This document shows positions 1-64,000 of a DNA stretch of 64,000 nucleotides, one piece after another. Under the pieces are notes generated by a model, which saw nothing but the letters and a program-made list of their open reading frames with translations, ran no database searches and had not been told where the DNA came from. The stretch covers positions 195,499 through 259,498 of the forward strand of contig CBDFIB010000004.1 in NCBI GenBank assembly GCA_965247925.1. The letters are read 5' to 3'. The position numbers and the translations under genes are program-made. This DNA is from Dehalococcoidia bacterium (GTDB taxonomy: Bacteria; Chloroflexota; Dehalococcoidia; UBA2979). Within the stretch, counting starts at the first letter, position 1, and every line of letters begins with the position of its first letter.

Positions 1-970
1 GGGACGACGCGGCGAGCACGATGCCTGCGCCCATGTTGAACGTGCGGAACATCTCGCCGTCCTCGATGCCGCCCGCGCGCTGGATGTGCCCGAACAGCGG
101 CGGCGGCGTCCAGCTCGCGGTCTCGATGCGTGCGCACAAGCCGTCCGGCAGCATCCGCGGCACGTTGCCCGGCAGCCCACCGCCCGTGATGTGCGCGATG
201 CCGCGCAGGCGCGGCAGCAGCGGCCGCACGACCTCGAGGAAGGAGCCGTGCACCGCCAGCAGCGCCTCGCCGAGCGTGCCGCCGAGCTCCTCGAGGTGCT
301 CGTCCAGCAACTCGCGATCGCGCTCCTCGCCGAGGCCCTTGGCGACGCCGAAGATCTCGCGCACGAGCGAGTAGCCGTTCGTCTGCAAGCCCGTCGAGGG
401 CAGCGCGATCAGCACGTCGCCCTCCTCGATCGCCGAGCCGTCGATGATCGCCTCGCGCTCGGCGACGCCGACGATGAAGCCGGCGAGGTCGTAGTCGCCG
501 GGCGAGTAGAGGTCCGGCATGTCCGCGGTCTCGCCGCCGAGCAGCGCGACGCCGTTCTCCTCGCAGGCCGCGCCGACGCCGGCGACGACTTCGAGACGCC
601 GCTCCTGCGACAGCCCGCTGGTCGCGAGGTAGTCGAGGAAGAACAGCGGCTCGGCGCCCGCGGTGAGGATGTCGTTGACGCAGTGGTTGACGAGGTCGCG
701 CCCGACGCTCTCGTAGCGTCCGAGCGCCGCGGCGACCAGCAGCTTGGTGCCGACGCCGTCGGCGCTGGCGACCAGCACCGGGTCGCGGTAGCGCCCGGCG
801 CCGAGCTGGAACAGGCCCGCGAAGGCGCCGACGCCACCGAGTACCTCGGGGCGGCTCGTACGCGAGGCGATCAGCCGCAGGCCGGGCAGGCTCGCCTCGG
901 CCGCCGGCACGTCGACACCCGCATCGGCGTAGCGCAGCGGGGCGGACGATCGTTCTGGTGGGGCGCTCAT
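1..970 (-). CDS. purM: Phosphoribosylformylglycinamidine cyclo-ligase (AIR synthetase), 3'-truncated by window edge
   Basis: Manual reverse-complement translation from ATG at 970: MSAPPERSSAPLRYADAGVDVPAAEASLPGLRLIASRTSRPEVLGGVGAF... Matches PurM N-terminal signature (Y-x-DAGVDI, RPEVLGG). It is absent from the ORF track because there is no stop codon inside the window. Lies immediately downstream of purF on the same strand (purF-purM order). Confidence 0.85.
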   Translation of the reverse strand, partial: MSAPPERSSAPLRYADAGVDVPAAEASLPGLRLIASRTSRPEVLGGVGAFAGLFQLGAGRYRDPVLVASADGVGTKLLVAAALGRYESVGRDLVNHCVNDILTAGAEPLFFLDYLATSGLSQERRLEVVAGVGAACEENGVALLGGETADMPDLYSPGDYDLAGFIVGVAEREAIIDGSAIEEGDVLIALPSTGLQTNGYSLVREIFGVAKGLGEERDRELLDEHLEELGGTLGEALLAVHGSFLEVVRPLLPRLRGIAHITGGGLPGNVPRMLPDGLCARIETASWTPPPLFGHIQRAGGIEDGEMFRTFNMGAGIVLAASS

Positions 971-1027
971 CGCACGGATTCCGGGGGAGGCGTCGGGCCG
1001 GGCCGGGTCATGCACCGTCCCTCATGC

Positions 1028-2476
1028 TTAGTGAACGGAGCGCAGCGGGACCGCGTGGCGATCGAAGGAGCCCTCGCCCTCGAGGGCGAACTTGTCCAGT
1101 TGCAACGGCACGTCGCTCGGGTACTCGCCGGTGAAGCAGGCTGCGCAGAGCGCGTCCCGCTCCTGGCCGGTCGCGCCGACCGTCCCCTCGAGCGAGAGGT
1201 AGCCGAGCGTGTCGGCGTCGATGTGCTTGCGGATCTCCTCGATCTCGAGGTGCGCGCCGATCAGCTCGCCGCGGGTCGCCATGTCCACGCCGTAGAAGCA
1301 GGGGTGCGTGATCGGGGGCGAGGTGATGCGCATGTGCACCTCGCGCGCCCCGGCCTTGCGCAGCATCGCCACGACGCGCGGCGTCGTGGTGCCGCGCACG
1401 ATCGTGTCGTCGACGACGACGACGCGCCGGCCGCTGAGCAGCTCGGGCAGCGGGTTGAACTTCAGCTCCACGCCGCGGTCACGCAGCCGCTGGTCCGGCT
1501 GGATGAAGGTGCGCCCGACGTAGCGGTTCTTGACGAGGCCCTCGACGTAGGGGATGCCGGACTCCTGCGCGTAGCCGACGGCCGCGGCGGTCGCCGAGTC
1601 CGGGATGCCGATCACGACGTCGCCCTCGGCGGGGTGCTCACGCGCGAGCTGCGCGCCCATTCGCATCCGCACGGGGTAGACCCGCTCGCCCTGGAGCATG
1701 GAGTCCGGGCGGGCGAAGTAGATGTGCTCCAGCAGGCAGAGCGCGGGGCCGGCCGAGCGCTCGCCGCTGAAGGCCCATGACTGCACACCCGATTCGTCGA
1801 TGCGCACGACCTCGCCGGGCTCGATCTCGCGCTCGAACTCCGCGCCCAGCGTGTCCAGCGCGCAGGTCTCCGAGGCGAGCACCCAACCGTCGCCGAGGCG
1901 GCCGAGGCAGAGCGGGCGGATGCCGAGCGGGTCGCGCACGCCGAACAGCGCGTCCGGCGTCAGCAGCGTCAGCGAGTAGGCCCCGGACGCGCGCCGCATC
2001 ATGTAGTTGAAGCGCTCCTGCCAGGTGAGCTCGGGCGCGGTCGCGAGCAGGTGCGCGAGCACCTCGGAGTCCGTCCCGGTGGAGAACTTGACGCCGCCCT
2101 CGATCAGGTCACTGCGCATCAGGTCGGCGTTGACGACGTTGCCGTTGTGCGCGAGCGCGAGCTCGCCCTGCGGGCCGGAGACGATGAGCGGCTGCATGTT
2201 CGCGCTGGTGCTCGACCCGGTCGTCGAGTAGCGCGTGTGGCCGATCGCGTGCGTGCCCCCGAGGCCGGAGAGCACGTCCTCGTGGAAGATCTGGGTGACG
2301 AGGCCCATCTCGGCGAAGCGCTGGATCCGCGGCTCGCCGTTCGCGGTGGCGATACCCGCCGATTCCTGTCCGCGATGCTGGAGCGAGTGCAGCCCAAAGA
2401 AGGTGAGGCGGGCTACATCCTCGCCGGGCGCGAAGATACCCATGACGCCGCAGGACTCGCGGAGGCTCGGTATCAA
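1028..2476 (-). CDS. purF: Amidophosphoribosyltransferase
   Basis: Ntn-hydrolase Cys followed by glutamine amidotransferase type-2 and PRTase domains (SCGVMGIF..., DSEVLAHL, VVVVDDTIVRGTT). The ORF track starts at GTG 2542 (30-aa propeptide). A TTG at 2476 preceded by GGAGAGGGG gives a 9-aa propeptide before the catalytic Cys, which is more typical. Confidence 0.9.
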   Translation of the reverse strand: MIPSLRESCGVMGIFAPGEDVARLTFFGLHSLQHRGQESAGIATANGEPRIQRFAEMGLVTQIFHEDVLSGLGGTHAIGHTRYSTTGSSTSANMQPLIVSGPQGELALAHNGNVVNADLMRSDLIEGGVKFSTGTDSEVLAHLLATAPELTWQERFNYMMRRASGAYSLTLLTPDALFGVRDPLGIRPLCLGRLGDGWVLASETCALDTLGAEFEREIEPGEVVRIDESGVQSWAFSGERSAGPALCLLEHIYFARPDSMLQGERVYPVRMRMGAQLAREHPAEGDVVIGIPDSATAAAVGYAQESGIPYVEGLVKNRYVGRTFIQPDQRLRDRGVELKFNPLPELLSGRRVVVVDDTIVRGTTTPRVVAMLRKAGAREVHMRITSPPITHPCFYGVDMATRGELIGAHLEIEEIRKHIDADTLGYLSLEGTVGATGQERDALCAACFTGEYPSDVPLQLDKFALEGEGSFDRHAVPLRSVH

Positions 2477-2510
2477 ACGCGCCCCTCTCCGCTCCCGGAT
2501 GGGAAGGCCG

Positions 2511-2912
2511 CTAGTGTAACTCACTCCCGGCGGCTTCGGCACGCATCCGCGCGTGATCGATCTTCGTGCAGCGGTCCATCACCACCCGCAGCCCCGCCGC
2601 GCGGGCCCGCGCCGCCGCCTGCTCGTCCACGATCGCGAGCTGCAGCCAGATCGCGCCCGCCCCCGCCTCGATCGCGTCGTCGACCACGCCCGGCACCTCC
2701 GGCACGCGGCGGAAGACATCGACGATGTCGACGCGCTCCGGCAGCTCGCCGACGCTGTCGTAGCAGCGCCGCCCGAGCGCCTCGTCGAGCAGCGGGTTCA
2801 CGAGGTAGACCCGGTACCCCACCTCGATCAGGTAGTCGGCAACCTCGTGCCAGGGGCGAGTGGTGCGATTCGAGCGCGCGACGACGGCAATCGTGCGCGC
2901 CTCGCGTAGCAA
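2511..2912 (-). CDS. CoA-binding domain protein (YccU-like)
   Basis: C-terminal 133 aa of track ORF 2511..3734 (RTIAVVARSN...YRVYLVNP...VDIVDVFRR...AGAIWLQ). The upstream part of that ORF is Arg-rich antisense junk. Probable TTG start at 2912 with GGAG 6 nt upstream. Confidence 0.7.
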   Translation of the reverse strand: MLREARTIAVVARSNRTTRPWHEVADYLIEVGYRVYLVNPLLDEALGRRCYDSVGELPERVDIVDVFRRVPEVPGVVDDAIEAGAGAIWLQLAIVDEQAAARARAAGLRVVMDRCTKIDHARMRAEAAGSELH

Positions 2913-2962
2913 GCGATGCTCCAGCGGCTCCTCGCTCCCAGGCCTCCCGGCGCTCGCTGCGC

Positions 2963-3646
2963 TCACTCTTCGGTCTCCGGCGGGCGCGACCCGGCGCGGA
3001 CCAGCCGGCGGCGGCGTCTCGGTCGCTCCGCGGGTGGCGGCTCGGCCGCATCGCCTGAGGCGTCTGGCTCGTCCGGCAGCGCGGCCAGGCGCGCCTCGGA
3101 GCCGCTGCGCTCGGCGATGGCCTCGGCGAGGCGATTGGCGCGCGCGAGGCCCTCGGCGGCGAGCGGGCGCGCCGCGACGACGGTGCCGATCTCGAGCCGC
3201 TTGCCGTTGTCCTTGACCAGCTCGACGTCCCAGCTCACGAGGTCCTGGCGCTCGCCTCCGGCCAACTCGGCCTCGTAGTCGCCCTCGACGGCGATGTGGT
3301 CGATGCGCCAGAAGGGCACGAGTTCGTCGGTCCCGAGGCCGAGGCCGAGCAGCCCCTGCTGCCAGCGCACGGACTGCTTCTCGCGCTCCAGCAGCACGGA
3401 GCGGCCGATCACGTTGTAGACCAGCCCGAGCGTCGCGATCGGCCCCATCAGCAGCGCGACCCCGAGCAGCACGACGAGCAGCGCCAGCGGCAGCACCTCG
3501 AGGAACACGACGATCAGCGCGACAGCCCCGCCGGCGAGGGCGAGCTGGATCAGCGGCGCGAGCAGCTGGGCGCGCGAGCGCCGGATCGCGACGCTGTCGT
3601 CGCCGATCACGGCGACGGCGCGCTGCAGCGGGATCCGCTCTGCCAT
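2963..3646 (-). CDS. Hypothetical membrane protein (two TM helices followed by a PH-like soluble domain; possibly bPH/YdbS-like)
   Basis: ORF 2963..3646. Two long hydrophobic segments (LIQLALAGGAVALIVVFLEVLPLALLVVLLGVALLMGPIATLGL), then a soluble domain with an acidic/Pro-rich tail. Codon usage is consistent with the genome. Confidence 0.55.
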   Translation of the reverse strand: MAERIPLQRAVAVIGDDSVAIRRSRAQLLAPLIQLALAGGAVALIVVFLEVLPLALLVVLLGVALLMGPIATLGLVYNVIGRSVLLEREKQSVRWQQGLLGLGLGTDELVPFWRIDHIAVEGDYEAELAGGERQDLVSWDVELVKDNGKRLEIGTVVAARPLAAEGLARANRLAEAIAERSGSEARLAALPDEPDASGDAAEPPPAERPRRRRRLVRAGSRPPETEE

Positions 3647-3780
3647 GGCGCCGCTCCACCCCTCGCGCTCCCCGGATGTCCGAGTCTAGCCAGGCCGCCG
3701 GACGGCGGCCAGCAGCGCCCGCCGGACGCAGCACCTATCATTGGATGCCGCCAGGCCACGGTCCGCGCCACGGAGGCTCG

Positions 3781-3999
3781 ATGCGTCCCGACCTGATGGA
3801 GATCCTCGTCTGCCCCGTCTGCAAGGGCGAACTGACGCTGAGCGTGGAGCAGACGGCGACCGACTCGCACGGCCGCGAGGAGATCTTGCGCGGCGAGCTG
3901 CACTGCGCGGCCTGCGACCACCGCTACCGCATCGACGACGGCATTCCCAACCTGCTGCCGCCGGAACTGGCCGAGGCGCCCGGGAACAGCCCCGCATGA
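3781..3999 (+). CDS. Trm112-family protein (UPF0434)
   Basis: MRPDLMEILVCPVCKGEL...LHCAACDHRYRIDDGIPNLL is the classic Trm112 zinc-ribbon pattern. Internal ATG at 3781 of track ORF 3676..3999. Confidence 0.8.
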   Translation: MRPDLMEILVCPVCKGELTLSVEQTATDSHGREEILRGELHCAACDHRYRIDDGIPNLLPPELAEAPGNSPA

Positions 4000-4217
4000 C
4001 CGGCGGCGAGCGCTCGCGGACAATCGGCCTGCTGCTGATGGCCGGGGCCGCGCTGCAGCTGCTCGTCTTCTTCGCTGCCGCCTCGCGGCGCTCCTACGCC
4101 GCGCTGGCGCTGCCCGTCGGCGCGGGCCTCGCCGCGATCTCGGCGCTCGCCTTCTGGATCGGCTGCACGATGGCCTACGCGGAGTGGGACGACGGCGATC
4201 CCCCCGCGGGCGCCTAG
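3996..4217 (+). CDS. Small membrane protein (2 TM), translationally coupled to the Trm112 gene
   Basis: ATGA overlap at 3996-3999 (ATG of this ORF overlaps the TGA of Trm112). MTGGERSRTIGLLLMAGAALQLLVFFAAAS...LPVGAGLAAISALAFWIGC. Confidence 0.45.
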   Translation: MTGGERSRTIGLLLMAGAALQLLVFFAAASRRSYAALALPVGAGLAAISALAFWIGCTMAYAEWDDGDPPAGA

Positions 4218-4230
4218 CCGTGCTGCCGAC

Positions 4231-4998
4231 ATGACCAACCCAACGGGAGCCTACGAGCGCCGCATCGAGCTTGAGGGGGTGCGGAACTTCCGCGACCTCG
4301 GCGGCTACGAGACCGGCGACGGCGCGCGCCTGCGCTGGCGCACCGTCTACCGCTCCAGCACGCTCTGCGAGGCGACGCCCGCCGACGTGCAGCGCCTACT
4401 CGACCTCGACCTCACGCTCGTGCTCGACCTGCGCTCCGACGACGAACTCGAACGGACCGGCATCTCCACGCTGCACGAGCACGGCGTCGAACACCGCCAC
4501 GTGCCCTACCGGCGCAGCCTCACGACCTCGGCCGACCGCCTTGCGATGCGCGACCGCTCCGGGACGGGCCTCGACTACCTGCCCGGCATCGAGAGGTGCA
4601 TGCCGGCGGTCGGCGAGGTCTTCGCGGCGATCGCCGAGGTCGACGACGGGCAGGCGATCGCCTTCAACTGCGAGGGCGGCAAGGACCGCACCGGCGTGAC
4701 GGCCGCGCTGCTGCTGCGCGTGCTTGGCGTCCCCGACGAGACGATCGTCCAGGACTACGTGCTCACCCGCGAGTACCTGACGATGTGGCGTGACCTCAGC
4801 GACGAGCAGATCGCGGCGAGGGGTGAGCGGTGGGGCCTCGAGCTGACGCGCGCCATGCTCGACTCCACGCCCGACACGATGGAGGCGCTGCTGCGCGGGA
4901 TCGACGAGCGCTTCGGCTCCACCGCCGCGCTGCTCGCCCTCGGCGGCGTCGACACGTCCCTGATCGAGCGGCTGCGGGAGCGGCTGCTCGAGCGCTAA
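4231..4998 (+). CDS. Protein-tyrosine phosphatase (Tyr_Phos_2 family)
   Basis: CX5R P-loop ([10 protein letters not shown]), RNFRDLGG N-terminal motif. 255 aa. Confidence 0.8.
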
Positions 4999-5531
4999 CC
5001 GGACTCCCAGCCCGCAGCTGCGAGCGGTTCGACCCCCTCGAGGCCGACGTCGTCGCGCAGCTCGGCGACGCTGCGCCCCAGCAGCGGGTGCACGAGCTGC
5101 GGCGCGATCTCCGCGAGCGGGACGAGAACGAAGGAACGCTCGTGCATCCTCGGATGCGGGAGCTGCAGCTCCGCGCTCTCGATCCGCAGCTCGCCGGCAA
5201 GCAGCAAGTCGAGGTCCAGCGGGCGCGGGCTGTTGCGCGGCGCGTCGAGGTCGCGGCCCGCGGCGACCTCGATGCGCTTGCAGAGGCGCAGCAGCTCGAG
5301 GGGTTCGAGCGCGGTGCGCACACAGGCCGCCGCGTTCGCGTAGGGCGGCGCGGGCGCCAGGCAGGCCGGCGAGCCCCACGGCTCCGTCTCGTAGAGCGGG
5401 GACACCGCCTCGACGGTCACACCCGCCTCCGCCAGCCTCGCGAGCCCCGTGCGCAGCGCGGCGATCCGATCGCCGAGGTTGCCGCCGATCCCGAGGTAGA
5501 CGCGCTGCTCCGTGCCCTCGGCGGCTGTCAC
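4995..5531 (-). CDS. folK: 2-amino-4-hydroxy-6-hydroxymethyldihydropteridine pyrophosphokinase (HPPK)
   Basis: [12 protein letters not shown]...PLYETEPWG...RPLDLDLL motifs. 4-nt overlap with folP upstream. Confidence 0.9.
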
Positions 5532-6400
5532 GGCGATTCCGCCCGGCGGCCACCGTGCACGATCGCGTCGGTCACCCTCGCGACATCGGCCATCTCGCGG
5601 ACATCGTGGACGCGCACGATGTCGGCTCCGGCGGCGATGGCGAGCACGACGGTCGCGGCGCCTCCGGCGACGCGCGAGGCGGGCGGCTCCTGCTCGCGCC
5701 CAAGCGCCCAGCCGATCGCGGACTTGCGCGAGCTGCCGAGCAGCAGCGGCCGCCCGAGCGCGCGCAGCTCGCCGAACCGGCGCACGAGCTCGAGACTCTG
5801 CTCCGGCCCGAAGCCGAAACCGAAGCCCGGATCGAGAATCAGCTGCTCACGCGACACGCCCGCCGCCTCCGCGATCGCGAGCGATTCCTCGAGGCCCGCT
5901 CGCACGTCGGCGATCACGTCGCCAGAGGACGGGCGGCCACGCTGGTTGTGCATCAGCACCGCCGGCAGCCCGCGCGCGGCGAGCAGCGGCGCGAGCGCCG
6001 GATCGGCGCGCAGGGCCTGCACATCGTTGAGCGCGTCGGCGCCCGCCTCGAAGGCTCGCCCGGCGACGTACGCCTTCGAGGTGTCGACGCTGATCGGCGC
6101 CGCGACGGCGTCGCGCACGGCGCGCAGCACGGGCGCGAGGCGCGCCCACTCGCCGGGCCCGTCGAGGGGATCGTGGCCGGGGCGCGTGGATTCCGCGCCG
6201 ACGTCGATCAGGTCCGCGCCGTCCTCGATCATCCGCGCGGCCTGCTCGGCGGCGACGGCCGGATCGAGCACGCCGTCGCCGGAGAAGGAGTCCGGCGTGG
6301 CGTTGACGATGCCCATCACGTAGCTGCGCCGCCCCCACTCGAAGCAGCGCCCGCCGATCACGATCGGCGCGGGAGGCGCGGCGGACGGCTCGGACGTCAT
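5528..6400 (-). CDS. folP: Dihydropteroate synthase
   Basis: [16 protein letters not shown]..., [10 protein letters not shown], pterin-binding TIM-barrel motifs. Confidence 0.9.
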
Positions 6401-6419
6401 CGAGGGCGCCCCGGCGCGA

Positions 6420-6851
6420 TCAGACGATCTCGGCCGGGATCTCCTCGATCACGCCGCCCTGGTGAATGTAGTAGGCGTGCAGCGGAGGAGGTTCCCCGGC
6501 GAGCGAGACGAGCAGGTAGATGGTTCCCGGATAGGCCGGCTCGCGATCCGTCTCGCCGGGCGGGAAGAACGCCATCCGCACGTCCGTCTGCGAGGGGTAT
6601 GCGGGCGAGGCGACGTGCGAGTGATAGATCGCGAACAGCGCCTCGCCTCGTTCGTCGCGCTGCTGCTCCAGCCGCATCTGCTCCATGCCGTGCATCTCGA
6701 AGCGGTAGGGGCTGGCGGCGACGTTGGTCACGGGGTGCACGGAGACGGCCTCGCCGTCCTGGGCGTGCACCAGGCCGCAGGCCTCGTTCGGCAGATCCTC
6801 GCGGGCGTGCGCGATGATCGCATCGGCGAGGGCGCGCGGGATCCGTGGCAT
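6420..6851 (-). CDS. mec: Mec-like JAMM/MPN+ metalloprotease (CysO/MoaD-type sulfur-carrier deconjugase)
   Basis: EACG...HSHVASPAYPSQTD JAMM motif. Overall similarity in length and layout to mycobacterial Mec (Rv1334). Confidence 0.85.
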   Translation of the reverse strand: MPRIPRALADAIIAHAREDLPNEACGLVHAQDGEAVSVHPVTNVAASPYRFEMHGMEQMRLEQQRDERGEALFAIYHSHVASPAYPSQTDVRMAFFPPGETDREPAYPGTIYLLVSLAGEPPPLHAYYIHQGGVIEEIPAEIV

Positions 6852-6878
6852 CGTTCCTCCGAAGCGGTTCTTGCGCGG

Positions 6879-7268
6879 CTACCAGGCCGTCGGCTCGCCG
6901 TCGTCGATGCAGGCGTTCCCGCTGAGGCGCATCAGCGCGAAGTTGGCGCTCGACGGCGGCGCCGCGAGGTGCTCGAGCCAGTGCGCGCGTTCGGACTCGG
7001 GCAGGCGCTCGGCGAAGTCCGAGGCGAACACCTCGATCTCCTCCTCGCCGGGCGCGATCCCGGCGTCGATCGACCAGCCACGCACGATCGCGATGCGGCC
7101 GACGCTGCGCGTGCGCAGCAGCCGCGCGTCAGCCCGCTCGCGGTAGCGGTCGAGGACGGAGGCGCGGAAGCGCAGCGGGAGCAGGCCGTAGTCGCCGCGC
7201 GCGACCGCGCGCTCGACCAGCGCGCGCTGCGATCCCCGCGCCCCGCCGTCGCTGTCCTCAGCGGCCAT
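6879..7268 (-). CDS. Hypothetical protein, 129 aa (possibly an SseC/DUF1416-like partner of the rhodanese; family assignment from memory only)
   Basis: ORF between the rhodanese and mec on the same strand, with genome-typical codon usage and no recognisable catalytic motif. Confidence 0.45.
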   Translation of the reverse strand: MAAEDSDGGARGSQRALVERAVARGDYGLLPLRFRASVLDRYRERADARLLRTRSVGRIAIVRGWSIDAGIAPGEEEIEVFASDFAERLPESERAHWLEHLAAPPSSANFALMRLSGNACIDDGEPTAW

Positions 7269-7274
7269 CGGCTC

Positions 7275-8099
7275 CTACGTCTCGATCGGCACGCCGATCA
7301 GCGAGCCGTACTCGGTCCACGAGCCGTCGTAGTTCTTCACGTCGTCGTGGCCGAGCAGGTACTTGAGCACGAACCAGGTGTGCGAGGAGCGCTCGCCGAT
7401 GCGGCAGTAGGCGATTGCCGGCTCGTCCTCGACGACGCCCGCGCCGCCGTAGATCTCGCGCAGATCGTCGGCGCTGCGGAAGGTGCCGTCCTCGTTGACG
7501 GCGCGCGCCCAGGGCACGTTGATCGCGCCGGGGATGTGGCCGCCGCGCTGCGCCGTCTCCGGCAGGCCAGGCGGCGCGATGATCTCGCCGACGAACTCGG
7601 CCGGGCTGCGCACGTCCACCAGCTGCGGCGCCTGCGCCGCGACAGCCGCGAGGATCTCGTCGCGCTGGGCGCGCAGGCTGGCGTCCTGCTCCTGCGCCGT
7701 GTAGCTGGCGCGTCCAATCGAGGGCGCGTCGGTCGTGACCTCGCGCCCGTCGGCGATCCACTTCACGCGGCCGCCGTCCATCAGCGAAACCTGCTCGTGG
7801 CCGTGAAGCTCCAGCAGCCACAGCGCGTAGGCCGCGAACCAGTTGTTGTTGTCGCCGTAGAGCACCACGTGCGTGTCGTTGCTGATGCCAGAAGACGCCA
7901 GCAGGTCCTCAAGGTCGTCCTTCGCGATCACGTCGCGGCGCACCTGGTCCTGCAGCTGCGTCGCCCAGTTCCAGCCGGCGGCGCCCGCGATGTGGCCCTC
8001 GTCGTAGGCGCCGGTGTCGACGTCGACCTCGACGAGGCGCACGTTCGAGTCGCTTCCGTGTTCGGCTACCCAGTCCGCCGTCACAAGCTTGTCCGTCAT
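7275..8099 (-). CDS. sseA: Thiosulfate/3-mercaptopyruvate sulfurtransferase (tandem rhodanese domains)
   Basis: Two rhodanese domains; active-site CRIGERSS loop. Start taken at MTDKLVTADWV (ATG 8099) rather than the track's 8153. Confidence 0.85.
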   Translation of the reverse strand: MTDKLVTADWVAEHGSDSNVRLVEVDVDTGAYDEGHIAGAAGWNWATQLQDQVRRDVIAKDDLEDLLASSGISNDTHVVLYGDNNNWFAAYALWLLELHGHEQVSLMDGGRVKWIADGREVTTDAPSIGRASYTAQEQDASLRAQRDEILAAVAAQAPQLVDVRSPAEFVGEIIAPPGLPETAQRGGHIPGAINVPWARAVNEDGTFRSADDLREIYGGAGVVEDEPAIAYCRIGERSSHTWFVLKYLLGHDDVKNYDGSWTEYGSLIGVPIET

Positions 8100-8208
8100 G
8101 GTCCGTTCCCCTCTCGGGCGGCAGGGCCGCACCAAACTCGACTTTGTTGGCAAAGATTATCAACATCAGCGCCGCAGCACAACCGCCGGCGACGCATCGC
8201 CGCTCCGG

Positions 8209-9165
8209 CTACCACCAGAGCGTCGTGTTCACGTCCTCCTCGATCGCGTCGTAGTCCTGCGTCCAGAGGCCCGAGGACAGGTACTTCCAGCCGCTGTCCG
8301 CGAGCAGGCAGACGACCTTGCCGCTGCGCATCCGCTCCGCCGCGCGCTGCGCGGCGCGCACCGCCGCCCCGCTGGAGACGCCGGCGAAGATGCCCGTGCG
8401 CTCGGTCAGCTCCCGCGTCAGCCGGAACGAGGTCGCCGAGTCGACGACGATCCGCCCGTCGAGCACGGACTCGTCGAGGACGGGCGGGATGTAGCCCTCC
8501 TCGAGGCTGCGCAGGCCCTGCACCAGGTCGCCCGGATGCGGGGCCGCGGCGACGATGCGCACGGCCGGGTTGTGCTCCTTCAGCCGCCGCCCGACGCCGG
8601 TCAGCGTCCCGCCGGTTCCGAGGCCGGCGACGAAGACGTCGGTGTCCGGCAGGTCCGCGATGATCTCCGGGGCCGTGCTCTCGTAGTGGGCGCGCGGGTT
8701 GTCCTCGTTGTCGTACTGGAAGGGCATGAACCACTCGGGGTGCTCGGCGTGGATCCGCTGCGCCTCGCGCACCGAGCCGTTGGTGCCGAGGTCGCCCGGC
8801 GAGTAGAGGATCTCCGCGCCGAAGCTCTCGAGCAGCTCGACGCGCTCGCGGGTGACGGCGTCCGGCATCACCACCTTCACTGGGTAGCCACGCAGGCGGC
8901 CGATCATCGCCAGCGAGATGCCGGTGTTGCCGGAGGTCGGCTCGAGGATCGTCTGGCCGGGCTCTAGGCGGCCGTCGCGCTCGGCGGCGGAGACCATCCA
9001 CCAGGCGATGCGGTCCTTGACGGAGCCGGTCGGGTTCTCACCCTCCAGCTTCGCGTAGATGCTCACCTCGGGGTTGGGCGACATCACGGAGATGTCGACC
9101 AGCGGCGTGCCGCCGATGCGGTCGAGCAGGCTGCCGGCGGGCGTCCGTCCCGTCGCCTTAGCCAC
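8209..9165 (-). CDS. cysM: Cysteine synthase B-type (CysO-thiocarboxylate / O-phosphoserine dependent), PLP enzyme
   Basis: PTGSVKDR lysine motif and GNTG loop. Sits immediately downstream of a MoaD-like GG carrier, as in mec-cysO-cysM loci. Confidence 0.85.
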   Translation of the reverse strand: MAKATGRTPAGSLLDRIGGTPLVDISVMSPNPEVSIYAKLEGENPTGSVKDRIAWWMVSAAERDGRLEPGQTILEPTSGNTGISLAMIGRLRGYPVKVVMPDAVTRERVELLESFGAEILYSPGDLGTNGSVREAQRIHAEHPEWFMPFQYDNEDNPRAHYESTAPEIIADLPDTDVFVAGLGTGGTLTGVGRRLKEHNPAVRIVAAAPHPGDLVQGLRSLEEGYIPPVLDESVLDGRIVVDSATSFRLTRELTERTGIFAGVSSGAAVRAAQRAAERMRSGKVVCLLADSGWKYLSSGLWTQDYDAIEEDVNTTLWW

Positions 9166-9180
9166 GAGGGCCCCCCGCCG

Positions 9181-9456
9181 CTAGCCGCCGGCCAGCGCGG
9201 GCAGGATCGACACCTCGTCGCCCTCGCTCAGCGCGGTCTCGGCGCCCTGCAGGAAGCGCACGTCCTCGTCGTTGAGGTAGACGTTGACGAAGCGGTGCAG
9301 TTGCCCGCCCTCGTCGACGAGTTGCGAGCGGAAGCCCGGATAGCGCCGCTCGATGTCGTCGATCAGCTCCGCGACGGTGCCGCCCTCGGCGGTCAGTGCG
9401 CGCTGACCGCCGACGGTCTTCTGGATCACCGAGGTCATGTTGACCTGCACCAGCAA
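9181..9456 (-). CDS. cysO: MoaD/ThiS/CysO-family sulfur-carrier protein (beta-grasp, C-terminal Gly-Gly)
   Basis: 91 aa ending ...SILPALAGG, MoaD-like pattern. 15 nt upstream of cysM. Confidence 0.8.
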   Translation of the reverse strand: MLVQVNMTSVIQKTVGGQRALTAEGGTVAELIDDIERRYPGFRSQLVDEGGQLHRFVNVYLNDEDVRFLQGAETALSEGDEVSILPALAGG

Positions 9457-9498
9457 GGCGGTTCCCCTCCCCTGTCGCTCGCGGACGCGCGGTGCGCT

Positions 9499-10617
9499 CT
9501 AGTGCCCGCCGCCGTTGGCCGTCAGGGCCTCGAGCGGTGGGGCGCCGCAGAACGCGTCGTAGTCGATGAGCTCCGTCACGGTCGGCTCGTCACCGCAGAG
9601 CGGGCAAGCCGGATCGCGCCGCAGCTTCATCTCGCGGAACTCCATGGTCAAGGCGTCGATGAGCAGCAGCCGCCCGACGAGCGGCCGGCCGACGTCGAGC
9701 ACCTGTTTGAACACCTCGGTCGCCTGGATCGAGCCGACGATGCCGGTAATCGAGCCCAGCACGCCCGCCTCGGCGCAGGAGGGCACCAGGCCCGGCGGCG
9801 GCGGCGCGGGGTAGAGGCAGCGGTAGCAGCCCTGGCCCGGCTTGAAGACGGTGGCCTGCCCGTCGAAGAGCAGGATCGAGCCGTCCACCAGCGTCTTGCC
9901 CAGCAGGTAGGCGGCGTCGTTGACCAGGTAGCGCGTCGCGAAGTTGTCCGCGCCGTTCACCACGATCTCGTAGTCCGCGAGGATCTCCATCGCGTTCTCC
10001 GAGTGCAGCGGCGCCGGGTGCGTCACAACCCGCACGTGCGGGTTGTAGGCGTGCAGCGTGTCCACCGCCGAGTCGAGCTTCGTGCGCCCGACGTCCTCGG
10101 TCTGGTGCAGCAACTGGCGCTGCAGGTTGGAGAGGTCCACCACGTCGAAGTCGACGAGCCCGATCGTGCCGACGCCGGCGAGCGCGAGGTAGATCGCGAC
10201 CGGGGAGCCGAGGCCGCCCGCGCCCACGATCAGCACCTTCGCGTTGCGCAACTGGCGCTGCCCGATCGAGCCCACCTGCGACATGACGATGTGCCTCGAG
10301 TAGCGCATCGCCTCGTCCGGGGTGAGCGCCGCGCTCGGCGCGGCGCCGCCCGCGAGGGCGGGGATGACCGCGACCTGGTCGCCGTCTCCGACGGCGGTCG
10401 CGACGCCGTCGAGCTCGTGGATCTCCTGGTTGTTGACGTAGATGTTGATGTGCGCGGGCACCCGGCGCTCGCGGTCGTAGACGAGCATGTCGAAGCCCGG
10501 GTAGCGCGCGTTCACCGCGTCGAGGACGCCCGCCACGTCGCCGCCGTCCACCTCGACGTACTCGCGATTGGCCGTGAACTTGCGGAATGGCTGTGGGATG
10601 TAGACGCTGACCGCCAT
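9499..10617 (-). CDS. Fusion protein: N-terminal MoaD/CysO-like ubiquitin-like domain (ends ...IPALAGG) + MoeB/ThiF-type E1 adenylyltransferase with C-terminal CxxC...CPLC zinc motif; no rhodanese domain
   Basis: Residues 1-91 from ATG 10617 (MAVSVYIPQPF...VIPALAGG) resemble the two stand-alone carriers. These are followed by MRYSRHIVM...LIVGAGGLGSP (ATP-binding GxGxxG)...CYRC...CPLCG. The track start at 10746 would overlap cysK, so the internal ATG at 10617 (or 10650) is preferred. Confidence 0.85.
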   Translation of the reverse strand: MAVSVYIPQPFRKFTANREYVEVDGGDVAGVLDAVNARYPGFDMLVYDRERRVPAHINIYVNNQEIHELDGVATAVGDGDQVAVIPALAGGAAPSAALTPDEAMRYSRHIVMSQVGSIGQRQLRNAKVLIVGAGGLGSPVAIYLALAGVGTIGLVDFDVVDLSNLQRQLLHQTEDVGRTKLDSAVDTLHAYNPHVRVVTHPAPLHSENAMEILADYEIVVNGADNFATRYLVNDAAYLLGKTLVDGSILLFDGQATVFKPGQGCYRCLYPAPPPPGLVPSCAEAGVLGSITGIVGSIQATEVFKQVLDVGRPLVGRLLLIDALTMEFREMKLRRDPACPLCGDEPTVTELIDYDAFCGAPPLEALTANGGGH

Positions 10618-10682
10618 CTCCGATCGCCGTCCTTCCTGCCGATCTGCCATGTGCTCCTGATCCGTTCCCTGTCCCCTGTTGC

Positions 10683-11636
10683 TCATGAGAGCGCCACGCT
10701 CAGGTAGCGCTCGCCCGTGTCGCAGAGCATCGTCACCACGCGACACCCCGGACCGAGCCGCTTGCCAACCTCGATCGAGGCCCAGACGTTGCTGCCGGAG
10801 GAGATGCCGACGAGCAGGCCTTCCTCGCGGCTGAGCCGCTCCGTTATCCGGAAGGCGTCCTCGTCGCGGACGCTGATCACCTCGTCGTAGATCTCGCGGT
10901 TGAGTACGCCCGGCACGAACGAGGCGCCGATGCCCTGGATGCCGTGCAGCCCCGCCCGCCCGCCCTGCAGCACCGGCGAGCGCGCCGGCTCGACGGCGAC
11001 GATGCGCACGTCCGCGGCGGCCTCGCGCAGCACCTCGCCGATGCCGGTGATCGAGCCGCCGGTGCCGACGCCGGCCACGAACGCGTCCAGCTCGCCGCCG
11101 GTCGCCTCGAGGATCTCGGGCCCCGTCGTCTCGCGGTGGATGCGCGGGTTGGCGAGGTTGTCGAACTGCTGCGGCATGAAGTAGCCGTGCTGCTCGGAGA
11201 GCTCGCGGGCGGCGTAGACCGCGCCCGTCATGCCCTCGATCGCCGGGGTCAGCCGCAGCTCCGCGCCGAAGCGCTCCAGCAGGCGGCGCCGCTCGACGCT
11301 CATGTCCTCCGGCATCGTCAGGATCAGCCGGTAGCCCTTGCGCGCGCAGACCATCGCGAGGCCGATGCCGGTGTTGCCGGAGGTCGGCTCGACGATCGTG
11401 TCGCCTAGCTCGATCAGTCCCTCGCGCTCGGCGTCCTCGATCATGCTGAGCGCGATCCGGTCCTTGACGGAGCCGGCCGGATTGCGCGATTCGAGCTTGC
11501 CGAGGATCTCGGCGCAGCCCTCGGGCACGACGCGGCCGAGCCGCACCAGCGGCGTGTCGCCGATCAGATCGAGCACGGTGTCGGCGATCGCCGGCTGGGC
11601 GCGACGACCCTCGGTGGTCGGCGCGGTGGTCGTCAT
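10683..11636 (-). CDS. cysK: Cysteine synthase A (O-acetylserine sulfhydrylase)
   Basis: GSVKDR, TSGNTG, typical CysK. Start at MTTTAP (ATG 11636), overlapping by 1 nt the TGA of the upstream Rrf2 gene. Confidence 0.85.
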   Translation of the reverse strand: MTTTAPTTEGRRAQPAIADTVLDLIGDTPLVRLGRVVPEGCAEILGKLESRNPAGSVKDRIALSMIEDAEREGLIELGDTIVEPTSGNTGIGLAMVCARKGYRLILTMPEDMSVERRRLLERFGAELRLTPAIEGMTGAVYAARELSEQHGYFMPQQFDNLANPRIHRETTGPEILEATGGELDAFVAGVGTGGSITGIGEVLREAAADVRIVAVEPARSPVLQGGRAGLHGIQGIGASFVPGVLNREIYDEVISVRDEDAFRITERLSREEGLLVGISSGSNVWASIEVGKRLGPGCRVVTMLCDTGERYLSVALS

Positions 11637-12082
11637 CAGATCGAGTAGTTCGCCGCGCGTGCGTGCTGCTTCGCCCGCGCGCGCTCCGCGAGGTCGGCGA
11701 TGCTCACCGCGCCGAGGCGGCTGCGCATGTCCTCGTAGATCTCCTCCCAGACGGTGCGCTGGGCGCAAAGACCGCATTCGAACGAGCACTCCTCACCGTC
11801 CTCGATGCAACTGATCGGCGCGACCGAGCCCTCGAGCGTCTCGATCACGTGCAGCAGGCACATCTCCTCGGGCTTGCGAGTGAGCAGGTGGCCGCCTCCG
11901 GGGCCGCGCACGCTGCGCACGAAGCCGCCGCGCCGCAGCAGGGCGAGCAGGTGGTCGAGGTAGGACTCCGGGATCTCCTGGCGACCGGCGATTCCCGCGC
12001 GCTGGACCGGCCCCTCGCCGTCGTGGAGCGCGAGGTCAATGAGCGCGCGAACGCCGTAATCGCCCTTCCTGCTCAGCCACAT
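11636..12082 (-). CDS. Rrf2-family transcriptional regulator (CymR/IscR-like)
   Basis: MWLSRKGDYGVRALIDLA... wHTH, plus three Cys in CIEDGEECSFECGLC (possible Fe-S ligands). Start at internal ATG 12082. Confidence 0.8.
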   Translation of the reverse strand: MWLSRKGDYGVRALIDLALHDGEGPVQRAGIAGRQEIPESYLDHLLALLRRGGFVRSVRGPGGGHLLTRKPEEMCLLHVIETLEGSVAPISCIEDGEECSFECGLCAQRTVWEEIYEDMRSRLGAVSIADLAERARAKQHARAANYSI

Positions 12083-12085
12083 TTT

Positions 12086-12140
12086 CCCGACCGCCGCTAA
12101 TGTCGAGTAAGTTGACCAACATTCTAGCACAAGGGTCGGT
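12086..12140 (-). promoter_or_regulatory. Candidate promoter/operator of the Rrf2-cysK... operon
   Basis: On the coding strand: ...TTGTGCTAGAATGTTGGTCAACTTACTCGACATT then ATG. Extended -10 (TGcTAGAAT) followed by an imperfect palindrome GTTGgtCAAC overlapping the predicted transcription start region. Confidence 0.3.
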
Positions 12141-12200
12141 TGGGCCAAGCACTCGGGGATCGGGGCAGGTCAGCGTCCACGGGCGTCACTCGGGATTCGA

Positions 12201-13286
12201 TCAGCTCACCTGATACTGTTTGATGGCGTCCTGGTCGAACTCGAGGCCCAGACCCGGCTTGTCCGGCACCACAATCTGCCCGTCCTCAATGACCGGGGTT
12301 TCTTCAAACAGCCGTAGCGTCCAGGGCATGTACTCCACCGTCAGTCCGTTTGGAATGGCGGCAATGTTGTGCACCTGAATCTCGGGTAGCAGGTGGCTGA
12401 CCACCGGCAGATTGAATGCCTCAGCCATGCCCGCCACCTTTCGGAACTGGGTTATCCCGCCCACCCGCAGCAGGTCGATCATCACAATATCCATCGAGCG
12501 GTGCTCCAGCATGTGCCGGAAGGGACGGATGCCATACACGTACTCTCCGGCGGCGATGGGCGTGGTGAGCGAGTCCGCCACTCGGGCCAATCCCTGGTAG
12601 TCGTCCCGGGCCACCACGTCTTCCAGCCAGAACAGGTGGTACTCCTCCACACGTGACCCAATATCGATGGCCTGGTTCACGTCCCAGAGTTGGTTGATGT
12701 CGCACATCAGATCAATGTCCGGGCCGATGGCGTCGCGCAGGGTGCGGATGCGAGCCACCTCGCGCCGAGCGGTAGGTTCGGCGCCCATCTGGGTCTTCAT
12801 CTGCCTGAAGCCCAGCTCCACCAGGCGAGGACCGGCCTCGGCCAGATACTCCAGATCCATGGGACGCCCCAGTGCGCCGCTGGCGTAGGTAACGACCCGG
12901 TCGCGGTGACCACCCAGCAGGGAGCACACCGTCTGGTTCAGGGCCTTTCCCTTGATGTCCCACAGAGCGATGTCGATGGCCGATATCGCCAGGCTGAATA
13001 TGCCCTCCGGGCCGGAACCGCCCGCCGCGAGTCGCAACCTGTCGGTTACCGCCTCCACCTGCAGCGGGTCTTCGCCCACCGTCAGTTCACAGAGATTGTC
13101 GACCGCAGTGCGCAGGGCCGGGGTGAGCGGGCCACCGAAGAACGTAATGCCGATGCCCTGCACGCCTTCGTCGGTGTCCAGTTCCAGAGTGACGAACTCC
13201 CGGGTGCCAGGCTCGTCGATGCCCACCACCAGGGGATTGTCGGCCGGGGTTTGCAACACACGGGTGGTCCAGCTGCTTACTTTCAT
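12201..13286 (-). CDS. Mandelate racemase / muconate lactonizing enzyme family protein (enolase superfamily)
   Basis: N-terminal capping domain plus TIM barrel (KALNQTVCSLLGG, MCDINQLWD, EDVVARDD). Start at MKVSSWTT (ATG 13286). Confidence 0.8.
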   Translation of the reverse strand: MKVSSWTTRVLQTPADNPLVVGIDEPGTREFVTLELDTDEGVQGIGITFFGGPLTPALRTAVDNLCELTVGEDPLQVEAVTDRLRLAAGGSGPEGIFSLAISAIDIALWDIKGKALNQTVCSLLGGHRDRVVTYASGALGRPMDLEYLAEAGPRLVELGFRQMKTQMGAEPTARREVARIRTLRDAIGPDIDLMCDINQLWDVNQAIDIGSRVEEYHLFWLEDVVARDDYQGLARVADSLTTPIAAGEYVYGIRPFRHMLEHRSMDIVMIDLLRVGGITQFRKVAGMAEAFNLPVVSHLLPEIQVHNIAAIPNGLTVEYMPWTLRLFEETPVIEDGQIVVPDKPGLGLEFDQDAIKQYQVS

Positions 13287-13580
13287 GTGACTGCCCCCGG
13301 AATTGCTCCTTGATTCATAAGCCCTCACCCCAACCCTCTCCCTCAGGGAGAGGGGGCCGGAGCGGTCAGTCCCCGATTGTGCGCGGGGGGAAATCCCTGG
13401 CCGGGTGCGCCGCGAGCACTGCTTCATCGAGGTCGATGCCGAGGCCCGGCGCGGTGGGGAGGGCGATGTGGCTGTCCTCGACCTCGAAGGCCGGCGTCGC
13501 GGCTTCCCGGCCCCACGGCTCGAAGTTCACGAAGCAACCGGTGATGATGAAGCTGGGCATCATCACCGGCGGCAGTATGC
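13225..13580. repeat. Direct repeat copy A (~350 bp, ~90% identical to 15100-15450)
   Basis: By-eye alignment of 13262-13580 with 15127-15450. It covers the 5' end of the MR gene at 12201, a conserved palindrome ccctctccctcagggagaggg (13334-13354), and a 3' fragment of a paralog of the MR gene at 15240. Confidence 0.8.
13366..13566 (-). pseudogene. C-terminal fragment (about 66 aa) of an MR-family paralog (a copy of the 3' end of gene 15240..16376)
   Basis: ...FIITGCFVNFEPWGREAATPAFEVEDSHIALPTAPGLGIDLDEAVLAAHPARDFPPRTIGD is nearly identical to the C-terminus of the intact gene at 15240, but has no upstream body. Confidence 0.6.
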
Positions 13581-13635
13581 GCGACTTTGTGAACGAGCAG
13601 AAGGCTCGCCAGGAACGCGGCGAGGCAACCGACTG

Positions 13636-15033
13636 CTAGAGCTCCGGGTTGCGCATGAAGTCCGTCGCCTGCTCGTAGGCGTAGCCGGCCCGGCAGAGCG
13701 CCTGTTCGCTGCCCAGCGGACCGACGAGCTGCAGCGCGATCGGCATGCCCCGCTCGCTCCAGCCGTTGGGCAGAGTCAGCGTCGGGGCGCGGTTCATGTC
13801 CCAGGGGACCGTGTACTGCAGCCGCCGCCACTGGAATTCTCCCGGCCTGTCATCGTACATCATGTCCTCGGTCACCCGGTGCGGCAACGTGCCCTGGGCC
13901 GGACAGGCCAGCATGTCGATGTCGGCGAAGACCCGAGCCAGTAGGCCGCGCAGTTCTTCGCGGCGGATGCAGGCGTCGGCGTACTCGGTCGCGCTGACAG
14001 ACGACCCCAGCTCCAACCAGGCGCCGAACCAGTTGCCGTAGTCGCCGGCCCGGTTCGGATAGTTATCGAGATGCGCGTGTAGAGCCTCAACCGAGCAGAG
14101 CGTCGGCAAATCGGCCATGTAAGGCATGAAGTCGGGTAGTTGGACCAAGACGATCTCCGCGCCCAGCGATGCCAGGGTTTCGACCGATGCGGCGACGGCC
14201 TCGGCGATTGGCGGGATTACGTCTTCGGTCGCATAGCGCTCGTCATAGCCGATCCGCATACCCGCAACGCCGCCGTCGATCCCGTCAAGCATGGCCGGAG
14301 CCGGCTCGGGCAGCGTGGTCGGATCGTTGGGGTCGTCGCCCGCGATCACTTCGAGCGTGACGGCGCAGTCCCAGGTCGAGCGGCACATCGGGCCGACGTG
14401 GTCGAGCGACTGCGCCAGGTCGAGCACGCCATAGCGGCTCACGCGTCCCCAGGTCGGCTTCAGACCGACGATGCCGCAGGCTGCGGACGGGGTACGGATA
14501 GAGCCGCCGGTGTCGCTGCCCAACGACGCGTAGCAAAGCCCGGCCGCTGTCGCCACAGCGGAGCCGCTGGAGGAGACGCCGGCCCAGCGTCCGGCGTCCC
14601 AGGGGTTAACCGGCACCTGCCGCGCGCGGTTGTATCCGGCCATCGCGCCCTCGGTCATGTTGAGCTTGCCCAGCATCACCGCGCCGGCGTCTTTGAATCG
14701 GGCGACGACCGTGGAGTCGAAGTCAGGAACGAGGTCCTCGAGCACCTTCGTCCCGCCCATCGTGCGGACGCCCGCCGTGTAGCAGAGGTCCTTGACCGCG
14801 ATCGGAACCCCGTGCAGCGGACCGCGATAGTTGCCGGCGGCGATCTCGTCCGCGGCCTGCTGCGCTTTCGCCAGCGCCGAATCGGCCATCACAGTCGCGT
14901 AACTCTTGAGCCGACCGTCGTGCGCCTCGATGCGGTCCAACTGGGCCTGCGTCAGCGCGACCGGCGACAGCTCTCCTGAGGCGATCCGCGGGGCGAGCTC
15001 TTCGATCGTTGCGTAAGCGAGGTCATCGGTCAT
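13636..15033 (-). CDS. Amidase (amidase-signature family)
   Basis: GGSSSGSAVATAAG AS-family signature, catalytic K (AVKD) and S-cisS-S residues. 465 aa. Confidence 0.85.
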   Translation of the reverse strand: MTDDLAYATIEELAPRIASGELSPVALTQAQLDRIEAHDGRLKSYATVMADSALAKAQQAADEIAAGNYRGPLHGVPIAVKDLCYTAGVRTMGGTKVLEDLVPDFDSTVVARFKDAGAVMLGKLNMTEGAMAGYNRARQVPVNPWDAGRWAGVSSSGSAVATAAGLCYASLGSDTGGSIRTPSAACGIVGLKPTWGRVSRYGVLDLAQSLDHVGPMCRSTWDCAVTLEVIAGDDPNDPTTLPEPAPAMLDGIDGGVAGMRIGYDERYATEDVIPPIAEAVAASVETLASLGAEIVLVQLPDFMPYMADLPTLCSVEALHAHLDNYPNRAGDYGNWFGAWLELGSSVSATEYADACIRREELRGLLARVFADIDMLACPAQGTLPHRVTEDMMYDDRPGEFQWRRLQYTVPWDMNRAPTLTLPNGWSERGMPIALQLVGPLGSEQALCRAGYAYEQATDFMRNPEL

Positions 15034-15064
15034 TGGTCAGCTCCGTCCGAATCGGTCGTTTCCC

Positions 15065-15160
15065 AGTCCCGGCTCGGGGGTCGGGCTGATCGACGCCGAC
15101 GATGAGGGGATTAACGTCCGGGGTCTGCAGCACACGGGTGGTCCAGTTGCTTACTCTCAT
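15065..15160 (-). pseudogene. N-terminal fragment (about 30 codons) of a paralog of MR gene 12201..13286
   Basis: MRVSNWTTRVLQTPDVNPLIVGVDQPDPRAG matches MKVSSWTTRVLQTPADNPLVVGIDEPGTREF, then diverges and runs into the amidase start. Confidence 0.5.
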
Positions 15161-15450
15161 GTGACTGCCCCTGGAATTGCTCCTTGATTCATACGCCCTC
15201 ACCCCAACCCTCTCCCTCAGGGAGAGGGGGCCGGAGCGGTCAGTCGCCGATTGTACGCGCGGGGAAGTCCCTCGCTGGATGAGCCTCGAGGACTGCTTCA
15301 TCGAGGTCGATGCCGAGGCCCGGCGCGGTGGGGAGGGCGATGTGGCTGTCCTCGACCTCGAAGGCCGGCGTCGCGGCCTCCTGGCCCCACGGCTCGAAGT
15401 TCACGAAGTACTCCGTGATGATGAAGTTCGGCATCGTCGCCGCGGCCTGC
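15100..15450. repeat. Direct repeat copy B (partner of 13225-13580)
   Basis: See copy A. Contains the same palindrome at 15208-15228. Confidence 0.8.
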
Positions 15451-16376
15451 AGCGTCGCGGCCAGCGCCACGGTCGTCGAGTTGTAGTTGTGCGGAGCGAC
15501 CGCGACGAAGTACGCCTCGGCCATCGCGGCGATCTCCGTCAGTTCCTTGATGCCGCCCACGTTCGCCACGTCGGGATTGATGATGTCCGCCGCGCGCTGC
15601 TCGAAGACCTCGCGGAACTCGAACTTCGTGTAGAGTTCCTCGCCCGTGACGGTGGGGATGTTGATCTGCGCCGTCGCGGCGGCCAGGGCGGTCACGTTCT
15701 CGGCCCAGACCGGCTCCTCGAACCAGAACGGCTCGTACTCCTCGACCATCTTCGCGAGGCGCACCGCGTTCGAGGGACTCAGCCGGCGGTGGACCTCGAC
15801 CAGCACGTCGACGTCGGGGCCGACCGCCTCGCGAACCGCGCGCACGCGATCGGCGGCGACGCGCAGCTCCTTCATGCCCACGTAGCTGCGCCACTTGCCC
15901 GGCACCGGATCGAACTTGAGCCCGGTGAACCCGCGCTCGACCATCGCGCGCGCTCGCGCCTGCAGCTCCTCGAGGTCGTCCATCCTCGCCCAGCCGTTGG
16001 CGTAGACGCGCAGCCGATCGCGCACCGCGCCGCCGAGCAGCTGGTGCACGGGCATCCCCGCACGCTTGCCCGCGAGGTCCCACATCGCCTGTTCCACACC
16101 GGAGATCGCCGCGTACAGGTCCATCGCGCCGCGCCGGTTGCCGAAGTCGTTGTGGATGGCGTCGGTCCAGGGCTTAATCCGCGCCGAGTCCCAACCCACG
16201 ATGTAGCGCCGCAGCGCCTCGAGGTGCGCCGTGATCTGGATGTCGCGGTCCGACTGCGTGTAGCACTCGCCCCAGCCGTGCAGCCCGTCGGCCGTCTCCA
16301 GCCGGACGAAGCAGAGGTTCTTGCCCGCGATGTAGCGATCCGGCTGCCCCGTGTCGGGCGGCGTGGGGTGGACCAG
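15240..16376 (-). CDS. Mandelate racemase / muconate lactonizing enzyme family protein, start codon non-canonical or unresolved
   Basis: TIM-barrel part in track ORF 15240..16199 (KFDP..., EEP, PDV). The N-terminal capping domain (...KNLCFVRLETADGLHGWGECYTQSDRD...) continues in frame upstream to a TGA at 16401-16403 with no ATG/GTG/TTG. The only candidate start is CTG 16376. Confidence 0.65.
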   Translation of the reverse strand: MVHPTPPDTGQPDRYIAGKNLCFVRLETADGLHGWGECYTQSDRDIQITAHLEALRRYIVGWDSARIKPWTDAIHNDFGNRRGAMDLYAAISGVEQAMWDLAGKRAGMPVHQLLGGAVRDRLRVYANGWARMDDLEELQARARAMVERGFTGLKFDPVPGKWRSYVGMKELRVAADRVRAVREAVGPDVDVLVEVHRRLSPSNAVRLAKMVEEYEPFWFEEPVWAENVTALAAATAQINIPTVTGEELYTKFEFREVFEQRAADIINPDVANVGGIKELTEIAAMAEAYFVAVAPHNYNSTTVALAATLQAAATMPNFIITEYFVNFEPWGQEAATPAFEVEDSHIALPTAPGLGIDLDEAVLEAHPARDFPARTIGD

Positions 16377-16487
16377 GTGTAGCGAAGGTGAGTGGAGCGG
16401 TCAAGGTCTCCCGATTCGCCGATCGCAACGAGAGGCCGGCGATCATTCGCCTACCCCTCCAGCGTTGCGTGGACTGCCGACGGCGCG

Positions 16488-16763
16488 CTAGCCTCCGGCG
16501 ACCGCCGGGACGATCGAGACCTCGTCGCCCTCGGCCAGCTCGCTGGCGAGGCCGGAGAGGAAGCGCACGTCCTCGCCGTTGACGAAGACGTTCACGAAGC
16601 GGCGCAGTTCGCCGTCTTCCTCGCAGAGCCGCTCGCGCATCCCGGGGTAGGACGCCTCGAGGTTCTGAACCACGTCGCCGAGGGTTGCGCCCTCGAGGCT
16701 GACCAGCTCCTGGTCCCCGGTCAGGGTGCGGAGCGGGGCGGGGATTCGCACGTTCACTGCCAT
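16488..16763 (-). CDS. MoaD/ThiS/CysO-like sulfur-carrier protein (C-terminal Gly-Gly), paralog of 9181..9456
   Basis: 91 aa ending ...SIVPAVAGG. RRFVNVFVNGEDVRFLSG...EGDEVSI is near-identical in pattern to the cysO-like protein. Confidence 0.8.
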   Translation of the reverse strand: MAVNVRIPAPLRTLTGDQELVSLEGATLGDVVQNLEASYPGMRERLCEEDGELRRFVNVFVNGEDVRFLSGLASELAEGDEVSIVPAVAGG

Positions 16764-16818
16764 CGCAGCGGTCCTCTCGATGCCGGGCCCGGCGGGGCCG
16801 GGCGGGATTGCAGCCGGG

Positions 16819-17067
16819 TTAGCCCTCGACGATGTCGCCGAGGGTGGCCTGATCGACGCGCACGCCCTTCGCCTGGGCCCAGGCGATCGCGCGGTCGATC
16901 TCGTCGGGTTCGCCCTCGAGCTCGAGCACGACCCAGCCGACGCGCTCGTCGACGTCCGCCATGCGGATGTTGGTGACGACCTCGAACTCGCGGCCGATCA
17001 GGTAGATCAGCGGCTCCTTGATCAGTTCGGGCGAGAAGGTGAAGCGGACCGGTCTGCTCGCCATCAT
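16819..17067 (-). CDS. NIL-domain protein (MetN C-terminal-like ferredoxin fold), 82 aa
   Basis: Only the last 82 codons of track ORF 16819..18291 are plausible: MMASRPVRFTFSPELIKEPLIYLIGREFEVVTNIRMADVDERVGWVVLELEGEPDEIDRAIAWAQAKGVRVD. The ATG at 17067 overlaps the TGA of the upstream ThrC-like gene (ATGA). Confidence 0.75.
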   Translation of the reverse strand: MMASRPVRFTFSPELIKEPLIYLIGREFEVVTNIRMADVDERVGWVVLELEGEPDEIDRAIAWAQAKGVRVDQATLGDIVEG

Positions 17068-18323
17068 GCGCCTCCTGCCGCGGCCGCGGCGGGCGCCCGC
17101 CGCGCCTCGTAGGCCTCGAAGAATGCGTCGCTGCGGGCGGGCACGTGCAGCGGGCTGGAGAGGCCGCCCTGCAGCGCCTCGGTGGTCTTGAGGCCGCCGC
17201 CGGTGATGAAGGCGACGGTCTCCTCGCCGGGCGCGATCTGGCCGCGTTCGGCCATGTGCTTGAGGCAGGCGATCGTGGTGCCGCCCGCCGTCTCGGCGAA
17301 GATGCCCTCGGTCTCCGCGAGCAGCTTCATGCCCTCGACGATCTCCGCGTCCGTGGCCATCGCCGCGACGCCGTTCGTCTCCTCCAGCGTCTTGAGCGCA
17401 TAGTACCCGTCCGCCGGGTTGCCGATCGCGATCGAGCGCGCGATCGTGTTCGGCTTCTGCGGCCGGAAGTTGAGCGTGCCCTCCTCGAAGGCGGTCGCGA
17501 TCGGCGAGCAGCCGGTCGCCTGCGCGCCCGACATGCGCGTCCGCGGCTCGTCGATCAGGCCGACCTGGTGCAGCTCCTTGAAGCCCTTCCAGATCTTCGT
17601 GAAGAGCGAGCCCGAGGCCATCGGCACCACGCAGTGGTCCGGTGTGCGCCAGCCGAGCTGCTCGGCCACCTCGAAGGCGAGCGTGCGCGAGCCCTCGGCG
17701 TAGTAGGGCCGCACGTTGATGTTGACGAAGGCCCACGGCTTGGACTGCGCGACCTCGGTGCAGAGCCGGTTCACGTCGTCGTAGGAGCCCTCGACCATCA
17801 CGAGGGTCGGGTTGTAGACGCCGCTGCCGACGACCTTGCCCTCCTCGAGGTCTTGCGGGATGAAGACGATCGTCTCCATGCCGGCGCGCGCGCCGTGCGC
17901 GGCGACGGAGTTGGCGAGGTTGCCGGTGCTGGCGCAGGCGATGCCCGTGTAGCCGAACTCGCGCGCCTTCGCGATCGCGACGGCGACGACGCGGTCCTTG
18001 AACGACCACGTCGGGTTGACGGTGTCGTTCTTGATCCAGAGCCGCTCGATGCCCAGCGCGTCCGCCAGGCGGTCGGCGCGGAGCAGCGGCGTGAACCCCG
18101 CTGCGAGGTCTACGCGGTACTCGGGATCGGAGGGCAGCAGATCGGCGTAGCGCCAGAGCGTGGCCGGGCCGGCGGCGATCGACTCGCGGGAGATCGCGTT
18201 GGCGATGCCCTCGTAGTCGTAGTCGACCTCGAGGGGGCCGAAGCAGAACTCGCAGAAGAAGATCGGTTTGAGCGGGAACTCGCGACCGCACTCGCGGCAG
18301 CGCAGGGATTGTTCGAAGGACAT
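17064..18323 (-). CDS. Threonine synthase-family PLP enzyme with N-terminal zinc ribbon (candidate O-phosphohomoserine sulfhydrylase / homocysteine synthase rather than canonical ThrC)
   Basis: CRECGREF...CEFCFG zinc ribbon. SFKDR PLP-lysine motif and the ThrC fold. Operon context with NIL + MoaD-like carrier. Confidence 0.85.
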   Translation of the reverse strand: MSFEQSLRCRECGREFPLKPIFFCEFCFGPLEVDYDYEGIANAISRESIAAGPATLWRYADLLPSDPEYRVDLAAGFTPLLRADRLADALGIERLWIKNDTVNPTWSFKDRVVAVAIAKAREFGYTGIACASTGNLANSVAAHGARAGMETIVFIPQDLEEGKVVGSGVYNPTLVMVEGSYDDVNRLCTEVAQSKPWAFVNINVRPYYAEGSRTLAFEVAEQLGWRTPDHCVVPMASGSLFTKIWKGFKELHQVGLIDEPRTRMSGAQATGCSPIATAFEEGTLNFRPQKPNTIARSIAIGNPADGYYALKTLEETNGVAAMATDAEIVEGMKLLAETEGIFAETAGGTTIACLKHMAERGQIAPGEETVAFITGGGLKTTEALQGGLSSPLHVPARSDAFFEAYEARRAPAAAAAGGA

Positions 18324-18545
18324 GGCAGGAATGCTCCGGGCTGCGGTAGGGGTGACGCGAGGGGCGCCCGCCTGACCCCGCCGCTGGCGGGGCGAGCGGG
18401 CTAGCGCATCACCATGGAGCCCCGGTCGTACCGGTGCACCGCGGCAGCGTCGAGGAGCAAGAGCTGTCGTTCGCTCATCGTGTCCGCTTCCGCGCCGTGC
18501 GCTCGCGCCGCTGGCCGCGCACGGGGCGCGGGCCGTGCGTCGAGG

Positions 18546-18830
18546 CTATGAACGCCTCCTGTTGCTGTCAACAGCACACGTCGCCGCCATCATCGCACGC
18601 CGCACCGCGCCGGCGTCGATGCGGCCCTCGCTGACCTCGCAGCCGTCGACGGCGATGACGGGCACGCGATCGCCGTAGCGGGCGGCCAGCGCCGCGTCGG
18701 CGTCCACGTCGCGCTCGCGCAGATCGAAGGCGAACTCGCGGCCGAGGCGGCGCAGTGCGTCGCGGGCGTGCGCGCAGGGGCCGCAGCCCTCGCGGCCGTA
18801 GAGCACGACCTGCGGCGCGGCCTCGGTCAC
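18546..18830 (-). CDS. Glutaredoxin-like protein (CGPC active site)
   Basis: VVLYGREGCGPCAHARDALRR...VPVIAVDG. GTG start at 18830 overlaps the lgt stop (GTGA). Confidence 0.7.
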   Translation of the reverse strand: MTEAAPQVVLYGREGCGPCAHARDALRRLGREFAFDLRERDVDADAALAARYGDRVPVIAVDGCEVSEGRIDAGAVRRAMMAATCAVDSNRRRS

Positions 18831-19693
18831 CGCCGGGCGGCGAGCATCCGCCCGACCAGCGGCAGGCGCTCGAGCGGCGCGGGCCCATCGATCGGCGGGC
18901 GGGTCGCGAAGTACCAGACGGCCGGCAGCGAGGCGAGCACGGCGAGCAGCGAGACCAGCTGCGGGACGCGCAGATCGAGCAGGAACGTCTCGCTGGAGTC
19001 GACACGCAGGTAGGTGAGGAAGAAGCGCATCACCGCGTAGCCGATCAGGTAGGCGCAGAAGGTCAGCCCCGGCCGCCGCCAGAGCGCGCCGAACATCAGC
19101 ACGAACAGCGCCCCGAGGATCACGAGGTCGCCGATCAGCTCGTACGTCGTCGCCGGGTGGTGCGGCCCGACGGCGAGCGAGTGCACGAAGGCCGGCGAGT
19201 CCAGGTGCGTGTAGAAGACGGCCCATGGCAGGTCGCTCGCGTTCGCGAGGTGCTCGCCGTTGACGAGGTCGCCAAGGCGCCCGGTCGCCTGCCCGAGGAT
19301 GATCCCGAAGCTGGCGATGTCCAGGCCTCGGGCAATCGGGTAGCCCTTCCAGAGTCCGAAGGCCAGCGCGCCGCCGACACCACCGAGGATCGCACCCCAG
19401 ATCGAGATGCCGCCCTCGGTGATGCGGATCATCGCGACGGGGTCGCCGCTGAACCGCGACCAGTGCTCGATCACGAAGAGCGCCCGCGCCCCGACGATCC
19501 CGCTCGGCACGCCGACGAGGGCGAGCGTGTAGGCGTCGTCATAGTCGTAGTCGACGACCTTCGCGAGCATCAGCGAGAGCCGCACGCCGGCGAAGATCCC
19601 GATCGCGGTGAAGAGCCCGTGCCAGGTCAGCAGCAGCCCGCCGATCTTCGTGATGCTCGGATCCCACGGGATCTCGATCGAGAGGATCGGCAT
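18827..19693 (-). CDS. lgt: Prolipoprotein diacylglyceryl transferase
   Basis: Lgt signature G...GGxxG...RLGDLVNGEH, multi-TM. Confidence 0.9.
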   Translation of the reverse strand: MPILSIEIPWDPSITKIGGLLLTWHGLFTAIGIFAGVRLSLMLAKVVDYDYDDAYTLALVGVPSGIVGARALFVIEHWSRFSGDPVAMIRITEGGISIWGAILGGVGGALAFGLWKGYPIARGLDIASFGIILGQATGRLGDLVNGEHLANASDLPWAVFYTHLDSPAFVHSLAVGPHHPATTYELIGDLVILGALFVLMFGALWRRPGLTFCAYLIGYAVMRFFLTYLRVDSSETFLLDLRVPQLVSLLAVLASLPAVWYFATRPPIDGPAPLERLPLVGRMLAARR

Positions 19694-19773
19694 CGCGCCC
19701 CCTTCGCCTGGCTGCGCTCCGGCTGCCCGCGGCAGTGTACGGCCCGGCGGCCTCGTCAGCCTCCCGAGGCGGA

Positions 19774-20667
19774 TCAGTTCCCGTCGAGGCCGAACAGCTT
19801 CAGATAGAGCACCCGCACCTCAGTGGGTGGCAGCCCGTCGCCGAGGAAGGAGTCGTCGATCCGCACCTCGGCGTGGAGGTGCAGCTCCGTGCCCGGCGCG
19901 GTGATCGCCTCCGGCGTGCCGGACTCCCCGACGCCGCCGATCACCTGGTCCTGCTCGACCTCGACGCCCTCCTCGATGCCCTCGGCGATCTCGCGGAGGT
20001 GCGCGTAGCGGGTGACGACGCCGTTGCCGTGGTCGATCCAGATCTGGCGTCCGCGGTAGATGTCGAGGGTCGGCTCGTCGGTGTAGCCCTGCTCCGCGGT
20101 GCGCCTCGAGAACTCGTTGATCTGCTCGATCGTGATCTCGACGTAGTCGAGGTCGGCGCGGATCACGATGCCCCGGTGCATCGCCATCACCGGCGTGCCC
20201 CCGGTGACGTGCGCGCAGGCGAGGCCACCGTACCAGTCGATGCCCTCGTGGAAGCCGTTGCGGTACTCGCGCGGCGCGTTCGGCATCAGCCGGTCCGAGG
20301 CGGGCAGACAGCCGCCCTCGACCGGGACGGCGAAGCCGCGCAGATCCTCCGGGTCGAGCGTCGAGGGGTACGGCGTCGGCGTAACGGGGGTCGGATCCGG
20401 CGTGGGCGTGGGCGTGGGCGTGGGCGTCGCGGTAGCGGTCGACGTGGGCCTCGGCGTGAGCGTGGGCGTCGCGGTTGGGTTCAGCGTCGGCGTCGCTGTC
20501 TCCGTCGGCGCAGGCGTGGGCGTGGGCGTCGCGCTGGCGGCCACGGGCGGCTCGTCATCCGGGCGCAACCGGGAGCAGGCGACGATCAGCGCGCCACCGA
20601 GCAGCACGCCGAGGAACGTGCGCCTCGAAAGGCTGCGGCTCGATCGATTGGAACCCGTCGCTGTCAC
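19774..20667 (-). CDS. Secreted M23-family peptidase lipoprotein with Pro/Thr-rich linker
   Basis: GTG 20667 with GGAGG 8 nt upstream. RRTFLGVLLGGALIVACS lipobox signal, PT-rich linker, M23 motifs (HEGIDW...HGNG...HLHAEV). Confidence 0.75.
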   Translation of the reverse strand: MTATGSNRSSRSLSRRTFLGVLLGGALIVACSRLRPDDEPPVAASATPTPTPAPTETATPTLNPTATPTLTPRPTSTATATPTPTPTPTPDPTPVTPTPYPSTLDPEDLRGFAVPVEGGCLPASDRLMPNAPREYRNGFHEGIDWYGGLACAHVTGGTPVMAMHRGIVIRADLDYVEITIEQINEFSRRTAEQGYTDEPTLDIYRGRQIWIDHGNGVVTRYAHLREIAEGIEEGVEVEQDQVIGGVGESGTPEAITAPGTELHLHAEVRIDDSFLGDGLPPTEVRVLYLKLFGLDGN

Positions 20668-20726
20668 GGGCCGCGCCTCCGTACGGCCCCCGCCGTCTAC
20701 AGGATCGGGCGCTGGCGAGGAGCGCG

Positions 20727-21506
20727 TCAAACGCCGCCCGCGCGCCGGCTGCGCCGTCGGGCAACCGCCGCGGCCGTCCGATGCGCGCGCTCCGCGTACG
20801 GGTCCGCGATCTCGGGCAGCGAAGGCTCCTCGCCGTAGCGGTGGCGCAGGGCGGCGCGGATCAGGTGATCCGTGAGCGCCGGGTTGCGAGGCAACAGCGA
20901 GCCGTGCAGGTAGGTGCCGATCGCCTCGCGCACGCGCGCGCCCTCGACGCCGTCCGCGCCGTTGTTGCCGTAGCCGAACTCGACGTGCGCGAACGGCTCG
21001 GCGGCCGGACCGAGGTAGGAACGGCCACCGTGGTTCTCGAAGCCGACGACCTCGCCAACGCCCTCCACCGTCGAGCGCGCGAGCACGTCGCCGATGCAGC
21101 GATCCTCGTCGCGCGGCGGCGCGACGGTGGTGACGTCGAAGACGCCGACACCGGGCAGCTCCTCGCCCTCGGCGGTGCGGTACCAGCGACCGAAGAGCTG
21201 GAAGCCGCCGCAGACCGCGAGCATGGCGGCGTCCTCGTCGACCCAGGCGCGCAGCGTGCCGGCGTGACGCGCGAGGTCGGGCGCGGCACGGCGCTGCTCG
21301 CGGTCCTGGCCGCCGCCGATCAGCACCAGGTCCGCCTCCTCGGGCAGCGGGTCGCCGAGCGTGACGCGGGTGACCTCGCAGCCCACGCCGAGCGCGGCGC
21401 AGCGCGCCTCGAGCGCGATCACGTTGCCGCGATCGGCGTAGACGTTCATCAGCTCCGGGTAGAGCCAGACCACGCGGATCGCCCGGCGCTCCGCCTCGGC
21501 GCTCAT
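20727..21506 (-). CDS. gatD: Lipid II isoglutaminyl synthase, glutaminase subunit (GATase1-like)
   Basis: CobB/CobQ-like class-I glutamine amidotransferase (AVCGGFQLFG catalytic Cys). ATGA overlap with murT upstream. Confidence 0.8.
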   Translation of the reverse strand: MSAEAERRAIRVVWLYPELMNVYADRGNVIALEARCAALGVGCEVTRVTLGDPLPEEADLVLIGGGQDREQRRAAPDLARHAGTLRAWVDEDAAMLAVCGGFQLFGRWYRTAEGEELPGVGVFDVTTVAPPRDEDRCIGDVLARSTVEGVGEVVGFENHGGRSYLGPAAEPFAHVEFGYGNNGADGVEGARVREAIGTYLHGSLLPRNPALTDHLIRAALRHRYGEEPSLPEIADPYAERAHRTAAAVARRRSRRAGGV

Positions 21507-22972
21507 CGCTCCCGCTCCGCTGCCCAGTAGGGCGCGATCCCGCTGCCGGCGGCGATGATCTCACGCAACTCGATCATCGCCGTGTACGTCGGCACTACCT
21601 CCAGGCGCGCCCCGGTTGGCAGCCGTCGCAGCGCCTCGTCGAGCGCGGTCGCGCGATGCGGCTGCACGAGGTCCACCGGCACGCCGGCGAGCCGCAGGCG
21701 CAGCGCGAGGTCGTCGGCGCGGTCGCCGCTGACGACGACGCTCGCGGCGTGGCCGGCGAGCAGCTCGAAGTCGGCGTCGTAGATCCACGACACGTCGCGC
21801 CCGTCCTGGATGCCGTCGTTCAGCGCGGCGAGGATGTGCAGCCGCGGCTCCGGCCCGGCTTCCGGGACGAGCCCGGAAGCCGTGAGGGCGCGCAGCACGG
21901 CGTTCATCCCGGCGGGGTTCTTCGCCAGCCAGAGCCGCACCTCGCGGCCGCGCAGGTCGAAGCGCTCCTGCCGTCCGAAGGCCGGGCCCGCAGCCGCGAG
22001 CGCCCTCGCGACCACGGCGGCAGGCAGTCCGAGCGCATGCGCCGCCGCGGCAGCGCCGAGCGCGTTGTAGATCGGATACAGCCCCTGCAACGGGAGCTCG
22101 ACGGCCAGCCGCTCGCCCGCGAGATCGAGGACGAAGCGCGAGCCGTCCTCGAACTCCTCGATCTCGTGCGCCGCGACGAGCGGGCGCGGGCGCGTCCGGC
22201 CGCACGAGTCGCAGCGCCAGCGCCCGGCGTGGGCCACGAAGATCGCGTCGTAGCGGAAGGCCGCGCCGCAGCGGCAGAAGCGCGCGTCCGAGGCGTGGTC
22301 GGGGCCGCCGCGGGCGACGCCCTGGTCCTCGATGCCGAACGTCACCAGCTCGCCCCGCCCGGCATCGGCCAGCGGCGCGATCGAGGGGTCGTCCGCGTTC
22401 AGCACGAGCGTCGCGCCCGAGGTGTCGGCGATCAGCATCCGCTCCCAACCCTCGGCGACAGAGTCGACCTCGCCGTAGCGATCGAGCTGATCGCGGAAGA
22501 GGTTGAGGAAGACAATCGCGCGCGGGCGGAGCGCGGGCAGCAGCGGCGGCAGCGCCGCCTCGTCCACCTCGAGTACGCCGAGGCGCCCTCGGACCCCGTT
22601 GCTCCGCTCTGCGAGGAACGCGGAAACAATGCCGCGTTCGAGGTTGGAGCCGGAGCGGTTGGCGATCACGTCGATGCCGGCCGCGCGCGCAATCCCGGCC
22701 AGCAGGTGCGAGGTGGTGGTCTTGCCGTTGGTGCCGGTGACGACCACCGTGCCCGCCCCGGCGCGGCGCACGAGTTGCGCGGTGATGTCGGGCGCGATCG
22801 TCGCGGCGACCAGGCCGGGCAGCGCCGTGCCGCCGCCGCGCCCGAGGCGTCGTGAGGCCTCGGCGGCCGCGGCCCCGGCGAGCAGCGCCACGCCCGTCCG
22901 CAGCCTGTTGGTCACCCTTCCGAGCGTCGCCATCTCACTCCGGGGGTCGTCGCGACCCGCGATCTGCAGCAT
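21503..22972 (-). CDS. murT: Lipid II isoglutaminyl synthase, Mur-ligase-family subunit (with Cys-rich insert and DUF1727-like C-terminus)
   Basis: GTNGKTTT P-loop. CRCG...CDSCG zinc ribbon typical of MurT. Coupled to gatD. The start may be ATG 22933 instead. Confidence 0.85.
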   Translation of the reverse strand: MLQIAGRDDPRSEMATLGRVTNRLRTGVALLAGAAAAEASRRLGRGGGTALPGLVAATIAPDITAQLVRRAGAGTVVVTGTNGKTTTSHLLAGIARAAGIDVIANRSGSNLERGIVSAFLAERSNGVRGRLGVLEVDEAALPPLLPALRPRAIVFLNLFRDQLDRYGEVDSVAEGWERMLIADTSGATLVLNADDPSIAPLADAGRGELVTFGIEDQGVARGGPDHASDARFCRCGAAFRYDAIFVAHAGRWRCDSCGRTRPRPLVAAHEIEEFEDGSRFVLDLAGERLAVELPLQGLYPIYNALGAAAAAHALGLPAAVVARALAAAGPAFGRQERFDLRGREVRLWLAKNPAGMNAVLRALTASGLVPEAGPEPRLHILAALNDGIQDGRDVSWIYDADFELLAGHAASVVVSGDRADDLALRLRLAGVPVDLVQPHRATALDEALRRLPTGARLEVVPTYTAMIELREIIAAGSGIAPYWAAERER

Positions 22973-23021
22973 GCGCTGCGTCAGCCCTGCTACGTCGATG
23001 GTACGAAACCGGAGCGGCCGG

Positions 23022-23046
23022 ACAAGCGAAAGCCCGGCACACTTCC
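23022..23046 (-). terminator. Putative intrinsic terminator after tatA
   Basis: On the coding strand: GCCCGGC-GCGGAAGUGU-GCCGGGC followed by UUUCGCUUGUC. Confidence 0.45.
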
Positions 23047-23088
23047 GCGCCGGGCCTGTTGTTCGCGCTCAGCCTCGCTGCCGCGAGG

Positions 23089-23331
23089 TCAGCCCGAAGA
23101 TTCCTTCTCGGTCGCTGCGGCGTTGGACTCATCGTCTGCCGCATCGCTGCTCGCTGCGTCCGCCGGCGCGTCGTCCTCGGACTCGCTGTCCGGACTCGAC
23201 GCTTCCTGCCGGAACTCGCGAATGCCGCGCCCGAGCGCGCCGCCGAGGTCGGCGACGCGGCTCGCCCCGAAGATCAGAGCGACGATCACGAGCACGATCA
23301 GCAATTCCTGCCAGCCCAGACCACCGATCAT
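23089..23331 (-). CDS. tatA: Twin-arginine translocase subunit TatA/E
   Basis: MIGGLGWQELLIVLVIVALIFGASRV..., acidic C-terminal tail. Confidence 0.85.
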   Translation of the reverse strand: MIGGLGWQELLIVLVIVALIFGASRVADLGGALGRGIREFRQEASSPDSESEDDAPADAASSDAADDESNAAATEKESSG

Positions 23332-23412
23332 CGATCAGCCCCCTCCGACGCCCGCGTCCGCCACCGTGCAGGTGGACGCCGACAGGCGAATCGTACCACG
23401 CAGATGCCGCGG

Positions 23413-23730
23413 CTAGTCCGCGATCCTCTCGATGAATACGTCCATGATGCCGCCACAGATCTTGTCGTCGCCCTCGACGTCCTCGGTGAGGTCGACGGTG
23501 ACGACGCGCGGGCGGCCGTCGGCCATCGTCTCCATCGCTTCCTGCCAGACCTCGGCCTCGCCGCAGCCGCCGCCGATGGTGCCGCGGAAGCTGCCGTCCG
23601 GGCGCAGCAGCAGCTGCGCTCCGGGGCTGCGAGGCGTCGAGCCGCGCGCGTCGGCGACGGTCGCCAGCACGCGGCGCTCCCCACGCTCCTGCGCTTCACG
23701 AATCTCGGCGTACAGCTCCGCGTCGGCCAT
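23413..23730 (-). CDS. XdhC/CoxI N-terminal-domain-only protein
   Basis: MADAELYAEIREAQERGERRVLATV...GTIGGGCGEAEV matches the XdhC_CoxI N-domain only. About 105 aa from ATG 23730. Confidence 0.6.
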   Translation of the reverse strand: MADAELYAEIREAQERGERRVLATVADARGSTPRSPGAQLLLRPDGSFRGTIGGGCGEAEVWQEAMETMADGRPRVVTVDLTEDVEGDDKICGGIMDVFIERIAD

Positions 23731-23809
23731 CGTTGCGTCGTCCCGTCCGGCTTCCCGCCCTGTCGTACCGACCCAGTCTAGCAGCGCGAGCGCCACGCAG
23801 TCCTCGGCG

Positions 23810-24679
23810 CTACGTCCCCTGCGCGGGCGCGCGGCCCTTGACCTGGCGCATCGGCAGGCCTGTCCCGCCGCGCTGCAGCATCACCATCTCCGCGAGGATG
23901 GCGAGCGCGATCTCCTCCGGCGTCTCCGCGCCGATGTCCAGCCCGATCGGCGTGCGCACCGCCTCGAGGTCCTCACGCGGCAAGCCCTCGTCGATCAGAT
24001 GCTGAACCACGGTGCTGGTGCGGCGGCGGCTGCCGATCATGCCGACGTAGGCCGCGCCGCGCCCGATCGTGCGGCGCAGCGCGAGCTCGTCGACCTGGTG
24101 GCCGCGCGAGACCATCACGGCGTACGTCCGCCCGTCGATCGCGAGGGTGTCGAGCACCTCGTCGACCTCGCCGGCGATCACCTCGCTGGCCATCGGGAAA
24201 CGCTCGCTGTTCGCGAACTCCTCGCGGTCGTCGACGACCGTGACCTGGAAGCCGAGCGTCGAGCCGATGGTGGCGAGCGCGAGGCCGACGTGCCCGCCAC
24301 CGACGATCAGCAGCCGGCCGGGCGCCTCGAAGACCTCGAGCATGACGCGGCCGTCGCCGGCCCGCGCACGTGAGCGGCGCGTGACGAGGTCGCCGTCCGC
24401 GCGCACGTAGACGGTCTGCGCCTCGATGCGTGGGCGGGCGGAGAGCGCCGCGCGTCCCGCCGCGGCGACCGCGTCATCGATCGCGGCTGGACCGAGGGCG
24501 CCAAGCGTCGAGCCGCCGGCGCGCACGAGCAGCTTCGCCCCGAGCCGCAGGCCATCCTGCTCGCCGGGGTCGATCACCGTCGCGACGGCAACGGCGGGGC
24601 CACCGGCCAGAGCGGCCTCGATCTCCGCGACGAACCGCGCCCTCACGTCCTCGTGCTCTGCTGCCTGTGAATCGCTCAT
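23810..24679 (-). CDS. xdhC: XdhC-family molybdoenzyme maturation factor (XdhC_CoxI + Rossmann XdhC_C)
   Basis: N-domain VAVATVIDPGEQ...; C-domain LLIVGGGHVGLALA. Confidence 0.75.
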   Translation of the reverse strand: MSDSQAAEHEDVRARFVAEIEAALAGGPAVAVATVIDPGEQDGLRLGAKLLVRAGGSTLGALGPAAIDDAVAAAGRAALSARPRIEAQTVYVRADGDLVTRRSRARAGDGRVMLEVFEAPGRLLIVGGGHVGLALATIGSTLGFQVTVVDDREEFANSERFPMASEVIAGEVDEVLDTLAIDGRTYAVMVSRGHQVDELALRRTIGRGAAYVGMIGSRRRTSTVVQHLIDEGLPREDLEAVRTPIGLDIGAETPEEIALAILAEMVMLQRGGTGLPMRQVKGRAPAQGT

Positions 24680-24735
24680 CGCTGCCTCATGGTCGCGATC
24701 ATATCGCCGCGCGTCGTGATGCGCGCACGGCCTGC

Positions 24736-25827
24736 CTAGATGTTGAAGAGCACGTGCAGCACGTCGCCGTCCTGCACCACGTAGTCGCGGCCCTCGGTGT
24801 GCAGGCGGCCGAGGCGGCGCAGTTGCGCCTCGCTGCCCGCCTCGAGCAGCTCGTCCCAGCGCGAAACCTCGGCGCGGATGAAGCCGCGCTCGATATCGCT
24901 GTGGATGCGCCCCGCCGCCTCCAGGGCCGTGCCGCCGCGGCGCAGCGTCCAGGCGCGCGCCTCGTGATCGCCAACCGTGAGGAAGGAGTGCACGCCCAGC
25001 AGCTCGTAGACCTCGTGGATCACGCGGTCGAGCGGCGAGAGCTCCGGCAGGCCCAGTTCGAGGCGGAACGCGGCCGCCTCGTCCGGCTCCATCTGCGCCA
25101 GCTCGGCCTCGATGCGCGCGCTGAGCGCGACGACGGCGACGCCAGGCGCCGCGTGCCGCGCCGCGTACTCCGCCTCGATCTCCTCGAGCCTCGGCAGATC
25201 GTCCTCGTCGACGTTGACGAGGATCAGCAGCGGCCGGCGCGTCGCGAACTGGTAGCGGGCGAGCAGTCGCCGCTCGCCCGCGCTGAGGTCGAGTGCGCGC
25301 AGCGCGCCGCCGGCCTCGAGGGCCACGCGCAGGTGCAGCAGCAGCGCCCGATCCTGCTCCAGCGGCCCGCGCTCGCCGGCGGGGAGGGAACGCAGCTCCG
25401 GCTCGATCCGCTCGATGCGGCGCTCGATCAGCGCGAGGTCGGCGTAGGTCAGCTCGAGCTGCATCGCCTCGATGTCGCGGTCGGCATCGACGCCGCCCTC
25501 GGGCGCGGGCACGGCGGGATTCCCGAAGGCGCGAGCGACGAGGACGAGCGCGTCCATCTGCGCCAGGTCCTGGAGCCGCTGCGCGTCCACCCCGGCCGTG
25601 TCGAAGGCGGCGGCCGGGTAGTCCGCGAGACGCAGCTCGGCGTAGGTGATGCGTTTCGAGCCCTCCTGCTCCGCGAGGCGGTCGAGCCGCTCGTCGGGCA
25701 CGCCCACCACGCCGAGCTTCGGCTCCAGGCGCGAGCTGTAGGCCCCGACCTCCGCCGCGCCGCGCGTAAGCGCGTTGAAGAGCGAGGTCTTGCCCGAACC
25801 CGGCAGCCCGACGATTGCGATGTCCAT
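24736..25827 (-). CDS. ychF: Ribosome-binding ATPase YchF (Obg-like)
   Basis: GLPGSGKTSLFNALT G1 motif. TGS-like C-terminus ...GDVLHVLFNI. Confidence 0.9.
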   Translation of the reverse strand: MDIAIVGLPGSGKTSLFNALTRGAAEVGAYSSRLEPKLGVVGVPDERLDRLAEQEGSKRITYAELRLADYPAAAFDTAGVDAQRLQDLAQMDALVLVARAFGNPAVPAPEGGVDADRDIEAMQLELTYADLALIERRIERIEPELRSLPAGERGPLEQDRALLLHLRVALEAGGALRALDLSAGERRLLARYQFATRRPLLILVNVDEDDLPRLEEIEAEYAARHAAPGVAVVALSARIEAELAQMEPDEAAAFRLELGLPELSPLDRVIHEVYELLGVHSFLTVGDHEARAWTLRRGGTALEAAGRIHSDIERGFIRAEVSRWDELLEAGSEAQLRRLGRLHTEGRDYVVQDGDVLHVLFNI

Positions 25828-25920
25828 GCCGCCAGCGTCGGACGGGCCGCGGGCTGGCGCAACGGCTAGCGGCGTTCGCCTTCCGCGCCGAGCGCGAGCA
25901 CGCGGAGCGTCTCCACGCGC

Positions 25921-26373
25921 TCAGCCCTGCGCCCAGTCCGGCAGCGTTGCCCCGGGCTCGGAGTCGTAGACGGCGATGTAGGGCTTGATGTCGAGCACCG
26001 GCGTGCCGTCGATGAGATCGAGGCCCTGCACCTCGACGGTCGCGTCGCGGACCGAACGCAGGCGGCAGACGGTGACGGCGAGCGGGTTTGGGCGCGCGCC
26101 CCCGCGCAGCGCCAGCGCGCCGAGCAAGGGCAGCCGCTCGTCGCCGCCGGGGTGCGCCTGCCGCCGCTCGCGCAGCTCCGGCGGGATGCGATCGAGCCAG
26201 CCGACGACGATGACATGGGAGAATCCCTCGAGACCGTCGAGCGCCGGCGCCAGATCGGGCTGCAGCTCGATGCGGCTGCGGACGCGCGACCAGTCCTGCC
26301 GCGCGGGGTCGCGCTCGCCGTTGCGCACGACGCCGATCGGGGTGAGCGAGATCGGGTCGGAAGGCTCCGCCAT
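25921..26373 (-). CDS. tsaA: tRNA (adenine37-N6)-methyltransferase TsaA/TrmO (YaeB family)
   Basis: PIGVVRN...SHVIVVGWLDR...DGTPVLDIKPY TsaA fold motifs. Confidence 0.8.
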   Translation of the reverse strand: MAEPSDPISLTPIGVVRNGERDPARQDWSRVRSRIELQPDLAPALDGLEGFSHVIVVGWLDRIPPELRERRQAHPGGDERLPLLGALALRGGARPNPLAVTVCRLRSVRDATVEVQGLDLIDGTPVLDIKPYIAVYDSEPGATLPDWAQG

Positions 26374-26634
26374 GGCAGCGATTTCCCGTCGTGCGCGCGC
26401 GCCTCGGACGGCTGCTCAGCCGCCGCGCCAGGCCACCGTCGGAGAGCGCCGAAGGCTCGTATCCGCTATACTATGCATGTGCTGGTGAGAGTAGGTCCCT
26501 CGTCGTCGTTCCCCTGCGCCGCCAACCCGCGAGAGACCTCCTTGCCTGACGCGGACCCCACCTCCCCGGCAAGCACGAACGAGGCGCGTTTCGGCCTCCA
26601 GCGCGTCCGATTCCGCGCACCCCGCGCGGGCTGA

Positions 26635-28683
<2,049 letters not shown>

Positions 28684-28700
28684 CGACCCCGAGACCGGGC

Positions 28701-29183
28701 ATGACCAGCAGCGACGACTCCCCGCCGCCCCTCCACGTCGAGTTCGACGCTGCCGAGGCGTGCCCGATCGCGTTCGACGGCGACCCGTCCGTGGTGCTGT
28801 ACTTCGCCTCGTGGGCGTTCTCGCTGCGCTTCGGGGCGCAGCACGAGCTGGCGCAGGCCGCGCGCCGCATCGAGACGCTCCACAAGGTGGCGTTGCGCCC
28901 GCTGCTGCGTTACGCCGACCGCCGCGTCGAGGACCAGGCGGACCGCCTCGAGCTCGAGCGGATGTGGCAGGATCCCGCGCCGCTCGCCGAATGCTGCCGC
29001 GCCGTCGCCGCAGCGACCACCGCCGGCGACCGTCAGCTCGACGAGCTGATCGAGGGCTACGAGGACCTCGCGCCGCGGCTCCAGGAGCTGGCGGCGATGT
29101 GCGACTGGGCCGCCTCGCAGGGCGCGCGCGTGCGGCTCTCGTTCGACCTCGGCGACCCGGGCCCGTCTGCCGGCGGCGTTTGA
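28701..29183 (+). CDS. Hypothetical protein (160 aa)
   Basis: ORF immediately after gyrB with genome-typical codon usage and no recognisable motif. Confidence 0.45.
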
Positions 29184-29214
29184 GCACCGATCGCCGGCGT
29201 GTCACGATTCACGC

Positions 29215-29907
29215 ATGACCTTTGAGCGGGCGCGCCTCGACGAATACGAACGCCTGTTGAGCCACCGGGGGCTGGCCGCGACGGGGCTGCGCTGGGTGCT
29301 CGGCCCGCAGGGCGCGTTCGTGATGAACGGGCCGCTGCTGCGGCTGCCCGACGAGCTGAGCATGGAGCCGAGCCTGCGCGTGCTCGATATCGGCTGCGGG
29401 CGCGCCTCGGTGCTGCGCTTCATGGACGGGCGCGTGCGCTTCGACCGCCAGCCCGTCGGCGTCGACTTCTCGCGCACGATCCTGCGGCACGCGCAGCGCG
29501 ACGCGGCGGGGACGGCGCGCCCGCCCGCGCTCGTGCAGGGCTCGGCGACGAGCCTGCCGATCGCCTCGGGCTCCTTCGACCTCGTGCTCTGCGGCTACGT
29601 CGTGAAGCACCTCGACGACGACGGCCTGCGCGATCTGCTCGACGAGATCTGGCGCGTGCTCGCGCCGGGCGGACTGGCGCTGATCTGGGAGTTCGCACCA
29701 ACAGGGCGGCGCTTCCTCGATGCCTGGAACCGGCGCTGGATGGGCCGCCACGTGCGCTCGCCGCAACTGCGCTCCGGCCGCACGCTGCTGCGCTTCGCGC
29801 AGGCTGCCGGCTTCCCGTTCGCCATCGAGGCGGGACTGCGCCCCTTCCTGCTGCCGCCGGTCCCGCGCGCCTCGATCCTGACCGGCCGCCCGCCCGACGA
29901 GGAGTGA
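29215..29907 (+). CDS. Class I SAM-dependent methyltransferase
   Basis: VLDIGCGRAS motif I. DLVLCGYVVKHL, VLAPGG post-II/III motifs. Confidence 0.75.
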   Translation: MTFERARLDEYERLLSHRGLAATGLRWVLGPQGAFVMNGPLLRLPDELSMEPSLRVLDIGCGRASVLRFMDGRVRFDRQPVGVDFSRTILRHAQRDAAGTARPPALVQGSATSLPIASGSFDLVLCGYVVKHLDDDGLRDLLDEIWRVLAPGGLALIWEFAPTGRRFLDAWNRRWMGRHVRSPQLRSGRTLLRFAQAAGFPFAIEAGLRPFLLPPVPRASILTGRPPDEE

Positions 29908-29917
29908 CGGCGGCCGG

Positions 29918-30532
29918 TCAGGCCCCGTAAAGCCTGAGGCTGGCGATGCGCTGCCGCACGGCGGCTGGCAGCACCGGCGCGGTCGGCTCGCCCTCGCGCA
30001 GCCGGCGGCGCAACTCCGAGGCCGAGACATCGAGGCGCGGGATTGGTACGCGATCAACACGCGTGGACAGGCCGGGGAACGCCTCCACCGCCGCTGGGGG
30101 CAAGGCTGTCCCGCCCGCGCCGGCCTCGTCGCCGCGCTGCGCGAGCGCCAGGCGCGCCAGCTCGAGGATGCGCTCCGGCTCGCGCCAGTTCGGCAGGTCG
30201 GCGAGGGCGTCCCAACCGAGGATGAACCACCACTCCTGGCCCGGCGCCTCGGCCCGCAACTCCTCCAGCGTCTCGGCCGTGTAGCTCGGGCCGGACCGCC
30301 GCACCTCGATGTCGCTCACCTCGGCCCAGGGCAGCACGTCTTCGACGGCGGCGCGGGTCAGCGCGAGGCGGTCGGCCGCCGGCGAAACGTTGCTGTCCGC
30401 CTTGCGCCAGGGGTCGCCCGCCGACGCCAGCAGCACGCGGTCGAGGGCGAGCGCCTGCCTCGCGGCTGCGGCCAGCACCAGGTGCGCGAGGTGTGGCGGA
30501 TCGAAGGTGCCGCCGAGGATGCCAATGCGCAC
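29918..30532 (-). CDS. nadD: Nicotinate-nucleotide adenylyltransferase
   Basis: GILGGTFDPPHLAH (H/T-x-GH nucleotidyltransferase motif). Confidence 0.85.
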   Translation of the reverse strand: MRIGILGGTFDPPHLAHLVLAAAARQALALDRVLLASAGDPWRKADSNVSPAADRLALTRAAVEDVLPWAEVSDIEVRRSGPSYTAETLEELRAEAPGQEWWFILGWDALADLPNWREPERILELARLALAQRGDEAGAGGTALPPAAVEAFPGLSTRVDRVPIPRLDVSASELRRRLREGEPTAPVLPAAVRQRIASLRLYGA

Positions 30533-30537
30533 CGCCG

Positions 30538-31836
30538 CTACTCCCAGACCAGTGCCGTCTCGCCGACGCGGATCGTCGTGCCGGGCGTCACGCCCGCGCG
30601 CGAGAGCGCCCGCGCCAGGCCAAGCCGGCGCAGCCGGTCAAGCAGCTCCTGACGCGCCTCTTCATCATCGAGGTCGAACGTCGCGGCCAGCCACTCCGGA
30701 GTGCGCCCGCGCACGATGACCCGCCCTCCCTCGTCGCGTTCGATGCGGAAGCGCTCGCGCCGCACCTCGCGCGGTTCGACCAGTGGCGGCGGCTCCTCCT
30801 CGGCCTGCGCACTCATGAGCTGCTCCCGCAGCAGCTGGAAGGCGCGCTCGGCGAGTTGCCGCGTGCCCTCGTGCGCAGCGGCCGATATCGCGAGCCACGG
30901 CGTCTCCTGCGCCTCCAACTGCTCTTCGAGCAACTCGACGTGCATCCGCGCGTCCGGGTCGTCGATCTTGTTGAGCGCGAGCAGTTGCGGCTTCTCGGCG
31001 AGGCCGTGCCCGAACGTCGCCAGCTCGCGGTCGATCAGCTCGCGGTCGGCGAGCGGGTCGTTGCGCGTCATGTCGAGGACGTGCACGAGCACACGCGTGC
31101 GCTCGATGTGCCGCAGGAACTCGTGTCCGAGGCCGACGCCCTGACTTGCGCCCTCGATGAGCCCCGGCATGTCCGCCGCGACGAACGAGTCATAGCCGAG
31201 CTCGACGACGCCGAGCTCAGGCTCGAGCGTGGTGAACGGGTAGGCCGCCACCTTCGGGTGCGCGGCCGACCACGCGCCCAGCAGCGTCGACTTGCCCGCG
31301 TTCGGCAGCCCGACGAGGCCGACGTCCGCGAGCAGCTTCAGCTCCAGGAGCAGGCGGCGCCGCTCGCCCGACATGCCCCGCTGCGAGAAGCGCGGCGTAC
31401 GGCGGGTCGCGGTCGCGAAGCGCTTGTTGCCCCAGCCGCCGCGGCCACCCCTCGCGACGATCGCCTGCGCGCCCTCGAACACGAGGTCGGCGAACGGGCT
31501 GGCGCTCTCCGCACGAGACACCTCGTCCACTTCCTCGCCGGAGCCGAGGTCCCAGACCACGCAGCCGACCGGAACGGGCAGCCATAAGTCCTCGCCCGCC
31601 GCACCCTTGCGCTGCGAGAAACTGCCCGGCTGCCCGTGCTGCGCCGCCCGCGTTCTGCCATCCCGGTAGGCGCCGAGGCCGTTCACCGTGCGGTTGGCTA
31701 CAAGCCCCACGGCGCCACCCCGGCCGCCGTCGCCACCATCCGGGCCGCCGTGCGGCACGAACTTCTCGCGACGGAACGAGACGATGCCGTCGCCGCCCTT
31801 GCCAGCTGCTACTTCGATCTCCACTTGGTCAATCAC
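30538..31836 (-). CDS. obg: GTPase Obg/CgtA
   Basis: Gly-rich Obg fold N-domain and GTPase motifs (GLPNAGKST, DMPGLIEGA, NKID). GTG start at 31836 with GGAG 8 nt upstream. Confidence 0.9.
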   Translation of the reverse strand: MIDQVEIEVAAGKGGDGIVSFRREKFVPHGGPDGGDGGRGGAVGLVANRTVNGLGAYRDGRTRAAQHGQPGSFSQRKGAAGEDLWLPVPVGCVVWDLGSGEEVDEVSRAESASPFADLVFEGAQAIVARGGRGGWGNKRFATATRRTPRFSQRGMSGERRRLLLELKLLADVGLVGLPNAGKSTLLGAWSAAHPKVAAYPFTTLEPELGVVELGYDSFVAADMPGLIEGASQGVGLGHEFLRHIERTRVLVHVLDMTRNDPLADRELIDRELATFGHGLAEKPQLLALNKIDDPDARMHVELLEEQLEAQETPWLAISAAAHEGTRQLAERAFQLLREQLMSAQAEEEPPPLVEPREVRRERFRIERDEGGRVIVRGRTPEWLAATFDLDDEEARQELLDRLRRLGLARALSRAGVTPGTTIRVGETALVWE

Positions 31837-32071
31837 GGGATCTACTCCACACCGGAACGAGGAGATTTGTCCACGAGCGGGTAGGAATCGGGGAATAGTG
31901 GGATGGTTGGGAGTTGTAGTAGTAGGACTGTGGGCCCCGTGGAGATCCCGAGGAACCGCAGGCGCGGGCGCGAGAGTGGCGTCCGGGCGTGTGTGGGGTC
32001 GGGCGGGAGCGGTGCGGGCGGGTCGTGGCTAACTGGCGGGCCGTTGTGGATGGCCGCCCGCCGCGGCCCGG

Positions 32072-32092
32072 GGATATGCGGGCCGCATATCC
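32072..32092. promoter_or_regulatory. Perfect 21-bp palindrome GGATATGCGG-g-CCGCATATCC (candidate dimeric-regulator operator, or hairpin)
   Basis: Read directly from the sequence. It lies in the 340-bp non-coding gap between coaBC and obg. It has an AT-rich core in a GC-rich background. Confidence 0.35.
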
Positions 32093-32174
32093 GGAGGGGC
32101 GGGGGTTACCCGGAACCCGTACACGGCGTGAGCCGGGGTTACCCACAGCGTGTCCGAGGGCTATGGATGCGGCC

Positions 32175-33398
32175 TCAGCCGGTGGGCGCGCTCGCCAGCA
32201 GCGCGGCGACGCGGTCAAGGATGTGCAGTGAGCAGTCGTACTTGGAGAGTAGCGGCAGCGCCTCGCGTCCGCCCTCGCGATCGAGGATCACGATGCGGTT
32301 CGTGTCCACCGCGAAGCCGGCGTCCGGGGCGCTCACGTCGTTGGCGACGATCAGCTGCGCGCCCTTCGCCTCCAGCTTGAGGGCGGCGTTCTCGATCACG
32401 TCGTCGGTCTCGGCGGCGAAGGCAACCTTGATCAGGCCCTCGCCCGCTATCGAGGCGATCAGGTCAGGGTTGCGCTCCAGTTCGAGCGACCAGTGTTCGA
32501 GGCCGCCGCGCTTCTGCTTGCGATCCAGGGCCTCGCTCGGGCGGTAGTCGGCGACGGCGGCAGCCATGATTAGCGCGTCGCAGCGAGGCACGTGCAGCTG
32601 CAGCGCGGCGAGCATCTCCTGCGCGGTCTCGACATGGACGACCTCGGTAGCCTCGGGAGGGGCGAGTTCGGCGCTGGTGATCAGCACGACGTGGGCGCCG
32701 CGGTCGCGCGCCGCCTCGGCGACGGCGTGGCCCATCTTGCCGGTCGAGCGGTTGCCGATGAAGCGCACGGGGTCGGCCGGCTCGCGGGTGCCGCCGGCGG
32801 TGACCGCGATGCGCACGCCGGCGAGGTCGCCGTACTCGCGCCCAATGCGTGTCTTCACATGGGCCACGATCGCGGCCGGTTCCATCAGCCGCCCCGCGCC
32901 CACCTCGCCGGAAGCGAGCCGGCCCTCGACGGGCCCGAGGAACTCGATGCCGCGCGAGCGGAGCGTCGCGGCGTTCTGCTGAGTCGCGGCATTCGCCCAC
33001 ATCTGTGCATCCATTGCGGGCGCAATCAGCACGGGCCCGCGCATCGCCAGCGCCGTCAGCGAGACGAAGTCGTCGGCGATCCCGTGCGCGATCCGCGCAA
33101 TCGTCGAGGCGCTCGCGGGCACGATCAGGTAGAGGTCGGCGCTGCGGCCGAGCGCGACATGCGGCTCGGCGTGCGGCCCGGCCGTCGCCCAGAGGTCGAC
33201 GAAGGGCGCATTCCCCGTGATGCCGCGGAAGGTCAGTGGTCCGACGAACCTGGTGGCGGCCTCGGTCATCACGACCTCGACGGTCGCCGCCGCCTGCACG
33301 AGGCGGCTTGTGACCTCGATGGACTTGTAGGCGGCGATCGAGCCGCTCACCCCGAGGACGATCGTGCGTCCGGCCAGCGGCCCCGGCAGCGCGCTCAC
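32175..33398 (-). CDS. coaBC: Bifunctional phosphopantothenoylcysteine decarboxylase / synthetase
   Basis: Flavoprotein domain (IVLGVSGSIAAYK) plus DFP domain. GTG start at 33398 overlaps the coaX stop (GTGA). The 180-codon upstream extension in the track is Arg-rich junk. Confidence 0.85.
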   Translation of the reverse strand: MSALPGPLAGRTIVLGVSGSIAAYKSIEVTSRLVQAAATVEVVMTEAATRFVGPLTFRGITGNAPFVDLWATAGPHAEPHVALGRSADLYLIVPASASTIARIAHGIADDFVSLTALAMRGPVLIAPAMDAQMWANAATQQNAATLRSRGIEFLGPVEGRLASGEVGAGRLMEPAAIVAHVKTRIGREYGDLAGVRIAVTAGGTREPADPVRFIGNRSTGKMGHAVAEAARDRGAHVVLITSAELAPPEATEVVHVETAQEMLAALQLHVPRCDALIMAAAVADYRPSEALDRKQKRGGLEHWSLELERNPDLIASIAGEGLIKVAFAAETDDVIENAALKLEAKGAQLIVANDVSAPDAGFAVDTNRIVILDREGGREALPLLSKYDCSLHILDRVAALLASAPTG

Positions 33399-34165
33399 CG
33401 GTTCGCCTCGTAGACCAGGCGCAGGCCCTCGAGGTTGAGATCGTCCTCGATGGCATCGATGCAGCAGGCCGCGTCGGCGATCACATGGGCGTAGCCGCCG
33501 GTAGCGATCACTTTGGCGTGGGCGCCGATCTCGGCCTTGAGACGCCGCACCATGCCGCAGACCATCTCGGCGTAGCCGTAGACGATGCCCGACTGCATGG
33601 AGTGCCTGGTGTTGCGGCCGATCACGCCCTCCATTCGCGGACGCTCGATGCGGACACAGGGCAGCTTCGCCGCGCGCGCGAACAGCGCGTCCGAGGCGAT
33701 GCCGATGCCGGGCGCGATCGTCCCGCCCAGGTAGTCGCCCTCGGCCGAGACCGCGTCGAGGACGAGCGCCGTGCCGAGATCGACGACGATCAGCGGGGGC
33801 GAATGCCGGGCGAGCGCCGCGACGGCGTGCAGGATGCGATCCGCCCCGACCTCGTGCGGGTCGTCGCAGTGGATCGGGATTCCGGCCTGCATGTCCGCGC
33901 CGACGACGAGCGGCTCGCAGCCGAAGCTGTCGCGGCACACTGAGCCGAAGACGGCATCGAGGACGGGGACGGTGGAGGAGATGGCTGCGCCGCTAATCTG
34001 CTGCGGCTCGACGCCGTGGTGACACAGTTGGTCGGCGAGATCGCGCGCATACTCGGCGGCGGGGCGGTCGGCATCCGTGGCCATGCGCAGCCGCGAGGAG
34101 AGGACCGGCCCGTCGTAGACGCCGATCGTGATGCTCGTGTTGCCGATGTCGATGGCGAGAAGCAG
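33395..34165 (-). CDS. coaX: Type III pantothenate kinase
   Basis: N-terminus LLLAIDIGNTSITIGVYDG (CoaX DxGNT motif) lies in frame upstream of the track ATG at 34084. A TAG sits at 34199-34201 with no ATG/GTG/TTG between, so a CTG start at 34165 is proposed. Confidence 0.8.
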   Translation of the reverse strand: MLLAIDIGNTSITIGVYDGPVLSSRLRMATDADRPAAEYARDLADQLCHHGVEPQQISGAAISSTVPVLDAVFGSVCRDSFGCEPLVVGADMQAGIPIHCDDPHEVGADRILHAVAALARHSPPLIVVDLGTALVLDAVSAEGDYLGGTIAPGIGIASDALFARAAKLPCVRIERPRMEGVIGRNTRHSMQSGIVYGYAEMVCGMVRRLKAEIGAHAKVIATGGYAHVIADAACCIDAIEDDLNLEGLRLVYEANR

Positions 34166-34594
34166 GGTGGAACTCCAGGGGCTGGTCCGGAGGGACCGCT
34201 ACGGGAGGTGGCGGGTCGCGATGCGGCGCTGCCCGTCGGGGTGGGTTCGTGAGGTTGCGAGCGCGCGGATTGTACACAGTTCATCCCAAGATCGCCCTGT
34301 GATGGCAACGGTGGTGGGAAAAGCGGCTCAGTGCCCACATAACAGGCTTGTGCGGCGGGCTGTGGATTCGCTAGCCTCCCGTCTGCCAAGGGCATCGACA
34401 TCGCTGTGGGGCACCTTCGGAGCGGATAGCGGGGCGAGGGGGCGGCTGGCCCTCAGTAGGCAGAATCGTGCGTCCGGTGGCGTGCGCGTGTTACCAACAC
34501 GTGTGCATTGGTCGTTGACATCCACGCCAGGAGTCGGTTTCCGGCGCGCTCACCCCGAGCCGGCGGGCGGCGAGAGCGCCGGAAGGGTACAAGG

Positions 34595-35944
34595 GTGCAG
34601 CAAGACCCGGCCCAGCTCTGGCAGTCCGCACTCCGCTACCTCCGGCAGCACGTTTCCGAGGCCAACTACCAGACCTGGCTCGCCGATACCGAGGGAGTCC
34701 GCCTCGACGGCTACACGCTGATCATCGGCACGCGCTCCGAGTTCGTTACGGAGTGGCTGCAGCAACGCCTCCGGCCCTTGATGCTGCGGACGCTCACGGA
34801 CCTCGCCGATCGCCCGATCGAAGTCGCGTTCGAGCCGTTGCGCCCTCCGGCGGACGACTCGCCGCTGCTGCAGCGGTCGGGCCCGACCGACCGCGGGAGG
34901 CCGGCCTACCCGCGCCCGAGGCTGCACGCTCGCTACGTCTTCGACAACTTCATCGTCGGGCCGGGCAACAGGCTGGCCTTCGCGGCGGCCGAGGGCGTCG
35001 CCGATTCTCCAGGCACGCTGCACAACCCGCTCTTCCTCTACGGCGCGGTCGGCCTCGGCAAGACGCACCTCCTGCAGGGCATCGGTCACCGCCTGGTCAA
35101 GGAGCGGCGGCAGATCACCTACATCTCCGCCGAGCAGTTCACGAACGACCTGGTCACCGCGATTCAGCAACGCACGCAAGAGGAATTCCGCACGCGCTAC
35201 CGCTCCACCGACGCGCTGCTGATCGACGATATCCAGTTCGTCAGGGGCAAGGAGGCCACGCAGGAGGAGCTGTTCCATACCTTCAACAGCCTCTACGAGG
35301 CCGAGAGCCAGATCGTCATCACCTCCGACAAGAGCCCGGTGCTGATCCCGGACCTCGAGGAGCGCCTGCGCTCGCGCTTCGAGTGGGGAATGATCGCGGA
35401 CATCCAGGCGCCAGACCTGGAGACGAGGGTCGCGATCCTGCGCTCGAAGGCCGAGGAGCAGCGCCTGCGGATCGACGATGACGCCCTGCACGTCATCGCG
35501 CGGCGCTTCACCAGCAACATCCGCGAGCTCGAGGGCTCCCTGACGCGCGTCCTCGCCTACTCGCGGCTGACCGGCGAGCGGATTGAGCCCGCGCTCGTGC
35601 AGTCCGCGCTCGCCTCGCTCGACCCGACGGAGCCACGGCTGCCGCCGTCGCCGGAGGCGATCCTCGACGTCGTCTGCCGCTACTTCGAGATTGACCGGGA
35701 GGCGCTGCTCTCGAAGAGCCGCGAGAAGCGCGTCGCCTACCCGCGCCAGCTGGCGATGTACCTGATGCGGGAGCTCGCGCACCGCTCGCTCGCCGAGATC
35801 GGACAGACCCTCGGCGGCCGCGACCACTCCACGGTCCACCATGGCTGGAGCAAGATGGAGCGCTCCGTCAAGGTCGACCCCGAGACGAAGCGCGACATCG
35901 GTACGCTGCGCGAGCTGGTCGAGCGCGCCCGCGAGGTCGCGTAG
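34595..35944 (+). CDS. dnaA: Chromosomal replication initiator protein
   Basis: Domain I (LWQ...L), AAA+ ([19 protein letters not shown]), domain IV HTH ([13 protein letters not shown]). GTG 34595 with GGAAGGG upstream is preferred over ATG 34508. Confidence 0.9.
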
Positions 35945-36125
35945 CCGGCGCACACCCGTCCTGCGCTGCCCGCCGATACGGCCGAACGATCGGAGCGCAG
36001 CCACAGCGCGTACCGCCAGCGGCAGCGATGTGCTGGCGCACGACTGACGCAGGCGGGGCGCTAGCAGGGTGATGAAAAAGTCCGCGGCGGCGCTTTTGGG
36101 CTGAAATCGCGCTGGTCGCGACATC

Positions 36126-36147
36126 AAAAACCCCAATGTTTCTGGGC
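36126..36147 (-). terminator. Possible terminator hairpin for the Eis-like gene (CCCAG-AAACA-UUGGG + GUUUUU)
   Basis: Weak stem, U-tract on the minus strand. Convergent gap between dnaA and the Eis-like gene. Confidence 0.25.
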
Positions 36148-36215
36148 TCTACGCCAGCCCACCGAATGGCCAGTGAGACCTTACGGCTCAGGATCAGGAG
36201 TTTTTCAGCAGCCTG

Positions 36216-37457
36216 CTAGAACTGATCCGCGCACCAGGGGGCGGTGTGCCAGGCGAAGAGCGCGTCGGCGAGGCGCAGGGCCTCGGGGGAGCCTTCGATG
36301 CGGCCCGCCCGGGCGAGCTCCGTGGGTGAGACCCCGCCGAGGTAGACCGCCGCGAGGTCCCCGGCGCCGAGGGTGAGATCGCCCGGGGCGTCGCTGGGAC
36401 GGCAACGCCCGGTGCCGTCCTCCACGTCGATCTCAACGCGGCCGGCGGCCCAGGGACCGAAGGGGTCGCGCACATCAAGGACGAGGCGGCCGTCGGCCAG
36501 GTAGCTGGGCCCTTCGAGGGCCGCGGGCACGTCGAGGATGCGGAGCCAGAGGTTGTCGAGGCGCAGGCGGCGGAGGCGGCGGAGGCGGCGCGGGTCGGCC
36601 AGCATCCACGGGAGCGGGTCGTCGGGCGGGCGGTTGTGGGCCTCGATCGCCTCGACGAGGTCGACACCGAAGACGTAGCGCCAGAGGGCGGTCTCGGCTG
36701 CAGGGTTCGTCGCGACGAGCTCGTGGAGGCGGAGCGATCCGCGGGCAATACCCTCCGCCGAGCCGGCCCTGACGGCGTAGCTGGCGTAGCCCTCGAGGCC
36801 GGAGTGGCCGCTGTATTCGACGTACTGGCGCCTGGTGAAGCCGTCCTCGGGCTTCTCGCTGCGGGGGACGACGAAGGCGCCCCACCAGGCCGGGGTGCGG
36901 GCGATCATCCCGGGCCGGGCTTCGCGCAGGCGCTCGTAGAGGGGCGGCCAGCGCTCGCGTGCGGCCTCCGGGGCGACGAACCGGATCTCACCACCCGGAG
37001 CGGCGGGAGCCGCGGGAACGAAGTCGGTGTGGCGCCGGTCGATACTCACGCGGTCGGCTTGCGCCGCCATGCCGTAACCGAAGCGGCCGTAGATGAGGCT
37101 TTCGGACGCCGTGAGGGCGGCGAGCGGTTCGCCTCGCTCGCGGATGGCATCGAGCTGGCGGCGTGTGAGCTCCGTGAGGATGCCTCGCCGCCGGTGCGTG
37201 GGCGAGACGGTGACGGCGGTGACGCCGGCCGTCGGCAGGTCGCCGCCGGGGACGCTCATGGACAACGAGATGGCGTGCGTCTTCCCGACCAGCTCGTCGC
37301 CTTCGACGGCGCCGAGGCAGCGGTCGAACTCGATCTCGGATCGGACCTGCTCGCCCTCCTCGGCGGCGACCCCGACATCTTCGAGGAAGCCTCGGGCGTT
37401 GCTGACGACCCAGTCGCCCCAGTCGTCCTCGCTGAGCGTGCGATAGCTGATCGTCAC
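36216..37457 (-). CDS. Eis-like GNAT N-acetyltransferase (GNAT + SCP2-like C-terminal domain)
   Basis: 413 aa. GNAT motif A (RRRGILTEL). Length and architecture resemble the Eis family. Confidence 0.7.
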   Translation of the reverse strand: MTISYRTLSEDDWGDWVVSNARGFLEDVGVAAEEGEQVRSEIEFDRCLGAVEGDELVGKTHAISLSMSVPGGDLPTAGVTAVTVSPTHRRRGILTELTRRQLDAIRERGEPLAALTASESLIYGRFGYGMAAQADRVSIDRRHTDFVPAAPAAPGGEIRFVAPEAARERWPPLYERLREARPGMIARTPAWWGAFVVPRSEKPEDGFTRRQYVEYSGHSGLEGYASYAVRAGSAEGIARGSLRLHELVATNPAAETALWRYVFGVDLVEAIEAHNRPPDDPLPWMLADPRRLRRLRRLRLDNLWLRILDVPAALEGPSYLADGRLVLDVRDPFGPWAAGRVEIDVEDGTGRCRPSDAPGDLTLGAGDLAAVYLGGVSPTELARAGRIEGSPEALRLADALFAWHTAPWCADQF

Positions 37458-37524
37458 ATCACGACTATCGGCGGGTGACGGACAACGGGCCAGACGGAGC
37501 GCGGGCAGCGCGCCCCGCCCGCAC

Positions 37525-39027
37525 TTAGCGCGCGCGCCCGAGGGCGTAGTGAACGAGCGTGCGCGCTGTCGCGCCGGCGTTGCCCTTGACCAGCACCCCG
37601 CGGTCGCGGGCCGCGTCCATCACGCCGGCGATGTCGAGGTGCGCCCAGGGCGTGTCTCCGGCGAAGCGCTCGAGGAACTTCGCGGCAGTGATCGACCCGG
37701 CATTGCGGCCGCCCGTGTTCTTGATGTCGGCCACGTCGGAGCGGATCTGCTCGTCGTACTCGTCGTCCAGCGGGAAGCGCCAGAGCTTCTCGCCGGACGC
37801 CGCCGCGGCGCGCTCGAGGTCGGCGTAGAGCCGGTCGTTGTTCGCGAAGACGCCGATCCGCACGTTGCCGAGCGCGACGGCCATCGCCCCGGTCAGCGTC
37901 GCCACGTCGACGAGCGGCGTGCAGCCCTGGGACTTCGCGTAGGCGAGCGCGTCGGCGAGCACGAGGCGGCCCTCGGCGTCGGTGTTGATCACCTCGATCG
38001 ACTGGCCGTCCATCGCGTAGAAGACGTCGCCGGGTTTGGTCGCCGAGCCGCCGGGCATGTTCTCCGTGCAGGGGGCGATCGCGGTCACGTTGATGGCGGG
38101 CTCGAGGCGGGCGATCGCGCCGATCGCTCCGATCACGGCCGCCGCGCCGCTCATGTCGCCCTTCATCCGCTCCATGCCCGCCGGCGGCTTGAGCGAGATG
38201 CCGCCCGTGTCGAAGGTGATGCCCTTGCCGACGAGGCCGATGCTGCGCCGGCCGCGCCCGCCGCGATAGCGCAGCACGATGAACTTCGGCGGCTGCTGCG
38301 ACCCCTGGGCGACCGAGAGGTAGGAGTTCATCCCGAGCCGCTCGGCCGCCGCCCGCTCGATCACCTCGCACTCGATGCCGAGCTCGTCGGCGCGGGCCTG
38401 GGCCTGCTCGGCGACATCGCTGGGGGTCATCAGGTTGGCGGGCGAGTTGGCGAGGTCGCGCGTGAAGTTCTGCGCCTCGGCGAGGATGGCGCCCCGCTCC
38501 GCGCCTCGGGCCGCCGCGCCTGCCCGCCGCTCCGAGGTCTCGACGATGGTCAGCCCCGCCACCGATCCGCGCGGCTTGTCCTGCGCGCGGGTGCGGTACC
38601 GGTCGTAGCGGTAGAGGCCGAGCTCGAAGGCCTCGGCGAGGATGCGTCCGGTCGCCTCGGCGTCGCGGTCCGCGAGGGCGGCGCCCTGCGCCGAGAGCGC
38701 GACGTTGCCGGCGTCCAGGCCGCGCAGGGCGCGCGCCAGGCCGGCCGTCTGGTTGCGCAGCCGGTCCGGCGTCAGCTGGTCGCGTTTGCCGAGTCCCTGC
38801 ACCACGACGCGCGCGGCGGGAATGCGTCCGCCGGTGGCCAGCGGAGTTACCTCGTTCGCGCGGCCGGGCGCCAGGCCGGAGCGCAGCAGCGCGGTGATCG
38901 CGCCGTCCAGCGCCCGGTCGAGCGCGGCCGCCGCGCCGCTCAGGCGCCGTGTCTCCTCCGGCAGCGCGACGACGATCGTGTCTGCTTGCTGGGCCGCCAG
39001 TTCCCCGCTCACGACATCGATTTGCAT
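37525..39027 (-). CDS. pepA: Leucyl aminopeptidase (M17)
   Basis: NTDAEGRL, M17 catalytic region VGKGITFDTGG. Confidence 0.85.
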   Translation of the reverse strand: MQIDVVSGELAAQQADTIVVALPEETRRLSGAAAALDRALDGAITALLRSGLAPGRANEVTPLATGGRIPAARVVVQGLGKRDQLTPDRLRNQTAGLARALRGLDAGNVALSAQGAALADRDAEATGRILAEAFELGLYRYDRYRTRAQDKPRGSVAGLTIVETSERRAGAAARGAERGAILAEAQNFTRDLANSPANLMTPSDVAEQAQARADELGIECEVIERAAAERLGMNSYLSVAQGSQQPPKFIVLRYRGGRGRRSIGLVGKGITFDTGGISLKPPAGMERMKGDMSGAAAVIGAIGAIARLEPAINVTAIAPCTENMPGGSATKPGDVFYAMDGQSIEVINTDAEGRLVLADALAYAKSQGCTPLVDVATLTGAMAVALGNVRIGVFANNDRLYADLERAAAASGEKLWRFPLDDEYDEQIRSDVADIKNTGGRNAGSITAAKFLERFAGDTPWAHLDIAGVMDAARDRGVLVKGNAGATARTLVHYALGRAR

Positions 39028-39162
39028 CGGGGGTTCCTTTCGTAGCCTTGGGACATCCGGGTGACGCTCGAAGGCGAGCGTACGCTATCATTAGCGAACG
39101 GCCCGGCTCCGGGAACGGCGCCCGGTCAGGGCGAACACAGACGCTACGGTGCAGGGGTTGCG

Positions 39163-40029
39163 ATGAAGACGTTGCGAGCGCGTCTTGCGCGCTATCTCTT
39201 CCTTTCGACCGATCCGCGACGCCGCGGCCTGAGCTGGTGGGACGCCTCGGAGCTGGGGCTCGTCGCCCTGGGGTTCCTGCTGTACTTCCTCGTACGCGGC
39301 GCGGTGGTGGATCGCACGGCGGACGCCTTCGCGAACGCGCACTGGATCGTGAACCTGCAGTTCACGTACGGGCTGTTCGTGGAGCCGGCCTTCCAGGCCT
39401 GGGTGCTGGAGTACGAGCTGCTGCGGCGCGGGCTCAACTTCGTCTACTTCTGGATGGACTTCCCGCTGATCGTCGCGGTTGCGATGGTGATGTTCTGGAA
39501 GCGCCGCCACGCCTACACGCTGACGCGCGACTCGATCCTGATCTCTGGTGGGCTCGCGCTCGTCGTCTACTGGCTCTACCCGGTTGCCCCGCCGCGCTTC
39601 CTCAAAGAATGGGGCTTCATCGACACGCTCGAGGTCTACGACAACCTCTCGTATCAGGCGCAGTCGCTTCAGCCGTTCGTGAACCCGTTTGCGGCGGTGC
39701 CCTCACTGCATGTCGGCTGGGCGCTGCTGCTGGCCGTCGGGGTGTTCGCGGCGACACGCAACCCGTGGCTGCGCGGGGCGTCGCTGCTGACCTTCGTGCT
39801 GCAGTCGATCGCCGTGGTGGGAACCGGGAATCACTACATCTTCGACGGCCTCGCCGGTCTCGCCGTCTGCGGCATTGCGCTGGGCCTGACGCTGGTGCTG
39901 CACCGCGGCGGCTATCCGCGGCTCCGGAGAGGGCTGGAGGCGTGGGCCGGGATGGCGCCATCACGCTCGTCGCTACGCCGGCCCTCGCGTCCGTCGCCCC
40001 GCGGACTGCGCCCGGGGGCGTCGTCGTAG
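39163..40029 (+). CDS. PAP2-superfamily membrane protein (PAP2_3-like)
   Basis: Multi-TM; PSLHVGWA acid phosphatase motif. Start at ATG 39163. Confidence 0.65.
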   Translation: MKTLRARLARYLFLSTDPRRRGLSWWDASELGLVALGFLLYFLVRGAVVDRTADAFANAHWIVNLQFTYGLFVEPAFQAWVLEYELLRRGLNFVYFWMDFPLIVAVAMVMFWKRRHAYTLTRDSILISGGLALVVYWLYPVAPPRFLKEWGFIDTLEVYDNLSYQAQSLQPFVNPFAAVPSLHVGWALLLAVGVFAATRNPWLRGASLLTFVLQSIAVVGTGNHYIFDGLAGLAVCGIALGLTLVLHRGGYPRLRRGLEAWAGMAPSRSSLRRPSRPSPRGLRPGASS

Positions 40030-40249
40030 CCGGGACGCAAGCAAGCCTCGACGCGCGGTCGCGCCGCATTGCCCCTCGCGGAAATGCCGTGGTAGCGTGG
40101 TGCAGTAGTCGCGGGCGCATGGAAGCGCCCGGCCTGAGGGCGGTCGCCAGGGAGCGACAGCGGCTATCGCCCGGTCGGGGAAGACCGGAGCGGGTGTGTG
40201 CAGGCGGCGTGGACATAGAAGCAGAACAGGACCAGATCAGAACCACCGC

Positions 40250-40516
40250 ATGAAATCCGTAGAGCGCAAGCTCGAACTCATTGCCGAGTACCAGACGCAC
40301 GAGGGTGACACCGGGTCCCCCGAGGTGCAGGTCGCACTACTCACCGAGCGCATCAAGCATCTGACGGGTCACCTCCGCACGCATACGCACGACTACGACA
40401 CGCGGCGCGGCCTGCTCAAGCTCGTCGGCCAGCGCCGCCGTCAGCTCCGCTACCTCAGCAAGAAGGATGTGGGGCGTTACCGCACGCTCATTGGCAGACT
40501 GGGGCTGCGCCGCTAG
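40250..40516 (+). CDS. rpsO: 30S ribosomal protein S15
   Basis: [35 protein letters not shown]..., 88 aa. Confidence 0.9.
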
Positions 40517-40685
40517 CGCGCTCCTCGCTGCTCCTTCCCCGTTCCGGCGTCATTCATTGCACGCGATACGTGTGGCCTCGCGCACGCGCTTCGGGAGAGG
40601 GAGCGAGACAGATCAGAGCACGAATCCACCAGCAGCTACGGCACAACGGGGCGCCAGCACACGCGCGCGCCCGAGGAAGGAGCGC

Positions 40686-43172
40686 ATGACCAGCGCCCAG
40701 CGACTTGAGATCGAAGAACGAACCTTCAGCACGGAGATCGAGGGCAAGCCCTTCACCGTCGGCGTCGGGCTGCTGGCCCTCAACGCCGCCGCCTCCTGCA
40801 CCATCCGCTACGGCGACACGATGATCCTGTCCACCGTCGCCGAGGACGACGCCCGCGAGGGCATCGACTTCTTCCCGCTCACCATCGACTTCGAGGAGCG
40901 GATGTACGCGATCGGGAAGATCCCCGGCTCGTTCTTCCGCCGCGAGGGCCGGCCCGGCAACGAGGCGATCCTCGCCGCACGCATGACGGATCGGCCGATC
41001 CGCCCGCTCTTCCCCAAGGGCTTCCGGCGCGAGATCCAGGTGGTGCTGACCACCCTCTCCGCCGACCGCGAGCACCCCGCCGACGTCTTCGGCACGACGG
41101 CCGCCTCGATGGTGCTCGGTATGTCCAGCATCCCGTTCGAGGGCCCGGTCTCGTCGGTGCGCGTCGCGCGCGTCGACGGGAGCTTCAAGGCGCTCCCCAC
41201 CTACGAAGAGATCGCCGAGTCCGACATCGACCTGATCGTGGCCGGCACCGAAGACTCGATCGTGATGATCGAGGCGGGCGCCAACGAGGTGCCCGAGGCC
41301 GAGGTGATCGAGGCGATCGAGTACGCCCAGGGCGCGATCGCGCAGCTGAACGCGCTGCAGCGCGAGATCTTCGCCGAGCTCGGCAAGGAGAAGGCCTCGT
41401 TCGATCTGCCCACTCCGGACACGGAGATGAAAGAGAAGGTCCGTGAGGCCCTCGTGGGCCGCGAGGAGGAGATGCTGGCCGCCGTCCAGGGCGAAGGCTG
41501 GCGCGGCGTCGACGCCCTCGGCAAGGAGGCCTACGCCGCGATCGGCGACGACACGCTGAACGCCCGCGCCGTGCGCAACGCCGTCGAGGACGAGATCAAG
41601 GTGCTGGTGAGGCGGCGCATCCTGGAGGAGGGCCTGCGGCCCGACGATCGCGAGATCGACCAGGTGCGCGGCCTGCACTCCTCGGTCGGCCTGCTGCCGC
41701 GCGCACACGGCAGCGGCCTCTTCCGCCGCGGCGGCACGCAGATCCTCTCGGTCGCGACGCTCGGCTCGCTCGGCGAACGCCAGCGCCTCGACACGCTCGC
41801 GCCGACGCAGTTCAAGCGCTACATGCACCACTACAACTTCCCGCCGTATTCGGTCGGCGAGGCGCGCTTCATGCGCGGCCCCGGCCGCCGCGAGATCGGC
41901 CACGGCCTGCTCGCCGAGCGCGCGCTGGAGCCGGTCCTGCCGGACAGCGATGAGTTCCCCTACGCGCTGCGCGTCGTCTCCGATGCGCTGATGTCGAATG
42001 GTTCGACCTCGATGGGGTCGGTCTGTGGGTCGACGCTGGCGCTGATGGACGCGGGCGTGCCGATCACGGCGCCGGTGGCCGGCATCGCGATGGGCCTGAT
42101 CACCGGCGAGGGCGACGACTACCGCGTGCTCACCGACATCGCCGGCATCGAGGACGGCCTCGGTGACATGGACTTCAAGGTCGCCGGCACCGAGCGCGGC
42201 GTGACCGCGATGCAGATGGACACCAAGCTGCAATCGCTGCCGGATGGGCTGCTCGAAACGGTCTTCGTCCGCGCCCGCGAGGCGCGGATGACGATCCTCG
42301 AGGTGATGCTCGACGCGATCCCGGAGCCGCGTGACGAGATGTCGGAGTACGCGCCGCGCGTCGAGTTGATCCAGATCGACCGCGAGAAGATCGGCGCGGT
42401 GATCGGGCCCGGCGGCCGCGTCATCAACGCCATCCAGGAAGAGACCGGCTCGAAGATCACCGTCGAGGACGACGGCACCGTGCTGGTCGCCGGCACCGAC
42501 GCAGACGGCGTCCGCAGGGCGCTCGACACGATCCGCGGCCTGACCAAGGAGGTCGAGATCGGCGAGGTCTACGAGGGTTCGGTCAGCCGCATCATGGCCT
42601 TCGGCGCCTTCGTCGAGATCCTGCCGGGCAAGGACGGCCTGGTGCACATCTCCGACCTCGCCGACTACCACGTCAACCGCGTGGAGGACGAGGTCTCCGA
42701 GGGCGAAGTGCTGCGCGTGCAGGTGATCGAGATCGACAACCTCGGGCGCATCAACCTCACGCGCCTGCGTGACGGCGACGACGGCAGTGAGCGCGTCGGC
42801 CTCGCCGACGGCGCCGACGAGCCGCAGCGCGAGCCCGCCTTCAGCGGCGGCGGCGGAGGCCGTGGCGGTCCCGGCGGCGGAGGTCGTGGCGGTCCCGTCC
42901 CGGCGGCGGAGGTCGTGGTGGTCCCGGCGGCGGAGGCCGTGGTGGCCCCGGCGGCGGAGGCCGTGGTGGCCCCGGCGGCGGAGGTCGTGGTGGTCCCGGC
43001 GGCGGAGGTCGTGGTGGTCCCGGCGGCGGAGGTCGTGGTGGTCCCGGCGGAGGCCGTGGTGGTCCCGGCGGCGGAGGCCGTGGTGGTCCCGCCGGAGGCC
43101 GTGGTGGTCCCGGCGGCGGCGGCGGCAACCCGGCGGCGGCGGTGGCGGTGGCGAGCGCGGCGGTGGTGGTAG
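40686..43172 (+). CDS. pnp: Polyribonucleotide nucleotidyltransferase (PNPase); C-terminal low-complexity tail is out of frame as sequenced
   Basis: Two RNase PH domains, KH and S1 (GKDGLVHISDL). After the S1 domain the ORF enters a 24/27-nt repeat. It reads GGGGGRGGPGGGGRGGP, then shifts to PAAEVVVV... at a 'gtccc' duplication (42896-42900). Confidence 0.9.
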   Translation: MTSAQRLEIEERTFSTEIEGKPFTVGVGLLALNAAASCTIRYGDTMILSTVAEDDAREGIDFFPLTIDFEERMYAIGKIPGSFFRREGRPGNEAILAARMTDRPIRPLFPKGFRREIQVVLTTLSADREHPADVFGTTAASMVLGMSSIPFEGPVSSVRVARVDGSFKALPTYEEIAESDIDLIVAGTEDSIVMIEAGANEVPEAEVIEAIEYAQGAIAQLNALQREIFAELGKEKASFDLPTPDTEMKEKVREALVGREEEMLAAVQGEGWRGVDALGKEAYAAIGDDTLNARAVRNAVEDEIKVLVRRRILEEGLRPDDREIDQVRGLHSSVGLLPRAHGSGLFRRGGTQILSVATLGSLGERQRLDTLAPTQFKRYMHHYNFPPYSVGEARFMRGPGRREIGHGLLAERALEPVLPDSDEFPYALRVVSDALMSNGSTSMGSVCGSTLALMDAGVPITAPVAGIAMGLITGEGDDYRVLTDIAGIEDGLGDMDFKVAGTERGVTAMQMDTKLQSLPDGLLETVFVRAREARMTILEVMLDAIPEPRDEMSEYAPRVELIQIDREKIGAVIGPGGRVINAIQEETGSKITVEDDGTVLVAGTDADGVRRALDTIRGLTKEVEIGEVYEGSVSRIMAFGAFVEILPGKDGLVHISDLADYHVNRVEDEVSEGEVLRVQVIEIDNLGRINLTRLRDGDDGSERVGLADGADEPQREPAFSGGGGGRGGPGGGGRGGPVPAAEVVVVPAAEAVVAPAAEAVVAPAAEVVVVPAAEVVVVPAAEVVVVPAEAVVVPAAEAVVVPPEAVVVPAAAAATRRRRWRWRARRWW
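42846..43150 (+). repeat. Tandem 24/27-nt GC-rich repeat (about 11 units, ggc ggc gga ggy cgt ggy ggy ccc) encoding (GGGGRGGP)n
   Basis: Read directly. It lies within the 3' end of pnp and contains two frame-breaking indels. Confidence 0.85.
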
Positions 43173-43231
43173 TGGCGGCGACGGCGGTCGCCGCTGGTAG
43201 CCCCGAGGCCGTGAACTGAGTCGCTACACTT

Positions 43232-43257
43232 GCGCCCCGCCCCACCAGGCGGGGCGC
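43232..43257 (+). terminator. Putative terminator hairpin after pnp (GCGCCCCGC-cccaccag-GCGGGGCGC)
   Basis: Perfect 9-bp GC stem. Weak U-tract, as is common in GC-rich genomes. Confidence 0.45.
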
Positions 43258-43295
43258 AGTCGTTGCGGGCGCGCAGTGCGGACAGGGGGCGCCGG

Positions 43296-44087
43296 ATGAT
43301 TCGGGCAGTGGTCAGCGGAAGCGGCAACATGGGTGCTCAGGTCCTCGCCACGCTCGAGGCCGCCGAGGACATCGAGCCGGTGGGCGTCGTCGAGCCGCTC
43401 GCCGGAGAGACGGGCGAGCTTGAGGCAGCGAGCGGGGCGACGTACCCGCTCTCCTCGGATCCCGCTGCGCTGTTCGCGCAGTTGAGCCCGGACGTGGTGG
43501 TGGACTTCACGAACGCCGCCTTCACGCCGACGCTCGCCGAGGCCTGCCTGGCGCACGGTGTGCGTCCGGTGATCGGCACCTCGGGCCAGCCGGACGAGTT
43601 CGTAGCGACGCTGCGCGAGCGCCTCGCGGAGCGCGCGCTGGGCGGCGTGGTCGCGCCCAACTTCGCCCTCGGCGCGGTGCTGTTGATGCACCTCGCGACG
43701 CTCGCCTCCCCGCACTTCGACGCGGTCGAGGTGATCGAGCTGCACCACGACGGCAAGGTGGACTCGCCCTCGGGCACGGCCGTCGCGACCGCGCAGCTGA
43801 TGCGCGAGGCGAGAGGTCGCGACTTCGACCACCGCAGCTCGGACCTCGAGGCGATCGCGGGCGCGCGAGGCGCGGAGCTGGGCGGCGTCGCGCTGCACTC
43901 GGTGCGGCTGCCGGGGCTGGTGGCGCATCAGGAGGTGATCTTCGGCGGCACGGGCCAGACGCTGACCCTGCGCCACGACTCGACGGGCCGGGACTCGTTC
44001 ATGCCGGGCGTGCTGCTCGCCGTCCGCGAGGTGATGCAGCGCGAGAGCCTCGTCTACGGCCTCGACGCGCTGATCGGGTTGGGTTAG
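43296..44087 (+). CDS. dapB: 4-hydroxy-tetrahydrodipicolinate reductase
   Basis: MIRAVVSGSGNMG NAD(P)-binding N-terminus. HHDGKVDSPSGTA motif. Confidence 0.9.
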   Translation: MIRAVVSGSGNMGAQVLATLEAAEDIEPVGVVEPLAGETGELEAASGATYPLSSDPAALFAQLSPDVVVDFTNAAFTPTLAEACLAHGVRPVIGTSGQPDEFVATLRERLAERALGGVVAPNFALGAVLLMHLATLASPHFDAVEVIELHHDGKVDSPSGTAVATAQLMREARGRDFDHRSSDLEAIAGARGAELGGVALHSVRLPGLVAHQEVIFGGTGQTLTLRHDSTGRDSFMPGVLLAVREVMQRESLVYGLDALIGLG

Positions 44088-44090
44088 GGC

Positions 44091-44267
44091 TCAGTCTCGC
44101 TGCGTGCTCCCGGCAGCCCGGGTCCGAGATTCGGTGGGCTGGGTTGACCCTCGCTCCGCCTCGAACCGTTCGAGCACGCGGTCCGCGGCGCGAACGACCT
44201 GCTCGAAGGGGATCCTGCCTTGCTCGTACTCCCGGTAGAGGTCACGGATGCGCGGCGTGGCGGTCAT
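44091..44267 (-). CDS. Hypothetical small protein (58 aa), translationally coupled to 44264..44548
   Basis: MTATPRIRDLYREYEQGRIPFEQVVRAADRVLERFEAERG... ATG at 44267. Confidence 0.35.
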   Translation of the reverse strand: MTATPRIRDLYREYEQGRIPFEQVVRAADRVLERFEAERGSTQPTESRTRAAGSTQRD

Positions 44268-44548
44268 TGGCGGACTCCCCTCAGGGAGATTCGGATGTTC
44301 GGCTCGTACCACATCGCCCAGAACCAGTGGCGTGGTTCAAGGTGGTGCACCGGGCCAGGCTCGATGCCCGCTGCCGAGACCGCGAGCGAGCGCAATGGCA
44401 GCGATTCGGCCTCGGACAGATCCTCGATGAGCCAGGCCGTCGCAACATTCGTCCGGCCATGCTCGTAACCGCAGTCTAGTTCGTGTGCGACGGCGTGCCT
44501 GCAGACATCGCATGCCTCCACGATCGGCTCGGCGTGGAACTCGATCAC
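44264..44548 (-). CDS. Hypothetical small protein (94 aa, Cys/His-rich N-terminus) in a lower-GC islet
   Basis: MIEFHAEPIVEACDVCRHAVAHELDCGYEHG... Codon third positions are less GC-biased than in neighbouring genes. Its stop overlaps the ATG of the next small ORF (ATGA). Confidence 0.4.
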   Translation of the reverse strand: MIEFHAEPIVEACDVCRHAVAHELDCGYEHGRTNVATAWLIEDLSEAESLPLRSLAVSAAGIEPGPVHHLEPRHWFWAMWYEPNIRISLRGVRQ

Positions 44549-44696
44549 ACGGAACCTGCGCCCTCATAGAGAATGACACGCTTGTGTGCGCACTTTAGCA
44601 CATCAGTACAGCTCGCGCCGACTGCCGAGGGCGTTCCGGGGGCCGCGGACGCCCCGATCGTCGCATAGGCCGCACGCCACGCGATATGATCGAGCC

Positions 44697-45722
44697 ATGA
44701 GCAACTCCGAAGGACTCGATGTCGCCGTGATCGGCGCGACGGGCGCGGTCGGGGCCGTGTTCCTCGATGTCGCGGCCGAGCGTAATTTCCCGATCGCGAA
44801 CCTGCGGCTGCTTGCGACCTCGCGCTCGGCCGGGCGGGAGCTGCGCTTCCGCGACGAGATGATCACCGTGCTGGAGACCAGCGAGGAGTCGTTGGCCGGC
44901 GCGGACCTTGTCTTCTGCTCGGCCACGGCCGCGGCCTCGCGACACTGGGGGCCGCGGATCGCCGCCGCCGGGGGCGTGCTGATCGACGACGGCTCGGCGT
45001 TCCGCATGGAGCCGAACGTCCCGCTCGTCATTCCCGAGGTCAACGGCGACGACCTCGAGTGGCACGGGGGCATCATCTCGATCCCCAACTGCACGACGAC
45101 CCCGCTCGCCCTCGCGCTGCACGCGATGCGCGAGGTGGCCGCGCTGCGGCGCGTCACCGCCGCGACGTACCAGGCCGTCTCCGGCAGCGGCACCGCCGCC
45201 GTCGAGGAGCTGGCGCTGCAGCTCCGCGCCTACGGGCGGGGCGGGCCCGTGCCCGAGCCGCAGGAGTACCCGCACCAGATCGCCCTCAACGTGTTGCCGC
45301 ACGTCGATGACTTCACCGAGGACGGCTACACCCGCGAAGAGCTGAAGATGCGCAACGAGACGCGCAAGATCCTGCACCTGCCGGAGCTGGCGTTCTCCTC
45401 GACCTGCGTGCGCGTGCCGACGATGGTCGGGCACGCCGAGGCGGTGCACGCGGAGTTCGACGGCCCGGTGCCGCTGGAGGCGCTGCGCGAGGCGATCGAG
45501 GCGCAGGACGGCCTCGAGCTGCTCGACGAGCCCGCCGAGGCGCGCTACCCGACGCCGCTCAACACCGAGGGCGACGACCGCACCTTCGTCGGGCGGCTGC
45601 GCACGGACTCCTCGGTCGAGCACGGCGTCGCCTTCTGGTGCGTGACGGACAACCTGCGCAAGGGCGCCGCGACCAACGCGATCCAGATCGCCGAGGAGTT
45701 GATCCGCCGGGGCAAACTGTAG
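44697..45722 (+). CDS. asd: Aspartate-semialdehyde dehydrogenase
   Basis: VAVIGATGAVG, catalytic Cys (IPNCTTT). Start at ATG 44697. Confidence 0.9.
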   Translation: MSNSEGLDVAVIGATGAVGAVFLDVAAERNFPIANLRLLATSRSAGRELRFRDEMITVLETSEESLAGADLVFCSATAAASRHWGPRIAAAGGVLIDDGSAFRMEPNVPLVIPEVNGDDLEWHGGIISIPNCTTTPLALALHAMREVAALRRVTAATYQAVSGSGTAAVEELALQLRAYGRGGPVPEPQEYPHQIALNVLPHVDDFTEDGYTREELKMRNETRKILHLPELAFSSTCVRVPTMVGHAEAVHAEFDGPVPLEALREAIEAQDGLELLDEPAEARYPTPLNTEGDDRTFVGRLRTDSSVEHGVAFWCVTDNLRKGAATNAIQIAEELIRRGKL

Positions 45723-45798
45723 GCCAGAGGGCTATAAGAGACCGACAGGCGGACGGGCTGCGTCCATCCAGACAGGCAGAACCCGGCGGAGGTGTGCC

Positions 45799-46695
45799 AT
45801 GACAAACGAGATCGGACGCGTGCTCACGGCCATGGTCACGCCCTTCGGCGCGGATGGTGTCGACGAGGAAGCGCTGGGCCGCCTCGCGCGGGCGCTCCTG
45901 TCCTCGGGGTCGGACGGCCTCGTGATCACCGGCACCACGGGCGAGGCGCCCTCGCTGAGCATGGAGGAGCAGGTCGCCGTCTGGCGCGCGGTGCGCGCGG
46001 CCGTCGGGCCGGATGCGGCCCTGGTGGCGGGAGCCTCGACGAACTCGACCGCCGAGTCGCTGCAGCTCGTCGAGCAGGGCGCGGAGGCGGGCATGGACGC
46101 GCTGATGCTGACCGTGCCGTACTACAACAAGCCGCCCCAGGAGGGCCTGGTGCGGCACTTCACGACGCTCGCCGAGGCGACGCCGCTGCCCTGCATCCTC
46201 TACAACGTGCCCTCGCGCACCTCGCTCAACATGGCCGCGGAGACGACGCTGCGGCTGGCCGAGGCGCCGAACATCATCGGGGTGAAGGAGGCGTCGGGCG
46301 ACTTCGACCAGATCGCCGCGATCCTCGAGGGCGCGCCCGAGGGCTTCCGGATGTGGTCGGGGAACGACGGCGACACGGCGCAGATGGTCGAGATGGGTGG
46401 CTACGGGGTGATCTCGGTGGCCTCGCACCTCGTCGGCGATCAGATCCACGAGATGGTCGCGGCGGCGGCGGACGGCCGTCACGACGACGCGCAGGCGCTC
46501 CATGAGCGGCTGCTGCCGCTGGTGGACATCCTCTTCATCGAGTCGAACCCGATCCCGGTCAAGTTCGCGCTCAACGAGGTGGGCGTGACGGCCGGCGAGC
46601 CGCGGCTGCCGCTGATCCCGGCCTCGGAGGCCGCGCAGGCCGCGATCCGCGCGGAACTCGCGAAGCACCGCATCGACGTGACGGCGGCGGTGTAG
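45799..46695 (+). CDS. dapA: 4-hydroxy-tetrahydrodipicolinate synthase
   Basis: VTPF...GTTGE, Schiff-base lysine region (IIGVKEASGD). Confidence 0.9.
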   Translation: MTNEIGRVLTAMVTPFGADGVDEEALGRLARALLSSGSDGLVITGTTGEAPSLSMEEQVAVWRAVRAAVGPDAALVAGASTNSTAESLQLVEQGAEAGMDALMLTVPYYNKPPQEGLVRHFTTLAEATPLPCILYNVPSRTSLNMAAETTLRLAEAPNIIGVKEASGDFDQIAAILEGAPEGFRMWSGNDGDTAQMVEMGGYGVISVASHLVGDQIHEMVAAAADGRHDDAQALHERLLPLVDILFIESNPIPVKFALNEVGVTAGEPRLPLIPASEAAQAAIRAELAKHRIDVTAAV

Positions 46696-46704
46696 GCGCG
46701 GCCC

Positions 46705-47229
46705 TCAGGAGCGCCCGCGCCGCGGCCGTGCGCGCTGCACGCGGGGCCCGCCGCCGGAGCCCAGCTGTTGCTGGAGCAGTCGGGCGACCTCCGGTCGAGT
46801 GAAGGCGGAGTACTTCGTGGCGCCGCGTGAGCGGCGATTGCGCGCCCGTCCGAGGTCGATGAGCGCGACCCGGTCGTCGCTGAGGTGGCGGCTCCACTCG
46901 TCGTATGCGTCGACGAGATATCTGCCGAGCCTCGCGATCAAGCTCGGTCCGCTGGCGCTCCCGAGGCGACTCGGCGAGATGCGGAGCAGCCGCCCCGTGC
47001 CTTCGGCGATGAGCGTGTATACCTCCGGCCATACTCCCACCTGGCGGTGCTGATCCAGCGTGGCGAGGTAGTCGCAGTCCAGATCCCCGAGCATGCGCAG
47101 GAGGTCGCCGTCAGCCCGGCTGCGGATCCGCAGCCGGGGGTCGAGGACATGCAGTGGATCATGACCGAGCGCCTCGAAGATCAGCGCGAGTTCCGGCGGG
47201 AGATGCTCGTCGAGCAGGATGCGCGCTAT
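46705..47229 (-). CDS. PIN-like domain protein (DUF5615-like), putative toxin; start unresolved
   Basis: C-terminal ~170 codons of track ORF 46705..47646: (I)ARILLDEHLPPELALIFEALGHDP... The reading frame abuts the stop of the upstream HTH gene. No ATG/GTG/TTG is available at the expected N-terminus. Confidence 0.45.
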   Translation of the reverse strand: MARILLDEHLPPELALIFEALGHDPLHVLDPRLRIRSRADGDLLRMLGDLDCDYLATLDQHRQVGVWPEVYTLIAEGTGRLLRISPSRLGSASGPSLIARLGRYLVDAYDEWSRHLSDDRVALIDLGRARNRRSRGATKYSAFTRPEVARLLQQQLGSGGGPRVQRARPRRGRS

Positions 47230-47888
47230 CGGATCGCGTCCTCGAACTGCCGGGCACGCTCGATCATCCGCCGCTCGATCCGGAAGGTCTCCGCGAACGC
47301 GTCCGCGCCCATGTCCGCAGCCATGCCGACGACGAATTGAGTCTCGAGCGCGGTGTTCGCCACGGTGGGTTGCGCGAGGTTCATGCGGGGGCTCATGTAC
47401 ACAGCGTCGCGGAAGTGGCTGAGTTCGCCGAGCGATTCCCTCGCCCCGATCTCCGTCAGGACCCGTTCGGTCGCGGCCCCGAGGTCGCGGCAGTCGTCCG
47501 GCCAATCGAGGGCGAACGGCCCTCCCCCGTTCGCCGCCGCATCCGGGCCGGCGGCCGCGAGGCGCCCCCGTGCTCCGGCGGCAAGCGGGTCCGCGATGTC
47601 CCACCATTCGCCGCTGCGCTCGTCGAGGAGGCGGATCGCCTCGCAAACGCGCCCCGCGGGTACGCCCTCCGCGTCGAGACTCGCAGCCAGCCGCAGGCGC
47701 AGGTAGTCGACCCAGTTGTAGAGCCGCGGCGTGCCCGGTCCGCGGTTCTGTGGGCCGCTGTCAAGCAGGCCGTGCTCGCCCCAGTAGCGGATGCGCGAAG
47801 CAGACAGCCCGGTCAACCGGCTGACGAGGCGTGTGCGCAACCCGGCCATTCGCGCTTGCGTGAGCGCCGGACGCGTCTCGATCGCCAT
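47226..47888 (-). CDS. MerR-family HTH protein with C-terminal extension (putative antitoxin/regulator partner of the PIN-like gene)
   Basis: MAGLRTRLVSRLTGLSASRIRYWGEHGLLD is a MerR-type HTH. Start at internal ATG 47888. Confidence 0.55.
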   Translation of the reverse strand: MAIETRPALTQARMAGLRTRLVSRLTGLSASRIRYWGEHGLLDSGPQNRGPGTPRLYNWVDYLRLRLAASLDAEGVPAGRVCEAIRLLDERSGEWWDIADPLAAGARGRLAAAGPDAAANGGGPFALDWPDDCRDLGAATERVLTEIGARESLGELSHFRDAVYMSPRMNLAQPTVANTALETQFVVGMAADMGADAFAETFRIERRMIERARQFEDAIR

Positions 47889-47917
47889 GCTCGCCTCGCC
47901 TGTCCTCGAACCCCAGT

Positions 47918-48430
47918 CTACCCCGCGTCGCGCTCCGCCAGCCATGCCGCCCACTGCGCGCGCAGCGCGCGGCGGGCGCGCTCGAAGCCGATGCGGTCGC
48001 CGTAGTAGCCGCCGAGGACGCCCGCGAGCCCGCGCCCTCCGATCAGCAGGACGACGACGTAGACGACCGTCGCCCAGATCAGGTTTTCGCGCAGGAACGG
48101 CACGCCGAGGACCAGCCCCAACCCACCGAGGACGGCGAGGATCAGCCCGGCGTAGGCGAAGGCGTTCACGATCCGGCTCTCCGTCTGTCGCTGGGCGCGC
48201 AGCATCGCGACGACTCGCTCCGGCACGGCGCCGACGGGCTCGCGCTGGTCCGTGCCCGTGGCGCAGTGCGGGCAGACCCGCGTCCGCTCGCCGAGCGGGT
48301 GGTAGCAGTGGCCGCAGAAGCGCCCGGCGTTCGGTGAGTCGCCCCGGGTGACGGCGACGAGCAGCTCCTCGAGGCGCTCGCTGAACAACGGGCAGTCATC
48401 CTCCGGGCGGTAGCGCTGCTCCTCGCTCAC
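47918..48430 (-). CDS. Zinc-ribbon + 2-TM membrane protein, coupled to mug
   Basis: CPLF...CGHCYHPLGERTRVCPHC four-Cys ribbon followed by two hydrophobic helices. GTG 48430 overlaps the mug stop (GTGA). Confidence 0.5.
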   Translation of the reverse strand: MSEEQRYRPEDDCPLFSERLEELLVAVTRGDSPNAGRFCGHCYHPLGERTRVCPHCATGTDQREPVGAVPERVVAMLRAQRQTESRIVNAFAYAGLILAVLGGLGLVLGVPFLRENLIWATVVYVVVLLIGGRGLAGVLGGYYGDRIGFERARRALRAQWAAWLAERDAG

Positions 48431-48978
48431 GGCGCGACCCGGCCCAGCTCGATCGCCAGCTCGCGCAGCACGCGGTGGACGTGCGCCCGGTAGCCCGCCG
48501 CGCGCCCGGACGTCGAGGGCATCACCCAGACCGAGGCGCCCTCGATCGTGACGGGCTGGCGGCCCCACTGCTCGGGCTGTCGCACGCGCGGGTGCAGCAC
48601 GTCGAAGGCGCGCGTGGTGGTGAAGCAGAGCGCGCGCGGCGAGGCGTAGGCGATGCGGCGGCGGAAGGCCGGGGCGGACTCGCGCAGCTCGGTGTCGCGG
48701 ACGCGCGTGCTGTCCGTCTGCACGCGCTTGACCACGTCGGTGAATCCGATGCCGAAGCTGCCCGGCAGGCGGCGGTCGTCCTCGGGGCCCACGGGTTCGG
48801 GCACCAGGCCGCTTGCCGAGAGCGCGGGCCAGAAGGCGTTGCCGCGATGGCCGTAGTAGTGGCCGAGCCGCGCGGAGCGCTCGCCCGGGTTGATGCCGAC
48901 GAAGACGAGGTCGAGCCTGGGCCGCAGCAGATCGGGCAGCGTGCGCAGACGTGCGGGCGCCTCGGGGGCTGCGGTCAC
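48427..48978 (-). CDS. mug: G/U mismatch-specific uracil-DNA glycosylase (family 2)
   Basis: LVFVGINPG motif. 183 aa. Confidence 0.8.
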   Translation of the reverse strand: MTAAPEAPARLRTLPDLLRPRLDLVFVGINPGERSARLGHYYGHRGNAFWPALSASGLVPEPVGPEDDRRLPGSFGIGFTDVVKRVQTDSTRVRDTELRESAPAFRRRIAYASPRALCFTTTRAFDVLHPRVRQPEQWGRQPVTIEGASVWVMPSTSGRAAGYRAHVHRVLRELAIELGRVAP

Positions 48979-48979
48979 G

Positions 48980-49504
48980 CTAGCGGAGCGGCTCGTGCGA
49001 GTAGCTGTGATCGCCGAGGGCCGCGCCGAGGAAGATCAGCGCGATCGAGACCAGCACCATGATCGCCGAGAGGACGAGCGAGTTCCGGCGCGCCTGCTCC
49101 AGCTCGCCGGCGTCCATCTCGCCTGCCTGGACCGCGTCCGAGATGGCGGCGATGCGCCGCCCGAAGATGGCGCCGTGCGTGGCGATCAGCCCGAGGAGGA
49201 CTACAAACAGCGTCATCTTCGTCACGAAGACCCGGCCGAAGTGGAAGTCCGACAGGTTCTCGCGGATGTCCGGCGGGACGAAGACGTCCGTGTAGAACTG
49301 CGCGAGCCCCGTGAGCAGCAGCCCGACGAGCGAGATGCCGACGATCATGGAGAAGCGCCGCGCGACGACGAGCGTGACGCGGCGGCGCAGGCCCTCGTCC
49401 TCGATCAGCCAGGTGGAGGGCACGACGGCGAAGAAGAGCAGCACCTGCCCGCCGACGAGCAGCGCTGCGAATAGCACGTGCAATCCGGGCAACAAGTGCT
49501 CCAC
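48980..49504 (-). CDS. Hypothetical membrane protein (4 TM)
   Basis: Hydrophobic segments throughout. 174 aa. Confidence 0.5.
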   Translation of the reverse strand: MEHLLPGLHVLFAALLVGGQVLLFFAVVPSTWLIEDEGLRRRVTLVVARRFSMIVGISLVGLLLTGLAQFYTDVFVPPDIRENLSDFHFGRVFVTKMTLFVVLLGLIATHGAIFGRRIAAISDAVQAGEMDAGELEQARRNSLVLSAIMVLVSIALIFLGAALGDHSYSHEPLR

Positions 49505-49540
49505 GGTTCGCTCCTCTTCTGAATCGCTCTGGCGCCTCGC

Positions 49541-50857
49541 CTAGAGTGGGCCACCGAAGATGTCGCGCGTGACGATCGCCTGCTCGCGCGCCGGCCCGAC
49601 CGAGATCATGTCGACCGGTGCGTCGACAAGCTCCTCGATGCGCCGCACGAAGCCCCGCGCCTCCCGGGGGAGGTCCGGGAAGTGACGGACATCCGAGACC
49701 TCCTCGCGCCAGCCGGGCAGCTCCTCGTACACCGGGCGCACGGCGTTCGCCTCGTGCAGCGAGGCGGGCAGCGAGTCGATGCGCTCGCCGTTGAGCTCGT
49801 AGGCCACGCACACCTGTACCGCGTCGAACTGCGCGAGCACGTCGAGGCGTGTGAGCGCGACCGAGGTGACGCCGTTGAGCCGCGCGGTGTAGCCGGCCAG
49901 CACGCCGTCGAACCAGCCGCAGCGGCGAGGGCGTCCCGTCGTGGTGCCGTACTCGCCGGTGCCCTGGTCCAGGCCGTGATCGCGCAGCAGGCGCGCGTCG
50001 TCGTCGAACAGCTCGGTCGGGAAGGGGCCGTCGCCGACGCGCGTCTGGTAGGCCTTGTACACGCCCACCACGCGGTCCACCGCCGTCGGCCCGAGACCGA
50101 CGCCGAGACACGCCCCCGCCGCCATCGACGAGGGGATCGAGGAGGTGACGTACGGGTAGGTGCCGTTGTCGAGGTCGAGCAGGGTGCCCTGCGCGCCCTC
50201 GAGCAGGATCTGCTCGCCGCGCTGGTGCGCGTCCTGCACGAGCCGCGAGGTGTCGGTGATGTAGGGGCGGAGCAGGGGGCCGTACTCGTGGTACTCGTCG
50301 CGGATCTGCTCGTACTCCAGCGGTTCGCCGCCGTACAGCTCGGTGATGATGCGGTTCTTGTACGGCAGCACGAAGCTCAGCAGCGCCTCAAGCGACTCCG
50401 GGTGCACGAGGTCGGTCATGCGCACGCCCAGCCGGGCCGCCTTGTCGGTGAAGGCCGGGCCCGTGCCCGTGCCCGTGGTCCCGATCGCGTGCTCCCCGCG
50501 CATCTTCTCGTCGAGCTCGTCGATGGCGAGGTGCCACGGCATGACGACGTGGGCGCGGTCGCTGACGCGTACGCGCGAGGTGTCGACGCCGCGCTCGTTG
50601 AGCATCGCAAGCTCGTCGAGCAGCGAGCGTGGGTTGATGGCGACGCCATTCCCGACAATGCACGTCGTGCCGGGGTTGAAGATGCCGGCAGGCACGAGGT
50701 GCAGCCCGAAGCGTCCGAGGTCATTGACGATCGTGTGCCCGGCGTTGCTGCCGGCCGAGTAGCGGGCGATTACGGAGCAACTACGCGACAGGAAGTCGAC
50801 GACGCGGCCTTTGCCCTCGTCGCCCCACTGCCCGCCGATGATGACCGTCGCCGGCAT
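49541..50857 (-). CDS. purA: Adenylosuccinate synthetase
   Basis: QWGDEGKGRVVD P-loop, GTGPAF, TTGRPRRCGW. Start at ATG 50857. Confidence 0.9.
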   Translation of the reverse strand: MPATVIIGGQWGDEGKGRVVDFLSRSCSVIARYSAGSNAGHTIVNDLGRFGLHLVPAGIFNPGTTCIVGNGVAINPRSLLDELAMLNERGVDTSRVRVSDRAHVVMPWHLAIDELDEKMRGEHAIGTTGTGTGPAFTDKAARLGVRMTDLVHPESLEALLSFVLPYKNRIITELYGGEPLEYEQIRDEYHEYGPLLRPYITDTSRLVQDAHQRGEQILLEGAQGTLLDLDNGTYPYVTSSIPSSMAAGACLGVGLGPTAVDRVVGVYKAYQTRVGDGPFPTELFDDDARLLRDHGLDQGTGEYGTTTGRPRRCGWFDGVLAGYTARLNGVTSVALTRLDVLAQFDAVQVCVAYELNGERIDSLPASLHEANAVRPVYEELPGWREEVSDVRHFPDLPREARGFVRRIEELVDAPVDMISVGPAREQAIVTRDIFGGPL

Positions 50858-51065
50858 CGCTCGTCCTCGTACTCTGTCCGCCGCTGGATCGCGCGCCTCG
50901 CCGGGAGGCGCACAAACAGACCGCGCATCGGCGCCGGAGCCGCGCGCGGTGTCGGCTACATGATACCGCAGACCTCGCACCTGGATAATGCCTGAGCCGT
51001 ACGCGCGTTCGGCTGCGGATCGTCGAGGGGGCTATCCTCGAAGGCGGGGTGGGAGAGGATCGCCG

Positions 51066-51812
51066 ATGCTGGTCCGAGTCGCCTGCCTGCTCGTGGCCGC
51101 ACTCTTGCTCGCCGCCTGCTCCTCGGAAGACGAGCCGCCGCCGCGCAACCCGCTCGCCTCCCCGACGCCGGCCGGCCCCGCTGCGACGGCGGCGACGCCG
51201 ACTGCTGCCCCAACGGCGGCTCCGACGCTGTCCCCGACGCCGAGCGCGACCGCGGCCGGGACGCCTGCCGCGACCGGCAGCCCCGAGGGGGCATCGGACG
51301 CCCAGCAGCTCGAACTGGTGACCGGCAACGCGATCGAGCTGATGTCCGAGTGGCTCGGTGCGCCCGCCACGGACCTCAGCGTGGACCTCGCGGAGGCGGT
51401 CGTCTGGCCCGATGCCTGCCTGGGCGTTGTGCAGCCCGGCGTCGCCTGCGCGGCGGTGCTGACGCCCGGATTCCGCGTCGTGCTGCGGGACACCTTCGGC
51501 GGCCTGCATCGCATGCACGCGAGCGCCGACGGCGTAGTGCGCTGGACCGGCGAGGCGATCGTGAGCGGCACGGTCGTCGCCGTCGAGGGCGCGGCGATCG
51601 TGCTCAACGACATCGAGGGCGACCACGCAATACCCGGTATCGATCTGATCGTCGGCGAGCGCGCCACCGTCAGGGATGCGCCGGGGACCAGCTACATCGC
51701 GGTAGCCGGGCCACGTGACCTCGCCGAGGGCGTCAGAGTCGCCGTCGCGCTCGATCCCCACCCCGAGGGGGGATCGACTCCGCTGATCGCCTGGCTCGTG
51801 GTCCTCGAGTGA
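51066..51812 (+). CDS. Secreted lipoprotein with Pro/Thr/Ala-rich linker (hypothetical)
   Basis: MLVRVACLLVAALLLAACS lipobox, low-complexity linker, then a globular domain. Confidence 0.6.
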   Translation: MLVRVACLLVAALLLAACSSEDEPPPRNPLASPTPAGPAATAATPTAAPTAAPTLSPTPSATAAGTPAATGSPEGASDAQQLELVTGNAIELMSEWLGAPATDLSVDLAEAVVWPDACLGVVQPGVACAAVLTPGFRVVLRDTFGGLHRMHASADGVVRWTGEAIVSGTVVAVEGAAIVLNDIEGDHAIPGIDLIVGERATVRDAPGTSYIAVAGPRDLAEGVRVAVALDPHPEGGSTPLIAWLVVLE

Positions 51813-51849
51813 TCGGATTGCCCGCCGCGCCGTGAGCCGCCGGCGTGGC

Positions 51850-52560
51850 TCACCACTCGATGATCTCTCCGTCGACGCTGCGATACGTGCCCGCGTCGTC
51901 CGGTCCGGCGCTGAGCACGAGATCGGCCAGCCGCCGCGCCGACTCCTCGGGCGTCAGCGGCGCCGTCGAACCGCCCATCGAGGTCGAGACCCAGCCGGGG
52001 CAGGCCGAGAACGCCACGATGCCCTCGCGCCGCACGGTCGCGGCGAGTTGCTTCGTCAGCGCGTTCTGGAGCGCCTTCGCGGGCGCGTAGTAGGTCGAGC
52101 CGCTGCCCATGCCGGCGATGCTGCCGAGGCTGGAGGAGATGCTCACCGCCACCGAGCCGCGGCCCATCAGCGGCAGCAGCGCCCGCGTCACGCGCAGCAT
52201 CCCGACGCCGTGCACCTGCAGCTGATCTTCGAGCTCCTCGATCGGCGCCGTGACGATCGAACCGTCCGTACTGCCTACCCCCGCGTTGTTCACCAGCAAG
52301 CCGACCCGGTCGAGATGCGCCGCGCACCAGGCGGAGAAGGCCTCGACCGAGTGCTCCGAGGCGACGTCGAGCTCCGCCGCGAGCACGTCCGCGTCGGTCG
52401 CCGCGAGGTCGAGCAGGGCGGCGCTGGTCGCCGGATCGCGGTACGTTCCCACGACCGGCACGCAGCCGCGTGCTCGCAACTCGCGCACGAGCGCGAGGCC
52501 GATGCCGTCGGCGCGGTTCGCGCCCGTCACGACGGCCGTGCGTCCAGCCGGTGCGGTCAT
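51850..52560 (-). CDS. SDR-family oxidoreductase
   Basis: TGANRADGIG (TGxxxGxG), NNAG, YxxxK (YYAPAK). Confidence 0.8.
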   Translation of the reverse strand: MTAPAGRTAVVTGANRADGIGLALVRELRARGCVPVVGTYRDPATSAALLDLAATDADVLAAELDVASEHSVEAFSAWCAAHLDRVGLLVNNAGVGSTDGSIVTAPIEELEDQLQVHGVGMLRVTRALLPLMGRGSVAVSISSSLGSIAGMGSGSTYYAPAKALQNALTKQLAATVRREGIVAFSACPGWVSTSMGGSTAPLTPEESARRLADLVLSAGPDDAGTYRSVDGEIIEW

Positions 52561-52642
52561 CGGGGCCTCCCGATCCGTAGTCTAGCGCTGACGGATCGGG
52601 CGAGGGTTCCCCCCGGGCGCTCCCGGATGAGAGGGCAGGCGC

Positions 52643-53134
52643 GTGATTACCGAGGTCAAGCGCAAACTCGGCGGCGGCGAGGAGCGCTTCGAGACGGAGC
52701 TGATCCATCGCAGCCCGAGCCTGCTGCTGGTGCTCTACCGCATCGAGCGCGGGGCCGACTCGCTGGACTCGTACGGCTGCTTCTGGCCGCGCCGCCCGTA
52801 CGGCTGCTACCACATCGTGCGCCCGCCCGGCACACCCGACGCCGGCCGCGAGGTCCTGAGCCGCTTCGACGTGCTGACGGACCTCGAGATTGGCGGCGAC
52901 GAGGTGCGCTACCTCGACTTGCTGCTCGACCTGCTGGTGCGTGTCGGTCCGGCGGGGCGCCTCAGCATCCGCTGGGAGGACGAGGACGAGGTGGAGGCAG
53001 CGCTCGCCGGCGGGCTCCTCGATGCGGCGCGAGGCGTGTACATCGAGCGCGCCCGGCGCACGCTGGAGCGCCGTCACCGACGCGCGGTCGGCGAGATCCG
53101 CGCGCTGCTGCGGCGGCTGGGCAGGATCGAGTAG
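52643..53134 (+). CDS. Hypothetical protein (DUF402-like?)
   Basis: 163 aa. YLDLLLDLLV...EDEDE pattern reminiscent of DUF402. Weak assignment. Confidence 0.45.
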   Translation: MITEVKRKLGGGEERFETELIHRSPSLLLVLYRIERGADSLDSYGCFWPRRPYGCYHIVRPPGTPDAGREVLSRFDVLTDLEIGGDEVRYLDLLLDLLVRVGPAGRLSIRWEDEDEVEAALAGGLLDAARGVYIERARRTLERRHRRAVGEIRALLRRLGRIE

Positions 53135-53143
53135 GGACAGAGC

Positions 53144-53785
53144 TCAGGCGTCGCGGGAGAAGAGCGCGTTGAAGCCGCCGACCTCGGACTCGCCCAGCAC
53201 GTAGACGCCGCTCGCGCCGAGGGCGTGCGCCCGTGCCGCGAGCCGCGCCCGGTCGCCGGCCGCGAAGCCCATCGCAGCGACGGTCCAGGGCAGCGCCGCG
53301 GCGGAAACCGCGAGGGCGACCCGCCCCAGGATCGGCGACTGCAGCGCCTCGGCGCGCGCGTCCGGAGCGCCGAGGTCGGCGGCGACCGCCTCGATGTCGA
53401 GGCCGACGCTCGCGAGGCGGTCGACGACGGCGAGGAGCTGCGGGAGCCGCTCGATGGCGGCGGCGCTCCCGACCTCCGGGATGAGGCCGATGCTGCCCGG
53501 GTTGAGGCCGGTCCGCAGTTCGTGGCGGCGCAGTTCGACGTCGGCGTCCCGGAGATCCTGAGGGCGCGCCGTCGCGGCGAGCAGCACGCAGTCGACCGGG
53601 CCGTCGAGCGCCTCGAGCTGCGAGCGCAGCAGGCCCTCGCGCGGGTTCGCGAAGCGGACGTGGAGCGGCGCACCGGCTGCGCGCGCCTCGGCGGTCCCGT
53701 CGCTGGAGGTGGTGACGGCGTCGGCGCGCGTCGGGGCGACGGGCGAGCCGGGCAGCAGGATCAGGTTCGTGCGCGGTGCGGTCAT
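53144..53785 (-). CDS. HpcH/HpaI aldolase / citrate-lyase beta-like family protein (short, 213 aa)
   Basis: Last 213 codons of track ORF 53144..54460: LILLPGSP..., GLIPEVGSAAAIERLPQLLAVVDRL..., AVAADLGA. Start ATG 53785 overlaps the stop of the M16 peptidase gene. Confidence 0.45.
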   Translation of the reverse strand: MTAPRTNLILLPGSPVAPTRADAVTTSSDGTAEARAAGAPLHVRFANPREGLLRSQLEALDGPVDCVLLAATARPQDLRDADVELRRHELRTGLNPGSIGLIPEVGSAAAIERLPQLLAVVDRLASVGLDIEAVAADLGAPDARAEALQSPILGRVALAVSAAALPWTVAAMGFAAGDRARLAARAHALGASGVYVLGESEVGGFNALFSRDA

Positions 53786-55068
53786 CAGGCCGTGAGGATA
53801 GCGCCGAGGCGGTCGGCGGAGGCCGAGGGGCCGACGACGGCGAGGGCGTAGTCGCCGCCGAACAGGCGTTGGGCCACGGCCTGCACCTGGTCGGCCTCGA
53901 CGGCGCGGAGGCGCTCGACGGCCTCGCCGGGCAGCTCGATCTCCCCGTCTTGCAGCAGCTGCGTGCCGAAGTGCTGGCCGAGCGCCATCGGCGTCTCCAT
54001 CGAGAGCCGGAAGGTGCCGGCGGCGAAGTCCTTCGCGCGCTGCAACTCGGCCGCGCCTACGGGCTCCGCGGCGGCGCGCTGCAGCTCCGCGACGATCACT
54101 TGCAGCGCCTCCTCCTGCTGGTCGCGCGAGACGCCCGCGCTGACGACGAACGAGCCAATGTCCTGGTGCTGCGCGACCCCCGAGGACACTGAGTAGGCGA
54201 GCCCACGCCGCTCGCGCACCTCCTGGAAGAGGCGCGAGGACATGCCGCGTCCCAGCACGGTGTGCAGCAGCGCCAGCGCAAACCGCTCCGGGGCGCGGCG
54301 AGGGGGTCCCTGCACGGCGAGCCGGAGGTTGGTCTGCTCGATCGCGCGCTCCTCGATGATGATCTGCTCCTCGGGCAGGCCGTGCGCCGCCGGCGGGGGC
54401 GCGGCGGGGGTTGCGGAGCGGAGGCCGTCGAAGCAGCGCTCGGCGGTTTCGACGACCCACTCATGCGTCACGGCGCCGGCGACGGAGAGCACGGAGTTCT
54501 CCGCGCTGTAGCAGCGATCGACGTGGGAGACGAAGTCGTCGCGGGTCAGCGCCTCGACGGTCTCGATCGAGCCGGTGACGGGCCAGCCGATCGGCTGGTC
54601 GCCGTAGACGGCGCGCACCATCAGCTCGGAGGCGCGGGAGGCGGGCGCGTCGTGGCCGCGGCGGATCTCTTGCTGCACCACGGTGCGCTCGCGGTCGATC
54701 TCCTCGGCGTCGAGCAGGGAGTGCTGGATCATGTCGGCCAGCACCTCGACGCCCGTCCCGGCGCGCTCGAAGGGCATGTTGTTCCAGTAGCAGGTCAGTT
54801 CGCGGGTGGTGTAGGCGTTGAGCGCGCCTCCGGCCCCCTCGATCGCCTCGCTGATTTCGGGGGCGGTGGGGCGCGTCGAGGTGCCCTTGAAGAGCAAGTG
54901 CTCCAGGTAGTGGGAGACGCCGTTGGTGCGGCGGTCCTCGTCGCGCGAGCCGACGCCGACGAAAAAGGAGACGCTGGCGCTCTGGGCCGTGGGGACGGGC
55001 GTGGTGATGACGCGCAGGCCGTTGGGCAGCGTGCTGATCTGCGGCTGGATCGCCTCGGTCGGCGGCAT
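53785..55068 (-). CDS. M16-family zinc peptidase (insulinase-like)
   Basis: HYLEHLLFKGT (HxxEH) inverted zincin motif. 427 aa. Confidence 0.85.
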   Translation of the reverse strand: MPPTEAIQPQISTLPNGLRVITTPVPTAQSASVSFFVGVGSRDEDRRTNGVSHYLEHLLFKGTSTRPTAPEISEAIEGAGGALNAYTTRELTCYWNNMPFERAGTGVEVLADMIQHSLLDAEEIDRERTVVQQEIRRGHDAPASRASELMVRAVYGDQPIGWPVTGSIETVEALTRDDFVSHVDRCYSAENSVLSVAGAVTHEWVVETAERCFDGLRSATPAAPPPAAHGLPEEQIIIEERAIEQTNLRLAVQGPPRRAPERFALALLHTVLGRGMSSRLFQEVRERRGLAYSVSSGVAQHQDIGSFVVSAGVSRDQQEEALQVIVAELQRAAAEPVGAAELQRAKDFAAGTFRLSMETPMALGQHFGTQLLQDGEIELPGEAVERLRAVEADQVQAVAQRLFGGDYALAVVGPSASADRLGAILTA

Positions 55069-55214
55069 CCGTGCGCCTCCCCACTCGCGCTGCGCGGGGC
55101 CTCGATCGCGCTCGGCTCAGCGTACGGGGGGCGTGTCCCGCCAGCAAACGGAGACGGACGCGCGCTGTTGACAGCACACAACACCCTGTTGCATGGTGTC
55201 AACATGGCGCGAGG

Positions 55215-55449
55215 GCGGCACCCGCGAAAGGAGATCGAGGGTGCGCTCGCGGACGCGGAGGGTGCCGGCTGGATGGTCAGGCAGATGGCGTCTGGGCATC
55301 GCTGGGGAGTCATGCTCTGCGGCGAGTCCAGTCGGGCGGGATGCCAGGTCTCGATCTGGTCGACCCCGCGCAGCGCGGACAATCACGCCAGACAGCTCCG
55401 CCGTGCGTTGCAGCGTTGCCTGCACGAGTGGGATCGCGAGGAGACGTAG
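55215..55449 (+). CDS. hicA: HicA-like toxin (YcfA family), 78 aa
   Basis: Not in the ORF track as a separate ORF: MARGRHPRKEIEGALADAEGAGWMVRQMASGHRWGVMLCG...IWSTPRSADNHARQLRRALQRC fits the G-W-x-x-x-R-Q-x-x-S/G-H HicA pattern. Its TAG is followed directly by the ATG of the next gene. Confidence 0.55.
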
Positions 55450-55986
55450 ATGCCGACCTATCAGTTCACGCTGATCGTGGATGGTCCGGACCTGCAGGAC
55501 GAGGAGCGGATCGACGCGTTGTACGAGAGCGGTTGCGACGACGCTCTCGCGGGCCGCAGCCACGGAGTGCAGTATCTCGACTTCGATCGGGAGGCGCCGA
55601 GCCTCGAAGACGCCGTCCTCTCGGCTATCGCGGACGTCGAAGGACTCGATGATGTGGAAGTGGTGCGCATCGCCGATGCGGGGCTTGCCTCGATGTCGGA
55701 CATCGCTGCGCGCACGGGGCGCACGCGAGAGAGCATCCGGCTGCTCATCGAGGGCGAGCGTGGCCCGGGCGGGTTCCCCCCACCTGCCACCGACCCGCGG
55801 AGCCGCTACCGGCTCTGGCGCTGGTCCGAGGTGAGCCGCTGGTTCGAGACACAGCTCGGAAGCACATTGGACGAGGCCAACGATGGGGTGTTCACCGCCA
55901 TCAACGCGAGCCTGGAACTGCGTCGCCACAGCAGCTACGTCCGGCCGGAGAGACGAGCTGACTTGCGGCAACTCGTAGGACTGTAG
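55450..55986 (+). CDS. hicB: HicB-like antitoxin candidate with C-terminal HTH
   Basis: MPTYQFTLIVDGPD... N-domain, then MSDIAARTGRTRESIRLLIEGERG HTH-like segment. Adjacent to the hicA-like gene. Confidence 0.45.
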   Translation: MPTYQFTLIVDGPDLQDEERIDALYESGCDDALAGRSHGVQYLDFDREAPSLEDAVLSAIADVEGLDDVEVVRIADAGLASMSDIAARTGRTRESIRLLIEGERGPGGFPPPATDPRSRYRLWRWSEVSRWFETQLGSTLDEANDGVFTAINASLELRRHSSYVRPERRADLRQLVGL

Positions 55987-56094
55987 CCGACTACGCGCTC
56001 CGGCGGCGATGACCGCCGCCCGGCCCCCGATTGTTGACACCTCCGCCGCGCGCGCGGAATATGAACCGTGTCCTCCCCGACCATCCGAGGGCTA

Positions 56095-57738
56095 ATGCCG
56101 AAGTACATCTTCGTCACGGGCGGCGTCGTGAGTTCCGTCGGCAAAGGGATCGTCACCGCCTCGCTCGGCCGGATCCTGCGCGCCCGAGGGCTGCGCGTCT
56201 CCGTCCTCAAACTCGACCCCTACATCAACGTCGACCCCGGCACGATGTCGCCCTACCAGCACGGCGAGGTCTACGTCACCGACGACGGCGCCGAGACCGA
56301 CCTGGACCTCGGGCACTACGAGCGCTTCCTCGACGAGAACTTCACCCAGGCCAACTCCACCTCCTCCGGCCAGATCTACGAGGAGGTGATCCGCAAGGAG
56401 CGGAAGGGCGACTTCCTCGGCGGCACCATCCAGCAGATCCCGCACGTCACGAACGAGATCCGCCGCCGCATCCGCGAGGCGGGAAGCGCGCTCGACGCCG
56501 AGGTCGTGATCGTCGAGGTCGGCGGCACGATCGGTGACATCGAGAGCCAGCCGTTCATCGAGGCGATCGGCCAGATGCGACACACGCTCGGCGTGGACGC
56601 GACGGCCTCGATCCACGTCACGCTGTTGCCCTACATCGGCTCGACGCGCGAGCTGAAGACCAAGCCGACGCAGCACTCCGTACGCGAGCTGCGCTCGTTC
56701 GGCATCCAGCCGGACGTGATCATCGCGCGGGCCGATCAGCCGGCGCCGGAGGCGCTGCGCGAGAAGATCAGCCTCTTCTGCAACGTCGAGCGCGAGGCGG
56801 TGATCCCGCTCCAGACCGCCGACTCGATCTACGAGATCCCGTTGGTCCTTGAGGCCTGCGGGCTGGCCGACCTGGTGCTGAAGCGCATCGGCATCGAGAC
56901 CGGACCGGCCGATCTCGACGACTGGCGCGACTTCGTCGAGCGGCTGCGGCACCCGGACTCGGAAGTGCGCATCGCCGTGGTCGGCAAGTACGTGGAGCTG
57001 CACGACGCCTATCTCTCGATTCGCGAGGCGCTAATCCACGCCGCCGTCTTCCATCGCGCGCGCCCGCAGTTCCACTGGGTGCATTCGGAGGAGCTCGACA
57101 CGCGGGCGCCCGAGGACGCGATCGGCGATGTCGACGGCATCCTCGTCTGCCCGGGCTTCGGGGACCGCGGGCTGGAGGGCAAGATCGCCGCGGCGAAGTA
57201 CGCGCGTGAGCGGCGCATCCCCTTCTTCGGCGTATGCCTGGGGCTGCAGATGATGGTCTGCGAGTTCGCCCGCAACGTGGCGGGGATGCCGGAAGCGCAC
57301 ACCACGGAGGTCGATCCGCGCACGCCGTTCCCTGTGATCTCGCTGCTCTCAGAGCAGCGCGGCATCAAGGACTACGGCGGAACGATGCGCCTCGGCGGCT
57401 TCGACTGCCGGTTGGCGGAGGGCACACACGCCGCCGCCGCCTACGGGCAGGAGCGGGTGCGAGAGCGGCACCGCCACCGCTACGAGGTCAACAACAAGCT
57501 GCTGCCGGTGCTGGAGCAGCACGGCCTGATCGCATCGGGCTGCTCGCCGGACGGCGAGCTGGTCGAGATCATGGAACTGCGCGACCATCCCTGGATGCTG
57601 GGGACGCAGTTCCACCCGGAGTTCACCTCCCGGCCGCTACGGCCGCAGCCGCTCTTCCGCGACTTCGTGGGGGCGGCGTTGCAGTACCGGGACGGCGCCG
57701 CGCAGGCCGCGGGTTCGCAGGCGGCGTCCCTGCACTGA
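56095..57738 (+). CDS. pyrG: CTP synthase
   Basis: MPKYIFVTGGVVSSVGKG..., GATase with GVCLGLQ catalytic Cys. Start at ATG 56095. Confidence 0.9.
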   Translation: MPKYIFVTGGVVSSVGKGIVTASLGRILRARGLRVSVLKLDPYINVDPGTMSPYQHGEVYVTDDGAETDLDLGHYERFLDENFTQANSTSSGQIYEEVIRKERKGDFLGGTIQQIPHVTNEIRRRIREAGSALDAEVVIVEVGGTIGDIESQPFIEAIGQMRHTLGVDATASIHVTLLPYIGSTRELKTKPTQHSVRELRSFGIQPDVIIARADQPAPEALREKISLFCNVEREAVIPLQTADSIYEIPLVLEACGLADLVLKRIGIETGPADLDDWRDFVERLRHPDSEVRIAVVGKYVELHDAYLSIREALIHAAVFHRARPQFHWVHSEELDTRAPEDAIGDVDGILVCPGFGDRGLEGKIAAAKYARERRIPFFGVCLGLQMMVCEFARNVAGMPEAHTTEVDPRTPFPVISLLSEQRGIKDYGGTMRLGGFDCRLAEGTHAAAAYGQERVRERHRHRYEVNNKLLPVLEQHGLIASGCSPDGELVEIMELRDHPWMLGTQFHPEFTSRPLRPQPLFRDFVGAALQYRDGAAQAAGSQAASLH

Positions 57739-57768
57739 GACGGGCGCGTCCGGAGCCGGGAGCCGGCC

Positions 57769-58236
57769 ATGACCTTCTTCCGCTTGCTGCACGTGCTGGC
57801 GCTGTTCTGGATGATGGCCGGCCTCGGCTCGGTGATGGTCGCCGTCTGGCGCGCCTGGTCCACCTCCGACATCGACCTGCGCGCGATGCTGCTGACCGAG
57901 GCGCAGCAGAACGAGACGCGCTGGCTCCTCTCCGGCATGTTGGCGACGGGGCTGACGGGATTCGCCTGGGCAGCCTCGGAGAACACGAACCTCGTGACCA
58001 CCGGCTGGTTGCTGGCGCTGGAGTTCGTCTACGCGGTCGACGTATTCATCTTCCTGCCGCTGCTCGGCGTGGGGCTGCGGCGCGTGCGGCTGCTGGCGTT
58101 GCAGGCGAAGAAGCGCGGGGAGACCACCCAGGAACTGGAGGACGCGATCAACGATCGCGTTCCGGTGGTGTTCGGCACGCTGATGGTGGTCACCATGCCG
58201 GTGATGACCTGGCTCGCGATCTACAAGCCGTTCTAG
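57769..58236 (+). CDS. Hypothetical membrane protein (4 TM)
   Basis: 155 aa with hydrophobic helices. Confidence 0.5.
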   Translation: MTFFRLLHVLALFWMMAGLGSVMVAVWRAWSTSDIDLRAMLLTEAQQNETRWLLSGMLATGLTGFAWAASENTNLVTTGWLLALEFVYAVDVFIFLPLLGVGLRRVRLLALQAKKRGETTQELEDAINDRVPVVFGTLMVVTMPVMTWLAIYKPF

Positions 58237-58249
58237 GCAAGCACGCGGC

Positions 58250-60007
58250 TCAGCGCGGACGGTCGCCGAGCGCCTCGATCCACTCGCCGCTGCTGCCGGA
58301 CAGGTCGCCCGCCTCGACGTCGACCAGCGCCTCGCCGATCTGCCGCCGGATGGAGGGGGCATCGAGCCCGAGCACGCGCAGAACGTGGGCAGACATCTCG
58401 GCGCCGCTCCCGACTTCCTCGCAGACGACCTGGTCGGCGCCGAGGGCGAGCAGGCCCGCGCGCTCGGCAACGTAGCGCGTGCGCACGAGCAGCGGGATCT
58501 CCGGGGATGCCTTGCGCGCGGCGACGATGGCGCCCCGCGCCGCGGACGGGTCGTTGATCAGCAGCACGAGTGCGCGCGCGTGGGCGATGCGCGCGTGCGC
58601 CAGCGCCTCCGGGCTGGTGACGTCGCCGTAATAGACGTGCTCGTGCTCGCCACGCGCGGCGCGAACGGTCTCCGCGTTGAGCTCGAGCACGAGGTACGGG
58701 ATGCCTGCCCGCGCCAGCGAGCGGACAAGCATCCGCCCGGCGACGCCGAGGCCAGCAACGACGACGTGCCCGGCCAGCGCGGCGTCCTCGGGTGTTGGCT
58801 CGCCGATGCCGCGTGCGCGGAGGAGCCGCTCGAGCGGCCGCAGCAGCGTCTCGCCGGCGCGCATCTCACTTGCCCAGCGCATCAGGAGGCGGGACACGAT
58901 GATGCTGACCACGCCGGTGGTGACTATCAGGCGCACCTCGGAAGATCCGATGAGACCCTCGTTCGCGCCGAGGATCAGGACCACGTATCCGAACTCGCCG
59001 AACTGGGAGAGGTAGATGCCGGCGCGCCACGCCGCGCGAGCCGGATAGCGCATCGCCAGCGCGGCCAGCGAGGAGATCAGGGCCTTGCCGGGGACGAGGC
59101 CGAGCACGATCAGCGCGGCGAGCAGCGGCTCCTGAACGAACACCCGCCAGTCGACGAGCATCCCGAGCGAGATGAAGAAGAAGCTGGTGAAGGCATCGCG
59201 CAGCGGGATGATGTCGCTGGTTGCGCGGTGCCGGTAGTCGGTGTCGGCGAGCAGCAGACCGGCGAGGAAGGCGCCCAGCGCAACCGAGAGCCCGAGGAGA
59301 TTCATCAGCCAGGCGGAGCCGAGGGCGACCGAGATCACCATCAGCAGGAACACCTCGCGCGTCCGCGTGGCGTCGACGGCTCCGAACACTCGCGGCACCA
59401 CGAAGCGGGCGACCAGGACCATGGCCGCGATCGCGAGCGTAGCGCGCGCCAGCGCCCATCCCGCCTCGAGCACGAAGCCTCCGCCGCCTCCGTCGGCCAG
59501 CACCGGGACGAGGAGCGTCAGCGGGACGATCAGCAGATCCTGGAAGATGAGGGCGCCGATGGTGAAGCGGCCGTGTGGGGCAGCCAGTTCGCCTCGCACC
59601 GACAGCACCCGCAGGACGACGACGGTGCTCGACAGGGCCACGACGAATCCGAAGACGAGCGCCCGCTCAACGCTGTCGCCGGCGATGACAAGGATCGCGA
59701 CTGCCGCCGCCGTCGTAACGCCCACCTGCAGCGAACCGCCGAGCGCCACCGTTCGCCAGATGAAGCGCAGACGCGAGAGCGAGAACTCAAGCCCGATCGC
59801 GAAGAGCAGGAGGATCACACCGACCTCGGCGATCTGCGTGATCTGCTCGGTGTCGTCGATCAGGTGCAGGCCGTGTGGGCCGGCGACGCTGCCGGTGATC
59901 AGGAAGCCGATAGTCGCCGGCATACCGAGCCGGTGCAGGCCCAGCGCGGTCGCCACGGCGAGCAGGCCGATCACCGCCAGGTCGCCGACCAGTGCGTGCT
60001 CTTGCAT
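58250..60007 (-). CDS. kefB: CPA2-family monovalent cation:proton antiporter with C-terminal RCK/TrkA-N domain (KefB/KefC-like)
   Basis: Na_H_Exchanger TM domain plus VVVAGLGVAGRML Rossmann RCK domain. Confidence 0.85.
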   Translation of the reverse strand: MQEHALVGDLAVIGLLAVATALGLHRLGMPATIGFLITGSVAGPHGLHLIDDTEQITQIAEVGVILLLFAIGLEFSLSRLRFIWRTVALGGSLQVGVTTAAAVAILVIAGDSVERALVFGFVVALSSTVVVLRVLSVRGELAAPHGRFTIGALIFQDLLIVPLTLLVPVLADGGGGGFVLEAGWALARATLAIAAMVLVARFVVPRVFGAVDATRTREVFLLMVISVALGSAWLMNLLGLSVALGAFLAGLLLADTDYRHRATSDIIPLRDAFTSFFFISLGMLVDWRVFVQEPLLAALIVLGLVPGKALISSLAALAMRYPARAAWRAGIYLSQFGEFGYVVLILGANEGLIGSSEVRLIVTTGVVSIIVSRLLMRWASEMRAGETLLRPLERLLRARGIGEPTPEDAALAGHVVVAGLGVAGRMLVRSLARAGIPYLVLELNAETVRAARGEHEHVYYGDVTSPEALAHARIAHARALVLLINDPSAARGAIVAARKASPEIPLLVRTRYVAERAGLLALGADQVVCEEVGSGAEMSAHVLRVLGLDAPSIRRQIGEALVDVEAGDLSGSSGEWIEALGDRPR

Positions 60008-60615
60008 CGTGCGACCTCCGGCCAGGCGCCGCGCAGGTATCAGGCTACGTCGTGCGCCGCACGCTGTGCAGCTTCAGCGTCGGCAGCACGCGGGGTACGG
60101 GGTTCGGCGTCTGTGCGGGCGGCGGGCTGTGATTGGATGCGATGGCGCCGGCGGTCGTTCCTCCCGGTCCTTGCTCGCCCCCGATCCAAATCATAAGTAG
60201 GTGTCACTGAGGGGCTCATTCCAGAATCAGAACCCGTGTCCCCAAGATCTCCTCTCTCCCTTCGGCTCTTTCCCGCTCCATCGCCCTTCCTCGGCGAGGC
60301 TTGGTGCGTGTCCGCCGACGGGCACTGCGTCCAGCCAGCCCCGCCATGGCCGTTCTGTTCCATCCGTAGGGGCGAGTGGCTCGATGGTCTCCTCACACCG
60401 CTCTGACCGCTGGAGGGGCGTTCGCGGCACGCACGCCGCGTCCAGGGTGCCGGGCAGTCGGTGGAGCGGCGGAGGGCGTTCGGCAACGAGGCCGCGCCAG
60501 TGCCAGCGCGGGAACCCGTCAAGCGCCCTCGTGCGGGTAGGAGCCGCGAACGCTCGTCCCGCCGCGGCCGGCCGGAGACCCCGGCTGTCTCCGGTCACGA
60601 CGCGACCGTGACGAG

Positions 60616-61380
60616 TCACACCGTGTTGATGTAGTAGGCGAAGTGCTCGAGGGCGCGCTGGCGTTCATCGATGCGTCGCTGGAGCTCCGCCGGGTTGAGC
60701 ACCTTGGCGATGGAGGCCAGGTCCCTCTCCGTTTTGGCGTCGAGCTCCCCGGTGGCGAGCACCCGCTCATACGGTCTCTGCGGCTCGTCGTACGTGTGGA
60801 CTACCTTCGCACCCGCGCGCTTCGACCCAGTGACCTTGGCCAGCCCGTTGAAGAAGTTGTGGAAGTCAGTCATCGGCTTGTAGAAGGCAACCATGGCTTG
60901 ACGGGCGCGGGTACCGCTGTAGCGGGCGTCCCCGAGCCGCTTGCGAACGACCGTCCAGTTGCGCTGCTCCACGAAAGCTTGGTCGTTGGAGCGCCCCGGC
61001 CTTCCCCGCGTCGTTTCGATGCCGAGTTGCTCCAGCTCATCAAGAACCCGGTAGTTGAGAAACTCACTGCCGTTGTCTGAGTGAATGCTCCGGATCGGGA
61101 ACGGAAACCGCTTGATCCCGCGTGTCAGGGCGGCCACGACCTCCTGCTGTCGGAGCCGCAGCAACACCTCCACGACCGTCCAGCCGGTCCTGACGTCGAT
61201 CATCACGAGGGAGGAGAGGTGCGGACCCTTCGGCGAGCCACCGGCATGCATCACGCCGTCAATCTGGAGCGAACCGACGGAAACGTCGGCCCATTCCCCG
61301 AACGTACGGATCGGCCCCTGTGCAAGGGGCCACCCGGTGCGGTAGAATGCAGAGCGTCCACTTGTCCCCGGTTTCGGAAG
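60616..61380 (-). mobile_element. N-terminally truncated DDE transposase (rve / integrase-core, IS481/IS3-like) remnant
   Basis: Catalytic-domain motifs: LQIDGVMHAGG (D), HSDNGSEFLNY (D), AFVEQRNWTV (E), plus the C-terminal region. The upstream part of the track ORF (61380-61791) is antisense to rho and is Ser/Arg/Phe repeat junk, so the HTH region is missing. Confidence 0.65.
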
Positions 61381-61408
61381 CCGTCGAACAGGACGGCATA
61401 TAACGCGC

Positions 61409-62926
<1,518 letters not shown>

Positions 62927-63014
62927 CAACGGACGACCGCAGCAGACCGTTGGCGCCCTCGATCGTGCCTCGCCCGGAGGGCGGCTGGCGCCGCGCGTGC
63001 TAGCATTCCGCCTT

Positions 63015-63046
63015 CCGGCCGGGTAGATAGCCCGGCCGGATGGTTG
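63015..63046 (+). terminator. Putative rho-gene terminator (CCGGCCGGG-tagatag-CCCGGCCGG + AUGGUUGCGUGUU)
   Basis: Perfect 9-bp stem, U-rich tail. Confidence 0.5.
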
Positions 63047-63047
63047 C

Positions 63048-64000
63048 GTGTTCCCTCGAAGCGGCGGCGGGCGCCAGAGGGGGGCCAGTATCAGCATCAT
63101 CGATCCGGTCCTCCCCCGGGCGCGCCCGACGCGTGGCCGCGGGCTGCTGCTATCGCAGCGGCGACAGCTTGAAGCTCACACAGCGCCATGGCTTCCGGCG
63201 GCTGCGCCCGGCGTGTATGCCGCCGTCGTGGCGCTCGTGCTCCTGCTCGTGCTGGTGGCGGGGTTCTTCCCGCTGACCATCAGTGCGACGCAGCCCGGCC
63301 CGCTGTTGAGGGCCTCGCAGATCTCGCTGCCGGGCACGGCCGGCGCCGCGAGTTGGGCGCAACCAGCGGCGCCATCAGCATCGCTGCGGCGACCCATCGA
63401 GGCGCCGCTGATCAACCCGCCGCTGATCAACCCGCCGCTCTTGAACCCGCAATCGGACAGTCAGGGGCAATCCCGGTCGGCGTCGGGCGCGGTTCTGACG
63501 GGCATCACGTCCGATGTCGACCTCGAGAAGACCGTTTCCCGGGAGCCGGAGCCCGCGCCGCGTCCGCTGTTCTTTCGCTACGAGGTGCAGCCGGGCGATA
63601 CGGTCAGCGGCATCGCGGACCGCTTCGGCATGTCCTCCAGCTACATCCGCTGGAACAACGGCATCATCGACGACGCCCATGTACTGAGAGTCGGGGAGCA
63701 GATCCAGGTGCCGAGCGAGCCCGGGATCATCCACCTCGTGCGTGCCGGCGAGACGCTCTATGAGATCGCCCTGCGATACAAGGCCACCGTTGCGGAGATC
63801 ATCAGCACGAACGGCCTCAGGGCAGATGGCTTCATCCGCGCGGGCGCGACGATCTTCGTGCCGGGCGGGCGCTACGGCTTCGCCTGGCCGACCCGCGACA
63901 GGATCACGTCCTACTTCGGCCCGAGCCATCCGCTGGGGATCGATATCAGGGCGGATGTGGGGACGCCGATCAGATCGACGGGCGATGGCATCGTGACCTT
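63048..64000 (+). CDS. LysM-LysM-M23 peptidoglycan peptidase with N-terminal signal anchor; 3'-truncated by window edge; start unresolved
   Basis: Frame-0 manual translation: ...AAAPGVYAAVVALVLLLVLVAGFF (TM). PLINPPLINPPLLNP repeats. Two LysM-like segments (YEVQPGDTVSGIADRFG; HLVRAGETLYEIALRYK). M23 start (FGPSHPLGIDIRADVGTPIRSTGDG). In-frame TAG at 63024; candidate starts GTG 63048 or CTG 63144. Confidence 0.75.
   Translation, partial: MFPRSGGGRQRGASISIIDPVLPRARPTRGRGLLLSQRRQLEAHTAPWLPAAAPGVYAAVVALVLLLVLVAGFFPLTISATQPGPLLRASQISLPGTAGAASWAQPAAPSASLRRPIEAPLINPPLINPPLLNPQSDSQGQSRSASGAVLTGITSDVDLEKTVSREPEPAPRPLFFRYEVQPGDTVSGIADRFGMSSSYIRWNNGIIDDAHVLRVGEQIQVPSEPGIIHLVRAGETLYEIALRYKATVAEIISTNGLRADGFIRAGATIFVPGGRYGFAWPTRDRITSYFGPSHPLGIDIRADVGTPIRSTGDGIVT

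What the first reader, a model, noticed from the sequence alone, without database searches (positions are those of the whole stretch)
16488..18323. Zn-ribbon ThrC-family enzyme + NIL-domain protein + MoaD-like GG carrier: candidate thiocarboxylate-dependent homocysteine synthesis module
The three genes are co-directional. The ThrC-like stop overlaps the NIL start (ATGA) and the carrier follows 55 nt later. A stand-alone threonine synthase does not need a sulfur carrier. This arrangement instead resembles the sulfur-carrier-dependent methionine routes (the HcyS/MetY type, and the recently reported ThrC-homolog MetM/MetO route that sulfhydrylates O-phosphohomoserine). I recall the latter only from memory. 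The N-terminal CxxC...CxxC ribbon is atypical for housekeeping ThrC of high-GC Gram-positives. The carrier is a close paralog of the cysO-like gene 7 kb away, so the E1/Mec machinery of the cysteine cluster could serve both.
Basis: partly seen in the sequence, partly recalled or inferred. Interest (0 to 1): 0.7.

Follow-up and report, generated by a model that had tools for sequence, protein, structure and literature searches.

The report
Sulfur-carrier homocysteine synthase with NIL partner
This three-gene cluster, annotated everywhere as "threonine synthase" plus two small proteins, is most likely a recently described route that makes the methionine precursor homocysteine using a ubiquitin-like sulfur-carrier protein, here with an extra, uncharacterised small methionine-sensor-like (NIL) protein that recurs across several bacterial phyla.

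Summary
Three co-directional minus-strand genes are present: a Zn-ribbon ThrC-like PLP enzyme (17064-18323), an 82-aa NIL protein (16819-17067, start overlapping the enzyme's stop) and a 91-aa ThiS/MoaD carrier ending in GG (16488-16763).

The homocysteine interpretation is well supported by comparative evidence:
- Of 80 related loci, 68 have the carrier immediately downstream.
- 47 have a SAM-I riboswitch directly upstream. One has a T-box read as Met-specific.
- Nitrospirota embed the genes behind SAM-II-metK-ahcY together with E1 and JAB genes.
- The enzyme clade is separated by a long branch from proven ThrCs (35-38% identity).
- A cultured actinomycete has both this paralog and a normal thrC-thrB.

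The module is therefore a MetM/MetO-type system (Hasebe 2024) in a Chloroflexota genome, not a high-GC Gram-positive.

What is not in the held descriptions of that pathway is the NIL gene. It is adjacent in 38 of 80 loci, in two gene orders and at least three phyla. It is fused to the carrier or to JAB elsewhere. It keeps the Met-binding Asn of the MetN C2 domain. I infer a methionine-responsive regulator or adaptor, which is untested.

The window lacks the riboswitch and instead has a Met-x-Met uORF leader. No biochemistry is available, and the rest of the genome could not be checked for another thrC.

The parts
17064..18323 (-). MetM-like homocysteine synthase candidate: ThrC-family fold-type II PLP enzyme, 419 aa, with an N-terminal CxxC...CxxC Zn ribbon (C9, C12, C24, C27) and PLP lysine K109 (SFKDR).
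   Evidence: Family matches. Closest homologs are 73-96% identical Chloroflexota 'threonine synthases'. It falls in a clade with all riboswitch- or T-box-linked proteins and is 35-38% identical to proven ThrCs. Clade-specific changes occur at ThrC positions T88L, S155N, N157R, R160Y and N188S.
16819..17067 (-). Standalone NIL-domain protein, 82 aa (81 aa from the second ATG), translationally coupled to the enzyme gene. Proposed methionine-responsive regulator or adaptor.
   Evidence: PF09383 at 57.2 bits. The AF2 model has pLDDT 89.6 and a beta-alpha-beta-beta-alpha-beta fold. Its best PDB match is the MetN C2 domain in the SeMet-bound state, 3tuz, TM 0.80, rmsd 1.4 A. N33 and A37 align with MetN N295 and A299 and are 93% and 100% conserved (roles from PMC6233128). 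Adjacent to the enzyme in 38 of 80 loci. Fusions to ThiS and JAB exist.
16488..16763 (-). MetO-like sulfur-carrier protein (ThiS/MoaD/CysO fold), 91 aa, ending in free ...AGG.
   Evidence: Family matches. Best solved relatives are M. tuberculosis CysO 3dwg_C (2e-25) and 4n6e_B. A carrier lies immediately downstream of the enzyme, or after NIL, in 68 of 80 loci. Those carriers score higher against this protein than against the window's CysO-like paralog.
18324..18545 (-). 222-nt leader without a SAM riboswitch. It contains a 25-codon uORF (18478..18401, MSERQLLLLDAAAVHRYDRGSMVMR*), the conserved motif AUGGUGAUG (18415..18407), a GC-rich hairpin (about 18400..18366) and a 3' arm CGCGUCACC (18359..18351). 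The outer helix pairs uORF codons with the SD GGAG of the enzyme gene.
   Evidence: No Rfam match at E<=10 and no match to my own SAM-I model with filters off. The motif is about 12-fold enriched upstream of the enzyme gene in 14 Chloroflexota loci. MFE is -80.7 kcal/mol, z = -3.04, and 0 of 200 shuffles fold as well. The helix test is mixed.
9499..10650 (-). Likely shared activating enzyme: a ThiS-like domain (ending ...ALAGG), a linker, then a ThiF/MoeB-type E1 adenylyltransferase with no rhodanese domain. The start is probably the ATG at 10650 or 10617.
   Evidence: PF00899 ThiF 263 bits plus PF02597 ThiS 40 bits. MoeB and MoeZ models match only the E1 part. Sequence.
6420..6851 (-). JAB/Mec-type metalloprotease. 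Candidate hydrolase that releases the amino acid from a carrier adduct and could cleave the carrier-E1 fusion.
   Evidence: PF14464 Prok-JAB 74.7 bits. Matches the desampylase model at 64.9 bits, below its cutoff. JAB lies in the same operon as the module in Nitrospirota and L006.
7275..8153 (-). Tandem rhodanese sulfurtransferase. Candidate sulfur donor for thiocarboxylate formation, since the E1 lacks its own rhodanese domain.
   Evidence: PF00581 with 2 stretches, 107 bits. 3-mercaptopyruvate sulfurtransferase-like at 130.7 bits, below cutoff.
8209..9456 (-). CysO-like carrier (9181..9456) and CysM-type cysteine synthase (8209..9165): the neighbouring carrier-dependent cysteine module.
   Evidence: The two carriers are 47% identical.
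10683..12148 (-). CysK (ORF 10683..11789; the true start is probably near 11630 or later) and an Rrf2/CymR-like regulator (11636..12148) heading the cysteine cluster.
   Evidence: TIGR01139 cysK 432 bits, above cutoff. The Rrf2 superfamily model matches at 118 bits; the CymR model at 93 bits is below its cutoff.

Best explanation
The three genes form a MetM/MetO-type, protein-thiocarboxylate-dependent homocysteine synthase module, in a Chloroflexota variant that carries a third component.

Proposed mechanism:
1. The carrier (16488-16763) is adenylated at its C-terminal Gly-Gly by the ThiF-type E1 encoded 6 kb away. It is then converted to a thiocarboxylate, with sulfur probably supplied by the tandem rhodanese.
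2. The ThrC-like PLP enzyme (17064-18323) binds O-phospho-L-homoserine and eliminates phosphate, as threonine synthase does.
3. Instead of adding water at C-beta, it accepts the carrier thiocarboxylate at C-gamma.
4. Homocysteine is released directly or after hydrolysis of a carrier-homocysteine adduct by the JAB protease (6420-6851). It is then methylated to methionine.

What is shown and what is inferred:
- Shown: the gene content, the methionine-linked regulation of the clade in relatives, and the separation from bona fide ThrC.
- Inferred: the chemistry, taken from the published S. albulus system as summarised in papers I could read.
- Weaker inference (about 0.45): the 82-aa NIL protein is a methionine-responsive module. 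It would dimerise like the MetN C2 domain, bind L-Met across the dimer interface, and throttle the carrier/enzyme system post-translationally.
- Weaker still (about 0.3): in this lineage the usual SAM riboswitch appears to be replaced by a structured leader with a Met-x-Met uORF. That leader may couple expression to Met-tRNA supply.
For: Published pathway as summarised in held papers: MetM is a ThrC homolog 'often misannotated' as threonine synthase, MetO is the sulfur carrier, and Mec and MoeZ are also required. A SAM riboswitch lies upstream in S. albulus.

Gene context:
- Carrier adjacent in 68 of 80 loci.
- SAM-I riboswitch directly upstream on the same strand in 47 of 80 loci, including 10 loci with the same three-gene order (Rfam gathering hits; own model).
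- L026 has a T-box with AUG in the specifier position, ahead of enzyme-carrier-E1-cysK.
- Nitrospirota: SAM-II-metK-ahcY-cysK-E1-enzyme-carrier-NIL-E1-JAB.

Paralogy to ThrC:
- The NJ tree separates the clade from B. subtilis, A. aeolicus and Nonomuraea ThrCs.
- Nonomuraea has SAM-I followed by a Zn-ribbon paralog and a carrier, and elsewhere a thrC-thrB pair.
- Price 2018 noted that Aquifex and Acidimicrobium lacked any known homocysteine route. Both lineages carry this clade.
- Residues I recall as ThrC's phosphate-retaining site are replaced clade-wide.

Accessory genes: E1, JAB, rhodanese and the CysO/CysM module are present in the window and are contiguous with the module in L006 and L012.

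NIL:
- Conserved in two gene orders in Chloroflexota, Nitrospirota and Armatimonadota.
- In-frame ThiS-AGG-linker-NIL, JAB-NIL and tandem NIL-NIL proteins exist.
- Fold and the N295/A299 equivalents match the methionine-binding MetN C2 domain.
- A NIL domain is also attached to the unrelated archaeal homocysteine synthase L-ASST, where methionine inhibition is hypothesised.
Against: - There is no biochemical or genetic evidence for this protein or for any Chloroflexota member.
- I could not obtain the S. albulus MetM sequence, so orthology to the characterised enzyme is indirect.
- The window itself has no SAM riboswitch or T-box.
- The protein passes NCBIfam's thrC equivalog cutoff.
- I could not test whether the genome has another thrC. 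If it does not, this enzyme must also make threonine.
- A cyanobacterial relative, 51.6% identical to MetM and next to a MetO-like gene, showed threonine synthase and deaminase activity in vitro and no clear MetM role. It was assayed with sulfide rather than a thiocarboxylated carrier (PMC12172450).
- No thrB or hom is in the window, so the substrate supply is unverified.

Against the NIL role specifically:
- NIL is absent from the 36 two-gene loci, mostly Actinomycetota, so it is not essential to the chemistry.
- NIL also pairs with a LarE-type sulfur transferase in Acidimicrobiia.
- The NIL/riboswitch anticorrelation is confounded by phylogeny.
- No ligand or partner has been shown.
Confidence: 0.75

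Rival explanations
1. It is the organism's housekeeping threonine synthase. The NIL and ThiS-like genes are unrelated neighbours.
For: It passes TIGR00260 thrC (282.6 bits, cutoff 167.1) and nearly passes PRK08197 (300.3 against 303). All database relatives are named threonine synthase. The PLP lysine and most core residues are shared with ThrC. No other thrC is in the 64-kb window.
Against: TIGR00260 is also passed by the Nonomuraea paralog, which sits behind a SAM riboswitch while a true thrC-thrB exists elsewhere, so the model does not discriminate. The clade is on a long branch from proven ThrCs at 35-38% identity. 47 of 80 relatives are SAM-riboswitch controlled, one is under a T-box read as Met-specific, and 68 of 80 have the carrier adjacent. 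There is translational coupling to NIL. There is no thrB or hom context.
Confidence: 0.05
2. It is a bifunctional or moonlighting enzyme: a threonine synthase/threonine deaminase of the kind reported for the Microcystis relative. It might make both threonine and homocysteine, depending on carrier availability.
For: PMC12172450 reports threonine synthase and deaminase activities for a Microcystis protein 51.6% identical to MetM and adjacent to a MetO-like gene. The first half-reaction (phosphate elimination from O-phosphohomoserine) is common to both chemistries.
Against: That study did not supply a thiocarboxylated carrier. Regulation in relatives is by SAM and Met signals, not Thr or Ile signals. 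The residues I recall as enforcing ThrC's water addition are replaced.
Confidence: 0.08
3. The module makes a different sulfur compound with the carrier. Candidates are cysteine from O-phosphoserine (as CysM/CysO does), cysteate, or a thio-amino acid for a cofactor or natural product.
For: The carrier's closest solved relatives are CysO proteins. ThrC homologs include cysteate synthase (weak match to TIGR03844). The locus neighbours a cysteine cluster.
Against: A dedicated CysO/CysM pair and a CysK already exist 7 kb away. The regulatory signals in relatives are SAM-I, SAM-II with metK and ahcY, and a T-box read as Met-specific, all specific to methionine and SAM. The cysteate synthase model scores 64.9 bits against a cutoff of 324.9. 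The flanking genes are housekeeping, with no biosynthetic cluster context.
Confidence: 0.05
4. This rival concerns only the NIL protein. It is not a methionine sensor. It is a structural adaptor or chaperone of the sulfur-carrier machinery (docking carrier, E1, JAB or enzyme), or a homocysteine-binding hand-off protein.
For: The fusions are to the carrier and to JAB, not to the enzyme. In Acidimicrobiia NIL is start/stop-coupled to a LarE-family sulfur transferase. NIL coexists with SAM riboswitches in 10 loci, so transcriptional feedback already exists there. Lineages with NIL tend to have E1s without a rhodanese domain.
Against: There is no conserved cysteine in 40 family members, so it cannot relay persulfide or bind an Fe-S cluster. 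The fold and the two residues central to L-Met-dependent locking of MetN C2 dimers are retained. In both other known contexts (MetN and L-ASST) NIL accompanies methionine-related proteins. In MetN it binds methionine and mediates transinhibition; in L-ASST that role is only hypothesised.
Confidence: 0.3

Closest known systems
MetM/MetO O-phosphohomoserine route to homocysteine in Streptomyces albulus (Hasebe et al. 2024, Appl Environ Microbiol 90:e01247-24; known here through GapMind 2026 preprint 10.1101/2024.10.14.618325 and PMC12172450)
   Same: A ThrC-homologous PLP enzyme is followed by a ThiS/MoaD-type carrier. It depends on an E1 (MoeZ-type) and a JAB hydrolase (Mec). Regulation in relatives is methionine/SAM-linked. 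It is routinely misannotated as threonine synthase.
   Different: An 82-aa NIL gene lies between enzyme and carrier. There is no SAM riboswitch in this lineage; a Met-x-Met uORF leader sits in its place. The E1 lacks a rhodanese domain and is fused to a third ThiS-like domain. The carrier ends directly in GG. The host phylum is Chloroflexota. Sequence orthology to the characterised protein was not tested directly.
CysO/CysM/Mec+/MoeZ cysteine pathway of Mycobacterium tuberculosis (PDB 3DWG)
   Same: The logic is the same: a thiocarboxylated ubiquitin-like carrier attacks a PLP-bound intermediate derived from a phosphorylated amino acid, and a JAB protease then acts. The carrier here is most similar to CysO among solved structures. 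A genuine CysO/CysM module lies 7 kb away.
   Different: The enzyme is ThrC-like (gamma chemistry on a C4 substrate), not CysM-like. The product is inferred to be homocysteine rather than cysteine.
HcyS/HcyF/HcyD/MetY thiocarboxylate pathway of Wolinella succinogenes (Krishnamoorthy and Begley; from my own knowledge)
   Same: A protein thiocarboxylate is the sulfur donor for homocysteine. E1-type and JAB-type accessory enzymes are used.
   Different: That pathway uses a MetY-type fold-type I enzyme and O-acetylhomoserine. No such enzyme is at this locus, and the PLP enzyme here is fold-type II ThrC-like.
Threonine synthase ThrC (B. subtilis 6CGQ, T. thermophilus 1UIM, A. aeolicus 2ZSJ, M. tuberculosis 2D1F)
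   Same: Same fold, PLP lysine motif and probable substrate. It passes the TIGR00260 model.
   Different: It shows 35-38% identity and falls in a separate clade. It has an extra N-terminal Zn ribbon and a 7-residue insertion. It has substitutions at T88, S155, N157, R160 and N188 (B. subtilis numbering). The regulation and gene context differ.
NIL (C2) domain of the methionine ABC importer MetN, and the NIL-ferredoxin subunit of archaeal/Desulfovibrio L-aspartate-semialdehyde sulfurtransferase (MA1822)
   Same: Same Pfam family and fold. The Asn and Ala that mediate L-Met-dependent dimer locking in MetN are conserved. In all three contexts NIL accompanies methionine or homocysteine proteins.
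   Different: Here NIL is a free-standing 80-82 aa protein with no ATPase domain, no ferredoxin domain and no conserved cysteine. Its partner and ligand are unknown.

Membership tests
MetM/MetO thiocarboxylate-dependent homocysteine synthesis | ThrC-homologous fold-type II PLP enzyme with the catalytic lysine | tested here: met
   PF00291 at 9.6e-70 and TIGR00260 at 282.6 bits. The SFKDR lysine K109 is invariant across 85 sequences.
MetM/MetO thiocarboxylate-dependent homocysteine synthesis | Enzyme is a paralog distinct from housekeeping ThrC | tested here: met
   For the clade: a long-branch split from three ThrCs, and 35-38% identity. Nonomuraea has both the SAM-linked paralog and thrC-thrB. 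For this particular genome, coexistence with another thrC could not be tested.
MetM/MetO thiocarboxylate-dependent homocysteine synthesis | Adjacent ThiS/MoaD-type sulfur carrier with C-terminal Gly-Gly (MetO) | tested here: met
   ORF 16488..16763 ends AGG-stop. A carrier is adjacent in 68 of 80 related loci.
MetM/MetO thiocarboxylate-dependent homocysteine synthesis | SAM riboswitch upstream of metM (as reported for S. albulus) | tested here: not met
   None in the window (Rfam gathering and E<=10; own model with filters off). Present in 47 of 80 relatives. This is a regulatory feature rather than a catalytic one, so it does not exclude membership.
MetM/MetO thiocarboxylate-dependent homocysteine synthesis | E1 adenylyl/sulfurtransferase (MoeZ) and JAB hydrolase (Mec) available | tested here: met
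   A ThiF-type E1 at 9499..10650 and a JAB at 6420..6851. The E1 lacks the MoeZ rhodanese domain, and a separate tandem rhodanese lies at 7275..8153.
MetM/MetO thiocarboxylate-dependent homocysteine synthesis | Sequence orthology to the characterised S. albulus MetM | not testable with these tools
   The paper and the sequence are not held. The homolog search from the Nonomuraea protein reached only Streptosporangiales. Indirect evidence: 50% identity to the Nonomuraea SAM-linked protein, which is 35% identical to B. subtilis ThrC, against 33% reported for MetM.
MetM/MetO thiocarboxylate-dependent homocysteine synthesis | O-phosphohomoserine plus carrier thiocarboxylate gives homocysteine | not testable with these tools
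   This requires enzymology or complementation.
Bona fide threonine synthase (ThrC) | Scores above the curated equivalog cutoff | tested here: met
   TIGR00260 at 282.6 bits against 167.1. However, the SAM-riboswitch-linked Nonomuraea paralog also passes at 270.2, so the test does not discriminate.
Bona fide threonine synthase (ThrC) | Phosphate-site residues that retain the released phosphate for C-beta water addition (T88, S155, R160, N188 in B. subtilis and T. thermophilus numbering; the role is recalled from Omi 2003 and Murakawa 2011, which were not readable here) | tested here: not met
   They are replaced by L136, N203, Y208 and S237 in at least 95% of 82 clade members, with a new R205.
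Bona fide threonine synthase (ThrC) | Threonine-pathway gene context (hom/thrB) | tested here: not met
   No thrB or hom in the window. By contrast, the Nonomuraea thrC is directly followed by thrB.
CysO/CysM/Mec cysteine pathway | CysM/CysK-type O-phosphoserine sulfhydrylase as the carrier's partner | tested here: not met
   The partner at this locus is ThrC-like. It shares only 32% identity over 112 residues with the window's CysK. A true CysO/CysM pair exists separately at 8209..9456.
HcyS/MetY pathway (Wolinella type) | MetY-type fold-type I O-acetylhomoserine sulfhydrylase | tested here: not met
   No such gene was found among the annotated ORFs of the window. The enzyme at the locus belongs to PALP, fold-type II.
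NIL domain (PF09383), MetN C2 type | NIL fold with the Asn (N295) and Ala (A299) that mediate L-Met-dependent dimer locking | tested here: met
   PF09383 at 57.2 bits. TM 0.80 to 3tuz. N33 and A37 are conserved at 93% and 100%. The roles come from PMC6233128. Ligand binding itself was not tested.
NIL domain (PF09383), MetN C2 type | Attached to an ABC ATPase domain | tested here: not met
   The protein is a free-standing 82 aa. The family is overwhelmingly 80-82 aa.
L-ASST NIL-ferredoxin subunit (MA1822 type) | Ferredoxin domain with Fe-S cysteines following the NIL domain | tested here: not met
   There is no ferredoxin domain and no conserved Cys. Source names such as 'FeS-binding protein' and 'L-ASST ferredoxin' are therefore misannotations.

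The most novel reading that the evidence does not exclude
The standalone NIL protein is a previously unrecognised, methionine-responsive gate on a ubiquitin-like sulfur-carrier system. It would bind L-Met as a dimer and switch off carrier charging or delivery to the MetM-like enzyme. That would make it a free-standing counterpart of MetN transinhibition that has been recruited repeatedly to sulfur-transfer proteins (carrier, JAB, LarE-type transferase, L-ASST). In this Chloroflexota lineage it would work together with a Met-codon leader peptide that has replaced the SAM riboswitch. The pathway would then be controlled by methionine itself at two levels, rather than by SAM.
Probability: 0.3. 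Interest if true: 0.7.

Novelty: new variant of a known kind. Interest (0 to 1): 0.55.

Why it matters
Annotation. Thousands of genes in Chloroflexota, Acidimicrobiia, Nitrospirota, Aquificota and Armatimonadota are labelled 'threonine synthase', and NCBI's thrC model cannot separate them. If they are homocysteine synthases, metabolic reconstructions and auxotrophy predictions for these largely uncultured, environmentally abundant groups are wrong in two pathways at once. It would also fill the gap noted in 2018 for Aquifex and Acidimicrobium, which lacked any known homocysteine route.

Mechanism. The conserved NIL partner and its fusions to the carrier and the JAB protease give a concrete, testable handle on how ubiquitin-like sulfur-carrier pathways are feedback-controlled, which is not known. 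The clade-wide remodelling of ThrC's phosphate site offers a natural experiment in how a PLP enzyme is switched from beta-addition of water to gamma-addition of a thiocarboxylate. The Met-x-Met uORF leader, if functional, would be a candidate methionine-specific leader-peptide control element.

Tried and rejected
1. Reading the primary MetM/MetO paper (PMC11497804) and the ThrC mechanism papers (PMC3024773, PMC7050208). None is held. The pathway description rests on secondary citations, and the phosphate-site roles rest on my memory.

2. Looking for a riboswitch in the window: Rfam at gathering threshold over the whole window, Rfam at E<=10 on 18200-19000, and my own SAM-I model with filters off. 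All found nothing.

3. Reaching S. albulus or any Streptomyces ortholog. The plasmid-collection tblastn found none. The last homolog search from the Nonomuraea protein returned only Streptosporangiales.

4. Testing for another thrC in the genome.

5. The glutaredoxin-like CGPC ORF upstream as a possible module component. Rejected, because it travels with lgt in L001, L019 and L020, not with the module.

6. Apparent long 'NIL fusion' P0241 (327 aa) and the 490-aa ORF 16819..18291. These are out-of-frame over-extensions typical of high-GC DNA, not fusions. P0382 looks chimeric and was ignored.

7. A universal long-range helix model for the leader. It is supported in the window, L001, L005 and L014, is weaker in L006 and L015, and is not supported in 8 other loci. 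I claim only the motif plus a downstream hairpin.

8. NIL as a persulfide or Fe-S carrier. Rejected, because there is no conserved cysteine.

9. Sigma-70 promoter and intrinsic terminator scans of the locus were uninformative.

Full report
OBSERVATION. The three genes are present as described, all on the minus strand.
- ORF 17064..18323 encodes a 419-aa PLP enzyme. It matches PF00291 at 9.6e-70, TIGR00260 thrC at 282.6 bits (cutoff 167.1) and PRK08197 at 300.3 bits, just under its cutoff of 303. It has an N-terminal C9xxC12...C24xxC27 motif.
- Its TGA overlaps the ATG of an 82-aa NIL-domain ORF (16819..17067; PF09383 at 57.2 bits). The enzyme's last four codons (GCA GGA GGC GCA) contain the AGGAGG Shine-Dalgarno sequence for that gene.
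- After a further 55 nt comes a 91-aa ThiS/MoaD protein ending ...AGG-stop (16488..16763).
- The CysO-like paralog 7 kb away is 47% identical.

The window is a 71% GC chromosomal origin region with dnaA, gyrB and many housekeeping genes. The nearest relatives of the enzyme (73-96% identity) and of the NIL protein (70-98%) come from Chloroflexota/Dehalococcoidia MAGs.

WHAT THE LITERATURE SAYS. The primary paper (Hasebe et al. 2024) is not held. The GapMind 2026 preprint summarises the pathway. [quoted passage not shown] PMC12172450 adds that S. albulus metM has an upstream SAM riboswitch and that homologs occur in cyanobacteria. MetO is therefore the carrier. A NIL protein is not among the listed components. 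No paper in the searchable library links a standalone NIL protein to this pathway.

COMPARATIVE GENOMICS OF THE ENZYME. A scan of one genome per species with an alignment of homologs returned 80 loci (59-94% identity). They come from Chloroflexota, Acidimicrobiia and other Actinomycetota, Nitrospirota, Aquificota, Armatimonadota and others. Searching their ORFs with the window's proteins gave the following.

Gene order immediately downstream of the enzyme | Loci
enzyme-carrier | 36
enzyme-NIL-carrier | 22
enzyme-carrier-NIL | 10
enzyme-NIL | 6
neither | 6 (two of these have too little downstream sequence)

A carrier is thus adjacent in 68 of 80 loci and NIL in 38 of 80.

Independent regulatory evidence ties the clade to methionine:
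- Rfam found SAM-I riboswitches at gathering score directly upstream, on the same strand, in 12 of the first 22 loci scanned. A covariance model built from those hits found one in 47 of 80 loci at E<=5e-11. These include 10 Chloroflexota loci with exactly the window's three-gene order.
- L026 has a T-box (102 bits) in that position instead. Alignment to the model leaves GAA-C-AUG-A unpaired on the 3' side of the specifier loop, which places AUG (Met) in the specifier position. This is my reading by position.
- In three Nitrospirota loci a SAM-II riboswitch precedes metK, ahcY, a cysK-like gene, an E1, the enzyme, the carrier, NIL, a second E1 and a JAB protease.

PARALOGY TO ThrC. An 11.85-Mb Nonomuraea gerenzanensis chromosome is filed among the plasmids, which allowed a whole-genome view.
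- It carries SAM-I, then a 406-aa Zn-ribbon ThrC-like gene (50% identical to the window protein), then a carrier.
- About 9 Mb away it carries a 352-aa gene that is 55% identical to the B. subtilis ThrC of PDB 6CGQ and is directly followed by thrB.
- Both Nonomuraea proteins pass TIGR00260, so that model cannot separate the two families.

A neighbour-joining tree places the window protein, all 80 loci and the Nonomuraea SAM-linked protein in one clade. A long branch separates that clade from B. subtilis ThrC, A. aeolicus ThrC (2ZSJ) and the Nonomuraea thrC. The window protein is 35-38% identical to the latter three. All 82 clade members have the CxxC...CxxC motif, and none of the three ThrCs do. 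The 'Aquifex aeolicus' MAG copy (L030) is only 37.5% identical to the A. aeolicus ThrC structure, so it is a second paralog there too. Price et al. 2018 had pointed out that Aquifex aeolicus and Acidimicrobium ferrooxidans lacked every known homocysteine pathway. Both lineages carry this clade.

Clade-specific residues (at least 95% conserved in the clade, invariant and different in the three ThrCs) include T88L, S89A, S155N, N157R, R160Y, Q164S, N188S and W248G in B. subtilis numbering. There is also a 7-residue insertion. From my own memory of Omi et al. 2003 and Murakawa et al. 2011, T88, S155, R160 and N188 hold the substrate/product phosphate, and its retention directs water to C-beta. 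I could not read those papers. If my recollection is right, the remodelled site fits an enzyme that must let phosphate leave and admit a thiocarboxylate at C-gamma.

ACCESSORY MACHINERY. The neighbouring minus-strand cluster encodes, in order:
- an Rrf2 regulator
- CysK
- a ThiS(...ALAGG)-linker-ThiF E1 fusion without a rhodanese domain
- a CysO-like carrier
- a CysM-type synthase
- a tandem rhodanese
- a conserved 129-aa unknown protein
- a JAB protease

In L012 and L006 these genes are contiguous with the enzyme-NIL-carrier genes. In L009 they lie about 1.4 kb upstream of an enzyme-NIL pair that has no carrier of its own.

THE NIL PROTEIN. It belongs to a tightly conserved family of free-standing 80-82 aa proteins. 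Sources name them inconsistently: 'NIL domain-containing', 'FeS-binding', 'L-ASST ferredoxin' and 'MetN ATPase subunit'.
- Forty family members share F11, P19, N33-I-R35, A37, G44-W45, E49, G52 and D72, and have no conserved cysteine.
- The AlphaFold model (pLDDT 89.6) is a beta-alpha-beta-beta-alpha-beta domain. Its best PDB match is the MetN C2 domain in the selenomethionine-bound, inhibited state (3tuz, TM 0.80, rmsd 1.4 A), followed by ACT domains.
- N33 and A37 align with MetN N295 and A299. [quoted passage not shown]
- An exhaustive search of cluster representatives found 661 relatives, mostly about 80 aa. It also found tandem NIL-NIL proteins, in-frame ThiS-AGG-linker-NIL fusions (P0296, P0348, P0319), a JAB-NIL fusion (P0289) and an oxidoreductase-NIL fusion.
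- In Acidimicrobiia, where NIL is not adjacent to the enzyme, a NIL gene 3-5 kb downstream overlaps the stop of a LarE-family ATP-dependent sulfur transferase.
- A NIL domain is also part of the ferredoxin subunit of the unrelated homocysteine synthase L-ASST, where methionine feedback is hypothesised.

NIL therefore repeatedly accompanies sulfur-transfer proteins of methionine metabolism. It looks able to bind an amino acid as a dimer, and it cannot itself carry sulfur. I infer a methionine-responsive regulator or adaptor of the carrier/enzyme system.

A suggestive pattern is that all 36 loci without NIL have a SAM-I riboswitch or T-box, whereas only 10 of 38 NIL loci do. That contrast largely follows phylum boundaries, so it is weak evidence.

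REGULATION IN THE WINDOW. No riboswitch is present. The 222-nt leader contains a 25-codon uORF ending ...S-M-V-M-R-stop.
- The nucleotide motif ATGG(C/T)GATG (Met-Val/Ala-Met) occurs 76-175 nt upstream of the enzyme start in 14 Chloroflexota loci. That is 0.43 per kb, against 0.035 per kb over all fetched sequence.
- It is always followed by a strong GC-rich hairpin.
- In five of those loci it lies downstream of a SAM-I aptamer.
- In the window, L001, L005 and L014 the motif pairs with a segment at or near the enzyme's ribosome-binding site. There is a U.G to U-A difference between the window and L001, and C-G elsewhere. The helix is not supported in eight other loci.
- The window leader folds with z = -3.0, and its outer helix pairs uORF codons with the SD.

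A Met-codon leader-peptide control is a reasonable hypothesis but is not established.

CAVEATS.
- There is no experimental evidence for any member outside Streptomyces.
- Orthology to S. albulus MetM is indirect.
- I could not determine whether this genome has another thrC. The window has none, and it has no thrB.
- A Microcystis relative behaved as a threonine synthase/deaminase in vitro, although it was not assayed with a thiocarboxylated carrier.

VERDICT. The locus is best filed as a Chloroflexota member of the MetM/MetO-type pathway. It has two features not found in the descriptions I could read: a conserved NIL partner, and a riboswitch-free Met-uORF leader. That makes it a new variant of a known kind.

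Noticed in passing
window 18324-18545 (-); uORF 18478..18401, motif 18415..18407; also L001, L005-L011, L014, L015, L018-L020: A conserved leader motif ATGG(C/T)GATG (Met-Val/Ala-Met inside a 20-30 codon uORF) followed by a GC-rich hairpin lies 76-175 nt upstream of the ThrC-like gene in 14 Chloroflexota loci, about 12 times the background density. In some loci it pairs with the RBS region. In five loci it sits downstream of a SAM-I aptamer. It could be a methionine-specific leader-peptide or translational attenuator.
   Followed up: partly
window 9499-10746 (-): The E1 gene encodes a third ThiS/MoaD-like domain ending ...ALAGG. It is fused through an 11-residue linker to a ThiF/MoeB adenylyltransferase with no rhodanese domain. 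A JAB protease could release the carrier domain. The same fusion appears in L001 but is split in L012.
   Followed up: partly
database proteins P0296, P0348, P0319, P0289, P0242, P0381: Natural fusions of the NIL domain exist: carrier(AGG)-linker-NIL, JAB-NIL, tandem NIL-NIL, and a GFO/IDH/MocA oxidoreductase-NIL.
   Followed up: partly
L063 6877-8009; L059 10365-11530; L050 about 12406-12645: In Acidimicrobiia a standalone NIL gene overlaps the stop of a LarE-family ATP-dependent sulfur transferase (TIGR00268, 295 bits). It lies a few kb downstream of the riboswitch-enzyme-carrier genes, after groEL and a chlorite-dismutase-like gene.
   Followed up: partly
L026 5670-5924: A T-box leader (102 bits) with AUG in the specifier position precedes a ThrC-like-carrier-E1-cysK operon in an Actinobacteria MAG. 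That would make it a Met-tRNA-sensing switch on this pathway.
   Followed up: partly
L041, L060, L065 (about 1350-9100): Some Nitrospirota/Leptospirillum-type loci have a single array: SAM-II riboswitch, metK, ahcY, cysK-like, E1, ThrC-like, carrier, NIL, second E1, JAB. It contains two E1 genes but only one carrier.
   Followed up: partly
window 18546-18826 (-): A glutaredoxin-like DUF836 ORF with a CGPC motif lies between lgt and the module and is missed by simple ORF lists. It follows lgt in L001, L019 and L020, so it is linked to lgt, not to the module.
   Followed up: yes
window 6879-7268 (-); L009 2942-3346: A 129-aa protein with no Pfam or NCBIfam match sits between the tandem rhodanese and the JAB protease. 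It is conserved in the same position in L009, so it may be an unrecognised component of the carrier machinery.
   Followed up: no
L081, L082 (NZ_LT559118.1): The 11.85-Mb Nonomuraea gerenzanensis chromosome is filed as a 'plasmid' in PLSDB with almost no annotation. NCBIfam TIGR00260 (thrC equivalog) is passed by both its housekeeping thrC and its SAM-riboswitch-linked paralog. All 120 closest homologs of the latter are named 'threonine synthase'.
   Followed up: yes
L030, L066, L038, L040: Aquificota and some other loci have the ThrC-like gene without an adjacent carrier or NIL. In L040 the carrier and NIL are 1.8 kb away. Price et al. 2018 listed Aquifex as lacking any known homocysteine pathway.
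   Followed up: no
window 12149-16487: An amidase (13636-15033) and an enolase-superfamily MR/MLE gene (15240-16199) separate the methionine module from the cysteine cluster here. There is also a lower-GC stretch (0.65-0.67 at 12-16 kb). In L012 the two modules are contiguous, which suggests an insertion in this lineage.
   Followed up: no

Follow-up and report, generated by a model that had tools for sequence, protein, structure and literature searches.

The pnp gene in the window (the whole stretch of 64,000 nt analyzed here) raises the question of which C-terminus its PNPase product carries. The gene starts at position 40686 on the plus strand, and its S1 domain is followed by an 11-unit minisatellite coding for (GGGGRGGP)n, which in the deposited record is broken by two indels. 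We addressed (i) which reading frame of the repeat is the biological one, (ii) whether the indels represent sequence errors or real mutations, and (iii) what a Gly/Arg-rich tail may contribute to a PNPase.

The PNPase core and the reading frames of the repeat

Pfam analysis of the window protein detected RNase_PH (two stretches, 1.1e-41), RNase_PH_C, KH_1 (562-617), and S1 (623-692), and thus the domain order RNase PH - RNase_PH_C - RNase PH - KH - S1 of PNPase. The residues N438, G439, S440, S442, and G493-D494-M495-D496-F497-K498, which are invariant in the protein alignment A1, are all present in the window protein; the respective signatures NGSxS and GDMDFK are presumably the active-site/phosphate-binding motifs of the second PH domain of PNPase. 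The phmmer matches among PDB entries have E-values from 1.8e-212 to 1e-109 and cover residues ~8-705, showing close similarity to solved PNPases throughout the core. The nucleotide identity of the pnp core to pnp of the closest relatives is 98-99%, and the gene order rpsO-pnp is kept.

The tandem repeat was described by TRF as a 24-nt array at positions 42848-43123 with 11.5 copies, 87% matches, and a score of 395, while manual parsing resolved two units of 21 nt, nine of 24 nt overall, and one of 27 nt, all of them GGGGRGGP-like; the G+C content of 42846-43200 is 83%. The frame of pnp (positions = 0 mod 3) translates to FSGGGGGRGGPGGGGRGGP until 42896, where the pentanucleotide GTCCC occurs in tandem at 42892-42896 and 42897-42901 (record letters GTCCCGTCCC). 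Downstream of the second copy the annotated frame encodes PAAEVVVV... until a TAG codon at 43170-43172, and the Gly frame moves to frame 2; the final stretch GGGGGGGERGGGGSGGDGGRRW, closed by a stop at 43198-43200, sits in frame 1. Since the Gly array is in frame 2 and its end in frame 1, one further base must be missing, which can be placed in the AACCC at 43127-43131 (record letters AACCCGG). In the DNA alignments, the relatives have AAC CCC GGC at this second lesion; thus, it is the C run that was shortened by the lost base (C4 to C3). Repair would give ...GGGGGNPGGGG... rather than ...QP..., the Q-P repair being the less likely one on these alignments. The resulting features are listed in Table 1.

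An earlier note on this DNA had described about 11 tandem units after the S1 domain, read in the pnp frame and then as PAAEVVVV to a stop at 43172, and all of this was seen, together with 21-nt units. The GTCCC duplication that it placed at 42896-42900 is present but off by one, the extra copy being 42897-42901; similarly, its single missing base near 43120-43135 was borne out, but the relatives assign it to the C run of AACCC and not to the ggc-run that had been proposed.

Table 1. Features of the pnp gene and its 3′ end in the window.
Feature	Position	Strand	Basis and remarks
pnp core, aa 1-692 (RNase PH x2, RNase_PH_C, KH, S1)	40686..42761	+	Pfam
Acidic linker from S1 to tail (RLRDGDDGSERVGLADGADEPQREPAFS) with conserved RVGL motif	42762..42845	+	alignment A1 consensus ...RVGLxDE...; net charge -4
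GGGGRGGP units 1-2 (27-nt, 24-nt), in pnp frame	42846..42896	+	frame-0 translation
Extra GTCCC, +5 frameshift, private to the record	42897..42901	+	missing from L001-L004, L208-L210
Nine more units (seven of 24 nt, two of 21 nt)	42902..43111	+	GGGGRGGP in frame 2 only; annotated frame (PAAEVVVV)n
Site of one-base loss: AACCC vs relatives' AACCCC (Asn-Pro)	43127..43131	+	frame bookkeeping, DNA alignments
Distal tail GGGGGGGERGGGGSGGDGGRRW and natural TAG (43198-43200)	43132..43200	+	frame 1; relatives end alike
TAG closing the ORF as sequenced	43170..43172	+	public product P0121, 828 aa, end ...RRRRWRWRARRWW
Perfect 11-bp GC hairpin, no T run	43231..43258	+	fold; 30 nt past the natural stop; kept in relatives

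The units of the window array differ from one another at the third position of Gly-frame codons (positions 12, 18, and 21 of the unit), with one additional GGC to GCC change, and units located 3′ of the first frameshift also show this third-position variation; these positions were taken from a parsing with no preset restriction on where variation may fall. All three frames are open across the array. GC3 was dropped as a frame arbiter: GC3 minus GC2 stayed high in the annotated frame throughout the array, and it was not used as evidence because (GGN)n read one base out of register has a G at every third position. In the 3′ flank, the fold of an 81-nt segment containing the hairpin has z = -1.36 relative to shuffled sequences, which is not significant alone, and scans for terminators and promoters around the pnp 3′ end found nothing.

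Conservation of the Gly/Arg tail among related PNPases

The Gly/Arg frame is intact up to the ending ...GGDGGRRW in 7 out of 7 relative contigs (L001-L004 and L208-L210, seven independent contigs from four samples) and in all 12 complete proteins of the 90% identity cluster. The number of units in these 12 proteins varies from 4 to 12, always in frame, and each of them ends with GGRRW; none of the cluster members retrieved is near-isogenic with the window, the best comparator having 98.9% identity over the pnp core and ~96% in the flanks. Among 134 PNPase sequences with identity down to ~52%, 86 end with RRW and four with RRF; the RRW/RRF-ending proteins are 780-920 aa long, compared with ~700-720 aa for canonical PNPases. 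The residues R839, R840, and W841, which close the 841-aa relative P0001, are invariant in 27/27 aligned sequences. Shorter RG-rich tails occur in other Chloroflexota among the listed contig matches to the PNPase core, all of which have at most 62% identity.

Judged by these alignments, the Gly/Arg frame is the biological frame, and the tail is real, conserved, and under selection in this Chloroflexota clade rather than peculiar to the window genome. The intact Gly/Arg reading considered in the earlier note is therefore upheld as the real one by the frame kept in the seven contigs and 12 cluster proteins, and the comparison of pnp 3′ ends that it called for gave in-frame repeat tails with the same ...GGDGGRRW end. 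Of the two kinds of variation that it had considered, length variation was found (4-12 units, always in frame), whereas phase variation was not, since every unit length is divisible by three and all relatives are in frame. Its description of the tail as unusual for PNPase applies in comparison with solved and model PNPases, which align over ~8-705; within the clade, however, such a tail is the rule (86/134 RRW).

A search with the (PAAEVVVV)n tail as query returned no meaningful homologue, and a PAAEVVVV-type tail was present in no cluster representative. The alternative frame was thus rejected as a conserved product, the as-sequenced tail having no meaningful homologue. We found no description of an RGG or Gly-rich tail of PNPase in the open-access literature, which is weak evidence given that scope.

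Origin of the two indels

The earlier note had named both genuine repeat slippage and assembly error as possible origins. We lean toward the explanation that both indels are consensus or polishing errors in the GC-rich repeat, in preference to a real strain-specific lesion. Such errors would arise where reads of co-occurring strains, whose arrays differ, come together in the 83% G+C repeat, and the true product would then be a protein of ~836 aa ending with ...GGDGGRRW. This leaning is based on (i) the private character of both lesions, which are absent from 7/7 relative contigs, (ii) their positions at or just past the edges of the array, lesion 1 being at the proximal edge of its homogeneous core and lesion 2 being 16-20 nt past the last unit, (iii) the nature of lesion 2, which is a homopolymer-length change, and (iv) the co-occurrence of strains with different arrays, as sample ERZ28763718 contains three contigs with differing arrays. 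In addition, in L087, a sister assembly of the same data type, the conserved genes pepA and dnaA are split by evident 1-nt errors.

Alternatively, both indels may be real in this strain, which we regard as the less probable but still a serious possibility. According to this scenario, the first shift would have swapped the Gly/Arg tail for a Val/Ala-rich sequence and the second lesion would have followed in a repeat that was no longer constrained, so that PNPase would retain its core and two RGG units, and the tail would be dispensable in this lineage or recently lost. Several observations count against an artefact and fit real events. The comparison of ~19 kb with three relatives locates the other window-specific indels in intergenic regions or at extreme gene ends, i.e., where selection is weak, as expected of real mutations, and revealed no detectable errors in ~16 kb of constrained coding sequence; the window assembly is clean outside the repeat, hence any error must be repeat-specific. 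Tandem repeats are prone to mutation, and slippage classically yields duplications such as the 5-nt one seen here, which is atypical of long-read error. The divergence of ~4% of nucleotides from the nearest relatives (96% identity overall, 98.9% in the pnp core) would have left time for such events, and the as-sequenced product P0121 is present in public collections as called. However, the frame and the RRW tip are kept in all 12 complete close relatives and in ~90 more distant ones, which argues that the tail is strongly constrained. Moreover, the units past the shift still consist of perfect Gly-frame codons, with synonymous variants and one Gly-to-Ala change, so a loss could only have happened very recently, although it would take two hits. 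The shifted tail of 92 aa, including 30 Val and 28 Ala, looks harmful on an abundant trimeric enzyme, and no other record carries a Val/Ala-type PNPase tail.

A contingency locus or programmed recoding, by which slippage or ribosomal frameshifting would toggle tailed and untailed PNPase, has nothing in its favor beyond a hypervariable tandem repeat within a gene and three open frames, and is close to refuted: the units of 24, 21, and 27 nt make slippage frame-preserving and are neither homopolymeric nor of a length indivisible by three, close strains do not mix in-frame and out-of-frame alleles (12/12 proteins and 7/7 contigs are in frame), neither lesion is a unit-length change, one frame suffices for the tail in the relatives, leaving nothing to recode, the mechanism would need two separate shifts (+5 and -1), and Rfam has no match in 39500-44500.

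The C-terminus of the public 828-aa protein (...PAAEVVVV...RRWW) is very probably wrong, and the entry merits a flag or a check against reads. In strain-mixed metagenomes, long-read assemblies that are otherwise clean can fail at GC-rich coding minisatellites.

Properties and possible function of the tail

The repaired tail comprises 118 aa starting from F719, in agreement with the ~110 aa anticipated by the earlier note; it contains 71% G, 12% R, and 12 RGG, and has a computed charge of +12. In the AF2 model of P0001, a relative with 98% identity, residues 706-841 have pLDDT of ~30-35 and no secondary structure, whereas the core mostly has pLDDT of 85-95 except for two low-confidence segments; the model thus predicts that the tail is disordered. 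The di-RGG pattern RGG(X0-4)RGG, as quoted in PMC9957100, has two matches in the repaired tail. The tri-RGG pattern RGG(X0-4)RGG(X0-4)RGG matches neither P0001 nor the repaired tail of the window protein, as their usual spacer, PGGGG, has five residues; in several relatives it is present, with 10 matches in P0037 and three in P0003.

The extension consists of an acidic linker, a predicted disordered Gly/Arg/Pro tail of ~115 aa, and an invariant Gly-Gly-Arg-Arg-Trp-COOH tip, and the array differs in length between strains through gain and loss of whole units, sparing the frame. In the PNPase trimer, the KH/S1 RNA entry would be surrounded by three floppy tails, each with a charge of +12. From composition and by analogy with the Gly/Arg tails of small bacterial RRM proteins, which share the R-x-Trp terminus, we infer that the tail may assist PNPase in capturing RNA, in self-association, or in forming condensates.

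Canonical PNPases, such as those of E. coli, Caulobacter, and Streptomyces/Mycobacterium GpsI (3CDI, 4AM3, 1E3P, 7LD5), share the domains, motifs, and rpsO-pnp gene order with the window protein; however, the solved structures reach only ~8-705 of P0001 (841 aa) and none of them covers the Gly/Arg tail. The PNPases of the clade differ by 100-220 aa of disordered Gly/Arg tail past S1 and by the invariant RRW-COOH tip. The disordered C-terminal scaffold of RNase E (BR-bodies) is likewise charged, of low complexity, and attached to an enzyme of RNA decay; such an extension could aid multivalent RNA/protein contacts. The PNPase tail belongs to a different enzyme and has Gly/Arg/Pro composition in contrast to the alternating charge blocks of RNase E. 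The eukaryotic RGG/RG (GAR) boxes of hnRNP U, FUS, fibrillarin, and nucleolin are also disordered Arg-Gly-Gly repeats on proteins of RNA metabolism, whereas the tail of the window PNPase has mostly 5-residue spacers and a terminal Trp as its sole aromatic residue. Arginine methyltransferases of the PRMT type are described as widely distributed in eukaryotes (PMC9957100).

A parallel in architecture is provided by bacterial Gly-rich RRM proteins (cyanobacterial type I Rbp such as Synechocystis Rbp1; JGI "cold-inducible RNA-binding protein") and plant GR-RBPs, which likewise combine a folded RNA-binding domain with a disordered Gly/Arg tail; the bacterial RRM proteins differ from PNPase in their domain (RRM vs S1/KH/PH) and in tail length (10-40 aa vs 100-220 aa). 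In tobacco GR-RBP1, the disordered Gly-rich region confers self-association and better nucleic-acid melting (PMC4117745), and the Gly-rich region of Synechocystis Rbp1 is dispensable for the cold-adaptation phenotype (PMC9333190), thus the function of such tails cannot be assumed. Among the coding matches that GGRRW* gave in metagenomes, nine are RRM_1 proteins bearing G/R tails. In 106 out of 120 bacterial RRM homologues, a G/R stretch leads to an R-x-W/Y/F terminus, including RRW in 24. This similarity points to an RNA-binding tail module shared by PNPase and small bacterial RRM proteins.

More tentatively, and with some doubt on our side, a Gly/Arg disordered tail with Arg-(Arg/x)-Trp-COOH might be a conserved module of bacterial RNA-binding proteins and a counterpart of the RGG box. 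A short version would occur in RRM proteins of many phyla and an expanded minisatellite version in PNPase of Dehalococcoidia/SAR202-like Chloroflexota. Its role would be RNA capture, self-association/condensates, or binding of a common partner through the Trp tip, and it would evolve via in-frame repeat expansion and contraction with selection on composition and tip only. The searchable (open-access) literature yielded no description of a shared G/R and R-x-Trp tail module. If the module binds RNA or drives self-association, RGG-type disorder on an enzyme of RNA decay could be studied in a simple bacterial setting, and PNPase instead of RNase E would carry a candidate RNA-decay organizer. The clade-wide RGG-like PNPase tail carries an RRW tip that is common to small bacterial RRM proteins.

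Reading frames of the pnp repeat

The pnp gene is flanked by rpsO upstream and dapB downstream, the same arrangement as in relatives, and probably starts at the ATG at 40686 (MTSAQRLE...), where the public product also begins. The dnaA gene (~34596-35944, plus strand), identified via its Pfam-annotated orthologue in the relative contig L085, is located 5 kb upstream of pnp, and thus the window is probably near the replication origin; a coarse GC-skew profile of the window contains no clear switch. The pnp core is joined to the tandem array by an acidic linker, RLRDGDDGSERVGLADGADEPQREPAFS, with a net charge of -4. The sequence GSERVGL (42786-42806, aa 701-707) lies in this otherwise variable linker between S1 and the tail; the motif (S/T)ERVGL(A/S)D is kept across the clade (RVGLxDE in the consensus of A1, a 27-sequence PNPase alignment) and may be a second linear motif.

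Features of pnp and GGRRW-tailed RRM_1 proteins of metagenome contigs
Feature	Location	Strand	Source
ORF containing pnp	40467-43172	+	as sequenced
RNase_PH x2 and RNase_PH_C	pnp product	+	Pfam
KH	aa 562-617 of pnp product	+	Pfam
S1	aa 623-692 of pnp product	+	Pfam
GGRRW-ending RRM_1 protein	L161:144-434	-	metagenome contig
GGRRW-ending RRM_1 protein	L118:3767-4057	-	metagenome contig
GGRRW-ending RRM_1 protein	L184:3105-3452	+	metagenome contig
Further small GGRRW-tailed RRM_1 proteins	L199, L201, L206		metagenome contigs

The array was located by TRF at 42848-43123 (period 24, 11.5 copies, 87% matches, score 395) and parsed by hand into one 27-nt, nine 24-nt, and two 21-nt units; the G+C content of 42846-43200 is 83%. 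The first two units are translated in the incoming pnp frame as GGGGGRGGPGGGGRGGP. After a tandem pair of GTCCC (42892-42896 and 42897-42901), the annotated frame reads PAAEVVVVPAAEAVVA... and ends with ...RRRRWRWRARRWW at the TAG at 43170-43172, while the Gly/Arg reading runs in frame 2 as far as GGC x5 AAC CC (43112-43131) and from 43132 in frame 1, ending with GGGGGGGERGGGGSGGDGGRRW at the TAG at 43198-43200. TRF, hand parsing, and translation thus bear out the array, frames, and stops described in the earlier note, as well as the presence of the GTCCC duplication, which it had placed one base off. Full units of the array differ only at unit positions 12, 18, and 21, which are third codon positions of the Gly frame, and by one GGC-to-GCC change; such third-position variants occur also in units downstream of the shift, which argues that the Gly frame was the selected one until very recently, if not still.

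Arginine is encoded by CGT in all 11 codons of the tail (42846-43126) vs. 3 of 60 in the pnp core (40686-42839), where CGC accounts for 46 of 60; for glycine, the tail uses GGT in 23 and GGA in 11 of 69 codons, and the core uses GGC in 60 of 72. The tail of a 93%-identical relative (L004) has CGT throughout as well. This codon usage could be a frozen accident spread via unit duplication or could reflect selection against long (GGC)n runs.

Conservation of the Gly/Arg tail

For comparison of the pnp DNA, seven independent contigs of relatives were used (L001-L004 and L208-L210; four samples), in which the pnp core is 95.3-98.9% identical. None of the seven contains the second GTCCC. At the site where the window reads GGC AAC CC GGC, the six closest have GGC AAC CCC GGC, and thus the second lesion is a C4-to-C3 change. 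The existence of this lesion had been recognized in the earlier note, and its position is now narrowed to the pentanucleotide AACCC (43127-43131); the repaired reading ...GGGGGNPGGGGGGG... agrees with two proteins of relatives, P0127 and P0129 (...GGPGGGGGNPGGGGGGG...), and not with the Q-P repair suggested there, which is less likely than N-P. The product as sequenced is present in the public collection as P0121 (828 aa, NCBI and ENA, from one contig of 2.14 Mb), within a 90% identity cluster of 44 members. Among 14 inspected members, all 12 complete ones maintain the Gly/Arg frame through to ...GG(D)GGRRW, with 4 to 12 GGGGRGGP units and lengths of 783-847 aa; of the other two, one is cut off and P0121 is the only frameshifted protein. 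A (PAAEVVVV)n tail used as a query retrieved nothing related among 5.8 billion cluster representatives.

Thousands of PNPases were retrieved with the repaired protein as the query, and the top 120 were examined for length and source. These are mostly 780-920 aa long, vs. ~700-720 aa for canonical PNPases, their named sources are uncultured Chloroflexi, Dehalococcoidia, or SAR202 MAGs, and nearly all of them carry a Gly/Arg-rich extension C-terminal to S1. The C-terminus is RRW in 86 of the 134 PNPase sequences examined and RRF in four, most of the remainder being marked partial or cut off. The 27-sequence alignment, whose members range down to 56% identity, has invariant residues at R839, R840, and W841 and almost invariant glycines at the two positions before them, whereas the body of the tail varies freely in sequence, unit type, and length. 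Different units have been expanded in different lineages: GGGGRGGP in the window, GGGGGRGPGGPRGG in P0008, GGGGGGNRGGREGG in P0035, and GGGDRGGRG in P0037. Judged from these sequences, this is the behaviour expected of a low-complexity region that evolves by slippage and is selected for composition, reading frame, and tip. In the AlphaFold2 model of P0001, a 98% identical relative of 841 aa, the core has pLDDT mostly of 85-95 except for two low-confidence segments, and residues 706-841 have pLDDT of ~30-35 and no secondary structure; solved PNPases align to residues ~8-705 only, leaving the tail uncovered.

Shorter Arg/Gly-rich tails, mostly ending in RR or DRR without Trp, occur in many other PNPases of Chloroflexota (Anaerolineae and Dehalococcoidia) among the matches listed from contigs L005-L084; the Firmicutes and cyanobacterial PNPases in this set are without such tails. 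The Arg/Gly tail seems to characterize the phylum as a whole and the RRW tip a single subclade.

Tail composition and bacterial RRM proteins

The repaired tail comprises 118 aa from F719 (71% Gly, 12% Arg, and 10% Pro; net charge +12) and includes 12 RGG triplets. According to the definitions that PMC9957100 quotes, di-RGG motifs are present but strict tri-RGG motifs are not, because the usual spacer is five residues; tri-RGG is found in the tails of some relatives. The specificity of the GGRRW tip to PNPase was tested by scanning metagenome contigs for GGNGGNCGNCGNTGGTAG. Most of the 120 matches listed lie in short open frames and are attributable to chance. Convincing as coding matches are nine small proteins, as well as three fragments of PNPase-like tails at the ends of contigs. 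Of the nine, the six full-length ones scanned with Pfam are RRM_1 proteins (E = 1e-22 to 1e-24), each having a short Gly/Arg tail that ends in GGRRW, and are encoded on contigs of 41-65% G+C. With one of them as the query, 106 of the 120 bacterial RRM homologues listed (P0169-P0288) have an aromatic C-terminus after a G/R stretch (W in 82, Y in 19, and F in five), the C-terminal triplets including RRW (24), DRW (17), and NRW (8). Tailed bacterial RRM proteins are often labelled 'cold-inducible RNA-binding protein' by JGI, and their conserved aromatic C-terminus is seemingly undiscussed in the literature found.

By analogy, the PNPase tail looks like an expanded version of the tail module of this unrelated RNA-binding family, which supports an RNA-related role. 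Three cationic tails would ring the KH/S1 entry of the PNPase trimer and might increase RNA capture or multivalent self-association, with the Arg-Arg-Trp carboxy-terminus as the putative sole sequence-specific contact of the tail. The disordered Gly-rich region of plant GR-RBP1 mediates self-association and better nucleic-acid melting (PMC4117745); the Gly-rich region of Synechocystis Rbp1 was not needed for cold adaptation (PMC9333190), and thus a function of such tails is not to be assumed. Searches of open-access papers turned up no account of a PNPase with a Gly/Arg tail; this conserved, RRW-tipped tail, with its link to bacterial RRM proteins, is a modestly interesting new variation on a well-known enzyme.

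Assembly error or strain-specific mutation

As a finding, the frameshift is unremarkable: it most likely reflects an error in the record, which would be worth correcting, and failing that a lesion private to this strain. A comparison with three relative contigs (L085-L087) covered ~19 kb of the window, between 31.7 and 53.2 kb apart from two non-homologous gaps, and showed no broken constrained gene besides pnp. The assembly of the window is thus good, and any error would need to be repeat-specific. Outside pnp, a single private indel touches an ORF, an extra C at 44277 that falls within the last few codons of a minus-strand hypothetical ORF (95 aa); the intergenic ones are a compensating pair at 34191 and 34213 and individual indels at 34431, 40581 (3 nt), and 50871. 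Two sister contigs of 8x coverage (L086 and L087) have private singleton 1-nt indels, and in L087 pepA is split (279 + 222 aa; L087:4270-5774) and dnaA truncated (L087:3610-4215), showing the indel error rate of low-coverage metagenome assembly of this kind.

We consider both lesions to be probably artefacts. A repeat-specific error is plausible because the repeat region is the most GC-rich and repetitive of its neighbourhood, the lesions fall where the homogeneous array core has its proximal edge (the first) and just past the last unit (the second), one of them alters the length of a homopolymer, and individual samples contain several strains whose arrays differ: the three contigs from sample ERZ28763718 have two different tails between them. 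Consensus building across a variable tandem repeat can fail where such strains co-occur. Real, strain-specific lesions are a reading that we hold only tentatively: slippage can naturally give rise to a 5-nt tandem duplication and the nearest relatives are ~4% diverged, leaving time for real events, but an abundant trimeric enzyme would then bear a 92-aa Val/Ala-rich tail, and two independent hits would be needed to lose a feature kept in roughly a hundred relatives. Unit lengths divisible by three, the absence of out-of-frame relatives, and the need for two different shifts come close to excluding both phase variation, which the earlier note raised as a possibility, and programmed frameshifting.

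Several other differences were observed in the compared region. The small ORF that follows, with position 44277 just upstream of it, is 58 aa long in relatives; at this place in the window the longest ORF is 73 aa. Between dnaA and pepA, a ~1.5-kb segment (35950-37510) carrying a 413-aa minus-strand ORF (36216-37457) looks like a strain-specific insertion, being absent from L085-L087, where the two genes are ~55 nt apart. Downstream of dapA, the variable segment 46698-47923 has one length in the window, another in L086, and a third in L085/L087. In L085 and L087 the UDG-family gene is divided into ORFs of 171 and 183 aa, and L086 has it as a single ORF of 353 aa; at 48446, where there is a 1-nt difference, the window matches L085/L087 and not L086.
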